Source: an uncultured Actinomycetota bacterium (GTDB taxonomy: Bacteria > Actinomycetota > Actinomycetes > Propionibacteriales > Propionibacteriaceae). From it: 64,000 nt of DNA. Below are positions 1 through 64,000 of the stretch, one piece after another. The DNA is taken from assembly GCA_963723815.1 (NCBI GenBank), contig CAVRSH010000045.1:48173-112172 (forward strand), written 5' to 3'. A program made the translations under genes and the position numbers. The first letter of the stretch is position 1, and each line of letters begins with the position of its first letter. The notes under the pieces are model-generated. The model ran no database searches, was not told the DNA's origin, and was given only the letters and a program-made list of their open reading frames with translations.

Positions 1-940
1 TCCCGCGAGGTCGTGGACCGGCCCGCCGCCGACGGCGACATCGTGACGATCACCCTGGTGGCGAGCAAGGACGGCGAGCCGCTGGAGGACGCGACCGCCG
101 AGAGCATCGAGTACACGGTCGGCTCCGGCCAGATGCTCGAAGGGTTGGATGAGGCCGTCACCGGGCTCTCCGCCGGCGAGTCGGCGAAGTTCAGCTCGAC
201 CCTGGTCGGCGGCCCGCTGAAGGACGAGGAGGCCGACATCGAGGTGACCGTCACCAAGGTGCAGTCCCAGACGTTGCCGGACGCCGACGACGAGTTCGCG
301 CAGGAGGCATCGGAGTTCGACACGATCGAAGAACTGCGGAGCAACATCGCCGACCGGCTGGTCAATCTGGCCCGCCTCGAGCAGGCGAGCCAGGCCCGCG
401 ACGCGGTCCTCGAGTCCCTGATCGGACAACTCGACATCGAGGTTCCGGAGAATCTGCTGAGGACCGAGATCGAGGGCCGGCACGAGCAGATCAGCACCCA
501 GTTGGCCCAGGCGAACCTGACGCTCGAGCAGTATCTGGTCGACGCCGAGGAGGACCAGTCCGAGGAAGAGTTCTGGGCCGATGTCGAGACTCGCGCCGAG
601 CAGTCGCTGACGGCACAGATCATTCTCGACAAGGTGTCGGAGGAACGCGCCATCGCGCGTCGACCAGAACGATCTGACCCAGCACATCGTCCGCAAGGCC
701 CAGGCCGACGGCGTGCCGCCGCAGCAGGTGGCCGACCACCTGAAGGAGCATCCGCATCACATCGAGGAGTACATGCTCGAGATCCGTCGCGGCAAGGCGC
801 TCGCGCTGATCGTTGAGGCCGCGGAGGTCACCGACTCCGACGGCGAGACGATCGAACTCGCGCGGCTGCAGGAGGACGGCACGATCGGCGATACCGACGA
901 GTCTCCGGTCGAGGAAGAGGAAACCGCGCCGCCGGCCTGA
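1..940 (+). CDS. tig: Trigger factor (5'-partial; apparent frameshift near 660)
   Basis: FKBP-type segment (YTVGSGQMLEGLDEAVTG), DDEFAQEASEFDTIEELR and C-terminal EIRRGKALALIVE; lies upstream of clpP-clpP-clpX. Confidence 0.95.
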
Positions 941-964
941 TCGGTTCGTTTCGCTCCAGGCATC

Positions 965-996
965 CGTGCCCCTGTCCACATTTGGACAGGGGCACG
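965..996 (+). terminator. Hairpin after tig
   Basis: cgtgcccctgtcca-catt-tggacaggggcacg, perfect 14-bp stem. Confidence 0.7.
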
Positions 997-1321
997 TTCG
1001 GTTGGTGGGTGTCCGAAGAGGACACGGCCCGCCATGATCAACAAGTCGTGAATGGGGCTGCGGGACCGCGAATGTCGGCCGACCTCTGGATCGGCTCAGG
1101 ATCGCCTTGACTCAGGCCCGAAAAGGGCAAATCGAGGATTCGGATGATCTTGAGGGAATGCGCACGTGAAGACGACCGGTCGCGGAGGTTGTTCGGAGAA
1201 GATTCATCTTGTCGGGCCGAGGGGACAGCAGGAAATTCCCTCAGATCGACACACCGCATCGGCAGCTTCGCGACGGGTTCGTTGTCAGGGGGAACGTGTT
1301 CGAAGCTGCCGAGTTGAACGA

Positions 1322-1589
1322 CAGTCGTGGATTCAAATCAGGGGGAGGATCCACGTCGGTCAGCAGGAAGGTGTGACTGGTGTGGGTTCAAATCAGGGGG
1401 AGGATCCGCGCTCGGTCGCCCGCACGGCTCGACGATTCGGGGAGCGTAGCTCGGGGGAGCAGCACTCGGGGACCGTCGAGGTCGGGCAGCAGGCTTGGCA
1501 GTCGTGGATTCAAATCAGGGGGAGGATCCGCGGCAGTCGCCGCAGACCCAGCGAATCGGGGGCGTAGCTCGGGGGAGCGACACTCGGGG
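1322..1589. repeat. Intergenic repeat cluster: 3 copies of gtgg(a/g)ttcaaatcagggggaggatcc and 2 copies of gcgtagctcgggggagc...cactcgggg
   Basis: First motif at about 1322-1352, 1382-1407 and 1499-1529; second motif at about 1437-1471 and 1556-1589. Confidence 0.85.
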
Positions 1590-1680
1590 CGTTGGGGTGA
1601 AGGGTTGGTCAGGTCCGGCTGTTGATCAGCCTGGATCTGACCAACTTTCCCGTTCTCGGGCGAAGGTCTGGAGCCTTCTG

Positions 1681-1694
1681 CGCCGATAGCGAAC
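1681..1694 (-). promoter_or_regulatory. ClgR/PopR-type operator upstream of clpP1
   Basis: Minus strand reads GTTCGC-TATCG-GCG, matching the GTTCGC-N5-GCG consensus; about 50 bp before clpP1. Confidence 0.75.
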
Positions 1695-1745
1695 ATGTCG
1701 TGATTCCCGGCCCCGCGGTCAGTGGCCGGGGGTAGGTTCGTCCAC

Positions 1746-2424
1746 GTGAACGCACCGTTTGGATCCCCATTTGGGCCGGCTCTCGCCGGCCCGGTCGACC
1801 CTCGCTCGGCCACTCCCCTCACCCACCGTGCGGCAAGCCGGAACAGCATGGGCCTCGACGACAACGTCTATCAGGCCCTGCTGCAGAACCGGATCATCTT
1901 TCTCGGGTCTGAGGTCAAGGATGAGAACGCCAACGCCATCTGCGCCCAGATGCTGCTGTTGAATGCCGAAGATCCGCACAAGGACATCTACCTCTACATC
2001 AACTCGCCCGGCGGCTCGGTCGACTCGGGCATGGCGATCTACGACACCATGAAGTGGATCTCCAACGACGTGGCGACCGTGGCGATGGGACTCGCCGCCT
2101 CGATGGGCCAGTTCCTGCTCTGCGCCGGCACCCATGGCAAGCGGTACGCGCTGCCGCACAGCCGGATCATGATGCACCAGCCCTCCGGGGGACTCGGCGG
2201 CACGGCGAGCGACATCAAGATCCAGGCCGAGCAGTCGCTGCACATCAAGAGCGTGATGCAGAGGCTGATCGCCGAGCACACCGGCCAGACGCTTGGAGCA
2301 GATCGAGGCCGACTCCGACCGCGATCGCTGGTTCACCGCCGAGGACGCGCTCAAGTACGGCTTCATCGACCATGTCTATGCAGCGGCGGCACAGATCCCG
2401 TCGCCCCAGGCCCCCAACCAGTAG
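1746..2424 (+). CDS. clpP1: ATP-dependent Clp protease proteolytic subunit 1 (frameshift near 2295; start may be ATG 1848)
   Basis: [36 protein letters not shown] motifs. Confidence 0.95.
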
Positions 2425-2439
2425 AGGAGCGTGCCGACC

Positions 2440-3150
2440 ATGAGCAACCGTTTCGGAGCGCCCAACGCCTCGGGCCAGTTCTCTTCCCCGGAGATCGATT
2501 CGCGGAGCCGTGCACCGCAGGTGCGGCACGATCAGTTCGCGCCGACCATGGACTACTACATCCCGCAGTGGGAGGAGCGCACCTCGTACGGGATGCGCCG
2601 GATCGATCCGTACACCAAGCTGTTCGAGGACCGGATCATCTTCCTCGGCACGCCGATCTCGGACGAGATCGCGAATGCGGTGATGGCCCAGCTGCTCTGC
2701 CTGCAGCAGATGGACGCCGAACGCGACATCGAGATCTACATCAACTCACCGGGCGGCTCTTTCACCGCCCTGACGGCGATCTACGACACGATGCGCTACA
2801 TCAAGCCGGACGTCCGCACGGTGTGCCTCGGTCAGGCCGCCTCGGCCGCCGCGGTGATCCTGGCCGCCGGCACCAAGGGCAAGCGCCTCGCCCTGCCGAA
2901 CAGCCGGATCCTGATCCATCAGCCGGCGACCGAGGGCGGATACGGCCAGTCCTCCGACATCGAGATCCAGGCCCGCGAGATCCTGCGGATCCGGTCACTG
3001 ATGGAGGACATGCTGGCGTCCGACACCGGCAAGTCCACCGACGAGATCAGCCACGACATCGAGCGGGACAAGTACCTGACGGCCGAGCAGGCCTTGGAGT
3101 ACGGAATCATCGATGAGGTTTTGACTTCGCTCAAGGCCGTTCCGGTCTGA
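2440..3150 (+). CDS. clpP2: Clp protease proteolytic subunit 2
   Basis: [43 protein letters not shown]. Confidence 0.96.
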
Positions 3151-3268
3151 GTGACGCCGAGCCGTGGACGCCGGCTCAATGTGCTCCACATCCGCGAGCT
3201 AGCGGGTTACTGTGGGACACACCTCCCGGCCTCACGGCCGAGATGATCGACCTTAGACAGGAGGCGGT

Positions 3269-4558
3269 GTGGCACGCATCGGAGAAAGCGGTGATCTGCT
3301 GAAGTGCTCGTTCTGCGGAAAGAGCCAGAAGCAGGTCAAGAAGCTCATCGCTGGTCCCGGCGTCTACATCTGTGACGAGTGCATTGATCTGTGCAACGAG
3401 ATCATCGAGGAGGAGTTCTCCGAGGGTGCCGAGGTCGGTCTCCTCGAGGAACTCCCCAAGCCGCATCAGATCCGCCAGTTCCTCGACGGGTACGTGATCG
3501 GTCAGACCAACGCCAAGAAGGCACTCGCGGTCGCGGTCTACAACCACTACAAGCGGGTCCAGGCGCAGGCGACCAACCCGGCCCGGCGCGCCGAGGACGA
3601 CGGGGTCGAGCTCGGCAAGTCGAACATCTTGCTGATCGGCCCGACCGGCTGCGGCAAGACCTATCTCGCGCAGACGCTGGCCAAGATGCTCAACGTGCCG
3701 TTCGCGATCGCCGACGCCACGGCGCTGACCGAAGCCGGGTATGTCGGTGAGGACGTCGAGAACATCCTGCTCAAACTGATCCAGGCCGCCGACTTCGACG
3801 TGAAGAAGGCCGAGACCGGCATCATCTACATCGACGAGGTCGACAAGATCGCCCGGAAGAGCGAAAACCCGTCGATCACCCGCGATGTCTCCGGGGAGGG
3901 CGTCCAGCAGGCGCTGCTCAAGATCTTGGAGGGCACGTCCGCCTCGGTGCCACCGCAGGGCGGGCGGAAGCATCCGCATCAGGACTTCATCCAGATCGAC
4001 ACCACCAACGTGCTGTTCATCGTCGGTGGCGCCTTCGCCGGGCTCGATCACATCATCGCGTCGCGGGTCGGCAAGCGGCCCCTCGGGTTCAACAACGACC
4101 TTGCCACCCGCCGGCCGGAATCGGACGACCCGTTCGCCGACGTCCGCCCGGAGGACCTGGTGAAGTTCGGGTTGATCCCGGAGTTCATCGGCCGGCTGCC
4201 GATGATCTCCTCGGTCTCCCCGCTGGACCGCGATGCGCTGATCAGAATCCTGATCGAGCCGCGCAACGCCCTGGTCAAACAGTTCCACAAGCTCTTCGAA
4301 CTCGACGGCGTCGAGTTGGAGTTCACCCCCGACGCGATCGAGGCGATCGCCGACCTGGCGCTGCTCCGCGGCACCGGTGCGCGCGGTCTGCGGGCCATCC
4401 TCGAGGAAGTGCTGCTCAACGTCATGTACGACGTGCCGAGCCGGGACGACGTCGCCCAGGTGATCATCTCCGCCGAGGTCGTCAAGGATTCCGTGCTGCC
4501 GACCCTGGTGCCGCGGGAGAAACTGGCCAAGCGCGAGCGTCGCGACAAGTCCGCGTAG
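3269..4558 (+). CDS. clpX: ATP-dependent Clp protease ATP-binding subunit
   Basis: C4 zinc finger CSFCGK...ICDEC, Walker A GPTGCGKT, intact 429-aa ORF. Confidence 0.99.
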
Positions 4559-4637
4559 ATCCCGCGCTCTGTCACGGCAAGGGGGGCGACCCCCTTGAAC
4601 CCCCGCCGCGCGCGCAAGAACACACGGGTGCGCGCTC

Positions 4638-5500
4638 CTAGAGGCGCATCCCTCTGGACAGGGTGCGTGCGCCGAAGTCGAGCATCCGGTCGGGCAGCAG
4701 GGTGTTCGCGGCAATGATCGCCTTGGCCGTGAACGGCATCGCATAGCGAGTCTTCGGTCGCCGGGCCTGGACCGCGTCGAGGACGGCAGCCGCGACCACC
4801 GAGGGCTCCGCTCCGAAGCGGTCGGCGAAGGCATAGAGCCGCTGCATGCTCTTGACCAGTCCGGCGTACGCGGTGTGGCCGGAGTACTTCTCCGCACTGT
4901 CGGTGGCGATGCCGCCCCATTCGGTCTTGATCGAGCCGGGCTCGATCAAGATCACGTCGATGCCGAATCCGCGCAGTTCGAGCCGTAGGCTGTCGCTGAA
5001 TCCCTCGACCGCGAACTTGCTGGCGTGGTACCAGGCGCCCAGCGCCTCGCCGAAGTGGCCGCCCATCGAGGCGATGTTGATGATCCGGCCCCGGCCCGCC
5101 TCCCGCATGTGCGGGATCGACGAGCTGGGTCAGCCGGGCCAGGCCGAACAGATTGACGTCGAACTGGGACCGGCCCTCGGAGATCGGCACGTCCTCGACC
5201 GATCCGTACGACCCGTAGCCGGCGTTGTTGATCAAGGTGTCGATGCGGCCCTGCTCGTCGATGATCGTCTTGATCATCGCGGCGGTGGAGTCATCGTCGG
5301 TGACATCCAGCGCGTGGGTGGAGATCCCCTGTTCCGGCGAGGGCGGCCATCCGGTCGGTTCGGCGGGCACCGGCGTAAACCACGTGTCCGTGCTGATGGA
5401 GCAGGAGGGCGGTCGCCTCGCCGATTCCCGACGAGGCTCCGGTGATCAAGACGACGCCGGGCTCGGGCTCCGCTGCCGATCTCCCGCCCTCGGTGTTCAT
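4638..5500 (-). CDS. Short-chain dehydrogenase/reductase (frameshifted)
   Basis: [17 protein letters not shown] and YHASK motifs across three frames. Confidence 0.9.
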
Positions 5501-8077
5501 GCGCTCAGGGTGACGTCGATGGAGAGCGGCGTGTCGGCATCGCGCCAGGTCAGTTCGCCGGTGATCCGGCCGACGGCCCGCAGGTCGGCCTCGACGGTTC
5601 GGAGCCGGTCAAGAGTCTCGAGCCGGCCCGGAGAGGTGCGCCGCGGTGACCTCGGTCTTCATCGAGACCTTGGCCTGCGACTTGGCGCCGCGGATCTCGA
5701 CCAGGGCGGCGGCGATGTCAGCCAGCAGTTCCGGGTCCCCGTCGACCTCGATCTCCTCGACCCGCGGCCAACTGGCGCGATGGATCGAGGTCTGGTGCCA
5801 CCACGACCAGACCTCCTCGGTGGCGTACGGCATGATCGGCGCCAGCAGCCGAAGCATCACATCGAGCGCGGCGAGGAGCGTCGCCTGGGCCGACGCGGCC
5901 CCGGCACTGGCCGGGCCGTACGCGCGCTCCTTCACCAGCTCCAGGTAGTCGTCGCAGAACTGCCAGAAGAACTGCTCGCTGACCTCCAGCGCACCGGTGT
6001 AGTCGTACGCCTCGAAGGCGGTGGTCGCGTCGGCGATCACGGTCCGCAACTGGGCCAGCAAGGCGCGGTCGACCGGCTCGATGATCACGTCCTGATCGTC
6101 ATGATCGACAGCTCCGCCCAGTCCGAGGACGAACTTGCTCGCGTTCAAGATCTTCAGCGCGAGCCGTCGACCGACCTTCATCTCCCGCTCGTCGAAGGGG
6201 GAGTCCAGGCCCGGACGCGCCTTGGCCGCCCGCCAGCGGACCGCGTCGGAGCCGTAGCGTTCGAGCACATCGGTGGGCACCACCACATTGCCCTTGGACT
6301 TGCTCATCTTCTTCCGATCGGGATCCATCACGAAGCCGCTGATCATCGATCGGTACCAGGGCAGCGAGTGGTTCTCGAAGTGCGCCCGCACCACCCGGGA
6401 GAAGAGCCAGGTGCGGATGATCTCGTGCGCGTGGGTGTTCAGATCCATCGGGAAGGTGAGCGAGAAGAGCTCCGGATCCCGCTCCCAGCCGCAGACGATC
6501 TGCGGGCTCAGGGAGGACGTCGCCCAGGTGTCCATCACATCCGGGTCGGCCATGAATCCGCCCGGCTGCCCGCGCTGCGCCTCGTCGTAGCCCGGCGGCA
6601 CCTCGGAGCTCGGATCGATCGGCAGCGCGTCCTCGGCCGCGCTGATCGGCTGCGTGTAGTCGGGTTCGCCGTCGGCGTCCAGCGGATACCAGACCGGGAA
6701 CGGCACCCCGAAGAACCGCTGCCGGGACACCAGCCAGTCGCCGTTCAACCCGGCCACCCAGTTGTCGTAGCGGTACTTCATGTGCTGCGGCACCCAGCCG
6801 AGTTCCTCGCCGCGGGCGAGCATCGTCTCCTTGAGGCCGGCGTCGCGGCCACCGTTGCGGATATACCACTGGCGGGTCGAGACGATCTCCAGCGGCTTGT
6901 CGCCCTTCTCGTAGAAGTTGGCCTTGCGCTGGGTGGGCGTCGGCTCGCCGTCGAGATCGCCGGAGTCGCGCAGCGCCGTGACGATGGCCTCCCGGGCGGA
7001 GAACGTGGTTTTGCCGGCGATGCTGGTCCAGTCGATGGTGTTGGCGATCCAGGTCGGCCGTTCGCCGACGATCCGGCCGTCGCGACCGATGATCACCCGG
7101 GCCGGCAGTTGCAACTCGCGCCACCACGTCACGTCGGCCAGATCACCGAACGTGCAGCACATCGCGATGCCCGCGCCCTTGTCCGGCTCGGCCGCCGGGT
7201 GGGGGAGCACCGGCACCTCCACGTGGTAGAGCGGCGTGTTGACCGTCTGGCCGAAGAGGTGCTGGTACCGGGCATCGTCGGGATGGGCGATCAGCGCAAC
7301 GCAGGCGGGAATCAGCTCGGGCCTGGTGGTCTCGATGTGGACCGGTCCCTGGGGCCCGGCGAACGCGATCCGGTGGTAGGCGCCCGGATAGTCCCTCGCC
7401 TCCACCTCGGCCTGCGCGACCGCGGTCTGGAAGGTGACGTCCCACAGCGTCGGTGCCTCCGAAAGGTAGGCCTCGTTGCGCGCGACGTTGCGCAGGAAAC
7501 CTTTCTGGGCAACGGCGATCGAGTCGTCGCCGATCGTGGTGTAGAGGCTCGACCAGTCCACACTCAGGCCGACCCGGCGCCAGAGATCCTCGAACGCCGT
7601 CTCGTCCACGTGGGTCAGTTCGTGGCACAACTCAACGAAGTTGCGCCGGCTGATCCGGAGCTGATTCTTCGGATCGGGCTTGTCGGGCGGGGTGAAATCC
7701 GGGTCGTACGGGACGGTCGGGTCGCACCGGACGCCGTAGAAGTTCTGCACCCGACGCTCGGTCGGCAGGCCGTTGTCGTCCCAGCCGATCGGATAGAACA
7801 CGTGCTTGCCGGTCATCCGCTGATAGCGGGCGATCAGATCCGTGTGGGTGTAGGAGAACACGTGGCCCACATGCAACGAACCCGACACGGTCGGCGGCGG
7901 GGTGTCGATGCTGAAGACCTCGGCTCCGGGTCTCCGGCCGGACGAACGCGTACGTGTCCTTGGCCTTCCAACGCTCGACCCATTTGCTCTCGAGCCCTCC
8001 AGCGCCGGCCGATCCGGTACGACCGGAGCACCAAGCGGTGGTGCGTCGGGTCGGTGGTCGGTCTGCTCGATGGTCAT
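5497..8077 (-). CDS. valS: Valine--tRNA ligase (frameshifts near both ends)
   Basis: [31 protein letters not shown] motifs. Confidence 0.97.
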
Positions 8078-8144
8078 GGTCGTGATCTTAGAGAAGGCCG
8101 CCTATGGCCGCGATCGCGTTTCGTGGGCCGGTACCGCAGGGCAG

Positions 8145-8163
8145 CGAGGTACACCTAACCTAA
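8145..8163. promoter_or_regulatory. Probable IdeR/DtxR iron box
   Basis: CGAGGTACACCTAACCTAA versus consensus TWAGGTWAGSCTWACCTWA (right half perfect); AT-rich in a GC-rich background; precedes a siderophore-binding-protein remnant. Confidence 0.6.
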
Positions 8164-8254
8164 CTAAGGTTGGTCGAGCCCACCGGCACGACACCGACGG
8201 CAAAGCAGTCGTCCTGCTCCTTCAGCCCGACCGTCACGACTCGTCGGGGCGACC

Positions 8255-8692
8255 GTGCTGACCGACACCGACGGAATCCAGGTCGAGAAGATCGCCGCAC
8301 TGCAGCCCGACCTGATCCTCGCCGTCATATCAGGGCGTGAAGAGTCCGACGACGACTGGTGGCGGCGGCCAAGAAGAAGGTTGCGGACGCGGCAGCGGCC
8401 CATCCGGAGTTCGGCGTGGGGAGGCCAGTTGAGCACCGAGCGGGTCGACCTGCTGGACACCGACATGATCATCTGGCTCATGGAGGGTGACGGGCGCAAG
8501 ACAGTCGAGGCGAACAAGGCCTACACCTCCCTGGCGGTGCATCGCGAGGGTCGGAGATCTTCACCGAGCCGGGGACAGCGTCTACGAGGCCTTGTCCTTT
8601 TGACCGTGCTCAGTGTCGGCTATCTGGTCGAGCAACTCACCCCGCGGCTTGCCGCGGCGGTCGACGGCGATCCCGGTACCGTCACCGACTGA
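8255..8692 (+). pseudogene. Internally deleted iron-siderophore ABC substrate-binding protein remnant
   Basis: EKIAALQPDLILAV, QLSTERVDLLDTD and LTPRLAAAVDGDPGT motifs; no signal peptide; much shorter than a full-length protein of about 300 aa. Confidence 0.65.
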
Positions 8693-8741
8693 CGGTCGCC
8701 TCCTGGGGCGCATTCCGGATGCGCCCTAGACTCGGGTCGCC

Positions 8742-10193
8742 ATGTCACCTGATGATGCGTCCCACCAGTCCCACGCCGAGATCGTTGCCGCCCTGACCCG
8801 CAGGTGGCCCGAACATCGGGTCGCGCCGAGCCTCGCGCGCATCCGGGCTCTGACCGAGCTGCTCGGCGATCCGCAACAGGCGTACCCGGTGATCCACATC
8901 AGCGGCACCAACGGCAAGGGAAGCACCGCGGCGATGATCGAGTCGTTGCTGCGGGCCGACGGGCTGCGCACCGGCCGGTTCACCTCGCCGCATGTGACGA
9001 GTGTGACCGAGCGGATCACCATCGACGGTGCGCCTATCAGCGAGGAGCGCTTCGACGAGGTGTGGCGTGAGATCGAGCCGTACGTGGCGTTGATCGACGC
9101 AGCAGCAGCTCGACGGCGTGTCGATGACCTTCTTCGAGATCATCACCGCCATGGCGTACGCGGCGTTCGCCGATGCGCCGGTGGACGTGGCCGTGGTCGA
9201 GGTCGGGCTGGGCGGCACCTGGGACGCGACCAACGTGGCCGATGCCGACGTCGCAGTGATCACCCCGATCGATCTCGACCACACGCATCTGCTGGGCACC
9301 ACTATCGCCGAGATCGCCACCGAGAAGGCCGGCATCATCAAGCCGGGAGCCCACGCGATCCTCGCCGGTCAGAGTTCCGAGGCGGCGCAGGTGCTGCTCC
9401 AGCGTTGCGCCGAGGTCGGCGCATTGCCCCAGCGGGAGGGGATCGACTTCGGGGTGATCAGCCGGCAGCTCGCGGTCGGCGGCCAGGTGATCCGTATCAA
9501 TGGCGCCGAAGGGCCGATCGAGGACGTCTTCCTGCCGCTCTACGGCGCCCATCAGGCGGCGAACGCGGCGCAGGCCCTCGCCGCGGTGGAGGCGTTTCTC
9601 GGACTGAAGGCGCTCAATCCCGACGTCGCGCGCGAGGGGTATGCCGCACGTGACGTTCCCGGGTCGGATGGAGGTGGTCCGCCGGTCGCCGACCGTGGTG
9701 CTGGACGCCGCGCACAATCCGCACGGTGCGCGTGCCACGGCTGCCGCAGTCGACGGAGGCGTTCAGTTTCAGCCCGCTCATCGGCGTGGTGGCGGTGATG
9801 GCCGATAAGGACGCGCGCGGACTGCTCGAGGCCTTCGAGGAGCTGATGAATCACCTGGTGGTCACCCAGGTCGGCTCGACCACGCGTGGACTGCCCGCCG
9901 ACGAACTGGGCGAACTGGCCGCGGAGATCTTCGGCGCCGAGCGGGTCACCGTCGCGCCGCGGCTCGACGACGCGATCGAACGGGCCATATCGCTGGCCGA
10001 GGTCGAAGGCGCCGGTGCTCCCGGTGTGTTGATCACGGGCTCGGTGGTCGCAGTCGGTGAGGCGCGGACCTTGCTGGTGTCCGAGGAGCCGTCGGGCGAG
10101 ACCGCAGGTGACGATGATCCCGACGACGACTGGGACGCGGACTATGCGGAATCCGAGAACGGCCAGGAGCCCGACCGGGAGCTGTGGACGTGA
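8742..10193 (+). CDS. folC: Folylpolyglutamate synthase/dihydrofolate synthase (frameshifted)
   Basis: IHISGTNGKGST, FTSPH, VEVGLGGTWDATN, LDAAHNP, ITGSVVAVGEAR. Confidence 0.95.
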
Positions 10194-10537
10194 CGCTCAG
10201 CCCGGGCAACCCGATGCGGGTCGTGCTGTTGTCGGTGTTGATCTTCGAGGTGATCGTCTTCGGACTCGCCATTCCGGTGATGATCTTGATCGGCGACGTC
10301 TCGGCGGGCGCGGCGAGCGGTTTCGGAGGTGGGGCCGCGCTGCTCGCCCTGCTGGCCGCCGGGACGCTTCGTCGTCCGACCGGCTACTACCTGGGCTGGG
10401 CCACCCAACTCGTCGGCGTCGCGCTGGGCTTCCTGACCTCCACGATGTTCATCGTCGGCGTGATGTTCGCCGCCATCTGGGTCATCACTTTCATTCTGGG
10501 TAAGCGATTGGATGAGGCCAAGACCGCGCAGTCCTGA
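10190..10537 (+). CDS. DUF4233-like small membrane protein
   Basis: Multi-TM 115-aa protein (LIFEVIVFGLA...LGWATQ) overlapping the folC stop, its usual position in actinobacteria. Confidence 0.75.
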   Translation: MTLSPGNPMRVVLLSVLIFEVIVFGLAIPVMILIGDVSAGAASGFGGGAALLALLAAGTLRRPTGYYLGWATQLVGVALGFLTSTMFIVGVMFAAIWVITFILGKRLDEAKTAQS

Positions 10538-10552
10538 CCATAGCTCGGCCCA

Positions 10553-10770
10553 TCAGCTGACAATCGGCCTGTTCCGCCGCGTCTGTTTTCGGGCGGTGAG
10601 GATGGCTTGGATGCGGGTGTTGATCATGGGTTTCTGTTCTCGGTCGACCCACTTTGGTGGGGTCCATTCGGGGAGGCCGTCGGTGTTGATGCGCAGGTCC
10701 AGCCGCGGGCCAGGAAGTTGTGATGGTGGTACGCGCAGACCAACGTCAGATTGGTGGAGTATGAGTTAAG
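10553..10770 (-). pseudogene. C-terminal fragment of a DUF222/HNH endonuclease
   Basis: NLTLVCAYHHHNFLARGW...DGLPEWTPPKWVDREQKP; the N-terminal part is absent. Confidence 0.7.
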
Positions 10771-11094
10771 GCACGCTCGCGCGGTCGGCCGGGCTAGGGC
10801 GCCCAGGTCCACCACGGGCTCCGCCCGCCGCACGCCCTCGCGTATCCAGTCGAGCAACAGCCTGCTCCACCCGGAACGGCTTCAGGGCGTTCTGGCCCTT
10901 CGGGACGGACAGGAACGTGATCAGGAACGCCTCCACCCGACGCGAGTCCCGAGGTAGCAGGAGCATGCTCAGATCAAGCGGCGTGGCGTTGCCCAGTGCC
11001 TTTGGACCGGCCTTCAGGGCCGCCACCGCGCCACTCATGCGCTGGTTACCGCGATGCTTGCCGAGTCCCAATGCCAAGGAGGAAACTCTGGGCT

Positions 11095-11265
11095 ATGGCG
11101 AAACCATGGAAATGCCGACTGAGGCACCACTCATGGGATGATCGCGAGAATCCAGAGACCCACGAGTGTTATCAGGTGTGCTCGCGCTGTAACGCCTATC
11201 GCGACAGAGGAGGTGCCGCTCCGGGCGCGGGGGCGGCGGGTATGACCGGCTCGGGCATTGGGTAA
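11095..11265 (+). CDS. Small Cys/His-rich hypothetical protein (56 aa)
   Basis: AAGGAGG upstream; MAKPWKCRLRHHSW...CYQVCSRC. Confidence 0.5.
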   Translation: MAKPWKCRLRHHSWDDRENPETHECYQVCSRCNAYRDRGGAAPGAGAAGMTGSGIG

Positions 11266-11969
11266 GCCGCTCGTCGCGGGAACGTCCGAGTAACTGGCCG
11301 CTGAGTTGGCTCGGCCACACACCCCGTCCCGAAGGTCACATCTGCACGCAGTGCCACCAGGAAGCCCGAGCCCGGACCATCTCCGGGGTCCGGCCGTAGG
11401 TGAGGAGTTCGGAGGCGATGTAGTGCTGCACCACCCCGGTCAGCGCAGCCGCTAGGCAGCGTGGCGGTGTCCTCGCGGCGTCCCGACACCTCGAACAGCG
11501 CATCGGTCAGCATCGGTACCAGATCACTCGGTATGGCCGTGTCTGAGCACGCCATGTCATCACGGTCCTATCGGTCGATAGTGAGATGTAGCGACGGTAC
11601 AGCGAGGGTTTGGCTCCGCGCTCGCTATCGAGCGACAGCAGTGCTTACGGGGTTAGTTCTTCTCGGGTGCACCGGTAGCTGTTCCCCCGATCACGACCCC
11701 GCCTCGGCCGGTGCCGCCGGTCGTAGCGTCATTCGTCTCCTGAACGACGACGAGATCGACGCCCTACTGCGCGATCAATCCCGCTGACGGGACGATGGCT
11801 GGCGTTGTGTGACGGCATCACATCAAGGGCCACTGAGGTCCTCGACGCTCAGGGCTGAGTCGTTGGCTCGTCCTGGAGCACCTTGATCATCTCATCCAAG
11901 CCCCGGCGGCCGCATTGTCTGCGGGTTGCCCGCAAATCAGGGCTCAAGCCGGTTCACTAACCTAGGCGA

Positions 11970-12580
11970 GTGGCGACTTCGCGGGATGGTGGCGACGAGT
12001 CCAAGGCGAGCGACCGCGTGGTGAGTGAGCTGAGCGAAGCCCTTAATGACTCACTTGGAAACCTGATGTTCGCTCTAGTCGGGGTTGAGTTGGCGAGAAG
12101 CTGGGTCGATGGGCACGTCCTAGCGACACCGGAAAACCCAGACCCGAAGCTCCACTTCGGTTCTGGTGACCCCCGAGATCCGAGAACCGCGATGATCTCC
12201 AGGTGGTCGAGAGCAAAAATCATGCGTGTGACACTCCCAGGCGGTTCCCTGGCAGTTCAGCTTGGTCATCAGTGGGTTGTGGCGTTCTACGCCCAGTGGA
12301 ACGAAGGCCTTCGGCCGAAGCTCGCAGAGGCAAGGGGTGTGCGATCTCCGAGATCACGGCCCCGCTACTTGGTGACTTGAGACACATCCGCAACGACATT
12401 GTTCATCACGGTGGAATCGCCTCGCGCCATAATGTCGGCCGGTGTGAGGTGATTGGACACTGGTTCACACGAGGACACGCATAGAGCTTCGGGAGCCTCA
12501 TTACTTGGAGTTCGTGCAAAGCTTCCCCTGGTCTGACCTAATGGTGCCTCGAAACAGCCACAAGTTTTCAGCTGTCACGC
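11970..12580 (+). CDS. Hypothetical protein with a HEPN-like RxxxxH motif (frameshifted; 3' end abuts the IS)
   Basis: ORFs 11970-12380 and 12203-12484 join into ...WNEGLRPKLAEARG...LLGDLRHIRNDIVHHGG; lower GC than the backbone. Confidence 0.55.
12430..12576 (+). repeat. 147-bp direct repeat, copy A
   Basis: About 11 differences from 14771-14917 by manual alignment. Confidence 0.9.
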
Positions 12581-12581
12581 C

Positions 12582-14037
12582 GAGGTTGTCCCGCGCTCCG
12601 TTGAACTTCGGTGGCGGTCTTGGTGATCGTCAGGCGGCGATCACGTTGTCATCATGACGGACGGTACCGACAGTCTGTGCGGCGATATGCTCGTCGAGAG
12701 CGACGCGGAGCGCCGGCAGGTGCAGGTGGCCGTTGACGCGACGGAACTGGTTGCGGGCCTCGATCATGCCGGCGGCGCACCAGCGCAGCGCCATGGTGCC
12801 GTTCTGCCAGTTCTTCACGTTGGTCGAGTGGTTGCGGGCGATCGAGATCATCGACTCGATGCTGTTGGTCGAGCGCAGCGTGCGGGCCAGCGTCGGCGAC
12901 ACGCCCAGGCGCAGCACGGTCAGCGTCTCGGCAAGGCCCTCACGCACGAGGCGGCGGCGCCGGGGTGGGTCCGCTGCAGCTCCTTGGCCAGGGCCTCGAG
13001 CTGCGCCTCGGCCAGGATCGCGGACTCGGCGTGGTAGGCCGCCCGCATCCGCTTGGTCACCGTCGAGGCCAGGTGTTCGGGCAGCTTGTCGGCTACGTTG
13101 CGCAGCTTGTGCAACTGGCAGCGACCGATCACCGGGTGGTCGAACACCTTCACCACCGCGGCTCGCAAGCGCCTTCCCGCCGTCGATGCCGACGAAGATC
13201 GGCCGGGTCGTGTCCAGGCCGCGATCACGCAACCCGGTCAGCAGATCGGTGACCACGCTCGTGTTCTCCGTGGAGCCTTCGACCAGCCCGAGCGGATGCT
13301 TGACGCCGTCGATGCCGATCCCCAACGCCACCACGCACAGATGCTCACCGAAGTGCACCCCGTCGATCATTAACGCCACCAGGTCCAGCTCACCCAGCGT
13401 GCGCGGCCAGCAGCTCGCCCAGCGCGGTCTCGGTCGCGGCGACGAACCGGCGCGACACCGCCGACTTGCTCGTCGGCCGGCCGACTCCTCGACCCGCTTT
13501 CCGACCGGTTCCAGCCCGGCCGGATAGCGGCGAGTGGACAGCCCGGCAAGCATCCGCTGCATCGCCATCCGGCCCAACACCTCGGTCCGGCTGAACAGTT
13601 CGTACGCCGGCACAGGCAGCTCGCCCCTCCCGTCCGCCGCGCGCATCCGCGGCCGCTGCACCGGCACCCGCCGGCCACCGAGGGTGACCGAGCCGGCCTC
13701 GGTGCCGTGGCGCACCGCACTCCGGCCCGGATCGTGCTTGCCCTTCGGCCCGCACGCCGCCTCGACGTCGGCGTTCATCAGCGCGGCCATCACCTGCAGC
13801 CCGGTGCCCACGGCCATCGCGAGCAGGCCCTCCTGCACGTCGCCGGCCAGCTCGGCCATCGCGATCGACACAGCCTCCGGCAGCATCGGCGTCGTCGCAC
13901 TCACAGCGTTCTTCTGGTAGTTCTTCTTCACAGCGGTCCCCTGTCTCTGGGTCGACTTGGCGGTCGCCCAACACCTACCGCAAGGCAGCTGTCAGGCGGG
14001 GGACCGCCACCTCAACTTCCACGAGACCCGGGACAAC
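12582..14037 (-). mobile_element. IS256-family insertion sequence
   Basis: Imperfect terminal inverted repeats gttgtcccg...ggtggcggtc at both ends, enclosing a transposase; no target-site duplication seen. Confidence 0.88.
12630..13931 (-). CDS. IS256-family (Mutator-type DDE) transposase (frameshifted)
   Basis: GLSTRRY, LMIDGVHF, VVALGIGIDGVKHPLGL, IDGGKAL, RCQLHKLRNV, LRSTNSIES. Confidence 0.92.
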   Translation of the reverse strand: MKKNYQKNAVSATTPMLPEAVSIAMAELAGDVQEGLLAMAVGTGLQVMAALMNADVEAACGPKGKHDPGRSAVRHGTEAGSVTLGGRRVPVQRPRMRAADGRGELPVPAYELFSRTEVLGRMAMQRMLAGLSTRRYPAGLEPVGKRVEESAGRRASRRCRAGSSPRPRPRWASCWPRTLGELDLVALMIDGVHFGEHLCVVALGIGIDGVKHPLGLVEGSTENTSVVTDLLTGLRDRGLDTTRPIFVGIDGGKALASRGGEGVRPPGDRSLPVAQAAQRSRQAARTPGLDGDQADAGGLPRRVRDPGRGAARGPGQGAAADPPRRRRLVREGLAETLTVLRLGVSPTLARTLRSTNSIESMISIARNHSTNVKNWQNGTMALRWCAAGMIEARNQFRRVNGHLHLPALRVALDEHIAAQTVGTVRHDDNVIAA

Positions 14038-14074
14038 TGACGACTACGCATGGCACGCAGCACCTGGTTGACCC
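14038..14074 (+). repeat. 37-bp perfect inverted repeat, left arm
   Basis: tgacgactacgcatggcacgcagcacctggttgaccc is the exact reverse complement of 14729-14765. Confidence 0.95.
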
Positions 14075-14728
14075 ACGGCGACGCCGCCGAACACGGTGGC
14101 CGGCATCTGGTCCGTGGCATGGATCTGGGCTGGGCTGAGCGCCTATCACCCAAGGTCCCGCCGGGATTCGAGCGGCCCTCACGACCTGGACGGGTCGCAT
14201 ATTTATCGACATGGTCACGCGATGGCAACGTGCGCGTTCTCAGTTACTTGCTATCGGACCTCACCCCGAAGTTCGAGTTTCTAAGGCCTCCACGCTTTCG
14301 GTCCATACCAGTCCGCATTCCGCCGGTCCGCCACCATCGCCGGGATCTGGCCAGCGATGACCCTGTGCCGATAGCCGCGGCTCGAGACCACCATCTGGGG
14401 GACGCCGACGCCGATCCGGCGAGTGCAGAATCAACTTCCAGGCCGGTCTTTGTGTCGGTCCTCCCGCCCGGTGTCCGATGATCCGATGCTTCGGCAGGGG
14501 TTGTAATCGGAGTCACGATTCTGCAGGCGTTCTTCTCGGTGCTGTCGCTGGAAGAGTTGCTTGCGGCGTCACTATCGGCGGGAGATCCATCCGGGAGGTG
14601 GCCGCCACGTCTCGAGCACATTCACCGAGGTGTTCGAGTAATCAAATTCGCAGGTGAAGACCACTTCGGCCGGACTTCTCCGAATCCGTAGGACGCCTGT
14701 GGGATCAGAGCTGAAGGGCTGAACCTTG

Positions 14729-14765
14729 GGGTCAACCAGGTGCTGCGTGCCATGCGTAGTCGTCA
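14729..14765 (-). repeat. 37-bp perfect inverted repeat, right arm
   Basis: Exact reverse complement of 14038-14074. Confidence 0.95.
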
Positions 14766-14770
14766 TCTCT

Positions 14771-14917
14771 TAATGTTGGCCGGTGCGAGGTGATTGGACA
14801 CTGGTTCACACGATGACACGTCATAGAGCTTCGGGAGCCTCATTACTGAGAGTTCGTGCAACGCTTCCCCTGGTCTGACCTAATGGTGCCGGGAAACAAC
14901 CACAAGTTTCAGCTGTC
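14771..14917 (+). repeat. 147-bp direct repeat, copy B (decayed 3' end of the HEPN-motif gene)
   Basis: Matches 12430-12576; carries two TGA-creating changes. Confidence 0.9.
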
Positions 14918-14971
14918 GGCGACATCGATGACGAAGTCAAGGGATCGGGTGTGAGGTCAGAGAAGAACTCG

Positions 14972-15957
14972 TCACGACACGCTGGCGCTGGTCAGCAGCT
15001 TCGCGGCCGCGTCGGCGTTCACGCCCTCGGTCAGGTCGAAGGCCGTGCCGCGTTCGCCGTTGGCTTCGATGACCGGATTGGCGACGAATGCGGTCACGTC
15101 ATCGCTGCTGGCTCCGGCGGCCACCAGCGCCTTCGCGAACTGCCAGTCCAACAGATCCTGTACCTCCCCGAAGAATCGATCGAGTTCGCCGAGCCCCTCC
15201 AGTGGGCCGGCCGACATGTGCACCCCATTGAAGTTCGAGTTGACGCTGGACAGCCCGAAGCAGGCCGGGTCGGCGCGCAGCCTGCCCCTGATGGAGCCGC
15301 TGGCCGCCTTGCTCGGATCGGTGGCGCCGATCATCTCGGAGCGGAGCACCTCCCAGTCGGTCGGACTGCTGGCGTGCAAGAAGGCACAGACCGCGTCGTC
15401 GGCGGTGAAGAAGCTGAGCTGCCGCGGATGGAAGCCGTTCAAGATGATGATCGACGCGCCGTCGATCTTGACGGGGGCTGCGTATGTGCCCGGGCCCAGC
15501 CGGCCGACGCTGGAGTTGGAGAACAACATCGCCAGGGCGAACGGGCTGATCTCGGGGTACCGCTCCAGGAACTGGTGCCCACCCAGCACCTCAGCATCGT
15601 CGAGCGACGCCGAATACTGCGCCTGCAGGGCTTCTTCGGCGGCGTCGGTCAGCGCCGGCCGGCCGAGGCGGGAGATCTGGTTGATCACCCCGTAGTGCTC
15701 CTGCATCGCCCCCGCCTGCTCGAGTTCCGGCCCGGTGAGGATCTTCACCCGGTGCACCGTCACGTCATGGGTGCGGAACGACTCGGCGAACAGGTCCCAT
15801 ACCGCAGCCAGGTGATCATCACCCAGCCGGCCGAGCTCGGGCTTACTGAAGATCACGAACTCGTTGGCGGCCGGCTCCTGCGGGCCACCCCGCTGGTCGC
15901 GGTGGTTGCCTGGGGAAACCGTTCGGACACGGCCGTCTGGACTGCCTCTGCGCTCAT
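14972..15957 (-). CDS. Atypical long nucleoside-diphosphate kinase-like protein (about 330 aa; frameshift near 15900)
   Basis: NEFVIFSKPE (cf. NDK TLVIIKPD), MIGATDPSKAASGSIRG and NGVHMSAG (phospho-His motif). Confidence 0.7.
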
Positions 15958-16005
15958 GTGCCCAGCTTGGCCGCTCGGCCTGATTGAGGGCAACTCGGCT
16001 TAGGG

Positions 16006-17370
16006 TTGGTCCATGACGTCCGGTGCGGAGTGGCCGGTGGCCCAGGTCACCTTGGCGGACCCGAAAACGCGCGCCGGGTTGACCGAACCGAATCTGGCCC
16101 GGATGTGTCCCGCCTGACCGCTGCGCTTCCCGGCCGGCCGAGTCGGGAAGGGCTGGCCCACCTGCTCGAACCCAGCGACGAGGGGAAGGTCGGCCGCGAC
16201 CTGCCGTTGCGCAGCCTGGTCTTCGACTCGGTGATCATGGTGACCTTCCTGGCCATGGGCGCGCTGCTGCTCACGGTGATGGCCCTGCACGAACGTCCGC
16301 TGGACTATCTGTTCGTGATCTTGGTCAGTTTCCCGCTGGCGTTTCGGCGCCGCTTCCCGCGATCTTCGGTGTTCGCCATCTTCGGCATGGCGATCATCCA
16401 GCAATTCGCCGGCATCCTGATCGGGATCTACGACGCCGCCGTGCTCTTCGGCCTCTACTCAGCGGTCGGCTACACCAACCGCCGCTTCGGGTTGGTCGCC
16501 CTGGGCGGAGCCTTCGTGACGATCATCATCGGGGCGTTCACCGACTGGTGGTGGTGGATCGATCTGCAGGTGGCTGGGGACACCTGGATCAGGCCGTACA
16601 GCACGCTGGGCGCACTGGTGTTGATCTTCACGGCGTGGGCCCTGGGGGAGCGGTTGCGTTCCGCCCGACTGGGCGGTATCGCCCTGGCCGAGCGAGCCGA
16701 CCAGTTGATGCGCGAGCGCGAGCAGCAGGCCCTGCTGGCCGCGGCCGCGGAACGCGCGCGGATCGCCCGAGAGATGCACGACGTCATCGCCCACGGCCTC
16801 TCGGTGATGATCGCTCAGGCCGACGGTGCGACGTACGTGGTGGAGCAGTCCCCGAGCCAGGCGAAGGCTTCGTTGGAACAGATCTCCAAAACCGGCCGCG
16901 AGGCGCTCGGGCAGATGCGCGATCTGCTCGGACTGCTGCGGGCCGACGAGGCTGACGCGCTCGGCGGCCATCCACAACCCGCCCTCGGCGACCTGGATGC
17001 CCTCGTCGATCAGGCTCGCGCGGGTGGTGCGAACGTGCAGGTGCGGAGGGCCGATGATCTTGAACGGCTGCCCGCACTGGTCTCGCTGACCGCGTACCGG
17101 ATCGTCCAGGAGGGTCTCACCAACGCGCGCAAGCACGGTGGGTCGGACGTCACGGTGGCCCTGGACCGGGTGCCGGGTGGTCTCCAGGTCAGGGTCTGGA
17201 ACAGTGGCCGTGGCGACGCCGAACCGATGATGTCGGGCGAGCCCGGCCACGGACTGATCGGGATGCGGGAACGGGTGGCGGCGGTCGGTGGCACGCTGAC
17301 GGCCCAACCGACGTCCGACGGCGGATATGAGATCGTGGCCTGGCTGCCCACCGAGACAGGCAGATCGTGA
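16006..17370 (+). CDS. NarX/DesK-type (HisKA_3) membrane sensor histidine kinase (start uncertain)
   Basis: TM helices, ERARIAREMHDVIAHGLS, RIVQEGLTNARKH, GHGLIGMRERV. Confidence 0.93.
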   Translation: MVHDVRCGVAGGPGHLGGPENARRVDRTESGPDVSRLTAALPGRPSREGLAHLLEPSDEGKVGRDLPLRSLVFDSVIMVTFLAMGALLLTVMALHERPLDYLFVILVSFPLAFRRRFPRSSVFAIFGMAIIQQFAGILIGIYDAAVLFGLYSAVGYTNRRFGLVALGGAFVTIIIGAFTDWWWWIDLQVAGDTWIRPYSTLGALVLIFTAWALGERLRSARLGGIALAERADQLMREREQQALLAAAAERARIAREMHDVIAHGLSVMIAQADGATYVVEQSPSQAKASLEQISKTGREALGQMRDLLGLLRADEADALGGHPQPALGDLDALVDQARAGGANVQVRRADDLERLPALVSLTAYRIVQEGLTNARKHGGSDVTVALDRVPGGLQVRVWNSGRGDAEPMMSGEPGHGLIGMRERVAAVGGTLTAQPTSDGGYEIVAWLPTETGRS

Positions 17371-17407
17371 CCAGAGATCGCTCGAGGGAGATCGTGACGG
17401 GAACGCG

Positions 17408-18124
17408 GTGACGGACAAGATCAAAGTATTCCTGGTCGACGACCAGGAGCTGGTCCGCGCCGGTTTCGCCATGGTGATCGGGTCGCAGGACGACCTCGAG
17501 GTCGTCGGCCAGGCGGGCGACGGCGGCGAGGCCGTCGAGCGCCTGGCGGTGACCGCGGCCGACGTCGTGATCATGGATGTCCGGATGCCGCGGATGGACG
17601 GCGTGCAGGCGACCAAGATCATCACCGAGCGGCTGGCCGCGCACAGCCCGCGGGTGATCGTGCTGACCACCTTCGATCTGGACGAGTATGCGTTCTCGGC
17701 GTTGCGCGCCGGGGCTGCCGGCTTCCTGCTGAAGGACACCCCGCCGGCCGAACTGCTCGCCGCCATCCGCACGGTGCACGCCGGTGAGGCGGTGATCGCC
17801 CCGACCACCACCCGGCGGCTGGTGGAGAAGTTCGTCCAGGCGGTGCCCGACGCCGCCGCGCCCGCGCCGACCCAGATCGCAAGCCTGACCGACCGGGAGC
17901 GGCAGGTCCTCGTCGAGATCGCCCACGGGCTCAGTAACACCGAGATCGCCTCGAAGTTCTTCCTCTCCGAGGCGACGGTCAAGACCCACGTCGGCCGGAT
18001 CCTGGCCAAGACGGGTATCCGTGACCGGGTCGCGCTGGTCGTGCTCGCCTACGAGATCGGTCTGGTCCGCCCGCAGCGCGTGACTGTGAGACGCAGACCG
18101 CGCGACGTTGAGAGGCTTCGGTAG
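17408..18124 (+). CDS. NarL/LuxR-family response regulator
   Basis: LVDDQELVR, MDVRMPRMDG, LTDRERQVL...TVKTHVGRIL. Confidence 0.95.
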   Translation: MTDKIKVFLVDDQELVRAGFAMVIGSQDDLEVVGQAGDGGEAVERLAVTAADVVIMDVRMPRMDGVQATKIITERLAAHSPRVIVLTTFDLDEYAFSALRAGAAGFLLKDTPPAELLAAIRTVHAGEAVIAPTTTRRLVEKFVQAVPDAAAPAPTQIASLTDRERQVLVEIAHGLSNTEIASKFFLSEATVKTHVGRILAKTGIRDRVALVVLAYEIGLVRPQRVTVRRRPRDVERLR

Positions 18125-18166
18125 GGTCGGGGCTTTCCACCGACTCGCTGACGACGAGAGGCACTC

Positions 18167-21074
18167 GTGACGCTCCTCATCGCCGTGCAGTTCGGCGTTG
18201 CCTGTCTGGCGCCAATGCTGCTGCGCGTGCTGCGGGGGCGCGCCTTCTTCCTCCTCGCGCTGCCGCCGCTCGCTACGGCGATCTGGACCGCATGGCACGC
18301 ACCGTTTGTGCTGGCCGGTGGTGTGATCACCGAGCAGTTCGCCTGGATCCCGGTGCTGGGCATCGAGATCTCCTTCCGGATCGGCGTGCTGCAGTGGGTG
18401 CTCACGGCGATCGTCAGCGGAATCGGTGCCCTGGTGCTGTTCTACTGCCGCTGGTACTTCGACGACGCCGATCCGCCGCTGCGGACCGGGGCGGTGCTGC
18501 TCGCCTTCGCCGGTGCGATGACCGGTCTGGTCACCTCCGACGATCTGATCGGGCTGTACGTCTTCTGGGAACTGACGACGGTCTTCTCCTACCTCCTGGT
18601 CGGCCACAACCCGGCCTTCAGCGCCAATCGGCGGGCCGCGTTGACGGCTCTGATCGTCACCACCGTCGGGGGACTGGCGATGTTGATCGGCATCGTGTTA
18701 CTGGCGGTCCGGACGACACCTACAGCCTCTCCGGGGTGATCGGCCGAGCGGCCGCCTCAGGTGTCGGCTCGGGGCTGGTGATCACCGCGGTGATCCTGCT
18801 GCTGGTCGGGGCGCTGTCCAAGTCGGCACTGGTCCCGTTCCACTTCTGGCTTCCTGGCGCCATGGCCGCGCCGACCCCGGTCAGCGCCTACCTGCACGCC
18901 GCCGCCATGGTGAAGGCGGGCGTCTATCTGGTGGCGGTACTCGCGCCGATCTTCGCGGCCACCCCGGGCTGGCGGCCGGTCACCCTCGTCCTCGGCTCGG
19001 CGACCATGATCATCGGCGGTTGGCGGGCGCTGCGCCAGTACGACATCAAGGTGCTGCTGGCGTACGGGACCGTCAGCCAGCTCGGCTTCCTGATCGTGAT
19101 GACCGGCCTCGGGACGCGGGCGGCCGCCCTCGGCGGGGTGGCGCTGCTGATTTCGCATGCGTTGTTCAAGTCGACGTTGTTCCTGGTCGTCGGCATCGTC
19201 GACCACAGCACGGGCAGCCGCGACCTGCGCCAGCTCTCATCGGTCGGCCGGGCCATGCCGGTGGTCGCCGGGACCGCCGTGCTCGCCGGCGCGTCCATGG
19301 CCGCCGTCCCGCCACACGATCGGCTTCACCGCCAAGGAGACCGCCTTCGAGGCGGTGACCTATCTGGTCGCGGGCGGAGACGGGACCGGAGTGCCGGCGA
19401 TGCCGGTGTGTTGCTGGCGATCGTCGTTGGTGGCCGGGTCCGCGCTGACCGTCGCCTACACGCTGCGCTTCCTCTGGGGGACCTTCGCCGACAAGACCGG
19501 AGTGGCGTCCAGTCATTGCCATCGGGTGCCCGCCGGCTTCGCCGTCGCTCCGGTGATCCTCGGCGCCCTGTGTCTGATCGGGGGCTTCCTCGGCCCCGAA
19601 CTGACGCAAGCCCTGATGCCGTACGTCGACACGTTCACCACCGGCGAGGACAGCCACGGAATCGCGCTGTGGCACGGATTCACCGTGCCGCTGCTGATGT
19701 CGGTGATCGCGCTCGCCGTGGGCGGTCTGCTGTTCTGGCAGCGCGGGTTCATCGCCCGGGCCCAGTCCACCTTCCCGGCGGCATTCGACTCCGAAGAGCT
19801 CTACCAGCGGACCATGCGCGGGGTCGACCGGTTGGCGGTCGAGGTGACCGCGCGGACCCAGCGGGGCTCGCTGCCGGTCTACCTCGGCTCGATCCTGCTC
19901 GTGGTCGTGTTGTTGCCCGGCGGTGCGCTGATGGTGCTGGCCAACTGGCCCAGCGAAGTCCGCTACGCCGACACCTGGGCCCAACTGCTGGTCGGATTGA
20001 TCATGATCGCCGCAGCGTTCCTGGCCGCGACCTCGCGGGGGCGGCTGCAGGCGGTGATGCTGGTGGGCGTCACCGGCTACGGCGTGGCCATGCTCTTCCT
20101 GTTGCACGGTGCCCCCGACCTGGCCCTGACCCAGATGCTGGTGGAGACGGTCACCCTGGTGATCTTCGCGCTGGTGCTGCGGAAGCTGCCGAAGTACTTC
20201 ACCACCAGGCCGCTGCATTCGAGCCGCTGGTGGCGGCTGGTGATCGCGATCGCGGTGGCCGTCGTCGTCTGCCTGGTGACCATCGTGGCCAGCGGGGCGC
20301 GCATCGCCGTCCCCATCTCGGAGGGGTTCTACGAGGCGGCATACACCTTCGGCTACGGCAAGAACATCGTCAACGTCACCCTGGTCGACATCCGGGCGTG
20401 GGACACCCTGGGTGAGATCGCCGTCCTGGTGGTCGCGGCCACCGGCGTCGCCAGTCTGATCTTCATCCGCAGCCGCTATTCCGCGCCGCCGACGCGCGCC
20501 GAGGTCACCAGTGAACCCCCGGCGCCGGGCCGATTGGTCTGGTTGCGCGGCAGTGAAGCGCTGTCCCCGGCGCGCCGCTCGATCGTCTTCGAGGTGGTCA
20601 CCCGGGTGCTCTTCCCGGTGATGATCATGGTCTCGATCTATCTGCTGATCGCCGGTCATAACGCGCCGGGCGGGGGGTTCGCCGGGGGACTGGTCGCCGG
20701 GATGGCGCTGGTCATCCGGTATCTCGCCGCGGGTCGGCGGGGAACTCGACGAAGCTGCGCCGGTCGACGCCGGCCGAGTGCTCGGGGCGGGGCTGATCAT
20801 CGCCGCACTCAGCGCCCTGGCCCCCGCCCTGTTGGGCGGAAAGATCCTGCAGAGCTACGACATCGCCGTCGATCTCGGACCGGTGGGCGCCACCCACCTG
20901 GTGACCTCGGTCTTCTTCGACGTCGGGGTCTACCTCGTGGTGATCGGGGTGATGCTGGATCTGGCCCGCAGCCTGGGGGCCGGCATCGACCAGCACGAGG
21001 AGGAGGACCGTACGCCGAGCCCGCAGCCGACGCTGCGATCCCGGGCCGCTGGTACACCGAGGTCCGCCGGATGA
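18167..21074 (+). CDS. mrpA: Na+/H+ antiporter subunit A (A-B fusion; frameshifted)
   Basis: YVFWELTT, PFHFWLPGAMAAPTPVSAYLHAAAMVKAG, LVDIRAWDTLGE, GHNAPGGGFAGG. Confidence 0.92.
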
Positions 21075-21597
21075 GCCCGAATCTCGTACTCGTCGTCATC
21101 GCCGGCGTCCTGATCGGAGCTGGGGTCTACCTGCTGCTCGAACGTTCGCTGACCCGGATCCTGATCGGCGTGCTGCTCGCTTCGGAACGGCGTGAACATC
21201 TTGTTCCTGGTGGTCTCCGGCCCGGCAGGCGGTGCGCCGATCATCGGCGTGACGCCGAGCGCGAGGAGATGAGCGATCCGCTGCCGCAGGCGATGGTGCT
21301 GACGGCGATCGTGATCACCCTCGGGGTGACGGCGTATCTGCTGGCCCTGGCGTACCGCAGCTTCCAGTTGAACGGTCACGACGAGGTCGCCGACGACGTC
21401 GAGGATGCCGCGATCCGGCACCTGGCCGAAGCCGATCGGGGCTCCGGCTCGTACGACGAATCGGTCGAAGGGCACCCCGACGAGATCGGGCAGGGCACCG
21501 GCGACGAGGAGGGCGAGCGGGTCGACGAGGCGGACGCGGCCCTTCGACAGGCTCAGGGCACGGATGCTGACGCCGGCCGAGGGGCACCGGTCGATGA
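21071..21597 (+). CDS. mrpC: Na+/H+ antiporter subunit C (frameshifted)
   Basis: GVYLLLERSLTRILIG, DPLPQAMVLTAIVIT. Confidence 0.9.
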
Positions 21598-23111
21598 ACA
21601 ATCTGCTTCCGCTGCCCGTGCTGCTGCCGCTGTTCGGCGCGGGCATCGCCCTGGCGCTCGGCCGCCATCCGCGGGCGCAGCGGGTCGTCTCGACGCTGGT
21701 GATGGTGCGGTGATCACGGTGGCGGCGATCCTGGTCGATCTGACCGACCGTTACGGACCGGTCGTGCTGTGGGTCGGCGCGTGGCCGGAGCCGCTCGGCG
21801 TCGCCCTGGTGGCCGACCGGCTGAGCGCGCTGATGCTGCTGGTGTCCGCGGTCGGTCACGCTCGCCGTGCTGGTGTTCTCGATGGGCGCGGACGACGAGG
21901 AACGCAAGCGGGAGACGCCGGTGTCGATCTTCCACCCGACGCTGCTGGTGCTGGCGGCCGGCGTCTCCAACGCCTTCCTGGCCGGCGACCTGTTCAACCT
22001 TTTCGTCGGGTTCGAGATCCTGCTGTTCGCCTCGTACGTGCTGCTCACCCTCGGCGGCACCGGCGACGCGGGTGCGCGCCGGGACGCACGTACGTCGTGG
22101 TCAGCGTGCTGTCCTCGCTGCTGTTCCTGATCGCGATCGCGTCGATCTACGCCGCGACCGGCACCGTCAACCTGGCCCAGCTCGTCGGTGCGCCTGGCGC
22201 AACTGCCCGACGATGTGCAGCCTGGTCCTGCAACTGCTGCTGCTGACCGTCTTCTCGATCAAGGCCGCGGTCTTCCCGCTGTCGGCCTGGCTGCCGGACT
22301 CCTACCCGACCGCGCCGGCACCGGTGACCGCGGTGTTCGCCGGCCTGCTCACCAAGGTCGGTGTCTACGCGATCATCCGCACCCAGACCCTGCTGTTCCC
22401 CGACAGCCATCTGACCGACGCTGCTGCTGTGGGCCGCGCTGGCGACCATGATCATCGGCATCCTCGGGGCCATCGCGCAGTCCGAGATCAAGCGGATGCT
22501 GTCCTTCACCCTGGTCAGCCACATCGGCTACATGATCTTCGGCGTCGGGCTGGCCAGCATCTCCGGCTACGCGGGCGCGATCTTCTACACCGCCCACCAC
22601 ATCACCATCCAGACCACGCTGTTCCTGATCATCGGGCTGGTCGAGCTCCGCGGCGGCAGCACCTCGTTGAACAAGCTCGGCGGGCTGGCCGCGCCTCGCC
22701 GGTGCTGGGGATCCTGTTCTTCGTGCCGGCGATGAACCTCGCCGGCATCCCGCCGCTGTCCGGCTTCGTCGGCAAGGTCGGCCTGCTGCAGGCCGGAGCC
22801 GAACGTCGGGGGAATGCTGGCGTACGTGCTGATCGTCGGCGGGGTGCTGACCAGCCTGCTGACCCTGTACGCGATGGCCAAGGTCTGGAACCGCGCGTTC
22901 TGGCGGCCGATCGCCGACGCGCCTGAGCCCGGCGAGGAGACCGCGGACCATGCCGAAGCCGATGCTGGCCACCGCGGCCATGCTGGTGCTGGTCGGGGTG
23001 GGGATCACCGTGGTCGCCGGACCACTCTACGGATTCGCGGAACGATCCGCCGCCGACCTCGTGGGCGGCCGGGCTTACATCGCCGCGGTGCTGCCCGAAG
23101 GCCTCCGATGA
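21594..23111 (+). CDS. mrpD: Na+/H+ antiporter subunit D (frameshifted)
   Basis: GDLFNLFVGFEI, WLPDSYPTAP, LLTKVGVY, NLAGIPPLSGFVGK. Confidence 0.9.
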
Positions 23112-23672
23112 CGCGCCCACGGCACCGACCGAGCGTCGGCGGCCATCGTCGTGCTGACCGGCGTGTGGGTCCTGCTCTGGGACCACCCGTCGGTGTTCAT
23201 CGTGCTCACCGGAGCGCTGCTCGCGCCTGCTCATCGGTCTGGTGTTCCCGTTGCCGCCGATCGAGTTGCACGGCCGCGTCCGCCCTCTCGGTCTGGCCGG
23301 ATGGTGCTGCGGCTGCTCGGCGATGTCGTGATGTCCAGCTTCGCGGTCGTCAGGCTCGCGTTCAGCTTCGGGACGGTGCCGCGCAGTGCGATCATCCGGG
23401 TGCAGCTGCGCAGCCGCTCCGACCTGTATCTCACCCAGACCGCCGAACTCGTCTCCCTGGTGCCGGGCACGATCGTGGTCGAAGCGCGGCGGTCGACCAG
23501 CACGCTGTACCTGCACGTCCTCGACACGGTGTCGGACGCCGACCTCGAACGAGCGGTCCGGGACGTGCTGGGCGCCGAGGCCAGGGTGATACGCGCATTC
23601 GGTTCCACAGAAGAGATCGCGGAGCTCGGCATGCCGCGGCCTGCGCCTGTCGAAGGGTCGGACGATGGTTGA
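23108..23672 (+). CDS. mrpE: Na+/H+ antiporter subunit E
   Basis: VWVLLW, SLVPGTIVVE, LYLHVLD; operon position. Confidence 0.88.
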
Positions 23673-24002
23673 TCTCGTGATCATGATCATGGTCAGCGTG
23701 GCCGCGGTGCTGCTGATGATCGCGGCCGCGCTGACGGTGTTGCGGATGTCCCGCGGCCCGAGCAGCCTCGACCGCGTGGTCGCGGCGGACGTGCTGGTTG
23801 CGGTGGTGATCGCCGCGCTGGCCCTGGAGGCGATTATGAACCACCACACCACGACCCTGCCGGTGATGCTGGTGCTGTCCCTGCTGGGCTTCGCCGGTTC
23901 GGTGGCCATCGCCCGGTTCGTCGCCGATCGCGACAAGGCGACCCGTGGGAAGTGGACGATCCCGAGCGGAGACCCGGCCGTCGGCGGGCTCGGGCACAAT
24001 GA
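23665..24002 (+). CDS. mrpF: Na+/H+ antiporter subunit F
   Basis: RGPSSLDRVVAADVL, LSLLGFAGSVAIARF. Confidence 0.88.
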
Positions 24003-24496
24003 CCGCGAGCGATGTGCTGGACCTGGCCGGCGCGGCCGCGGTGCTGCTCGGCGCGTTCCTCTGCTTCGCGGCAGCGGTCGGGCTGGTGCGCTTCCCCGAC
24101 GTGCTGAGCCGGATGCACGCCGCGACCAAGCCGCAGACTCTCGGGTTGATCTTGGTCGCGCTCGGCGTCGAGCTTTCGCTGCGTAGCTGGGCGGCGTTCG
24201 GCACGGTGCTGCTGATCGCGACCTGCCAGTTGATCACCGCGCCGGTGGCCGCGCACCTGGTCGGGCGGACGGTCTATCGCAGCAATCAGGTGCGTCGTGA
24301 CCTGCTGGTCCGCGACGAGTTGGCTGAGGACCTCGAGGCGGGTGGATTCCGGTTGTCCGACCAGCCGGTCAGCCGAGGGCGAAGCCGGATGAAGCCGGCG
24401 AAGTGGTCGGGGTCAGGTTGCGTCTTTGCGTACGCCGACCCGAGCTCCATCAGCGTCTCGACGTGCTCGACCGCGTCGAGCCGGGCGAGCTGTTGA
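23999..24496 (+). CDS. mrpG: Na+/H+ antiporter subunit G (3' end uncertain)
   Basis: VGLVRFPDVLSRMHAATKPQTLG, ITAPVAAH. Confidence 0.9.
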   Translation: MTASDVLDLAGAAAVLLGAFLCFAAAVGLVRFPDVLSRMHAATKPQTLGLILVALGVELSLRSWAAFGTVLLIATCQLITAPVAAHLVGRTVYRSNQVRRDLLVRDELAEDLEAGGFRLSDQPVSRGRSRMKPAKWSGSGCVFAYADPSSISVSTCSTASSRASC

Positions 24497-25481
24497 GGAT
24501 CGACGGTGACGTTGTAGGGCTCTAGATACTTCGGGCTCAACTCGATGTTGTAGCCGGGCATAGGCGAACATCTCGTGCGGCAACCCTTGCGACAGATACT
24601 CGCAGTTCATTGTCCAGGAATGGACCGAACCGGAACTCGCCGAGTGCCCGGCACACCACGTCATTGTGGTTCGCGGCGGCGAACATCAAGCCGGTCGGCG
24701 TATTCGTGGCCACATAGATGATGTGGCGGCGCAGCCTGCTGAGATTCTTCAGGCGACCCGGCGGAAAGCCGGTGCCGATCGAGGTGAGCAGCAGCTTGTC
24801 CGGCCCGATCGGCCACTGGAGCTTGTACTCCGGAAGCGTTGCGGCCAGGAAGAGTTGCAGCGCCGGATTGTTGTGGGCCGTGATTCCGCCGTCGACCACC
24901 TCCTTGATCCTTTGCACCGAAATTGAGCCGGAACGGCGGAAAGAACGCCGGTGCGGCCGTGCTCGCCGCAAGCAGATCGCACAGCCGAACGCTCAGGTTG
25001 TCACGCGTCTTGGACTCGCCGGTGTTGTAGGTCGCCTTGCGGGTTGTTCGACAAGGGGTAGGGCGAGTTGGTCGTCCGGTTGTGCATCACGATCAGCAAC
25101 AGGGTGCGCAGGTCGGGGCTGCCGAACGTGCGGTCCCCGAAGGCCCGGGTCAGTTCGTCGTGCAGCGGCTTGTCCGGATACTTCGACCAGGCTCGCATCG
25201 GGATGAACTTGCGCTTGCGAAAAACGCGTTTGCCGAGATCGACGGTACATACCCTTGAGTCGATCGACGGACCAGCCGAGCGAGAGGCCCGTGGCGATGA
25301 TCGCGCCGGTCGACGTACCGCCGATGTAGTCGAAGAAGTCGGCCAGGACGAAGCCCTCACGGCGGCCGGTCAGGTCGGCGAGCATCGACTCCATCTCGCC
25401 CAGAACCCCCAGCGTGAAGGCCCCCCGCATGCCGCCGCCGTCGAGTGCGAGCAGAGCTTTCTGGGAATCCTCCGCCGTCAT
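24286..25481 (-). CDS. Patatin-like phospholipase (frameshifted; 3' end uncertain)
   Basis: LALDGGGMRG (oxyanion), IGGTSTGAII (catalytic Ser), VDGGITAHNNP (catalytic Asp), LTSIGTG; GGAGG RBS. Confidence 0.9.
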
Positions 25482-25528
25482 CCTGCCTCCCGTAGGCTCG
25501 TCGACATGAAATCGATCGCGGAGCCAGG

Positions 25529-26170
25529 ATGGCACAGCCGGCACCGCGTCGGATAGCGGTCGCGGCGGCTCCGGGATCGGTTGATCATCTTCTGGATCAG
25601 CTCGACCTGCCGGCCCGTACGACAACTCTGGTGATCAACGGCGGGACCAGCGACGATCCGGATTTTCCGATCGCCGCGATCCTCCAGGCTCTGCGCGCCG
25701 TGATCGGTCGAACTGGCCTGCATGGGGACCGGTGATCATCTCCGGTGGCACCCAGGCCGGGCTGTTCAGCCTGCTCGGCGACGTCGTCGCTGAGCTCCGT
25801 TTCGCCGGTCCGGTCATCGGCGTCGTCCCTGCGGGCAAGATCAATCGGCCGAACGGCACCCCGCTGGAGCGCCATCACAGCCATGTGCTGCTCGTCGATG
25901 GCGCGACCTGGGGCGATGAGACACCCACCATGCTGGCCCTCTGCCGCGAACTGGACCGGCGCGGTCCGGTGGTCGCGTCATTGCCGGTGGCGGGGCCCAG
26001 ACCATGATCGAGATCGACGGGCATCGGGCTGACCACCGGCCGGTGATCATCTTGACCGGCACCGGCCGGCTCGCCGATGATCTTGCTCGGCGACCGCACT
26101 GGCTGGTATGTCGTCGTGGACGTCGCTGATCGGTCGTCGTCCGGCTGCCGCGGTCTCCGAGGCGCTGCAA
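25529..26170 (+). CDS. SLOG-superfamily protein, TRPM-like prokaryotic type (LSDAT_prok-like), frameshifted
   Basis: Reassembled frames give LVINGG...IISGGTQAGLFSLLG...PVIGVVP...LERHHSHVLLVDGATWGDETP...AGGG...RPVIILTGTGRLAD. Confidence 0.75.
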
Positions 26171-29100
26171 TGATCATGCCCGACGAGCCGGAATCGAAGG
26201 GCTGTGGGTCACGCTCCGAAGCGATGTCGTCGAGCGCGCGCCGAGACGCTTCGCTTCTCTCCCGGTCACCGATCCGTTCACTGATCTCCCGAGCGGTTCG
26301 GAATGTGGCGATTCGGCTTGGTCGAGGCTGCTGGTTCCCGTTCGAGGGTCGCGGTTTGCTGCAGCGCGGGGATCTGGGCTGCATCGTCGCCGAGGTCGGC
26401 GGAGATCGAGGCGGCGCGCAAGAAGTACTCGAGCGCTTGGGCGTGGTCACTGCGGCCGATCGCCAAGTGGCCGAGCTGAACCAGGGTCTCAGCTGCGCCA
26501 GCCGAGTCCTCGGACTTGTCAGCCAGCGCGAGCGCGCTGAGATAGTGCTTCTCGGCGGTTGGTTCATCGCCACGCATCAGGCTGAGAGCACCCAGCTGGC
26601 GCCAGGACTGTGCCTGCCGGACCACGATCTCCAAGCCCTCGGCGTAGCTCCAGGGCGGCGCGGAAGTGATCCTCCGCGGCATCGAGGTCGCCCGCCTGTT
26701 GAGCAGCGGCCGCGAGCCGGTCAGATTCGCTGCGGCATCAGCCAGACTCGGATGGTCGAGCCGCGCCGCCGGTGGCCGTTCGCTCTCCGCCGCCGCGATG
26801 GCGTCAAGAATCGGTGGGAGCATGACGTCGATCAGCAGCGGAACGCCCGCGCGTTCGACGTCGTAGGTGTACTGCTGCGGTTCGTCGGAATTCGAGTACG
26901 ACGAGCGAAGCGGCTCGCGGTTCTCCGCCGGCAGGACGGTAGGGTCGCCGTGGCGTCTGCAGCGCTTCCCAGGCGTCGGTCGTCACGGCGAATCCGACAT
27001 GCACCAAGCGCGGCCCGAGCCTTTGCACGATAGTCGCCAGGTAGCTCCGGAACGTGCCCACCAGCCAGTCGACGTACGCATGAAAGGTCGGCCAGGTCAA
27101 CCCGGTCTCGGCGATCCCCGGAAACTGCGAAAGTGCGGACAAGCCCGACGGGTTCGGAGAGCCCTTGGACATCGGTGCCGGATCGGGTATCCAGAGCGGA
27201 TTCTCACCACCCTCCAGAAAGGCTTGGATCGGCTGAGTGAAGTACTCACACATCGTCCGGACGTGCTGGTAGGTCGCCCAGGACTGATCGTCCGACAGCG
27301 CGAGGATGTCCCGCTCGCTACGCTCACCGCTCGATCCTTCGTCGAAGAACCGTCGCATGTGGAAGGTCAGGGCCAGCGACTGCAGCATGGTCAGCGCATG
27401 ATCAACGGAGAGCTGAGTCTCGACCGAACTCAGCCGGAATCGTCTCCCCGCCAGGGTTCTCAGGACCACCTCGGAGCCCACATCGGTCAGCACCGCGGTG
27501 GCGCCGGGATCGGCGCGGGTGATCAGTGTGTGCGACTCACCATCGGCGGCCTGCCAGGTCACCTCGACCACGGAGCGGCCTGGTGTCCGGCACCGCGAGA
27601 ACCGCGCCATCCCCGGCACCCGGGGCAGTGAACCGCAGTCCCTGTCCACGAGTTCGACCGCGATGTCGGTCGTCGGCAAGGTCGACGGGGCGGCGGCCCC
27701 GAGCCCGTCGGGAAAGCTGCTGCCGTTGACGATGGTGTCCGGGACGATGCGATCGGCGTGCAATGCGGCGACCGCCGACAGGCGCTGGGCCGGAGCGGAC
27801 GCCAAGCGTTGCCGGCGGCAGCCGCCGTTGCGCCTGGCCGAACCACCGGACGACGTCGCGCGCTATCTCGGGGCTGCTATCCAGGGTCGCCAGCGCACGG
27901 TTGAACGCCTGCTCGACCTCTTGATCATGACCGCAGATGCTTTCCCAGACGATCGTGTCCTCGAGCCGGAGCATGTCCGAGTGCCCGGCATGCGCCTCGA
28001 CGACGATCGCGCGGGCCGCGGTTCGCTGCTGCTCGTACCAGGGATTGGCCAGCTTGAGCGCGGAACAGCGCGGCGACTTCGGTGCGCATGGTCCAGGCCG
28101 TCGCGGATGCCACGTGGGTCAGCGAACTGAACCACAGGTCGGCCTCCACCCCGGCGTCCAGCGCCGGCAGCAGGCGCCGGCGGAGGCGGCGGAGGAGAGC
28201 GGGCTCGACGATCGAAGCAACACTGGCCAGCCGGGCGAGGTTGACCACCTCCAGTGGGCTGGCCAGGACCTCGGCCAGGAGCTCGATGCCTGGTTCCCGA
28301 TCAGGTTCGGCCACGGCCCACCTCGGCGAGATCATCCCAGGCGACCGAGCGCATCCGACCTGAGACGCCTCTGGTCCGGCGATGCGGCACAACTGCCGTG
28401 GCGTCGGTCTCGGAGATGATCATGGTGCGGGCCAGTTCCCGCCAGCGAGCCGCTGCCCCGGCGGACTGGCGGGGGACCGGGCCGCACCGAACGGTCGAGA
28501 TGATCATGATCGGCCGCTCGGTGTCCAGGTCTGGTAAGGTCGTCACAGTCCTCGATCCACAGCACGGCGGTCGTCGGCGCACCGGCGACCTGTTGCGCGG
28601 CCTGCACGAGATGGCTAGACGTCTTGCAGATAAGGGAGCATGTCCGGTCCGACGTCGGCGATGATGGTCACCCCGCCGTCGACCGTCTGTTCGATCAGAC
28701 GGGGGAGTTGATCAAGCGGTCGTTGCTCGGCGATCAGTTCGATGGCCGCCTCGATGTCGGGCTGGACGCTGCGCCGGGGACGTCGGATGATCATGGTCAT
28801 CGCGGCCCGCAACTGGTGCAGCGGCACGATCGGTTCGTAACGGCACGTGCCACCGCCCGGCGGCGCCGGGGATGAGTGGCTCGGCCTGCTCGAAGGTGAT
28901 CGGAGCGACCGGATCCGGAGGCAGCGGCTCGACGACCGTGCGCATCCCGACTTGATCGGCTGGGAGTTCGAGTCCGTAGCTGAATCCGGGGCCGCTGACC
29001 CCGGATCGGACTCGGCTCCGCGGCATCCCGCCGTGGTGGCTCGCGGGCTGATAGGGGTGTCCTCGGTGCGTCGGCGGAGACCGAGCAACTCAAGCACCAT

Positions 29101-29184
29101 GGCGAGATCGTCGTCGGCTTCGAGGTGCAGGGTGCGCGCGACGGTCAAGGCTTCGGCCATGCCGATCTGCCCGCGACCGGTCAC
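26170..29184 (-). CDS. Large vWA-like + helical + unknown + TPR protein (MoxR partner; several frameshifts; 3' end uncertain)
   Basis: PDIEAAIELIAEQRPLDQLPR...VTIIADVGPDMLPYLQDV; VEPALLRRLRRRLLPALDAGVEADLWFS; C-terminal TPR-like repeats (AEKHYLSALAL...AETLVQLGHLA...QALEYFLRA). Confidence 0.65.
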
Positions 29185-30108
29185 GGCGGATCGCTCGCAG
29201 TCAGCGGCTGCTTCCGGGTCTCAGGGGTCTTGCGCAGCGCGACTTCCTCGATCCGTTCCCAGAGCGGCGAACCCGGATACTCGCCGAACTTCAGACAGGC
29301 TCTCAGTGCGTCGAGATACTCAGCCATGGAGGGCGCCCGGCGCTGGGCCTGCTCGGCGTCGGAGACGAGTTCGAGGGTGCGTACAGCAAGATCACGGTAG
29401 AGCGTGCCCGGCCGCGGCCCGAAGTGTGATTCCGCGACGGCGACGAAGAAGTCGGGATCGATCGTCATCCAGTTCGAGCGTGACGCAGCGGCGCAGGAAG
29501 GCCGGTGGCATGGTGCGCTCGCCGTTGCTGGTGATGATCACCAGGCACTCCGTCTGCGCGCTGATCGGGTCCAGACCGGGCACCTCGATCGTGTAGCGGT
29601 CGAGTGGGGCCAGCAGATCGTTGGGCAGGTCCGGTTCGGCCTTGTCGATCTCGTCGAGCAGCACGACCGTGCCGAGCCGGTCGCCGTCGGGGTTGATCCG
29701 CCGATCCTTGGGCGCGGAGATCGCCGCCCGGGCCGAGTCGGGCGCGAAGGCCCACCAGAGCACGCCGGGCACCAGGTAGGCGCCCTCGCGCTCGTCGATT
29801 TCTTGACCTGGGCGTGGCTCAGTCGTTTCACGGCGTCGAACCGTGCGACCAGGTCATCCAGCGGGTACGCGACGGTGATGGTCGTCTTGGCCAGTGCCCA
29901 GCCGAGGCGGCGCGCGACGTCGTCGGCGAGTGTCGACTTGCCCGACCCGGGCGAACCGGTGACCAGCAACGGGCGCCGCGTGATCATGGCCACGTTGACG
30001 GCGTAGACGATGCGCGGGTCGTGGTAGACGTAGGCGCGATCATCGGGCCCGAGCGGGATCCGGCGGGCGGTGCGGGTCGAACGGCGCGCCGGCGAAATTG
30101 GCGGTCAC
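29181..30108 (-). CDS. MoxR-like AAA+ ATPase (frameshifted)
   Basis: AVNVAMITRRPLLVTGSPGSGKST, PGVLWWAF, VVLLDEIDKAEPDLPNDLL, IITSNGERTMPPAFLRRC, PSMAEYLDA. Confidence 0.9.
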
Positions 30109-30111
30109 CGG

Positions 30112-31387
30112 TCAACCCAGGCTGTCGATCGCGCTGACGTAGTCACGGATGATCTCCTTCTCACGGTCGGCATCGAGTCTGGGGACCAGTTCGACGAGAT
30201 TGGGTGGCAGCGGACCGTCGATCCCCCGGGCGTCGAACATGACGAAGGAGATCGCCGGGTACGCGGCGTCGAGCCGGGCCAGCACGTCGGCGCCGATGGT
30301 GCCGGGCACGGTGACATAGCGCGGGGTCGAGCGCAGTTGGTCATCGATCTCGGCGTCGGTCAAAGATCGATCAGTCGACGATTCTGCAGCTTCCAGGCGG
30401 CTCGCAGATCGGCTTGCAGCGACTCGAAACTGGCGTCGGCGTTGTTGATCGGCATGATCTTGGGCCGGCCGGCGAGGTTGGCCCGGGCGATGTACCAGGG
30501 CACGGTCTGCTGCGGGCCGCGTCGTCTGGATACTGGCATGCACGCAGCCCGAACCGTTCGCTCGCTTGCGCGTCAGCAGAGCCGCCGCATTGGCATCGAG
30601 CGGCAGTGGAGCCAGGGCATCGATGATCGCCAACCGCTGATCATCGGAAACGGCCGATCCGAGCAGGTCCAAGGCGTTGCGGATGTCCTGCAGCCGGCCG
30701 CTGCCGACAAGATGCCGAGTGATCGACATCGCGGCTCGCGTTGCGCGCTCGCCCTGAAGGTAGCTGATGTCACGACCGAAGGTGTCGATCACGCCGATCC
30801 AGCAGACCACCGGCCACGGCACCCAGGTTGGTGGCCAGTTGCAGGGCGAGGCGGTCAACCGGTGATTGGTACGGGGTCAGCGTCCCCTTGCTCAGGAGCG
30901 TGCCGATCACCAGTTGACCAACCTGCTGGGGCGTACTGCCCCGGGCCTGCTGGATCCGGTTGAGGTCCACGACCCGCCAGGTGCCCTCGCCGAACTTGGC
31001 CCGTTCGGCCGCCCGCGCGGCGCGCGCATCCAGAGGCGTCAGCCGTGCCGTCGGCCTTGGGAAGAAAGTTGACCGGAATGAACTGGAAGTCCGGATCGAC
31101 CTGATTGCGCAGTGACAGGAAGATCGCCTCGGTCAGCACCCAGTCGGAGTTCCGGGCGTTCTCGTCGAGGATCACGATCGCCGCGTGGCAGGCGTGCAGC
31201 ATGAACGCGATCCGCTGCCGCCAATCGTCACCCGGGGCCAGTTGCTCCTTGTCGTACACGACATCGAGTGTCAGATGACATCGAGCACGGTGTCGCCGGC
31301 CGCAGCCTCGATCGCCCCGACGAGCGCGGTCAGCCGGGGCAGGTCGGCCTCAGGCGTGCTGTGGCTGACGAAGAGCCGGAATCCCAT
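30112..31387 (-). CDS. TIR-domain protein with an uncharacterised C-terminal domain (about 425 aa; frameshifted)
   Basis: RLFVSHS...YDKEQLAPGDDWRQRIAFMLHACHAAIVILDENARNSDWVLTEA...IPV (TIR_2 pattern with the conserved Glu). Confidence 0.8.
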
Positions 31388-31510
31388 CTGGTGATCCTCG
31401 CGTCGGCAGGAATGGGGCACCGATGAAGCATTTCTAGCAGATAGAGGTACGAGCGGGCCGGTGCAATACATGCGGTTCGCCACTGATTCGGGCATTAGGC
31501 TGGCCGCGTT

Positions 31511-33454
31511 ATGACGACCACCGAGACCGAGGCACCCGAGTCGCTGTTTCCCCGGCTGGAACCGCTGCTGGCCCGGGTCAGCAAGCCGATCCAGTACGTC
31601 GGCGGTGAGCTGAACTCCCAGGTCAAGGAGTGGAACTCGGTCGACGTCCGCTGGTGCCTGTCCTACCCGGACGCGTACGAGGTGGGGCTGCCCAATCAGG
31701 GCGTGGCGATCCTCTACGAGATCCTGAACGAGCAGGACTGGATCCTGGCCGAGCGCACGTACGCGGTCTGGGCCGATCTGGAAGCGCTGATGCGCGAGCA
31801 TCACGTGCCGCAGTTCACCCTCGACGCGCACCGGCCGGTGGGCGCGTTCGACGTGTTCGGCCTCAGCTTCGCCACCGAACTCGGCTACACCAACATGTTG
31901 AACGCTCTCGATCTGGCCGGGATCCCGTTGCACGCGGTCGATCGGCGCGAGCACGACCCGATCGTGCTGGCCGGCGGGCACGCCGCGTTCAACCCGGAGC
32001 CGGTCGCCGACTTCCTCGACGCGGCCGTGCTGGGCGACGGCGAGGAGATCGCGCTGCGGATCTCCGACGTGGTCCGGGAGTGGAAGCTCGAGGGGCGGCC
32101 GGGAGGACGCGACGGCCTGCTGCTGCGGCTGGCCGCCGGCGGCGCGGTGTACGTGCCCAAGTTCTACGACGTCTCGTACCTGCCGGACGGCCGGATCCAG
32201 CGGGTGGCACCCAACCGGCCGGACGTGCCCTATCCGGGTGGCGAAGCACACCCTGATGGACCTGGACGCCTGGCCGTACCCGAAGAAGCCGCTCGTGCCG
32301 CTGGCCGAGACCGTGCACGAGCGCTACTCGGTGGAGATCTTCCGCGGCTGCACCCGCGGCTGCCGGTTCTGCCAGGCGGGGATGATCACCAGGCCGGTAC
32401 GGGAACGCAACATCGAGACCATCGGTGCGATGGTGCAGGGCGGCATCGAGGCGACCGGGCTCGAGGAGGTCGGACTGCTGTCGCTGTCCAGTGCCGACCA
32501 TTCCGAGATCGGTGAGATCACCCACCAACTCGCCGATCGCTACGAGGGAACGAATGTCTCGCTGTCGTTGCCGAGCACCCGGGTGGATGCGTTCAACATC
32601 GACCTGGCCAACGAGTTGTCCCGCAACGGGCGGCGCTCGGGACTGACCTTCGCTCCCGAGGGCGGCTCGGAGCGGATGCGCAAGGTGATCAACAAGATGG
32701 TCACCGAGGACGACCTGATCGCCACGGTCGCGGCCGCGTACTCGCACGGCTGGCGGCAGGTCAAGCTGTACTTCATGTGCGGTCTGCCGACCGAGACCGA
32801 CGAGGACGTGCTGGCGATCGGTGAGCTGGCCAAGCGGGTGATCGCGACCGGGCGTGAGGTGAGCGGCCGGCGCGACATCCGTTGCACGGTGAGCATCGGC
32901 GGCTTCGTGCCGAAGCCGCACACGCCGTTCCAGTGGGCGGCGCAGCTCGACGCGGAGACCACCGACGCCCGGCTGGCCAAGCTGCGGGACGCCGTCCGGA
33001 GTGATCGGCAGTACGGCAAGGCGATCGGATTCCGCTATCACGATGGCAAGCCCGGGCATCATCGAGGGCTTGCTGTCGCGTGGTGACCGGCGGGTCGGCA
33101 CGCATCATCGAGGCGGTCTGGCGCGACGGCGGTCGGTTCGACGGCTGGAGCGAGCACTTCTCATATCAGCGCTGGGCCGCATCCGCCGAGGAGGCGCTGG
33201 ACGGCACCGGCGTCGATCTTGACTGGTACACCACGCGGGAGCGGGAGTACGCCGAGGTGCTGCCCTGGGATCACCTGGACGCCGGCCTCGATCGCGACTG
33301 GTTGTGGGAGGACTGGCAGGACGCGCTGGACGAGGTCGAGGTCGAGGACTGCCGCTGGACGCCGTGCTTCGACTGCGGCGTCTGCCCGCAGCTGGACACC
33401 TCGATCCAGATCGGACCGACCGGGCGGAGTCTGCTGCCGCTGACGCCCGTCTGA
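31511..33454 (+). CDS. TIGR03960-family B12-binding radical SAM protein (frameshifted)
   Basis: VSKPIQYVGGELN, YPDAYEVGLPNQG, RGCTRGCRFCQAG, C-terminal CRWTPCFDCGVC. Confidence 0.92.
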
Positions 33455-33483
33455 TCGGCGGGATCCTCTGCGGCCCTCGATGC

Positions 33484-33569
33484 GGTCGTTTCGCATCAAC
33501 TGGCGGCAAACGCACGATTTTCTGCACTCGAAGTGGTCGTTTCGCACCAGCTGGTGGCAAACGCTCGAT
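33484..33569. repeat. Two-copy intergenic tandem repeat, 51-bp period
   Basis: ggtcgtttcgcatcaactggcggcaaacgcacgat and ggtcgtttcgcaccagctggtggcaaacgctcgat. Confidence 0.75.
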
Positions 33570-33598
33570 CTCGCGTCTGAGCAGGACACGAATGCGAG

Positions 33599-34060
33599 TC
33601 AGCGGGTCAGGCTGCCTACGTCGATCCGGCGGGTCGCGCCGGGACCGCCGTCCGGATTGGGCGTGATCAAAGTTGCCGTCATCCCGCGAAACCGGAAGGC
33701 GGCCAGGTTCGTCAGTTCGCCGTCATCGTCGCTGACCTGATTGACCGAAGCGACACTGGCCCGCTGCAGGTCGTACTGGAGGAAGGCGAACCCGGCACCG
33801 TCGCGGATTCCGGCGAGGACCACCGATTCGGCCTGCCGGCCGGTGGCACAGAACTGCAACAACTGGAGTGTCCCCGAGGCGGACGGCACGCTGACCACGA
33901 GGTCCGCCAGGACGGGACGTCCGCTGCCAGCCAAGCTGTTCGGCGAGCGTTCGTTGCTGAGGCCCCAGTTCCACCGGCCGATCTCCAGTTCACCTTCATG
34001 GCCCTCGGCCAGTGAGTCTCCGGTCACGCCCTCGACGGCGAGATACCAGGTCGTCGACAT
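33599..34060 (-). CDS. Hcp-like (type VI secretion tube family) protein, orphan
   Basis: YLAVEGVTGDSLAEGHEGELEIGRWNWG...LLQFCATGR...FLQYDL...NPDG; 153 aa. Confidence 0.75.
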   Translation of the reverse strand: MSTTWYLAVEGVTGDSLAEGHEGELEIGRWNWGLSNERSPNSLAGSGRPVLADLVVSVPSASGTLQLLQFCATGRQAESVVLAGIRDGAGFAFLQYDLQRASVASVNQVSDDDGELTNLAAFRFRGMTATLITPNPDGGPGATRRIDVGSLTR

Positions 34061-34105
34061 GAAAGGTCCTTTCATCGCGGCTATCACCGAGCTTAGGCTG
34101 GCGCG

Positions 34106-34726
34106 GTGGCCGAGCAGCAGATCACCTCCGTCGAACAACTCGTCGCCCTCATCGGATCGCCGACCGCAGCCGTGGCCAACAAGGACCGTGCGACCCTTCA
34201 TGATCTTGATCGGCAGTGGCTGGCCAACTCCCCGTTCTGCTTGATCGCGACGGCCGACGAGACTGGCGCCTGCGATGTCTCACCGAAAGGCGATCCAGCG
34301 GGGCAGCTCGCCTACGTCGTCGACGACACCACCATCGCCATCGCCGAGCGGCCGGGCAACCGGAGGGCCGACGGGTACCGGAACATCCTCGTCAATCCTC
34401 ATGTCGGGCTGCTGTTCATGATTCCCGGGCGCGGCGACACGCTCCGGATCAACGGCCGGGCCCGGCTGGTGTCCGACGCCCCGTTCTTCGACGCGATGAT
34501 CGTCAAGGGGCATCGACCGATCCTGGCCGTGGTCGTCGAGGTCGAGCAGATCTTCCATCACTGCGCCAAGGCCTTCCTCCGGTCTCAGCTGTGGCAACCG
34601 GAAACGTGGCATGACCAGGTGCCGAAGCGGCCGGTCATCGCTCACACGCTGGAGCGTCCCGAGGAGACCCTCGAGGATCTCGAGCGCCACTACGGACCCG
34701 CGTACGCCGAGAAGCTCTACGGCTGA
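34106..34726 (+). CDS. PPOX-type FMN-binding protein (MSMEG_1061-like)
   Basis: SPFCLIAT, CDVSPKGDP, ERPGNRRADG, DTLRINGRA, HCAKAFLRS. Confidence 0.88.
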   Translation: MAEQQITSVEQLVALIGSPTAAVANKDRATLHDLDRQWLANSPFCLIATADETGACDVSPKGDPAGQLAYVVDDTTIAIAERPGNRRADGYRNILVNPHVGLLFMIPGRGDTLRINGRARLVSDAPFFDAMIVKGHRPILAVVVEVEQIFHHCAKAFLRSQLWQPETWHDQVPKRPVIAHTLERPEETLEDLERHYGPAYAEKLYG

Positions 34727-35406
34727 CCCGACCAGCGGTACTCGACCTCGGGACGACCGGTCCCGCCGTACCGGCTCTCCCTGGTCGCCGAGCCGCTGTC
34801 GGCCAGGTGCTCCAGGTAGCGGCGAGCGGTCACCCGGGAGGCACCGATGACGGCCGCCACCTGGGACGCGGTCACCGGATCATCTCCCTCTCGGAGCGTC
34901 TTGGTGACCAGGGCCAGGGTGCTGCGGGTCAGTCCCTTCGGCAGCGGTTGCCCCTGCGCCCGCGGACGTAGCGCGGCGAGCATCGCGTCCACGTCGCCCT
35001 GGTCCACGAGCTCGTGCTGCGCGGCGAGCCGCCGCCGGTAGGCCGCATAGTCGTCGAGCTTGACCCGGAAGCCGGCGAAGGTGAAGGGCTTGATCAGGTA
35101 CGCGACCACCCCTTGCGCCACGGCGTGCTTGACCACGTCCAGATCGCGCGCCGAGGTCACCGCAATCACATCGCACGCGTGTCCCGCGGCGCGGAGATGC
35201 CGGAGCAGCCCGAGCCCGTGGCCGTCCGGCAAGTGCATGTCGAGCAGGATCAGATCGACGGAATCGTCCGCGGCGAGAAAGTCAGCGGCCGCACGGGCCG
35301 TACGCGCCACTCCGGCGATCTCGAAGTCGGGCACTCGATCGACATACGCAGCATGGGCCTCGGAGGCGACCTCCTCGTCCTCGACCACCAGCACCCGGAA
35401 CGTCAT
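34717..35406 (-). CDS. CitB/DcuR-family response regulator
   Basis: LILLDMHLPDGHGL, YLIKPF, SRVTARRYLEHL, GRPEVEY. Confidence 0.92.
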   Translation of the reverse strand: MTFRVLVVEDEEVASEAHAAYVDRVPDFEIAGVARTARAAADFLAADDSVDLILLDMHLPDGHGLGLLRHLRAAGHACDVIAVTSARDLDVVKHAVAQGVVAYLIKPFTFAGFRVKLDDYAAYRRRLAAQHELVDQGDVDAMLAALRPRAQGQPLPKGLTRSTLALVTKTLREGDDPVTASQVAAVIGASRVTARRYLEHLADSGSATRESRYGGTGRPEVEYRWSGQP

Positions 35407-37004
35407 GCCGGCTCCCGGGGCGCGGGCGTGTCGATGTCGATCGTGAAGGACGCCCCGCCGAGATCACTGGTGCCGACCTCGATCCGGCCGGAGTGCCGCC
35501 GGACCAACTGCACGACCAGGGCCAGCCCGATACCGCGGCCGAAGCGCGCGTTGTCGGCGGTCTTGGTCGACCAGCCGCGACGGAACGCGAGCTCGCGTTG
35601 ATCTTGATTCAGGCCCGGGCCGCTGTCGTCGACCTGCAGCCGGAACGAATCCTCGTCGATCCGCAGTTCGACCGCGACCTGCCGCGGACGCGCGCACTCG
35701 CCGGTCGCATCGATGGCATTGTCGATCAAGTTGCCAAGCATCGTCACCGCATCGTGCGGATCGATCCGCATGCCTCGAAGATACGAGTCCGGCCGGATCT
35801 GCAGTTGCACACCACGCTCCGAAGCGTCGGCCATCTTGCCGAGCAGCAACGCGACGATCACCGGGTGGTCGACCGAGCTGACCACCTGGTCGGTCAGCAA
35901 CTGAGCGACCTGGAGCTCCTTGGTGGCGAACGCCACGGCGTCGTCGGGCCGGCCGATCTCGATCAGCGAGACCACCGTATGCAGTCGGTTGGCGGCCTCG
36001 TGATTCTGCGACCGCAACGAGTCAGCGAGGCTGCGGACGGTGTCCAGTTCGCCGGACAGAGCCTGGATCTCGGTGTGGTCCCGGAAGGTGATCACCGACC
36101 CGAGATCATGATCATCCCGGCCCGCCGCCCGGCGGTTGAACACCAGCATCCGGGCGTTGACCAGATGGATCTCGTCAGTCATCGGCTCACTGCCCACCAG
36201 CGCGGACACCAGGCTCTCCGGCAGCCCGACTGCGTCGATCGGTGAGCCGGTGACCTCGGGCTCGACACCGAGCAACCGTGCCGCTTCACTGTTGATCAGC
36301 TGAATCCGCCCGGACCGGTCGAGCAGGATCAGGCCCTCGCGCACCGAACGCAACACCGTGTCGTAGTACTCGTACATCCTGGTGATCTCACGCTCGCCCA
36401 TGCCGTGCGTCTGCCGGCGGAGCCGCCGATTGATCAGCAGTGCGCCGAGCAGCCCGATTCCCAGCACGGCCACCGCCGCCACCGCCAGCTGGGGGAGAGT
36501 GCCTAACAGGGCGGTGTTGATCTTCTGCACGGTCACGCCCACCGAGACCAGGGCGACGATGCTGCCGTCGCGCATGACCGGCACCACCGCACGGATCGAT
36601 GGACCCAGAGTGCCGGCGTACCGCTCGGTCTGTGCCTCACCCTGCTGCGCCCGGTCGATCGAGCCGAGGAAGGCCTTCCCGATATTGGCTGGATCGGGGT
36701 GGGTCCAGCGGATCCCGTCGCGGTTCATGATCACCACGAAGTCGGTGCCGGTATCGACCCGAACGCTCTCGGCGTACGGCTGCAGGTCAGCGGACGGATC
36801 CGCCTTGCGGACGGCCTCGTCGATCACAGGCGATTCGGCCACCGTGAGGGCCACCGCGAGCACCCGATCCGTCGCGGCCCGGTCGGCGTCCCGACGGGCG
36901 TCCGTGTAGGCGAGTGCGAGGCTGCCGAGGACCACGACGACCAGCACGATCAGCTGCAGCGCCAGGATCTGACGCGCCACCGATCGACCGCCGCGCAGGC
37001 TCAT
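35403..37004 (-). CDS. CitA/DcuS-family sensor histidine kinase
   Basis: sCache segment (RWTHPDP...GTLGPSIRAVVP), PAS, LRSQNHEAANRLH, GNLIDNA, GRGIGL. Confidence 0.92.
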   Translation of the reverse strand: MSLRGGRSVARQILALQLIVLVVVVLGSLALAYTDARRDADRAATDRVLAVALTVAESPVIDEAVRKADPSADLQPYAESVRVDTGTDFVVIMNRDGIRWTHPDPANIGKAFLGSIDRAQQGEAQTERYAGTLGPSIRAVVPVMRDGSIVALVSVGVTVQKINTALLGTLPQLAVAAVAVLGIGLLGALLINRRLRRQTHGMGEREITRMYEYYDTVLRSVREGLILLDRSGRIQLINSEAARLLGVEPEVTGSPIDAVGLPESLVSALVGSEPMTDEIHLVNARMLVFNRRAAGRDDHDLGSVITFRDHTEIQALSGELDTVRSLADSLRSQNHEAANRLHTVVSLIEIGRPDDAVAFATKELQVAQLLTDQVVSSVDHPVIVALLLGKMADASERGVQLQIRPDSYLRGMRIDPHDAVTMLGNLIDNAIDATGECARPRQVAVELRIDEDSFRLQVDDSGPGLNQDQRELAFRRGWSTKTADNARFGRGIGLALVVQLVRRHSGRIEVGTSDLGGASFTIDIDTPAPREPA

Positions 37005-37129
37005 ATGCCTGAGTCTGCCCGCTCCGCTCCTGCGGTCAACCGACCCATGAACTTAACGACCAAAAGCTGACACGAGGGGACGGCACGGCAAGCTGTGACT
37101 ATCCGCCCGTTCTCGAAGAGGAGACCTCG

Positions 37130-38506
37130 ATGGCCAACGCCTCACCGCCGACCGCAGCGCAGCCGGTCGAAGAGCCCAAGAAGGATCGCACCCACTACCT
37201 CTACGTCGCCGTCATCGTCGCGGTGGCGCTCGGGATCGCGGTGGGCTTCATCGCTCCCGAGTTCGCCAAGCAGCTCAAGCCGATCGGGACCGGCTTCGTC
37301 AACCTGATCAAGATGATGATCTCCCCGGTCATCTTCTGCAGCATCGTGATCGGCGTCGGCTCGGTCCGCAGTGCCGCGCAGGTCGGCAAGGTCGGCAGCA
37401 TCGCCTTGATCTACTTCATCGTCATGTCGACGGTGGCACTGGCCATCGGCCTCGTCGTCGGCAACCTCATCCACCCGGGCGAGGGGCTGAATCTGGCCGC
37501 CGGCAAGGCTCCGGCGGCGGCGGAGAAGACCACGACCGCCGATTTCCTGCTGCACCTGATCCCGGACACGATGTTCTCCTCCCTGACCAGCGGAGTGGTC
37601 CTGCAGACGCTGCTGGTCGCGCTGCTCGTCGGCTTCGCCGTCCAGGCCATGGGCAAATCGGGTCGGCCCATTCTGGTCGGTGTCGGTCATCTGCAGCGGC
37701 TGGTCTTCCGCGTCCTGACGATGATCATGTGGGCGGCGCCGCTCGGTGCCTTCGGAGCCATGGCGGCGGTCGTGGGTGAGACGGGTGTGGGTGCGCTCAA
37801 GGCACTGGGCGTGCTCATGATCGCCTTCTATCTCACCTGCGCCATCTTCGTCCTCGGCATCCTGGGTCTGATGCTCAAGGTGGTCACCGGGATCAACATC
37901 TTCAAGCTGTTGAAGTATCTGGCCCGGGAATATCTGCTGATCGTCTCCACCTCGTCCTCGGAGTCGGCCCTGCCGCGGCTGATGGCCAAGATGGAGCATC
38001 TGGGCGTGGCCAAGCCAACGGTCGGCATCGTCGTTCCCACCGGCTACTCGTTCAACCTGGACGGCACGGCGATCTACCTCACCATGGCGTCACTGTTCAT
38101 CGCGTCCGCGATGGGTCAACCGTTCTCGGTTCCCCAGCAGATCTCCCTGTTGCTGTTCATGATGATCGCGTCGAAGGGTGCGGCCGGGGTCACCGGCGCC
38201 GGACTGGCCACCTTGGCCGGCGGACTGGCTTCGCACCGGCCCGACCTCGTGCAGGGCGTCGGCGTGATCGTCGGCATCGACCGCTTCATGTCAGAGGCCC
38301 GGGCCGTGACCAACTTCTCCGGCAACGCCGTGGCGACTCTGCTGGTCGGCACCTGGACCAAGTCGATCAACCGCGAACGGGTCGACGAGGTGTTCGCCGG
38401 CCACTTGCCGTTCGACGAGACCACCATGCTCGACCCGCACGACCTGGACGACGATCCCGACACGATCGACGAACCCTCGGGACCGGCCCCCGCCAAGGTC
38501 TCGTAA
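37130..38506 (+). CDS. dctA: C4-dicarboxylate:cation symporter
   Basis: FVNLIKMMISPVIF, STSSSESALP, PTGYSFNLDGT, GIDRFMSEARA; divergent from the Cit/Dcu two-component pair. Confidence 0.93.
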   Translation: MANASPPTAAQPVEEPKKDRTHYLYVAVIVAVALGIAVGFIAPEFAKQLKPIGTGFVNLIKMMISPVIFCSIVIGVGSVRSAAQVGKVGSIALIYFIVMSTVALAIGLVVGNLIHPGEGLNLAAGKAPAAAEKTTTADFLLHLIPDTMFSSLTSGVVLQTLLVALLVGFAVQAMGKSGRPILVGVGHLQRLVFRVLTMIMWAAPLGAFGAMAAVVGETGVGALKALGVLMIAFYLTCAIFVLGILGLMLKVVTGINIFKLLKYLAREYLLIVSTSSSESALPRLMAKMEHLGVAKPTVGIVVPTGYSFNLDGTAIYLTMASLFIASAMGQPFSVPQQISLLLFMMIASKGAAGVTGAGLATLAGGLASHRPDLVQGVGVIVGIDRFMSEARAVTNFSGNAVATLLVGTWTKSINRERVDEVFAGHLPFDETTMLDPHDLDDDPDTIDEPSGPAPAKVS

Positions 38507-38526
38507 CCTCTACCCCAACCCCAGAG

Positions 38527-38570
38527 TTGTCAGATCCTCAGCGCGCTATGGCGCGCTGAGGATCTGACAA
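38527..38570. terminator. Perfect 20-bp hairpin between convergent genes
   Basis: ttgtcagatcctcagcgcgc-tatg-gcgcgctgaggatctgacaa. Confidence 0.8.
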
Positions 38571-38579
38571 GTCGGTGGG

Positions 38580-39998
38580 TCAGGCCCGGGGGATCTCGTG
38601 GTTGGCGGCGAAGACGCCGTCAGGATCGACGGCCGATCGGATCGCCTTGAGTTGCTCCCAGGCCCGGCTGGGGAAGGCGGTGCTGGCGTCCAGCTCGCTC
38701 TCGACGAAGTTGAGGTACGCCGACCCGCTCGCCCATTCGACGAGGGACCCGGTCAGCGCCATCGCGTCCGCCTCGGCCGCCATGCCCATCTCGGGGGTCA
38801 GGGCCAGGCCACCGGCGAAGGCCAGGAACTGGCCGTAGAACTGCGACACCGCACCACCACCCGGATGCGGCCGGCCCAGCGCACCGCCGAGCTGGCGGAG
38901 TTCGGCCATCATCAGTGCGGTCCCGGGGGCGGTCGCCGCGGCGACGAACGACTCGATGGCGTCCTCGGGCAGGGCCGACAGCATGACCGTGTCCGAGGCG
39001 GCCGGGGTCCCTTCCTCCGGATCCATGTGCAGCCGGATCAGCGCGGCCGTCGGAACCGTCGCGAACGTGTCGATCTCCGGCTGCAGCGCGCGGAGGGGCT
39101 CGATGATCTCCGCGGAAGTCGCGTCGTCGGCCAGCACCGCCCCGTCGATCACCACCACGGACCGGCCGCGGAGGAAGTCCGGCAGCTCGGGCAGCGGGGG
39201 CAGGTTCAGGATTCGGAACGACGTGGTGACCTCATCCGGAGCGGCGATCGACCACGACGCCCAGCGCTGCAGCACCTCGCGGGCCCGGCCGGCGTCCCAG
39301 ATCATCATTCCGGCGTACGCGGTGTTGAAGTCGAACAGGTCGAACTCGAGGGCGGTCACCACGCCGAAGTTGCCGCCGCCGCCCCGCAGCGCCCAGAAGA
39401 GCTCGGCGTGGTGCTCGGCATCGGCGCGGACCAAGGTGCCGTCCGCGACGACGATCTCGACCGCGGTCAGGTGATTGGCGGCCAGACCGAACTTGCGGGC
39501 GTACCAGCCGGTGCCGCCGCCGAGCGAGTAGCCGGCGATACCGACGTTCGGCGACGAGCCGTGCAGGGTGGAGAGGCCCTCGGCCGCGGCCGCGTTGACC
39601 GCAGCCTCCCATTCGACGCCGCCGCCGACCCGGCAGGTGAGGGTGGCGCGGTCGACCGACACCTCGGTCAGGGCTGAGGTGCGGACCAGCACGACATCGG
39701 CCATCCCACGGGCGGCCAGCGGTGCGGAGTTGTGCCCGGTGCTCTGCGGGGCCACTCGGAGACCGACGGCGGCGGCGGCCCGGACGACCGCGGAGACCTC
39801 GGCGGCGTTCCGCGGCACAGCGACCGCGGCGGGCCGCTGGTCGGCCAGGTTCCACGGGATGCGGAACTCGTCGTAGCCCGGGTCGCCGGGCAGGTAGACG
39901 TTCCCTCCGCACAGGCCGCGCAGCGACTCGGCGGCGAGTGATCCGGTGAGCGCGGCCTCGGTGCCGGCGATCTCGGTGCTGGTGATGTCGATGGTCAT
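38580..39998 (-). CDS. FAD-binding oxidoreductase (FAD_binding_4/BBE type)
   Basis: RPAAVAVP, QSTGH, LFWALRGGGGNFGVVT, AYLNF, VDPDGVF. Confidence 0.92.
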   Translation of the reverse strand: MTIDITSTEIAGTEAALTGSLAAESLRGLCGGNVYLPGDPGYDEFRIPWNLADQRPAAVAVPRNAAEVSAVVRAAAAVGLRVAPQSTGHNSAPLAARGMADVVLVRTSALTEVSVDRATLTCRVGGGVEWEAAVNAAAAEGLSTLHGSSPNVGIAGYSLGGGTGWYARKFGLAANHLTAVEIVVADGTLVRADAEHHAELFWALRGGGGNFGVVTALEFDLFDFNTAYAGMMIWDAGRAREVLQRWASWSIAAPDEVTTSFRILNLPPLPELPDFLRGRSVVVIDGAVLADDATSAEIIEPLRALQPEIDTFATVPTAALIRLHMDPEEGTPAASDTVMLSALPEDAIESFVAAATAPGTALMMAELRQLGGALGRPHPGGGAVSQFYGQFLAFAGGLALTPEMGMAAEADAMALTGSLVEWASGSAYLNFVESELDASTAFPSRAWEQLKAIRSAVDPDGVFAANHEIPRA

Positions 39999-40050
39999 GT
40001 GAGGAACTCCTGGTTGGAAGTGGATTCGGTGAGATCAGGTTGCGGCCGGC

Positions 40051-40092
40051 CACTTGGGACCGGGTTGGCTCCGACTTGAGGTCGCACTTGGG
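40051..40092 (-). promoter_or_regulatory. Putative SARP-type direct repeats (about 11-bp period)
   Basis: (ac/gg)ttg(g/a) cores with TTG at 40054, 40065, 40076 and 40088. Confidence 0.5.
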
Positions 40093-40126
40093 CCCGCGAT
40101 ACCTCCGCTCCCATTACTCTGCTGAC

Positions 40127-43100
40127 GTGGAGGTCGCGGTCCTCGGTCCGGCGCAGGTTCACCGTGGTGCCGAACCGGTCGATCTCGGCACCCGCAAGCA
40201 GCGCGCGCTGCTGGCCGCGCTGGCCCTGTACGCGGGCCGCCCGGTGTCGGTGGACGCGATCGTCGACCTGCTCTGGGGTGACGAGGCGCCGCCGGCGGTC
40301 ACCGGCACGCTGCAGGCCTACGTCGCCGGCTTGCGCAAAGCGCTGGAGCCCGACCGCGCGCCCCGAACGCCGGCCAGCATCCTGGTCACCGTGGGCGCCG
40401 GCTACGCCCTGCGGGTGGCGCCCGACCAATTGGACGTCGGCCGGTTCAGCCGGGCGGTGACCAGCCAGCATCAGCGGCTGGCGCCGGTCGCCGGACTGGT
40501 GCCTGATTCCGGTCGCACCGGGCTGGACCATGATCAGCTGACCGAGGCGGTGGGCCGCGTTGGACGCCGCGCTCGAACTGTGGCGGGGTCGAGCCTGATC
40601 CTCGAGCTCGACGACGCCGTCGACGCCGGGCCGAGCGAACCCGGCTCGGCGAGTTGCAGCTGATCGGGCTGGAGGACCGCGCGCTCGCCCGGCTCTGGCT
40701 CGGGGAGCAGGCCACGGTCGCGGCCGAGCTGGAGTCGCTCACCGCGGTCTATCCGCTGCGGGAGCGGCTGTGGGGACTTCGAGCCCTCGCCCTGGCTCGA
40801 GCCGGTCGCCAGGCTGACGCGCTGGAGGTGCTGCGCACCGTACGGGAGCTGCTCGACGACGAGCTCGGACTGGAGCCGAGCAGTGAGTTACGGGCACTGC
40901 AGACCGCGGTGCTGAGGCAGGAGGCGGTGCTCGAGTGGACGGTCGCCGCCCCGCAGCCGACCGCTCGATCGACGCCCCGAACCCGTCCCCGCCGCCAGCC
41001 GTCCGCTCCCCGGGCGCCGGGTTGGCCGATGGTCGGGCGTGATGATCAACTGGCTGCCCTTGTTGCGCTGCTCGACGTCGCCGAGTCGGGTCAGCGAGCA
41101 TTGGCCAGCCTGGTGGGAGATCCCGGCATCGGTAAGTCCCGGCTGGCCGGCGAACTCTCGGCCATCGCCGAGGAGCGGGGGCTGCGAGTGGTCGTGGGTC
41201 GCTGTTCCCAGGACGACGGCGCGCCGCCGCTGTGGCCGTGGATCTCGGTGCTCGGCGAGCTCGATCATGATCTGCCGACGGCGCCAGACCAAGATCAGGT
41301 CTCCCAGTTCGCTGTCTGGGAAGGGATTGTGGCGACCATCCTGGAGACCTGCGATGACCAGCCGCTGCTGTTGATCTTGGACGATCTGCACTGGGCGGAC
41401 GTGTCGTCACTCCGGGTGCTGCGGCTGCTGATCGAGAATGATCGGCCCCGATCCCTGATGGTGCTCAGCACCTGGCGGTCGCATCCGCCGCCGACGGGTG
41501 CCCTGGCTGACGTGGCCGAGATGCTGGCTCGGGCGCACGCCGTACGGATCGAACTCACCGGTCTCAGCGCCGACCAGGCGGCCGACGTGGTGGAGCGGCT
41601 CGTGACCTCGAGACCGACGGGTGCCGAAGCCGACGCACTGCTGCAGCGGACCGACGGCAATCCGTTCTTCCTGGTCGAGTACGCGCGGCTGGCCGCTGAG
41701 CGCGGTGACCTCGGCCGCCTGCTGGCCGAGGCGAACCCGCCGACCGCGGTACACGACGTACTCACCCGCCGGCTGGCCAGGCTGCCGGACTCGACCCGTG
41801 CGCTGCTCCGGCTGGCCTCGGTGATCGGCCGGCAGTTCGATCTCGCCGTCCTCGCCGCGAGTTCGGGCCTCGACGAGGATCCGGTGCTCGACGGGCTGGA
41901 ACCGGCGCAGCAGGCCGGGCTGGTCCGCGAGGACGGCATCGACCGGTTCAGCTTCGCCCATGCACTCGTCCGGGACACGGCCTATACCGAGGTCTCGGAA
42001 TCGCGCCGCGCCCGGCTGCACGCCCAGGTCGCCCAGGCCATGACCGGGCGGCCGGGGCGGGAGAGCGAGCTGGCGCTGCACTGGCTCGCGGCCGGTCCCG
42101 GGTATGCGGATCGCGCCTGGCGTGCCGCGGTCGTCGCGGCCGCCCAAGCCCGTCGGGTGCACGCCCACGAGCGTTCGGTCGAGCTGCTCGAGGCCGCCCT
42201 GGCGGCCATGGACGGCGATCCCGGTGCCGGCCCGCGGGAGCGCTACGACCTGCTGATGGATCTGGCCGACGGCCACCGGTGGACCGGGATGTGGCCGCAG
42301 CTGATCGAGGTCGTGGGCCGCGCGATCGACCTTGCCGAGAGCCTCGGCGATCCTGGGGCTGGTGGCCGGCGCCGCGACTGCGCCGACGGTCGGCGCCATC
42401 TGGCAGTCGGCGCCGCCGGGGCAGGTCAACGAACGGGTGGTGGCCGCGTTACGGAGCTGCCTGGAGCGGCTGCCGGCCCAGGATGGGATGGATCGCTGCC
42501 GGGTGATGCTCAGTCTGGCCAACGAGCTCTACTACGGGGCGACGCTGGCCGAGCGGATGGCCCTGGTCGAGGAGGCCCTGGCCATGGCGCAACGACTCGG
42601 CGACAAGGCGTTGCTGCTGCACGGCAACCTGGTTGGCTTCGCGGCGTTGTGGGTGAGTGCCACGGCCGAGCAGCGGCTGGCCCGGGTCACCGAGGCGATG
42701 GCGCTGGCCCGCGAACTCGGGCACGAGCAGTCCTACGTGGTAGCCGCCACGATGCGCACCGTGGTCGAGGCCGAGCTCGGCCTGATCGAGCGGATGTGGC
42801 AGTCGTGGGACCACGCCATGGCCGAGGCGGAGCGGCTGCACCTTCCCTACGGGCAACTGGTGCTGGAGAGCCTGGCCCTTCCGTGGCTGGCGATGGCCGG
42901 CGACTTCGACGCCGCCGAGGCGGCGTTGGTCAGGATCATCGCGCTCGACAACCGGATGTCGCTCGAACACTCCGGCGACGCGACCGCGGGCGCGCTGATC
43001 GGGCTCCGGATGTGGCAGGGCCGCGGTGACGAGGTCACGCCGGTGCTGACCCAGATGGAGGGCGGTCCGATGCCCGTGACCGCGATCATCATCGTCATGC

Positions 43101-43471
43101 TGTTGCGCTCGGGCCGAGCGGAGGAGGCCGCCGCCCACTATGCGACCCATCCGATCAACGTCACGGCCGACGACTGGTTCTCCACCCTCAACTGGGGCAT
43201 GGCCGCCGAGGTGGCCCTGGTCATGGACGACCACCCGCTCGCGGCCGATGTCTACGCCCGACTCGCTCCCTACGCCGGTCACATCTGTGCGGCCGGTTCG
43301 AGCAACGCAGCCGGCCCGGTCGACGCCTTCTTGGCGCTGGCCGCGGCAGCCGTGGGGGAGCGGGCGCTGGCCACGACGCACGCCGACCGAGCCGACGAGT
43401 TGATGAAGCAGTGGCGGATCCCGGTCGCCGGGCAGTGGTTGCGCGGCTACCGGGACCGTTTCGGGTTCTAG
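40127..43471 (+). CDS. AfsR/SARP-family regulator (OmpR-type HTH, BTAD, AAA ATPase; frameshifted)
   Basis: LGTRKQRALLAAL, YPLRERLW...GRQADAL...ELGLEPS, GDPGIGKSRL, LDDLHWAD, TDGNPFF. Confidence 0.9.
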
Positions 43472-43484
43472 GCAGGAGGGGAGT

Positions 43485-43564
43485 CCCTGGAAATCGCACT
43501 CGATTCGCCCTGAAATCGCTGATTGAAACGGTCGAATCGCCTGATCGGGTGCAATTTCCAGGGA
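43485..43564. repeat. Imperfect long inverted repeat between convergent genes
   Basis: tccctggaaatcgcactcgat...atcgggtgcaatttccaggga. Confidence 0.6.
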
Positions 43565-43636
43565 TCAGTCGCGGCCACGGCGGGCACGGGCTCGGTTTCC
43601 GCTCCATTGAGCGGGCGACCGACCGCGATGACCGCT

Positions 43637-44362
43637 TCAGGCGGCGTATCGAAACGTCCGTCGCTCGGTGCGTTGATAGCTGCCGCGAAACAGCCGGTAG
43701 ACGACCCGATGCAGCAGCGGAGCCTCAGCCAGCCGTTGCTCGCGCACCGGCGTCGGCAGTTTGTCGAACATCCACGGAAGCATCTTCAGGATCAGCCTCG
43801 GCGGGATGGGCTGGCTCTTGAAGTACTCGTTCTCGACCTGCCGCCACTCCGCGTCGGTCATCACCCGCTGGATCAGGGTGATCGCGTCCGTCTCCTCGTG
43901 GGCCAGGTGCCGGGCCAGGCTCTCCCGGCCGGCCACCAGTCGCACCACCAAGGCGGCGCGGGCGTCGGCGTCCGGGCGTTCGGCCAGCCGGCTGAAACCG
44001 GCAGCGCAGGCCTGGAGGATCGGGTCGATCTGGCCGTGCTCAGCCTCCATCGCCTCAAGCAATGCTCGGCCCGCGCCGTCAGCCCGCGACATCAGCAGCG
44101 GCCAGAGTCCGGCGTCCTCGCCACTGTGGTGGTGGTGCAGAGCGGTGGCGAACAAGTCCCAGCGGGCCGCGAGGTCCCGCCAGGCCTTCCGGTCGTCGAG
44201 CGGGGTCGCCGGCGCCGCGGCGGCGAAAGCAGCCAGGTCACGCCGAAAGGCGTGATGCATCACGTACATCATGACCATGTCGACTGGTCCCTCCGGGGCG
44301 GCCGCCTGTCCGGGCAACAGAATCTGGGTCGGCCAGGCCCGGGTGGTCGGGGTTCTCGTCAT
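43637..44362 (-). CDS. Hemerythrin-domain protein
   Basis: MYVMHHAFRRDL, LHHHHSGED..LWP, MEAEHGQID, HLAHEE; GAGAGGA RBS. Confidence 0.88.
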   Translation of the reverse strand: MTRTPTTRAWPTQILLPGQAAAPEGPVDMVMMYVMHHAFRRDLAAFAAAAPATPLDDRKAWRDLAARWDLFATALHHHHSGEDAGLWPLLMSRADGAGRALLEAMEAEHGQIDPILQACAAGFSRLAERPDADARAALVVRLVAGRESLARHLAHEETDAITLIQRVMTDAEWRQVENEYFKSQPIPPRLILKMLPWMFDKLPTPVREQRLAEAPLLHRVVYRLFRGSYQRTERRTFRYAA

Positions 44363-44406
44363 CGAAGTCGTCCTCTCACATCGTCGGTGAGACCAGCATC
44401 GAAGAG

Positions 44407-44437
44407 GTGGCTTCGGTGCGACTTGGATGCGACTTGG
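44407..44437 (-). promoter_or_regulatory. Putative SARP-type direct repeats (11-bp period)
   Basis: Minus strand reads CCAAGTCGCAT CCAAGTCGCAC CGAAGCCAC. Confidence 0.55.
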
Positions 44438-44487
44438 GGTGCCGGAGATCGATCGGCAACGCCGGCGTCCCGGTAGGGTCAGCGATC

Positions 44488-45190
44488 GTGGCCCACCGTC
44501 CCCAGCCCGAGCAGCAGGCACCGCCGGTGCAGCGGTTGCGGGTGAAGTACGCCAAGCGTGGCCGGGCCCGGTTCACCAGCCATCGCGACTTCGGCCGGGC
44601 CTTCGAACGCGCGTTGCGACGGGCCGGTGTGCCGATGGCGTACTCGTCCGGCTTCTCGCCGCATCCCCGGATCTCGTACGCGAACGCTTCGCCGACCGGT
44701 GCGGCAAGCGAGGCTGAGTACCTCGAGATCGGGCTGGCCGAGAGGTGTGAACCCGAGCGGGTGCGGGCCGCCCTCGACGCCGCACTGCCGCCGGGCCTGG
44801 ACATCGTCGAGGTGGTCGGTGCGCCTCCGGGTGCGCTGGCCGATCTGCTGACCGGCTCGCGCTGGCACGTCGCACGTGGTCGGCGTGGACCCCGGCGTGC
44901 TGCAGCGTGCGGTTGCGGCCTTTCTGGCCGAGAACGCCGTGCCGGTGGAACGGATGACCAAGAACGGGATGCGCGGATTCGACGCGCGGGGAGCGGTCGT
45001 GTCGATCGAGACCGAACCGAGCGGGCTCGTTATGACCCTCGCCCACCAGGTGCCGCTGGTTCGACCGGACGACGTCCTGAGCGCCTTGCACGCGTTGACG
45101 CCGGAGTTCGATCCGGTCGAGATCCCGATTCTGACGCGCCTCACCCAGGGCCGGTTGGACCTCGAAACCGGCGACATCGCGGAGCCCTGA
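44488..45190 (+). CDS. TIGR03936-family radical SAM-associated protein (frameshift near 44875)
   Basis: RLRVKYAKRGRARFTSHRD, AYSSGFSPHPRISYA, SEAEYLEI, VRPDDVL. Confidence 0.9.
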
Positions 45191-45442
45191 GGACTTGGCG
45201 AGTTGATACGCGTGTGACTTGTGGGATACTGAAGGCGGTTCGGATCCCCATTTGGTCCGGGCCACGATCTGGTGGACGGCTATCTCTCCACCGCGACGAG
45301 CGGGCTGTTCGAGTGTGACGACAGCATCGTTTGACCGCGGGAGCGTCGACTCCATCGCATCGGTCCATGAACTTCCGCAGCCCGGCCGCGCGCCGGAGCG
45401 CGAAACGAGTATTGCGCGTGTAAGCGCCGTAGAGGAGTCCGG

Positions 45443-48119
45443 ATGCTCGATAACGAGCCCGACAACCACACCCAGGAATCACCCGAGCAGCCAGTCGCTC
45501 CGGTCGTCCGCCGCCGGCGGGCAGCCAGCCGACCAGCAGGTCCGCCGTCGTCCGCGCCCGATGCGCCACCGATCGAGCACACCGCGCCCGTCGAGGTGCC
45601 CGCTCCGGTCGCATCGGCCGAGCCGACCATCGAGGCAGCGGTCGAGGAGACACCGGTTGCGGACGCAGCGGTCGAGCCGACCCTGCCGGTGAAGAAGGCG
45701 GTCAAGAAAGCCGCCGCGAAACGCCCGGCGAAGAAGGCGGCCGCCGCGAAGACAGCTGAATCGGCCGATGCTGCCGCAGCCAAGCCGCCCCGGAAGCGGG
45801 CCGCCAAGAAGGTCGCTCCCGTCGCCCCGGAACCCGCCGACGAGGACCGGTCCGATGTTGCCGTCGCCCTGGAGGAGTTGACGGAGACCGTGGCCGAGCA
45901 CTCCGAGCCTGCTTCGAGTCGAGGAGTCCGCCGCTCCAGAGCTGCCCGAGCCTGAGCTACCTGAGGCCGAAGTCATTGCGGTAGCCGAGCCGGAGACGGA
46001 CGCTGAAGTTACGGCCGAAGCCGAGGCCACGGTCACAGTCGAGCCCCAGCCCGATCAAGCTGAGCCGTCGACGGCCGAGACGACCGAAGATCCCGAAGCC
46101 GAGGCCGAAACCGGCGAAGGTGATTCTCGCCGACGTCGCCGTCGTCGCGGGGGCCGCCGCCGCCGTCGCGGAGGCTCGGATGACGACTCAGGGGCGAGCG
46201 AGGCCAGCGACGACGAGGCGGCCACACCCGCCGCCGCGAGCGACGACGAGACCGACCAGCCGGTCGTCGAGGACGAGTCCGACAGCGACAGCGAAGGTGA
46301 TGGCGACGGCGACGGTCAGCGCCGCCGCCGCCGGCGCCGCCGCCGGAAGGGCGAGGAAGCCGTGTCCGCGCCCGACGATCCGACCGAGGTCGTGGTCCGC
46401 GTCCGTGAGCCGCGTCGGCAGCAGCAGAAGTCGAGCAACGAGGTCACCGGGATCGACGGGTCGACCCGGATGGAGGCCAAGCGTCAGCGACGCCGGGAAG
46501 GGCGAGAGGCCGGACGCCGGCGAGCGCCCATCCTCAGCGAAGCCGAGTTCCTGGCCCGCCGGGAGTCCGTCGTCCGGAAGATGATTGTCCGGCAGCAGGA
46601 GGATCTCGCTCAGATCGCCGTGCTCGAGGACGACATCCTGGTCGAGCACTATGTCGACCGCGACTCGGCCACTTCCTTGATCGGCAACGTCTATCTCGGC
46701 CGCGTACAGAACGTGCTGCCCTCGATGGAGGCCGCCTTCATCGACATCGGTCGCGGTCGCAACGCCGTGCTCTACGCCGGCGAGGTCGACTGGGACTCCT
46801 TCGGCGCCGAGGGCCAGAACCGCAAGGTCGAGAAGGTGCTGAAGTCCGGCCAGACGATCCTGGTCCAGGTGACCAAGGACCCGGTCGGGGCCAAGGGCGC
46901 CCGCCTGACCAACCACGTCTCGATCCCGGGTCGCTACATCGTCTACGCACCGGGCGGCCATCTCTCCGGCATCTCCCGCAAGCTGCCCGACATCGAGCGC
47001 CGCCGGCTGAAGGACATCTTGTCCGATCTGGTCGGCGAATCAGCCAGCGTGATCGTCCGCACCGCAGCCGAAGGTGCCAGTGAGGAGGAGCTGGTCCGCG
47101 ACGTCAACCGGCTCAAGGCCCAGTGGGAGGACATCGAGAAGAAGGTCAAGGCCGGGCAGGCGCCACAGCTGCTCTACGGCGAACCGGACCTCACCGTGCG
47201 CATCGTCCGCGACCTGTTCACCGAGGACTTCTCGGAGTTGATCATTCAGGGCAATGGCAGCTTGACCGACGCGTACGACGCCGTCGAGGCCTACGTCAAC
47301 CATGTGGCTCCGCACCTCAAGGATCGCCTGCGCCGTTGGGATGGCAGCCGACGGGCGTGATCTCTTCGGCGAGTACCGGCTGGACGAGCAGATCGCCAAA
47401 GGCCTGGAACGCAAGGTCTTCCTGCCCTCCGGTGGTTCCTTGATCATCGATCGCACCGAGGCCATGACGGTGATCGACGTGAACACCGGGAAGTTCACCG
47501 GGGCCGGTGGCAACCTGGAAGCGACGGTGACCAGCAACAACCTGGAGGCGGCCGAGGAGATCGTCCGCCAGCTCCGGCTGCGCGACATCGGCGGCATCAT
47601 CGTGATCGACTTCATCGACATGGTGCTGCCCAACAACCGCGAACTGCTGTTGCGCCGGCTGGTCGAGGGCCTCGGCCGGGACCGCACGCGGCACCAGGTG
47701 GCCGAGATCACCAGCCTCGGCCTGGTGCAGATGACCCGCAAGAAGATCGGTGCCGGGCTGCTGGAGGCGTTCAGCACCGAGTGCCCGCACTGCCACGGCC
47801 GCGGCGTCGAGTTGCACGACATGCCCGTCGACTCGCAGAAGCAGGCCGACGGCGGTACCCGCGAACCGCGCCCGCGGGATCGGCGCGGATCCGGATCGGT
47901 GGTGGCGGCAAGCCGTCCGACGCCGCGAAGTCTGCGGAGCCCCAGGGTGAGCGGCCGACCGAGGCCGACAAGCCCGTCCGTAACCGCCGCGGTGGACGGA
48001 GCCGGCGTGCGAGCGATGGCGGCGAGGGCCGCGACCAGGCTGCCGACTCCGGCGCGGAGCCGGAGTCCCAGCCCGGACCGCAGTCCGAGCCGCAATCCGA
48101 ACTGCAGCCCATCAGCTGA
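45443..48119 (+). CDS. rne: Ribonuclease E/G (frameshifted)
   Basis: Low-complexity N-terminus, EAEFLARRE, S1 segment GNVYLGRVQNVLPSMEAAF, KDPVGAKGARLT, IDVNTGKF, IVIDFIDM, CPHCHGRG. Confidence 0.95.
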
Positions 48120-48143
48120 GCGCGTGGCGGCTCCTGGTGAGCC

Positions 48144-48209
48144 GTTTGCGCGCACAACGGACCAAACATCCCCGATTCGTCCTGATATCGGGGCTGTTTG
48201 CGCGCACAA
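48144..48209. repeat. Intergenic repeat (gtttgcgcgcacaa twice, 52-bp period, internal hairpin)
   Basis: Copies at 48144 and 48196; ccccgat...atcgggg between them. Confidence 0.65.
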
Positions 48210-48242
48210 TCGCCCAGATGTCCGTCCGGGCATACTGACCAG

Positions 48243-49688
48243 GTGACTTCGGAGTCCAGCCAGCCGACCCCGGCGAACCCACTGGTCGTGGCGATCATCG
48301 GTGCCGGCCCGTCCGGCATCTACGCCGCCGAGGCGCTGAGTCAGCAGGTGGACGTGCCCGTCCGGGTGGCCGTGATCGATCGGCTGCCGGTGCCGTTCGG
48401 TCTGGTCCGGTACGGGGTCGCGCCCGATCACCACTCGATCCGCTCGATCCGCAACACCTTGGAACGGACGCTGGAGAAGTCGGACGTCCGCTTCTTCGGC
48501 AACGTGACCATCGGCACCGACATCTCCGTCGATGAGCTCCGGAACGCCGTCGACGCGGTCATCTACGCCTACGGTGCCGGTAGCGACAAGCGGCTGGAGA
48601 TCTCCGGTGAGGATCTGCCCGGCAGCATCGCGGCACCCGAATTCGTCGCCTGGTACTGCGGCCATCCCGACGTCCACCCCGACATCGACGCCGCAGCCAC
48701 CGGTGATCATCTGACCGCCGCCGGAATCGACCGGCTGCTCGTGACGTCGACGAGCGCCGTCGTCGTCGGCGTCGGCAACGTGGCGCTCGACGTCGCGCGG
48801 GTGCTGATCAAGTCCGCGGATCAGCTCGACGACACCGACATGGCCGACGAGGTGCTGGAATCCCTTGCCCACAAGCAGATCACCGACGTGCACGTCCTCG
48901 GTCGGCGCGGTCCCGCGTACACCTCCTTCACCACCAAGGAACTCCGCGAGCTGGGTCAGCTGCCCGGTGTCGACGTGATCGTGGACCCGGGGGACCTCGA
49001 GCTCGACGACTCCAGCCAGGCCGTGGTCGAGCGGAACAAGATCGCGGCGCGCAATCTCGCCGTACTGAAGGAGTGGGCCGGCCGGACGCCGACCGGAGCC
49101 GCCGGCCGAATCCACTTCCACTTCTGGACCAGGCCGATCAAGATCATCGGCAGCGACCGGGTCGCCGCTGTCGAGGTCGAACGCACCATGATCAACTCCG
49201 ACGGGTACGTGGTCGGCGCCGGTCCGACGAGCACCATCACGGCCCAGTTGATCATCCGCTCGGTGGGCTATCGAGGGGTGCTGCTGTCCGGCGTGCCGTT
49301 CGACGAGAGCACCGGGCGGGTGCCGCACGCCGAGGGCCGGGTGATCCGGGACGGCGACTTCTCGGCCGACGAGTACGTCACGGGCTGGATCAAGCGAGGT
49401 CCGACCGGGGTGATCGGCACCAACAAGTCCGATGCGGTGGAGACCGTCAACTCGTTGTTGGCCGATGTGCACGACGGCGCCGTCCAAGCCCACGGCCGCA
49501 GTGATCACCTTGATCGACTGCTGGCCGGCCGCGGCATCCAGGCACTCGACATGCCGGCCTGGCACCGGATCGACGCGGCTGAGATCGAGCTCGGCTCCAC
49601 TCACGGCCGGGTGCGCACGACTCTGGCCCACCGACACGACCTGCTCGCCGCGGCCGAGGACGGCGGTTCCGGACCCGCCGATCAGTGA
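48243..49688 (+). CDS. Ferredoxin/adrenodoxin--NADP+ reductase (FprA-like)
   Basis: IIGAGPSG, PFGLVRYGVAPDH, VGVGNVALDVAR, GWIKRGPTGVIGTNK. Confidence 0.92.
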   Translation: MTSESSQPTPANPLVVAIIGAGPSGIYAAEALSQQVDVPVRVAVIDRLPVPFGLVRYGVAPDHHSIRSIRNTLERTLEKSDVRFFGNVTIGTDISVDELRNAVDAVIYAYGAGSDKRLEISGEDLPGSIAAPEFVAWYCGHPDVHPDIDAAATGDHLTAAGIDRLLVTSTSAVVVGVGNVALDVARVLIKSADQLDDTDMADEVLESLAHKQITDVHVLGRRGPAYTSFTTKELRELGQLPGVDVIVDPGDLELDDSSQAVVERNKIAARNLAVLKEWAGRTPTGAAGRIHFHFWTRPIKIIGSDRVAAVEVERTMINSDGYVVGAGPTSTITAQLIIRSVGYRGVLLSGVPFDESTGRVPHAEGRVIRDGDFSADEYVTGWIKRGPTGVIGTNKSDAVETVNSLLADVHDGAVQAHGRSDHLDRLLAGRGIQALDMPAWHRIDAAEIELGSTHGRVRTTLAHRHDLLAAAEDGGSGPADQ

Positions 49689-49793
49689 TCATCTGGACTC
49701 CGGCCGGGGGGCAGTTTGTCCGGTTCAGGTACGTAGATCAGGGGATGGCTGCACATTAGGCTGTTGGGGTCCAGCCAGGGGGATGAGCGCATT

Positions 49794-52416
49794 GTGACCG
49801 GAGCGACCTCGATGATCGCCCGACAGGCCGAACTCGACCGTGCTCTGCACAGCCTGCGATTCTCCGGGGGCGTGATGATCACCGGCGCGGCCGGGCTGGG
49901 GAAGACGATGCTGGCCGCCACCGTCGCCGAGCGGCTCAGCAACCCGCCGGTCGCCTGGGTGGTGGCCACGGCCGCCAGCCGGACCACCCCGCTCGGCGCG
50001 CTCGGCGGCCTGCTGCCGCCGGACCTGGCGACCATCCATCCGGCGCTGGTCGCGCAGCACGTGAGCACCCGGCTCCGCGAGCTCAGCCGGGCCGACCAAC
50101 GCAGCAACGTGCCCCCGGTGCTGGTGGTGGACGACACCCAGTTGCTCGATGCCCAGTCGTCCGCGGTCCTGCTGTCACTCGTCACGGCCAAGTCGCTGCG
50201 GCTGCTCGCCACCATGCGGGTCGGCGGCACGCCGTCTGACGCGGTGACCGCTCTGTGGAAGGAGGGCTTGGTCGATCGGCTGGACCTGGAGCCCCTCGAT
50301 CGCGCGGCCAGCAAGCGCCTGCTGGAGGCTCAGCTCAACGGACCGGTGGCCACCGGAACGCTCGAGACGCTCTGGCAGAGCAGCAACGGCAATCCCTTCT
50401 ATCTCAGCGAGTTGGCCCGGTTCGGTGCTGATCATGGTCAGCTGGAACTCAAGTCGGGCGTCTGGTGGTGGATCGGCGGATCGGAGATGCCGCCGCGGCT
50501 CAGTGAGCTGCTGCAACGCCGGATCGACGCCCTGCCGGAGGACGCCCGGGAGGCGGTCGACGTTCTCGCGCTGGGTGAGCCGCTGCCGTACGAGACCCTC
50601 GCGTCGGTGGTCAGCGAGGACGCGATCATGGCGCTGGACCGGAGTCAGATCGTCACCAGCGACGAGCAGGACGGGGTGCTGCGGCTGCGCTTCTCCCACC
50701 CGCTGCTGCACACCGTGGCCGAGCGACAGCTCAGCGCCACCCGTCGTCGCGCCCTGTCCCGTCGACTGCGCGAGGCGCCGGCCGACCACGTCGACATCGT
50801 CCGCCGGGCCACCTGGGAGGACGCCGGCGGTGGCGCGCCGAACGTCGAGCTGATGCTGGCCGCCGCTGATGCCGTCCTGATGAACGATCCGGCTGCCGCC
50901 TTGCGGCTCGCGCGGCGGGCCCAGCAGGCCCGGAACAGCGTGCTGGCGGCCAAGACCGTGGCGGCCGCCCACTGCGAGCTCGGCCGGCCGGATCTGGCCC
51001 GTGGTGTGTTGGACGCGGCCATCGGGCTCATCACCAGCGACGACGACCGGCTGACCTACGCCGCCGAGGACCTCAGCCTGGCGTTGTGGGGCGAGCGCGA
51101 TCCACAGCGCGCCTGGGCGATCGTCGACCGGCTGCGCTCCGAGCTGCCCGGCGTCGGACAACGCCGTGCTCGGGGCGGAAGCCGTCGTCCGGCTGTTCAC
51201 CGGGGGGTGCGTCGAGGTGATCGGCTTGGCGCGGCAGATCCTCGACAGCGAGCCCGATCCCAGCTCGCGGATCCGCGCGCTGACCTGCCTGACCGGGGCC
51301 CTGGCCTTCGCCGATCGCGGCCCTGAGGCGATCGCTGCCGGACAGCAGTTGCTCGATGCACTCGCGGAGACGCGCGTCTCGGCGACCCGGACCGGGTTGG
51401 CGTACGCGCTGGTCGCGGCGACCGGAGTTTTCTACGGCGTCGAGTACCAGCTGCCGCGACCGGTGGGTACCTCCGGCCGCTGGCCCGGCGAGCCCGAGCA
51501 GCTGAAGGGGCCGACCGTCATTTCCGCGGCCGGCGGCCCCGACGGCGAGCTGGATTCGTCGACCGATCTCGGTTGGCCCTTCCTCGTCGGCCTCCGGCGG
51601 CATTTCCTCGGTGACCTGGAAGGTGCGGTGGCGCCGCTGCGCGAGGCCTATGTGCAGCAGCAGTCCGGGACCGGGCTGTTCCGGTCCGAGGCCACGGCGG
51701 AACTGGTGATCGTGCTGGCCGAACTGGGTCAGTACGACGAGGCGGCCACGATCATGCGGGACCATCCACCGGACGCGATCGCGATCATTCCCGGTCTGGC
51801 GGCCTGGGCCCAGTCGGCCGTCGACGCAGCCGCCGGGCACCACTCGCGCGCCACCGAACTGGCGATCGACGCGGCGCGCACCGCCGCCGCCACCGGTGCG
51901 GCCGCGATGGCGATGAACTTCCTCACCGACGCCGCCCGCTACGGCGACGCGCGGCAGGCCGCCGCGGTGCTGCCCAGCCTGGGGCTGCCGCTGGACACCG
52001 ACCTGCAGCGGGTCCGGGCGGCGGATGTGCTGGCCCGGGCGCGGCGCGACCCGCAGGTTCTGCTCGATGCGGCCGAGGCCCAGCTCGCGGCCGGCTTCAA
52101 TCGGCACGCCTGGGAGCTGGCCGAGCTGGCCCGAGCCGCCGACAGCCAGGGCGCCTTCGGGCGGCGTATCGCCGCGGTCGGCCGGCAGTCGAAGGAACGT
52201 CTGGGCGCCGCCCCAGGATCGGCGGCCGCGCTGGCACCGAGCCCGCTGACCCAACGGGAGACCGAGGTCGCCCGGCTCGCCGGTCGGGGTCTGTCTGACC
52301 GGGAGATTGCCGACGATCTCGTGCTGTCGATCCGCACCGTGCAGAGCCACCTCGCCTCGGCCTACCGCAAGCTCGGCATCACCTCGCGCAACGAACTCGG
52401 CAGCCTGCTGCCCTGA
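49794..52416 (+). CDS. Large ATP-binding LuxR-family (LAL) regulator (frameshift near 51160)
   Basis: GAAGLGKT, VVDDTQLLD, SNGNPFYL, C-terminal LTQRETEVARL...TVQSHLASAYRKLG. Confidence 0.9.
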
Positions 52417-52435
52417 CCCAGAAGTGACCGAGGCC

Positions 52436-52822
52436 TCAGCCCGCCGGGGCGACCAGTTTGGTCAGCAGGATGCTCAGCGTGCGTTCGGGATTCTCGGTCA
52501 TCCCGGCGTGCACCGGAGAGGGCTGGACCACGGTGCTGCGCGGCGCGGTCAGCATCCCGAAGCGGGTGGCCAGCCCGCTGTTCTCCCGGGCGGAGCCGTG
52601 TTCGTGCCGGCACGCGGTGACCACCGCCTCGGCGGAGGTGAGGACCGCGTCGAGATCGACGTCCTGGGCCAGCGCGCGCAGCCGCACGTCGTCGACCACC
52701 ACGGACGCGTGCAGGTAGTTGAGTTCCTGGCAGTAGAGGATCACGCCGATATTGATGAACTCACCGCGGTCGACCCGGGGCACGGCCCGCAAAACCGCGT
52801 ACTGGAAGGCATGGACACTCAC
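52436..52822 (-). CDS. DUF3037-domain protein
   Basis: FQYAVLRAVPRVDRGEFINIGVILYC, RFGMLTAPRSTVVQPSPVHAG. Confidence 0.85.
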   Translation of the reverse strand: MSVHAFQYAVLRAVPRVDRGEFINIGVILYCQELNYLHASVVVDDVRLRALAQDVDLDAVLTSAEAVVTACRHEHGSARENSGLATRFGMLTAPRSTVVQPSPVHAGMTENPERTLSILLTKLVAPAG

Positions 52823-53577
52823 CGCAGCCACCGATCGGCCGCGGCGAGCCGGGTCAGCAGGTAGTCGACGTAGGCGCTCCGGGCGGCCGCGGCATCGGCG
52901 GGTGCGTTGGGATCGGGGCGCGTGGGGTCGGGCAGCAACCACGAGTCCGGGACCAGTTCGACCACCGACTCCAGCACGTCGGCCGTGACCTGGGGAGCGA
53001 GTTGATCATGGACGGCACGCGGTCGGCCGATGCCGGCCAGCACGTGGTCCTGGTAGTTGTACGCCGACGCGGCGAAGGCCTCCGGCGATCCCCAGGCGTG
53101 ATGGAACCGAAGGCAGGCGCCGTGGTCGATCGCGTACAGATTGCGGTGCCAGATCAGCAGATTGGTGTTCCGTGCACTGCGGTCGACATTGGCCACGAAC
53201 GCGTCCAGCCAGACGATCCGGGCGGCGTCCTCGGCCATCAGTTCGAAGGTGCGGTCGTAACCGACCGATCCGGGCAGGAAATCGCTCGCGAGGTTGAGCC
53301 CGGCGCTCGCCGAGAGCAGCGCCTGCACTTCCTGATCCGGCTCGCGGCGGCCGATTTCGGCATCGAGCTCGATCAGCGCCAGTTCCGGAACCAGGATGTC
53401 GAGCCGCCGGGCGAGCTCCCCGACCACGATCTCGGCCACCAGTGCCTTCGGGCCCTGACCAGCTCCGGTGAACTTGACCACGTAGGTGCCGTCGTCGTCG
53501 GCCTCCATCAGTCCCGGGAGCGAGCCGCCTTCGCGCAGCGGCGTGAGGTAGGCGGTGGCCGCGATCCGGGGAAGCAC
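52819..53577 (-). CDS. HipA-like kinase
   Basis: YLTPLREGGSLPG, YVVKF, LVAE, NVDRSARNTNLL, AIDHG; 4-nt overlap with DUF3037. Confidence 0.85.
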   Translation of the reverse strand: MLPRIAATAYLTPLREGGSLPGLMEADDDGTYVVKFTGAGQGPKALVAEIVVGELARRLDILVPELALIELDAEIGRREPDQEVQALLSASAGLNLASDFLPGSVGYDRTFELMAEDAARIVWLDAFVANVDRSARNTNLLIWHRNLYAIDHGACLRFHHAWGSPEAFAASAYNYQDHVLAGIGRPRAVHDQLAPQVTADVLESVVELVPDSWLLPDPTRPDPNAPADAAAARSAYVDYLLTRLAAADRWLR

Positions 53578-53640
53578 GCGTTCATTATTGGGGCGAATGG
53601 CCGTGGCCGCTCGCTGCGGCCAATTTCTGCGTGTCGAGTA

Positions 53641-54220
53641 TCAGGTGCGGTGATAGGACGCGATGACTACGCCCTTGGAAGTGGTCAGGCTGTCCACCAG
53701 TTCCAGCTTCAACTCCGTTGCGTCTTCGAAGAGCCGCCGTCCCTGCCCGAGGACGAGCGGATGGATCAGCAGCGTGAGCCCGTCGACCAGGTCGGCCGCC
53801 AGCAGCGAGCGGAGCAGTCGAGCACTGCCGACAATGCCGAGGTCCGGCCCTGACCCGGCCTTGAGTTCCGCCACCGTCTCGGCTGGGTCGCCGGGCAGCA
53901 CCGTGGAGTTCTGCCAGGGCAGCGGGTCGGTCAGGGTGCTTGACACCACGTACTTCTGCACCTGGTTGAGGTGACCCGTGAACGGATTGTCCGTCTGGTG
54001 GGGCCAGTAGCCGGCGAAGTCCTCATAGGTGCGCCGACCGAAGAGCATCGCTGAGGTGCCGCCCATGCCCTCGCCCATCTTCTGCATCATCACGTCGTCG
54101 CCGTACGGGACCGCCCAACCGCCGCGATCGAACCCGTCACGGGTGTCCTCGTCACTGCGTCCGGGCGCCTGGATCACTCCGTCGAGAGCTGATACTCATG
54201 GTGGCGTTGATCGTGGCCAT
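53641..54220 (-). CDS. RibD C-terminal/dihydrofolate reductase-family protein (5' frameshift)
   Basis: DGVIQAPG...GGW, LFGRRTYE, LLIHPLVLGQGRRLF. Confidence 0.88.
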
Positions 54221-54396
54221 AGCGCGCTCCTTCCGAGAGTTTCGGCCGACATTACGCCGGCGGCCGGGCGGTTTGACCGGGCCGGACCGGCCCGCGTAAC
54301 CTAGACCCTCGGTGCGCGCTTCGGCGTGCACCTGTTGTGTGCACGTTGACCATTCGCGGCACACGATCAACCGACATCGAAGAGAGTAGGTCAGGC

Positions 54397-54705
54397 GTGT
54401 ACGCGATCGTGCGTAGTGGCGGCCGCCAGCACAAGGTCGCCGTCGGCGACGTCCTCGAGATCGACCGCGTCGACGACGTGGCGGGTTCGACCGTGAATCT
54501 GACCCCGCTGTTGCTGGTCGACGGCGATACGGTGACCGCTGACTCGGCCGCACTCGGCTCGGTTTCGGTGACCGCAGAGGTCCTGGCCGAGACCAAAGGC
54601 CCGAAGATCCACATCCTGAAGTACAAGAACAAGACCGGCTACCGCAAGCGCCAGGGGCACCGTCAGAAGTACACCCAGGTCAAGGTCACCGGGATCGAGA
54701 GCTGA
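54397..54705 (+). CDS. rplU: 50S ribosomal protein L21
   Basis: [13 protein letters not shown]...[17 protein letters not shown]. Confidence 0.99.
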
Positions 54706-54714
54706 GGTAGCGAC

Positions 54715-54987
54715 ATGGCACACAAGAAGGGCGCATCCTCGACCCGCAACGGTCGGGACTCCAATGCCCAACGGCTCGGCGTGAAGCGCTTCGGCGGCCA
54801 GTTGGTCAACGCCGGCGAGATCATCGTCCGGCAGCGCGGCACCCACTTCCACCCGGGCGACGGCGTCGGCCGGGGCGGCGACGACACGCTCTTCGCGCTG
54901 GTCGGCGGCCACGTCGAGTTCGGCACCAAGCGCGGCCGGCGCGTCGTCAACATCACTCCGGCCTCCGAGACTCCCGCCTCGGTCTGA
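54715..54987 (+). CDS. rpmA: 50S ribosomal protein L27
   Basis: [24 protein letters not shown]. Confidence 0.99.
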
Positions 54988-55005
54988 CCGCGCACCACAC
55001 TTCAA

Positions 55006-55038
55006 CACGAGGGTGACTCCATTGCGGAGTCACCCTCG
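55006..55038 (+). terminator. Hairpin after rpmA
   Basis: acgagggtgactcc-attgc-ggagtcaccctcgt. Confidence 0.7.
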
Positions 55039-55211
55039 TGGTTTCCAGGTGGCTGGGGTCGGTTTCCCATGTATACGTGGGACCGGCACTGTACCCAGGA
55101 AACATCCTGGGTACAGCGACAGGAAACTGGGTAAAGCGACGCTTCGCGATCGCGCTGGCACGCCGATATTGGTCGGGCTTCACCGGCCTGCGCCGGTAGG
55201 CTCGGCGGGTC

Positions 55212-56669
55212 ATGGCTATTCCCTCCTTCGTCGATCGCGTCACTCTGCACACCTACGGGGGCAACGGCGGCAACGGCTGCGCATCGGTGCACCGGGAGAA
55301 GTTCAAGCCGCTCGGCGGGCCGGACGGTGGCAACGGCGGCAGTGGCGGTTCGGTGATCCTGCGCGTCGATCCCTCGCTCACGACGCTGGTCGACTACCAC
55401 CGCCAGTCGCACCGGCGGGCCGGCAACGGACAGCCGGGCAAGGGCGACCACAACAACGGTGCGACCGGGGAAGACATCGTGCTCGCGGTGCCGGACGGCA
55501 CGGTCGTCACCGATGCCGATTCCGGTGAGGTTCTGGCCGACCTGACCGGTGAGGGCGCCGAAATCGTCGTCGCGCAGGGCGGTCGCGGCGGTCTCGGCAA
55601 TGCCGCACTCGCCTCGGCCAGCCGCAAGGCACCGGGATTCGCGCTCCTCGGCGAGGAGGGCGAGACCCGGTCGGTCACTCTCGAGCTCAAGGTGGTCGCC
55701 GATGTCGGCCTGGTCGGCTTCCCCAGCGCCGGCAAGTCGTCGCTGATCGCGGCCATCTCGCGCGCCCGGCCGAAGATCGCCGACTACCCGTTCACCACCC
55801 TGATCCCCAATCTGGGCGTCGTGGTGGCCGGTGACGTCACCTACACCGTGGCCGACGTCCCGGGTCTGATCGAGGGGGCGAGCGAGGGACGCGGCCTCGG
55901 CTTCGACTTCCTCCGCCACATCGAACGCTGCGCCGCGTTGGTGCACGTCATCGACTGCGCGACGTTCGATCCGGGCCGCGACCCGATGACCGACCTCGAC
56001 GTGATCGAGGCCGAGCTGGTCGCGCACGGCGGCCTGGAGGATCGGCCGCGGCTGGTCGCCCTGAACAAGGTCGACGTCCCGGATGCGGCCGAGCTGGCCG
56101 ACCTGGTGGCGGGTGATCTGCGCGCCCGAGGCTTGAAGGTCTTCGAGATCTCGACCAAGACCGGTCACGGTCTGCAGGCCCTGACCTTCGCGATGGCCGA
56201 GCTGGTCGTCGCCCGTCGGGCCAGCGCGCCGCCTCCCGCGCCGGCCCGGATCGTGATCCGCCCGCGCCCGGTCGGGCATCAGGCCGAGTTCGCCATCAGC
56301 CGCGAGGACGAGCTGTGGCGGGTGCGCGGCGAGAAGCCGGAGCGCTGGGTACGCCAGACCGACTTCGGCAACGCCGAGGCGGTCGGCTACCTCGCTGATC
56401 GGCTCAACCGGATCGGGATCGAGGATCGGCTGCTGGAACTCGGGGCCCGAGCCGGCGACGGGGTGGCCATCGGTGGAGCGGACGCGGTGGTCTTCGACTT
56501 CGCTCCGCAGATCGACATCGGCGCCGAGATTCTCAGCCGGCGCGGCGAGGACCAGCGGTTCGCCGAGGAGCGGCCCGCTGCCCAGCGTCGCCGGGAGAAG
56601 GACCGGCAGTATCACGACGACGTCGACGAGGAGATCAATCCGAGCGGCTCCGGGCTGCCGAATGCGTGA
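55212..56669 (+). CDS. obgE: GTPase ObgE/CgtA
   Basis: [42 protein letters not shown]. Confidence 0.98.
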
Positions 56670-57792
56670 GCAGATCACGCACGCTCGCCGCGTGGTGGTC
56701 AAGGTCGGCTCGTCGTCGCTGACCACCACCGAGGGTGGCATCGACCCCGACCGGATCGGCCGGCTGGTCGAGGCCCTGGCCAGGGCTCGGCTGGCCGACC
56801 GGGAGATCGTGCTCGTGTCCTCCGGCGCGATCGCGGCGGGACTCGCGCCGCTCGGGCTGCGCACCCGGCCGCGCGATCTGGCCACCCAGCAGGCAGCCGC
56901 GTCGGTCGGTCAGGGCCTGCTGATGGGTTACTACACCCAACTCTTCGCCGAGCACGGTCTCGGGGTCGGCCAGATCCTGCTGACGGTCGACGACGTCACC
57001 CGGCAGGGGCACTACCGCAACGCCTATCGCACCTTCGGCCGACTGCTGGAGCTCGGGGTGGTGCCGATCGTCAACGAGAACGACACGGTAGCCACTCAGG
57101 AGATCCGGTTCGGCGACAACGACCGGCTGGCGGCACTGGTCGCGCACCTTGTCCACGCCGACGCGCTGATCTTGCTCAGCGACGTGGATGCCCTCTACTC
57201 CGAGAAGCCGTCCAGGCCGACCGCGGTCAAGATCACCGACGTGCACGGTGACGATGATCTTGCTCGACGTCGACTTCGCCGTACGCGGCAGTGCGATCGG
57301 CACCGGGGGCATGATCACCAAGATCGATGCCGCTCGGATCGCCACCTCAGCAGGGATCCCGGTCGTGCTCACCGCTGCTGATCATGCTCGGGCTGCGCTC
57401 TCCGGCGAAGCCGGTCGGCACGCTCTTCCACCCCACCGGGCGGCGACGACCGACCCGGCTGCTCTGGCTGCGGCACGTCAGCGATGCGCGGGGGACGCTG
57501 GTGCTCGACGCCGGCGCGGTCCGCGCGGTCACCGAGCGCAACGCCTCCTTGCTGCCGGCCGGGGTCACTGCGGTGATCGGGCAGTTCGCGGCCGGTGAAC
57601 CGGTCAATCTGGCCGGTCCGGACGGGCAGGTCGTGGCCCGTGGACTGGTCAACTACGACGCCGACGAACTGCCGGCCCTGCTCGGTCGCAGCACCCGCGA
57701 GTTGTCCGCCGAACTCGGGGCCGGCTACGACCGGACGGTGGTGCACCGTGATGCCCTGGTGGTCATCGAGCAGTGCCGACCTCACCGGATAG
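56662..57792 (+). CDS. proB: Glutamate 5-kinase with PUA domain (frameshifted; end approximate)
   Basis: [45 protein letters not shown]. Confidence 0.95.
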
Positions 57793-57954
57793 TCGGTTTG
57801 ACGGCGCGCAGATTGCGCTATCACAACAGTCGGCGCTTTCAGCATGCTCTTGGGATAGTGTCAGGTTTCGACCGTCCGATCGCTAACGCGCGACGCGACC
57901 CAGCAGATGCTCGACCAGCGACGCGCGTTGCCCGCAAGATTTGAGGTATATGCG

Positions 57955-59625
57955 TTGAAATTCCCCAATTCGTTCAAGAAGTCGCTGGCGGTGCTCGCCT
58001 CGGCCGCCCTTGCCGTGTCGCTGGCGTCCTGCGCCAAGAGTGAGCGCGCCCCGGAGGGCACGACCAGCGGCGCGACGAAGCCACGTTCGTCTTCGCTGCG
58101 TCGTCCGACCCGGTGATGCTCGATCCGGCGATGGCGAGCGACGGCGAGACGTTCCGGCCGGCCCGGCAGATGTTCGAGGGCCTGGTCAGCACCAAGCCCG
58201 GCACCACCGACACCGAGCCGCTTGCTGGCCACCAAGTGGGAGACGTCCAAGGACGGCCTCAGCTATACGTTCACGCTGCGTGACGGGGTCAAGTTCCACG
58301 ACGGGACCGACTTCAACGGCGCCGCGGTCTGCTACAACTTCGACCGCTGGTACAACTGGACCGGCGTCAACCAGAGCCAGAACATCAGCTACTACTACAC
58401 GAGCCTGTTCAAGGGTTTCAAGACCGGCAAGACCGGCGGCATCTACGACAGTTGCTCGGCGCCCAGCGCCAACCAGGCCGTGATCAAGCTGAAGAAGCCG
58501 TTCGCCGCGTTCGTCCAGGCGATGACCCTGCCGTCGTTCTCGATGCAGAGCCCGGACGCGCTGAAGAAGTACAACGCCGACAAGACCGAGGGCACCGAGA
58601 CGGACCCGCGCTTCTCCGAGTACGCGACGGCGCACCCGACCGGCACCGGACCGTTCATCTTCGACAAGTGGGATCGCGGCCAGCAGCTCACCCTGAAGCG
58701 CAACGACAACTACTGGGGTGACAAGGCCAAGGTCAGCACGGTGATCATCAAGACGATCTCCGACCCGAAGGCTCGGACCCAGGAACTGCAGGCCGGCAAC
58801 ATCGACGGGTACGACCTGGTCGGGCCGGCTGACGTGCAGCCGCTGAAGGACGCCGGCTTCCAGATCGTCAACCGCCCGGCGTTCAACATCTTGTACCTCG
58901 GGATGAATCAGAAGAACAAGGCGCTCGCCGACCCGAAGGTGCGGCAGGCCATCACCTACGCGATCGACCGGGCCGGCGTGGTGAAGTCCACGCTGCCGGA
59001 AGGTTCGGTCCCGGCCAAGGAGTTCATGCCGAACTCGGTCGAGGGCTACAACGACTCAGTGACCGAGTATCCGTACGACCTGCAGAAGGCCAAGGACCTG
59101 CTCAAGGAGGCCGGGCAGGAGAACCTGACGCTCAAGTTCGCCTACCCGACCGGCGTTTCGCGACCGTACATGCCGGCTCCGGAGGACACCTTCCAGGTGA
59201 TCAAGACCCAATTGGAGAAGGCCGGGATCAAGATCACGCCGGTGGCGGCCAAGTGGAGCCCGGACTACCTGGACATGATTCAAGGTGACGAGGGCGTCGA
59301 CAAGCACGACATCCACCTGCTCGGCTGGACCGGCGACTACAACGATCCGGACAACTTCCTGGGCGTCTTCTTCGGTCGCAAGTCCGCGGAATGGGGCTTC
59401 GACAACCCGAAGCTGTTCAAGGATCTGGCCGACGCCCGTGAGTTGCCGACGCGTGACGAGCAGATCCCCGTGTACAAGGAGATCAACGCCGAGATCGCCG
59501 ACTACGCTCCCGGGGTCCCGCTGGCCCATCCGGCGCCGTCTCTGGCCTTCGCCAAGGGTGTCCAGGGCTACGTCGCGAGCCCGGTGCAAGATGAGGTGTG
59601 GAACAACGTCACCGTGACCGGCTGA
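57955..59625 (+). CDS. Peptide ABC transporter substrate-binding lipoprotein (family 5; frameshifted)
   Basis: Lipobox LASC, YTFTLRDGVKFHDGTDF, PTGTGPF, GWTGDYNDPDNF. Confidence 0.92.
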
Positions 59626-59626
59626 G

Positions 59627-60640
59627 ATGCTGAGGTTCGTCATCCGGCGCCTGCTGTTGCTGGTGCCGGTACTGGTGGGCCTCAGCGTGCTGTTGTTCAT
59701 CTGGGTGCGCGCGCTGCCGGGAGATCCGGCGCGCGCGCTCCTGGGTGAGAAGGCCACGCCGGAGTTGATCGCCGCAGTCAATGCGACGTACGGCTTCGAC
59801 AAACCACTGGTGCAGCAGTACCTGACCTATACCAGCCGGTTGATCCGTGGTGATTTCGGTTCGTCACCGCGGACCGGGCTCCCGGTCCTGGAGACGTTCC
59901 AGGAGCGCTTTCCCGCCACGGTGGAACTCGCCATCTCGGCCTTGCTCTTCGCCATCGTGCTGGGTATCCCGATCGGCTACCTGGCGGCCAAGCGGGCCGG
60001 CGGCTGGGTGGATCGGACGTTCGTCGCCACCTCGCTGCTCGGCGTCGTGGTGCCGGTGTTCGTGCTGGCCTATCTGCTCAAGATCGTCTTCGCGGTCGGC
60101 CTGCCCGGTCCGCTGCACGTGCTGGCCGTCCTGCCGTCGTCGGGCCGGCAGGATCCGCGGATCGACGCGACCCACATCACCAACTTCTATGTGCTGGACG
60201 GACTGCTCACCCGGGAGTGGGACGCGGCCTGGGATGCGATCCTCCATCTCATCCTGCCGGCCATCGCCCTCGGCTGTATCCCGCTCGCGATCATCGTCCG
60301 GATGACCCGGGCCTCGGTGATCGACGTGCTGAACGAGGACTACGTCCGCACCGCGCAGGCCAAGGGGCTCTCGCAGTCCATGATCACCCGCCGGCACGTG
60401 CTGCGCAATGCCATGTTGCCGGTGACCACCACGATCGGCCTGATGACCGGAGCGCTGCTCGCCGGAGCCGTGCTCACCGAATCGGTGTTCGCCTTCAACG
60501 GCATCGGATCCTACCTGTTCGACGCCATCAGCAGCCTCGACTTCGTCGTGCTGCAAGGCTTCATCCTGTTCATCGCCGTGATCTACGCCGTGGTCAACCT
60601 GATCGTCGACCTGCTCTACGGCGTCATCGATCCCAGATGA
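59627..60640 (+). CDS. Peptide ABC transporter permease (DppB-like)
   Basis: LPGDPA, FPATVEL, EDYVRTAQAKGL, RHVLRNA. Confidence 0.93.
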   Translation: MLRFVIRRLLLLVPVLVGLSVLLFIWVRALPGDPARALLGEKATPELIAAVNATYGFDKPLVQQYLTYTSRLIRGDFGSSPRTGLPVLETFQERFPATVELAISALLFAIVLGIPIGYLAAKRAGGWVDRTFVATSLLGVVVPVFVLAYLLKIVFAVGLPGPLHVLAVLPSSGRQDPRIDATHITNFYVLDGLLTREWDAAWDAILHLILPAIALGCIPLAIIVRMTRASVIDVLNEDYVRTAQAKGLSQSMITRRHVLRNAMLPVTTTIGLMTGALLAGAVLTESVFAFNGIGSYLFDAISSLDFVVLQGFILFIAVIYAVVNLIVDLLYGVIDPR

Positions 60641-60729
60641 GGCTGCAGAGGCTGTCGCGCTCGCGCATGAGCGCTGGTTCCAGGCGGTCGCTCTTCGCGG
60701 GACGAAAAGCGTTCTCGCGCGTCAGTCCT

Positions 60730-61657
60730 ATGACTGCCGAGTCTTGAGGCCGGCGTCTCTCGGCCCTGATGACCGATTCGCTCGCGCGACGAGCGGGGCA
60801 CCAGCCTGTGGCAGGGGGCCTTCCAGCGCCTGCGGCGCAACCCGTCGGCGATCAGCGGCGCGATCATCGTGGCCGCGTTCATCCTGGTGGCGGTCTTCGC
60901 CCCGTTGATCGCCCCGTACGAGCCGGCCACGAGCGAGTGGATCGACCAGGTGACGCCCAGCAGCGTGCCCGGGCCATCACCCGGACACCTGCTCGGCCTC
61001 GACCCCTTCGGCTCCGACCTGTTCACCCAACTGGTCTACGGCGCCCGGCAGTCCTTGATCATCGGAGTCGTCTCGACCTGCCTCGGCCTGATCGGAGGTG
61101 CGATCCTCGGCATCGTCGCCGGCGGCATCGGGGGCAAGGTGGACACGCTCGTGATGCGCTTCGTCGACATCCTGCTGTCGATCCCCTCATTGCTGCTGGC
61201 GGTCAGCGTGGCCGCGGTGATCGGGCAGCGGCCGATCTCGATCATGATCGCCGTCGCCGCGGCCCAGGTGCCGATCTTCGCCCGGCTGCTGCGCGGTTCG
61301 ATGCTCGGCCAGCGCAACCAGGACTACGTCCTCGCGTCGGTGTCGCTCGGACTGCGCCGACGGACCATCGTGATGGGACACATCCTGCCCAACTCGCTCA
61401 GCCCGGTGATCGTCCAGGCGACTCTGGCGCTGGCCACGGCGATCATCGAGGTGGCCGCGCTGTCCTACCTCGGCCTGGGCGTGCCGGACCCGGCCACCGC
61501 CGAATGGGGCCGGATGCTGGTGAAAGCCCAGGACCGGATCCAAACAGACCCGCACCTGATGGTCCTGCCGGGTGTGTGCATCGCCATCACCGCACTGGGT
61601 TTCACGTTGCTGGGTGAGTCTCTGCGCGAGGCGCTCGACCCGAAGTCGAGGAGATGA
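60730..61657 (+). CDS. Peptide ABC transporter permease (DppC-like; 5' frameshift)
   Basis: HLLGLDPFGSDLF, HILPNSLSP, AEWGRML, GESLREALDP. Confidence 0.92.
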
Positions 61658-62743
61658 TCATGAGTTCGCCGAGCGTCGTCACGAGCAAGATCAGCAAGCG
61701 GGCGAGCCGCGAGCCCGTCGACCGGAGCCAGGTGCTGCTGGAGGTCAAGAACCTCAGCGTGATCTTCCGGCGCCGGGACGGCCAGCCGACCCGGGCCGTC
61801 GACGGCGTGTCTTTCACCGTCAAGCCCGGTGAAGTGGTCGGCATCGTGGGGGAGTCGGGAAGCGGCAAGTCGGTCACCTCGATGGCCGTCATGGGCCTGC
61901 TGCCCACCCGGGGCGTCCAGGTCAGCGGCGAGGCTCTCTACCGCGGGCGCAACCTGTTGACTCTGAGTCAGGGCGAGTTGTCCGACCTGCGCGGCCGCGA
62001 ACTCGCGATGGTCTTCCAGGATCCGATGAGCTCGCTGAACCCGGTGATCCCGGTCGGCGTGCAGGTGACGGAGGTGTTGCTCCGTCATCAGGACATCAGT
62101 CGTAACGAGGCCAAGGACGAGGCGGAGGACCTGCTGCGCCGCTGCGGCATCCCGGATCCGCGGCGGCGGCTGCGCGAGTATCCGCATCAGCTGTCCGGCG
62201 GGATGCGGCAGCGCGCCCTGATCGCGATCGCGCTGGCCTGCAAGCCGGCGTTGTTGATCTGCGACGAGCCGACGACGGCGCTGGACGTCACCATTCAGGC
62301 GCAGGTCCTCGAGTTGTTGAAGGAACTCGTCAATGATCTTGGTACGGCGATGGTGATGATCACCCACGATCTGGGTGTGGTCGCCGGGCTGTGCGACTTC
62401 GTCAATGTGATGTACGCGGGCCGGGTCGTCGAGTCGGCCGGTCGGCGGGAGCTGTTCCATCATCCGCGGCACCGCTACACCCACGGGCTGCTGAACTCGA
62501 TCCCGCGACTCGATGCCCCGCGCGGTGAGCCGCTGCAGCCCGATCCCGGGCACCCCGCGGGACACCATCGCCTGGTCCATGGCCTGCGCGTTCGCGCCGC
62601 GCTGCCGATTCGCCGCCGACGACTGCGTGGTCGACGACCTGGAACTGATGCCGATGGGCCGCGACAATCACTTCGTGCGTTGTGTCCACCCCGCGCCCGG
62701 AGTCGTCGGAATCTCAGCCCGCTCTGGCGCGCCTGGAGCTTGA
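61654..62743 (+). CDS. Peptide ABC transporter ATP-binding protein (DppD-like)
   Basis: [28 protein letters not shown]. Confidence 0.93.
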
Positions 62744-62768
62744 CCAGTCGGCACGAGGGGGAGTTGCC

Positions 62769-63855
62769 GTGAGCGAGGTGCTGCTCACCGTGCGCGGGCT
62801 GAAGGTGCATTTCCCGATCAAGCGCGGCCTGGTGTTCGACCGGACCGTGGGGCACGTCCGCGCGGTCGACGGCGTGGACCTCGACGTGGTGCGCGGTCAG
62901 ACCTTCGGGCTGGTGGGGGAGTCCGGGCTGCGGCAAGTCCACCCTGGGCCGGGCGATCCTGCGACTGGAGGAGCCGACCGGCGGCACGGTCGACTTCGAC
63001 GGTCAGGACCTCGGATCGCTCAAGCCGGAGCAGATGCGGCTGATCCGGCGGCGGATGCAGATGGTCTTCCAGGATCCGTTGGCCAGCCTGGACCCGCGGC
63101 AGTCGGTGGAGAGTTCGCTGACCCGGCCGCTGTCCGTGCACGGGCTGTCGGAGACCGACCGCCAGGAGTTCGGGAAGGATTCGGCCAAGGCCCACCTGGC
63201 GAAGGCGGCGTCGATGTTGGAGGTGGTCGGCCTGCCCCGTGCGGCGCTGGCCAAGTACCCGCACGAGTTCTCCGGCGGTCAGCGGCAGCGGATCGGCATC
63301 GCCCGGGCGATGATCTTGAATCCGGATCTGGTCATCGCCGACGAGCCGGTCAGCGCGCTCGACGTCTCCGTTCAGGCGCAGGTGATCAACCTGCTCGAGC
63401 ATCTGCAGGACATGTACGGGCTGACCTACATCGTGATCGCCCATGATCTTGCCGTGGTGCGGCACATCAGCGACACGATCGGTGTGATGTACCTCGGCCG
63501 GATGGTGGAGGTTGCGCCGAGTGACGACCTCTACGAGCAACCCCTGCACCCGTACACGATCGCCTTGATGTCGGCGATCCCGATCCCGGACCCGGACGTC
63601 GAGGATCGTCGCGAGCGGATCCTGCTCCGGGGTGATCTGCCGAGTCCGGCCAATCCGCCCTCGGGTTGCCGCTTCCACACCCGCTGCCCCTTTCGGCAGC
63701 CGACCCGGTGTGACACCGAGGAGCCCCAGCTGCGGGAGATCGACACCGCGGCGGCCGGGCGCAAGGTCGCTTGCCACTACGCCGAGCAGATCCTGACCGG
63801 CGAGATTGCCGTCCGGGATCCCGGTCTGGTGGTCGAGCCCACCATCGCGTCGTGA
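62769..63855 (+). CDS. Peptide ABC transporter ATP-binding protein (DppF-like; frameshift near 62925)
   Basis: GESG(C)[36 protein letters not shown]. Confidence 0.93.
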
Positions 63856-63913
63856 TCCAGCGACATGCGTCACGGCCGGCGGAAGTGTCAGGGCCATGGG
63901 TGAGGATGGACCC

Positions 63914-64000
63914 GTGCAACAGCTCTTCTTCGATCAGTTCGACTCCCAGGTGGGCGTGATCGGCATCCTGGCCGGCCCGGCGGGGGTCCGCGGGATCGGT
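63914..64000 (+). CDS. 5' fragment, possibly a methylated-DNA--protein-cysteine methyltransferase
   Basis: VQQLFFDQFDSQVGVIGILAGPAGVRGIG resembles the Ogt N-terminus; truncated by the window edge. Confidence 0.3.
   Translation, partial: MQQLFFDQFDSQVGVIGILAGPAGVRGIG

Follow-up and report, generated by a model that had tools for sequence, protein, structure and literature searches.

A TERNS3-type TIR-MoxR-vWA operon probably inserted beside a separate patatin/SLOG pair in a variable actinobacterial slot

The window, i.e., the whole 64,000-nucleotide stretch analyzed here, carries a block of six genes in two modules between mrpG and the gene encoding a TIGR03960 protein. In intact relatives, four of these genes form a minus-strand operon encoding TIR-TERNS3, MoxR, a stand-alone vWA protein, and a vWA-L protein extended by an unnamed domain and TPR; the other two encode a patatin and a SLOG protein. 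A sequence-only reading of this DNA had counted five genes, one of them for a single vWA-like/TPR protein. That region in fact comprises two overlapping genes (29184-28301 and 28314-26174), the first ending at a real stop and the second having a GTG start behind GAGG, which brings the total to six. The domains already named from the sequence were confirmed when 101 stop-to-stop frames of the window were searched with Pfam (TIR_2, AAA_5, TPR_12, LSDAT_prok, and Patatin). The features of the block are as follows:

24369..25481, minus strand: patatin-like phospholipase, about 370 aa, 3' end approximate (Pfam Patatin, three motifs)
25482..25528, no strand: 47-bp gap separating the divergent starts of patatin and SLOG, similarly short in G002, G501, and G511
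25529..26173, plus strand: SLOG, a stand-alone LSDAT_prok protein of about 215 aa (Pfam PF18171; P0137, 64-88%)
26174..28314, minus strand: gene 4, vWA-L helical linker, beta-rich segment, unnamed domain, and TPR tail, about 700 aa (profiles)
26720..27430, minus strand: unnamed conserved domain of gene 4, about 230 aa (26 representatives; structure model)
28301..29184, minus strand: gene 3, stand-alone vWA-type protein with an N-terminal helical part (our own profile; GTGA overlap with the MoxR gene)
29181..30108, minus strand: gene 2, MoxR AAA+ ATPase, 309 aa (P0001 in three pieces, 86-99% identity)
30112..31387, minus strand: gene 1, TIR, helical TERNS3-N, and TERNS3, about 425 aa (TIR_2 and our own TERNS3 profile; broken by indels)
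26176..31450, no strand: approximate extent of the probable TERNS3 insertion relative to congener G002 (junction alignments)

Every gene of the block is frameshifted in the present assembly, all with indels. Decay of the whole block into a pseudogene cluster would account for this, yet it is extremely improbable given that the housekeeping TIGR03960 gene of the window is broken at a similar rate and that intact, near-identical proteins exist (P0001, P0198, and P0136). Moreover, at many of the break sites, single-base indels distinguish the window from short-read contigs, which lack several of its extra bases; the breaks thus probably stem from assembly errors. As for gene order, short-read contigs of other studies bridge patatin and SLOG (X1, X2, X3, and X7) as well as SLOG and gene 4 (X2 and X4, from two studies), the stop codons of SLOG and gene 4 abut exactly, tail to tail, and one 55-kb contig seems to carry SLOG and MoxR together; the six-gene layout is thus inherited in the lineage. 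No second copy of any part of the block was found in G000 (62% complete), nor were terminal repeats or a target duplication found at the ends of the insert, and promoter and terminator scans of the block were at chance level or uninformative.

Gene 1 had been taken for a TIR protein, and the TIR domain is indeed present (TIR_2 at 30858-31349 on the minus strand, E 3e-7), but it is not a bare TIR since a 270-aa TERNS3 module lies beyond it. An intact protein of locus L098 aligns to 31381-30118 in four pieces. The catalytic glutamate column of the TIR is invariant in 39 of 39 relatives, and the window keeps this residue (WVLTE). As no public model of TERNS3 exists, we made our own profile, which matched 30130-30741 with an E value of 1.3e-13. 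It is anchored by near-copies of two proteins tabulated as TERNS3 by Kaur et al., namely RLJ15768.1 and KFB72205.1, which fall in the gene-1 clusters of L025 and L020, respectively. (L020 is tied to the table through KFB72205.1 and not through the NMQ07203.1 locus.) Direct pairwise likeness of gene 1 to these two proteins is limited to the TIR, and the TERNS3 assignment therefore depends on the profile.

The TERNS3 domain was modeled with a pLDDT of 90. Judged by their titles, all 50 listed fold matches are P-loop NTPases, of which 48 belong to AAA+/STAND, with Cdc6/Orc1 ranking best (Z 8.7, rmsd 5.8, 171 residues aligned), although the Z range of 7 to 9 is middling and the best Foldseek E value was 1.1e-3. 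Walker A was present in none of 42 TERNS3 alignment rows. No match was obtained by hhalign against a shallow, four-row iSTAND-like alignment, by the TERNS3 profile against solved-structure sequences (nothing under E 0.01), or by Pfam iSTAND (PF19995) on gene 1 and its relatives. On the basis of the model, TERNS3 is predicted to adopt a Walker-less STAND/AAA+ fold rather than the novel alpha+beta domain under which it was described (PMC8195603). Gene 1 would then likely be a small NLR-like protein carrying a TIR NADase on an ATPase-dead, STAND-type module.

The MoxR gene starts 3 bp past the gene-1 stop and is covered by AAA_5 pieces at 29395-30104 on the minus strand, with Walker A (GSPGSGKST), Walker B (LLDEIDK), and FLRRC all intact and, by eye, no VMAP-type N-terminal extension. 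In the MoxR tree, P0001 clusters with the four-gene loci L097 and L098 (99/99); the four-gene loci as a whole are not a single clade. The vWA label of gene 3 rests on our own profile, derived from 23 four-gene loci (28618-29175, E 2.5e-19), together with the gene order of Kaur et al., as none of the Pfam VWA, VMAP-C, and iSTAND models matched any window frame. Its metal site appears partly eroded: the first MIDAS aspartate is retained (IIADVG), and the family-consensus serine and the fourth-strand aspartate were not seen in what is a frameshifted region. The intact vWA protein of L097 likewise lacks the second aspartate.

Gene 4 overlaps gene 3 by 14 bp. Our vWA-L profile matched 27807-28284 (E 6e-23 and 6e-12), TPR_12 matched 26281-26982 on the minus strand, and P0202 and P0198 align along the gene. 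Between these parts lies a conserved domain that had 26 representatives in 1.84 billion proteins and no Pfam match in the 23 proteins scanned. Its model (pLDDT 90) gave no clear fold match, the best being generic helical bundles at Z 6.2 with Foldseek E values above 0.8, and its Atlas neighbors (0.91-0.92) are unnamed clusters. Gene 4 thus has a new conserved domain, one with neither a family nor a fold match. The tails of gene 4 are highly variable among relatives (WD40, caspase-like, trypsin, or TIR), and the window version, which ends in TPR, has no recognisable toxic enzyme.

The patatin had been placed in series with the operon. Instead, it lies 0.7 kb past gene 4, behind SLOG, and the two are oriented head to head. 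As anticipated, the patatin (E 2e-14) has all three motifs, DGGGMRG, GGTSTG, and DGG, and SLOG is on the plus strand (LSDAT_prok, E 3e-20 and 1e-6). Intact copies are 378 aa for the patatin of G511 and 215 to 218 aa for the SLOG relatives, which are stand-alone LSDAT proteins, and both proteins are well conserved. The head-to-head arrangement, with a spacer near 50 bp, is present in four genomes of the genus; in G501 it occupies a different site and faces another TIR gene. Furthermore, 10 of 39 patatin relatives, with contigs matched by size, appear on the same contig as a SLOG relative, nine of them coming from the same source and three of the shared contigs being merely 2.8 to 4.1 kb. Only one of the 39 was matched to a MoxR relative, on a contig of 1,184 bp that is too short for both genes. 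In G469 and G734, and also in L029, related patatins lack a SLOG gene within 1.5 kb. The pair therefore recurs and seems undescribed according to a limited literature search, on which the supplements of Burroughs et al. 2015, reportedly the work defining LSDAT, may bear.

TERNS3 MoxR-vWA systems were predicted by Kaur, Iyer, Burroughs, and Aravind in 2021 (PMC8195603), who proposed that their TIRs make a signal. Anti-invader activity and a bias toward multicellular hosts are likewise predictions; a literature search turned up a single paper naming TERNS3 and no experimental work on such a system. The window shows TERNS3-N and TERNS3 behind the TIR, MoxR second, vWA third, and a separate vWA-L gene fourth, and profiles of genes 1, 3, and 4 built from 23, 23, and 14 four-gene loci, leaving out the close relatives L097 and L098, matched the corresponding window genes. 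The operon is almost certainly a member of this group. The sequence-only reading was hence right in assigning this part to the Aravind-type MoxR-vWA conflict systems; its view that the combination is no named system fails for this core. Pfam, NCBIfam, and PADLOC named no system on the window fragments or on intact relatives.

It had also been proposed that SLOG and patatin accompany homologous TIR-MoxR-vWA loci. We surveyed 38 fetched TERNS3 loci, taken from among the matches listed in collection scans, of which 15 are flanked by 2.5 kb in either direction, many flanks being short; L096 and L097 seem to be one locus in two assemblies and are both among the 38, L232 being counted apart. Both genes were found beside none of these 38 loci and none of the 79 published rows. 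A SLOG of some family occurs in or near four of the 79 rows and two of the 38 loci (L023 and L153), and a patatin near two of the 38 (L029 and L097). Together with the G501 pair beside a TIR gene, these cases leave room for a looser TIR-SLOG link. In G355, an open reading frame that faces the TERNS3 operon at its 3' end resembled a SLOG gene on visual inspection; it was unconfirmed and left out of the count.

Within the genus, the MoxR of the block is present in 1 of 126 genomes (0 of 125 congeners) and, across the phylum, in 2 of 401 (1 of 400 other genomes); no close MoxR relative was found among 60 relatives. The patatin/SLOG pair occurs in three of the 125 congeners (G002, G501, and G511) and SLOG alone in two (G509 and G535), none of them with MoxR. 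SLOG directly adjoins the TIGR03960 gene in G002 and G511, and G002 aligns to 24000-26153 and 31489-31700 with about 90 bp between. The same slot is empty in G520 and holds BenE, ABC transporters, or a hydrolase/TetR in other congeners; a more distant LSDAT lies in a TIR-LSDAT-DUF4231-SLATT run in G485. From these alignments, the TERNS3 operon is likely the latest insertion in a variable mrpG/TIGR03960 slot, and the patatin and SLOG genes are likely older residents of the site. They are very probably not obligate parts of the TERNS3 system.

Several known systems resemble parts of the block. In type I Thoeris, ThsB is a TIR protein and ThsA a SLOG-SIR2 protein. The block likewise has TIR and SLOG as neighbors, but its SLOG is a stand-alone LSDAT_prok protein without SIR2 that is not co-inherited with the TIR, and PADLOC gave no match for its relative P0137. 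CapV of CBASS is activated by cyclic dinucleotides and is not known to require a SLOG. The patatin shares its fold and three motifs and partially matches CBASS effector models, yet its relative P0224 stays below NCBIfam cut-offs (CBASS lipase, 119 bits of 200; DS2_1, 89 of 400), and no CD-NTase cyclase was found beside the patatin in the window frames scanned. The operon agrees with TERNS3 in its gene order (TIR+TERNS3-N+TERNS3, MoxR, vWA, separate vWA-L+effector), in the length of gene 1, and in the profile tie to the tabulated proteins (PMC8195603). It departs from all 79 rows in a gene 4 of vWA-L, the unnamed domain, and TPR only, where published rows have '??' with caspase, S1, hydrolase, or STAND+TPR, and from the published description in a vWA metal site that appears partly eroded; most ternary systems have a vWA with an intact two-aspartate MIDAS (PMC7159879). 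With iSTAND and iSTAND2 (PMC7159879, PMC8195603) it has in common a related MoxR clade, a predicted inactive STAND third component, TIR fusions, and, for iSTAND2, a split vWA; in the Atlas, iSTAND clusters appear among the neighbors of TERNS3 (0.80-0.84), as leads only. Unlike iSTAND, however, gene 1 has the additional TERNS3-N domain, and the third components of iSTAND2 are mostly EAD fused and shorter. VMAP ternary systems (PMC7159879) have the same order of third component, MoxR, and vWA as well as variable effector tails, whereas neither the window frames nor intact relatives match VMAP-C, and vWA and effector, a single chain in VMAP, are separate genes.

Taken together, we favor, at a probability of roughly 0.7, two modules in one variable slot, with the TERNS3 operon as the latest arrival and patatin/SLOG separate; one new five-gene defense system is not the likely reading. 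The sequence-only reading had joined all genes into one system. Extended to six genes, the TIR would make an ADP-ribose-type signal that SLOG binds or processes to switch on the patatin, and the operon would have been retained because it inserted beside a ready sensor/effector pair. Put otherwise, a MoxR-vWA-gated TIR-STAND protein, recruited beside an existing TRPM-like SLOG/patatin pair, would now drive the phospholipase via an ADP-ribose-type messenger. The scattered SLOG and patatin genes near TERNS3 loci, the G501 and G485 arrangements, and the signal-making proposed for TERNS3 TIRs (PMC8195603) all speak for it, and an outside effector would be useful to a gene 4 without an obvious enzyme. 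Both formulations are nonetheless very unlikely: the core is already described, the pair or SLOG alone occurs in five congeners without MoxR, no other TERNS3 locus has both genes, the block is transcribed in three separate directions, and other congeners hold unrelated cargo in the slot. Nor is CapV-type activation known to need a SLOG.

Compatible with the two-module reading is the doubtful suggestion that patatin and LSDAT form a nucleotide-gated lipase module of their own, in which the lipase would be controlled by the stand-alone TRPM-like SLOG upon sensing ADP-ribose or a similar nucleotide, whatever its origin. It is consistent with the recurrent head-to-head pairing, once at another site, the apparent co-location in 10 of 39 cases, and the conservation of both proteins; against it, G509 and G535 carry SLOG but no patatin, and some related patatins lack a nearby SLOG. 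In addition, the pair seems to be limited to close relatives and can thus be accounted for by simple inheritance. Finally, the operon could be a non-defense chaperone or signaling unit whose MoxR-vWA assembles some cellular complex, since studied MoxR-vWA pairs are mostly assembly chaperones (PMC7159879), a related MoxR-vWA pathway relays signals according to a 2026 preprint (PMC13622651), and, at E 1e-4, no PADLOC model matched gene 1, MoxR, or vWA from intact relatives. This is unlikely in view of the marks of conflict systems, i.e., the patchy spread, the invariant TIR glutamate, and the variable gene-4 tails.

Returning to the two-module reading, the operon may work as follows. Gene 1 would supply a TIR NADase carried by a helical spacer and by a STAND-type module that is inactive as an ATPase, and the vWA of gene 3 would dock with the vWA-L head of gene 4 to rebuild a vWA co-chaperone that is a single chain in VMAP systems. 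The swappable tail of gene 4, here TPR, would sense an invader protein, upon which the MoxR ring would remodel the complex using ATP and cause gene 1 to oligomerize. The oligomer would bring TIR domains together for NAD+ cleavage, and the infected cell would arrest growth or die upon NAD+ loss. As gene 4 lacks a recognisable toxic enzyme, NAD+ loss through the TIR is the most likely output. We place the mechanism as a whole, a MoxR-gated assembly turning on a TIR NADase, at even odds.

TERNS3 systems have so far only been predicted, and the block offers a compact actinobacterial example. Since it has no obvious toxic tail, it is a clean case for deciding if the third component's TIR acts as a killer or a signal maker. 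If the STAND/AAA+ fold is true, TERNS3 would merge with iSTAND and iSTAND2, and gene 1 would be a small bacterial look-alike of TIR-NLR proteins that leaves its assembly to a separate ATPase. Modest new leads are the recurring patatin/LSDAT pair and the gene-4 domain without a fold match. Should the TIR drive SLOG and patatin after all, the locus would be a defense circuit caught midassembly and would provide a ligand test for a bacterial counterpart of the TRPM SLOG.

Because the 24.2-31.5 kb region of the window contains many single-base indels, we worked from gene fragments, which we placed with the help of intact relatives. The frame breaks in this block, whose GC content is close to that of its flanks, are likely assembly errors, since the neighboring TIGR03960 gene is also split (into four pieces), near-identical intact proteins are known (P0001, P0198, and P0136), and short-read contigs from other soil and rhizosphere runs, which cover 30/30 bins of the block in three runs and 29 in one, differ from the window by single-base indels. 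Both joins, patatin/SLOG and SLOG/gene 4, are spanned by these contigs, and the gene layout is therefore real. The stop codons of SLOG and gene 4 abut at 26171-26176 with zero gap (TGATCA), leaving no space for terminators between these converging genes. A Pfam search of 101 frames found TIR_2, AAA_5, TPR_12, LSDAT_prok, and Patatin, each at the place given by the sequence-only reading; the domains and layout of that reading stand, but its single vWA/TPR gene does not.

We surveyed at least 79 genome and at least 80 metagenome loci of MoxR relatives and, among those listed, found a four-gene core in many phyla. Gene 1 joins a TIR or peptidase domain to a 270-aa module and is followed by MoxR, a vWA-type gene of 310-360 aa, and a long gene 4 whose head is helical and whose tail varies. 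Profiles for genes 1, 3, and 4 (the last for its head) were built from 23, 23, and 14 loci, excluding the close relatives L097 and L098. They match the window at 30130-30741 (E = 1.3e-13), 28618-29175 (E = 2.5e-19), and 27807-28284 (E = 6e-23 and 6e-12), respectively. Together with the junctions, these matches divide the supposed vWA/TPR gene into two.

Genes of the four-gene core in the window, from junction mapping
31387-30112, minus strand, gene 1
30108-29181, minus strand, gene 2, MoxR
29184-28301, minus strand, gene 3, vWA
28314-26174, minus strand, gene 4

Of the systems described in Kaur et al. 2020 (PMC7159879), VMAP does not fit the block and iSTAND probably does not. The gene order of the TERNS3 systems, as described in Kaur et al. 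2021 (PMC8195603), is exactly that of the block; in both, the vWA-L/effector is a gene of its own, and in TERNS3 gene 1 most often bears a TIR. Two proteins from the published table (supplement 1, parts 3-5; 79 rows by our count), RLJ15768.1 and KFB72205.1, belong to the 90% clusters that contain the gene-1 proteins of loci L025 and L020, both of which the gene-1 profile takes in. In a MoxR tree of 54 rows, the window's relative clusters with the four-gene loci L097 and L098 (support 99/99), and the four-gene loci together do not form one clade. Judged from sequence, the four-gene part is a new member of TERNS3, a predicted family that a whole-word literature search found by name only in Kaur et al. 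2021. The core thus matches a published system; the sequence-only reading had not recognized the five-gene combination as a named one.

That reading also held that TIR-MoxR-vWA, SLOG, and patatin act as one coupled system. Its TIR-MoxR-vWA part fits the TERNS3 order, but SLOG and patatin do not occur together at the other TERNS3 loci examined: none of the 38 fetched full-core loci (flanks reach 2.5 kb on one side in 28 and on both sides in 15) has the two together, and none adjoins an LSDAT-type SLOG. Another SLOG family lies in or next to TERNS3 in two of them (L023 and L153) and a patatin next to it in two (L029 and L097); in the published table parts, SLOG occurs in 4/79 rows and patatin in 0/79. 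Within the genus, the block's MoxR occurs in 1/126 genomes and the SLOG in 9/126, six of them close. In genome G002, the stretch that runs from mrpG to SLOG, patatin included, matches the window, as does the TIGR03960 gene about 90 bp further on; G511 has the pair ahead of the same TIGR03960 gene. The mrpG/TIGR03960 slot holds SLOG without patatin in G509 and G535, is empty in G520, and in other congeners carries BenE/XRE, ABC transporters, or a hydrolase/TetR pair. From these varied contents, the slot is a general hot spot whose last layer is likely the TERNS3 block (about 26176-31450). As indirect evidence, equal-sized contigs across match lists link patatin with SLOG in 10/39 patatin cases (9 from the same source), patatin with MoxR in 1/39 (a contig too short for both genes), and SLOG with MoxR in one 55-kb case.

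Against complete independence, the six-gene layout is inherited in the window's lineage, the pair in G501 faces a TIR gene (376 aa; L226:3579-4706) at a different site, and G485 carries a distant LSDAT in a TIR-LSDAT-DUF4231-SLATT run (L233:2915-6515). Nonetheless, we consider a single coupled system very unlikely. The head-to-head patatin and SLOG genes are likely a separate pair beside TERNS3, seemingly undescribed; a literature search for "LSDAT" with "patatin" returned only 10.1101/2023.05.26.542521, in the available part of which they are separate partners of a TPR protein.

Related loci have varied neighbors. In L097, a TPR-S/MAP3K_TRAF_bd gene and a TPR-S-patatin gene (4349-8379) immediately precede the closest intact TERNS3 operon and share its strand; L021 and L022 likewise have TPR-type genes upstream. 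The L029 operon is followed, on the same strand, by two WD40 genes plus a patatin that falls in the same broad clade as the block's (13624-17698). The G485 run, from the same genus, comprises TIR-WD40, LSDAT SLOG, DUF4231, and SLATT_1 genes and is a candidate TIR-SLOG-pore system. In G355 (L232:3076-12173), the TERNS3 operon ends in vWA-L-STAND-TPR and faces an ORF that looks SLOG-like with membrane helices by eye, which Pfam and hhalign do not confirm. Near their SLOG or patatin genes, G511 and G535 have a conserved gene of 316-323 aa with no Pfam match (L223:2031-3002 and L227:4395-5342), and in G533 a TPR-S-trypsin gene (L234:2710-4314) and a distant LSDAT SLOG are arranged head to head.

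The middle domain of gene 4 has 26 representatives and is followed by TPR, WD40, CHAT, trypsin, or TIR (23 scanned). Its structure model (pLDDT 90) gave no clear fold match in structure searches, and its Atlas neighbors are unnamed. In L121:3172-5859, gene 4 is fused to VipA and VipB, type VI secretion sheath domains, a layout also present in the available 2021 table (PMC8195603); contractile-sheath parts are an odd effector tail.

For gene 1, the model of the L098 TERNS3 module (pLDDT 90) comprises an alpha/beta core with five strands plus a helical part. In a fold search of 48,161 chains, the best 50 matches all bear the titles of P-loop NTPases, and 48 are AAA+/STAND proteins, including Cdc6/Orc1 (Z = 8.7, rmsd 5.8, 171 aligned), ORC2 (Z = 8.2), and Apaf-1, Dark, and plant NLRs (Z near 7); further searches had comparable outcomes. 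No Walker A motif was found in 42 TERNS3 rows. The module is thus probably an inactive STAND/AAA+ fold, a prediction given the middling Z scores and negative or weak sequence tests. The TERNS3-N helical spacer may be Death-like, a lead from a weak Death_3 match (E = 0.04) at residues 166-203 of L098:355-1644.

Direct observations behind a mechanism are the domains, motifs, gene order, TIR glutamate (invariant in 39/39 gene-1 relatives), variable gene-4 tails, and patchy spread. TIR NADases must be brought together, and STAND modules oligomerize. MoxR rings remodel clients bound to vWA (PMC7159879, in part), and a 2026 preprint (PMC13622651, in part) gives experimental support for another MoxR-vWA pathway sensing threats. 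We propose that the gene-4 tail would act as sensor, the vWA would dock with vWA-L, and MoxR would free gene 1 to oligomerize, whereupon its TIR would deplete NAD+. Since no enzyme was recognized in gene 4 of the window, direct NAD+ loss is ranked first as the output, above the TIR-made signal favored in the available part of Kaur et al. 2021 (PMC8195603).
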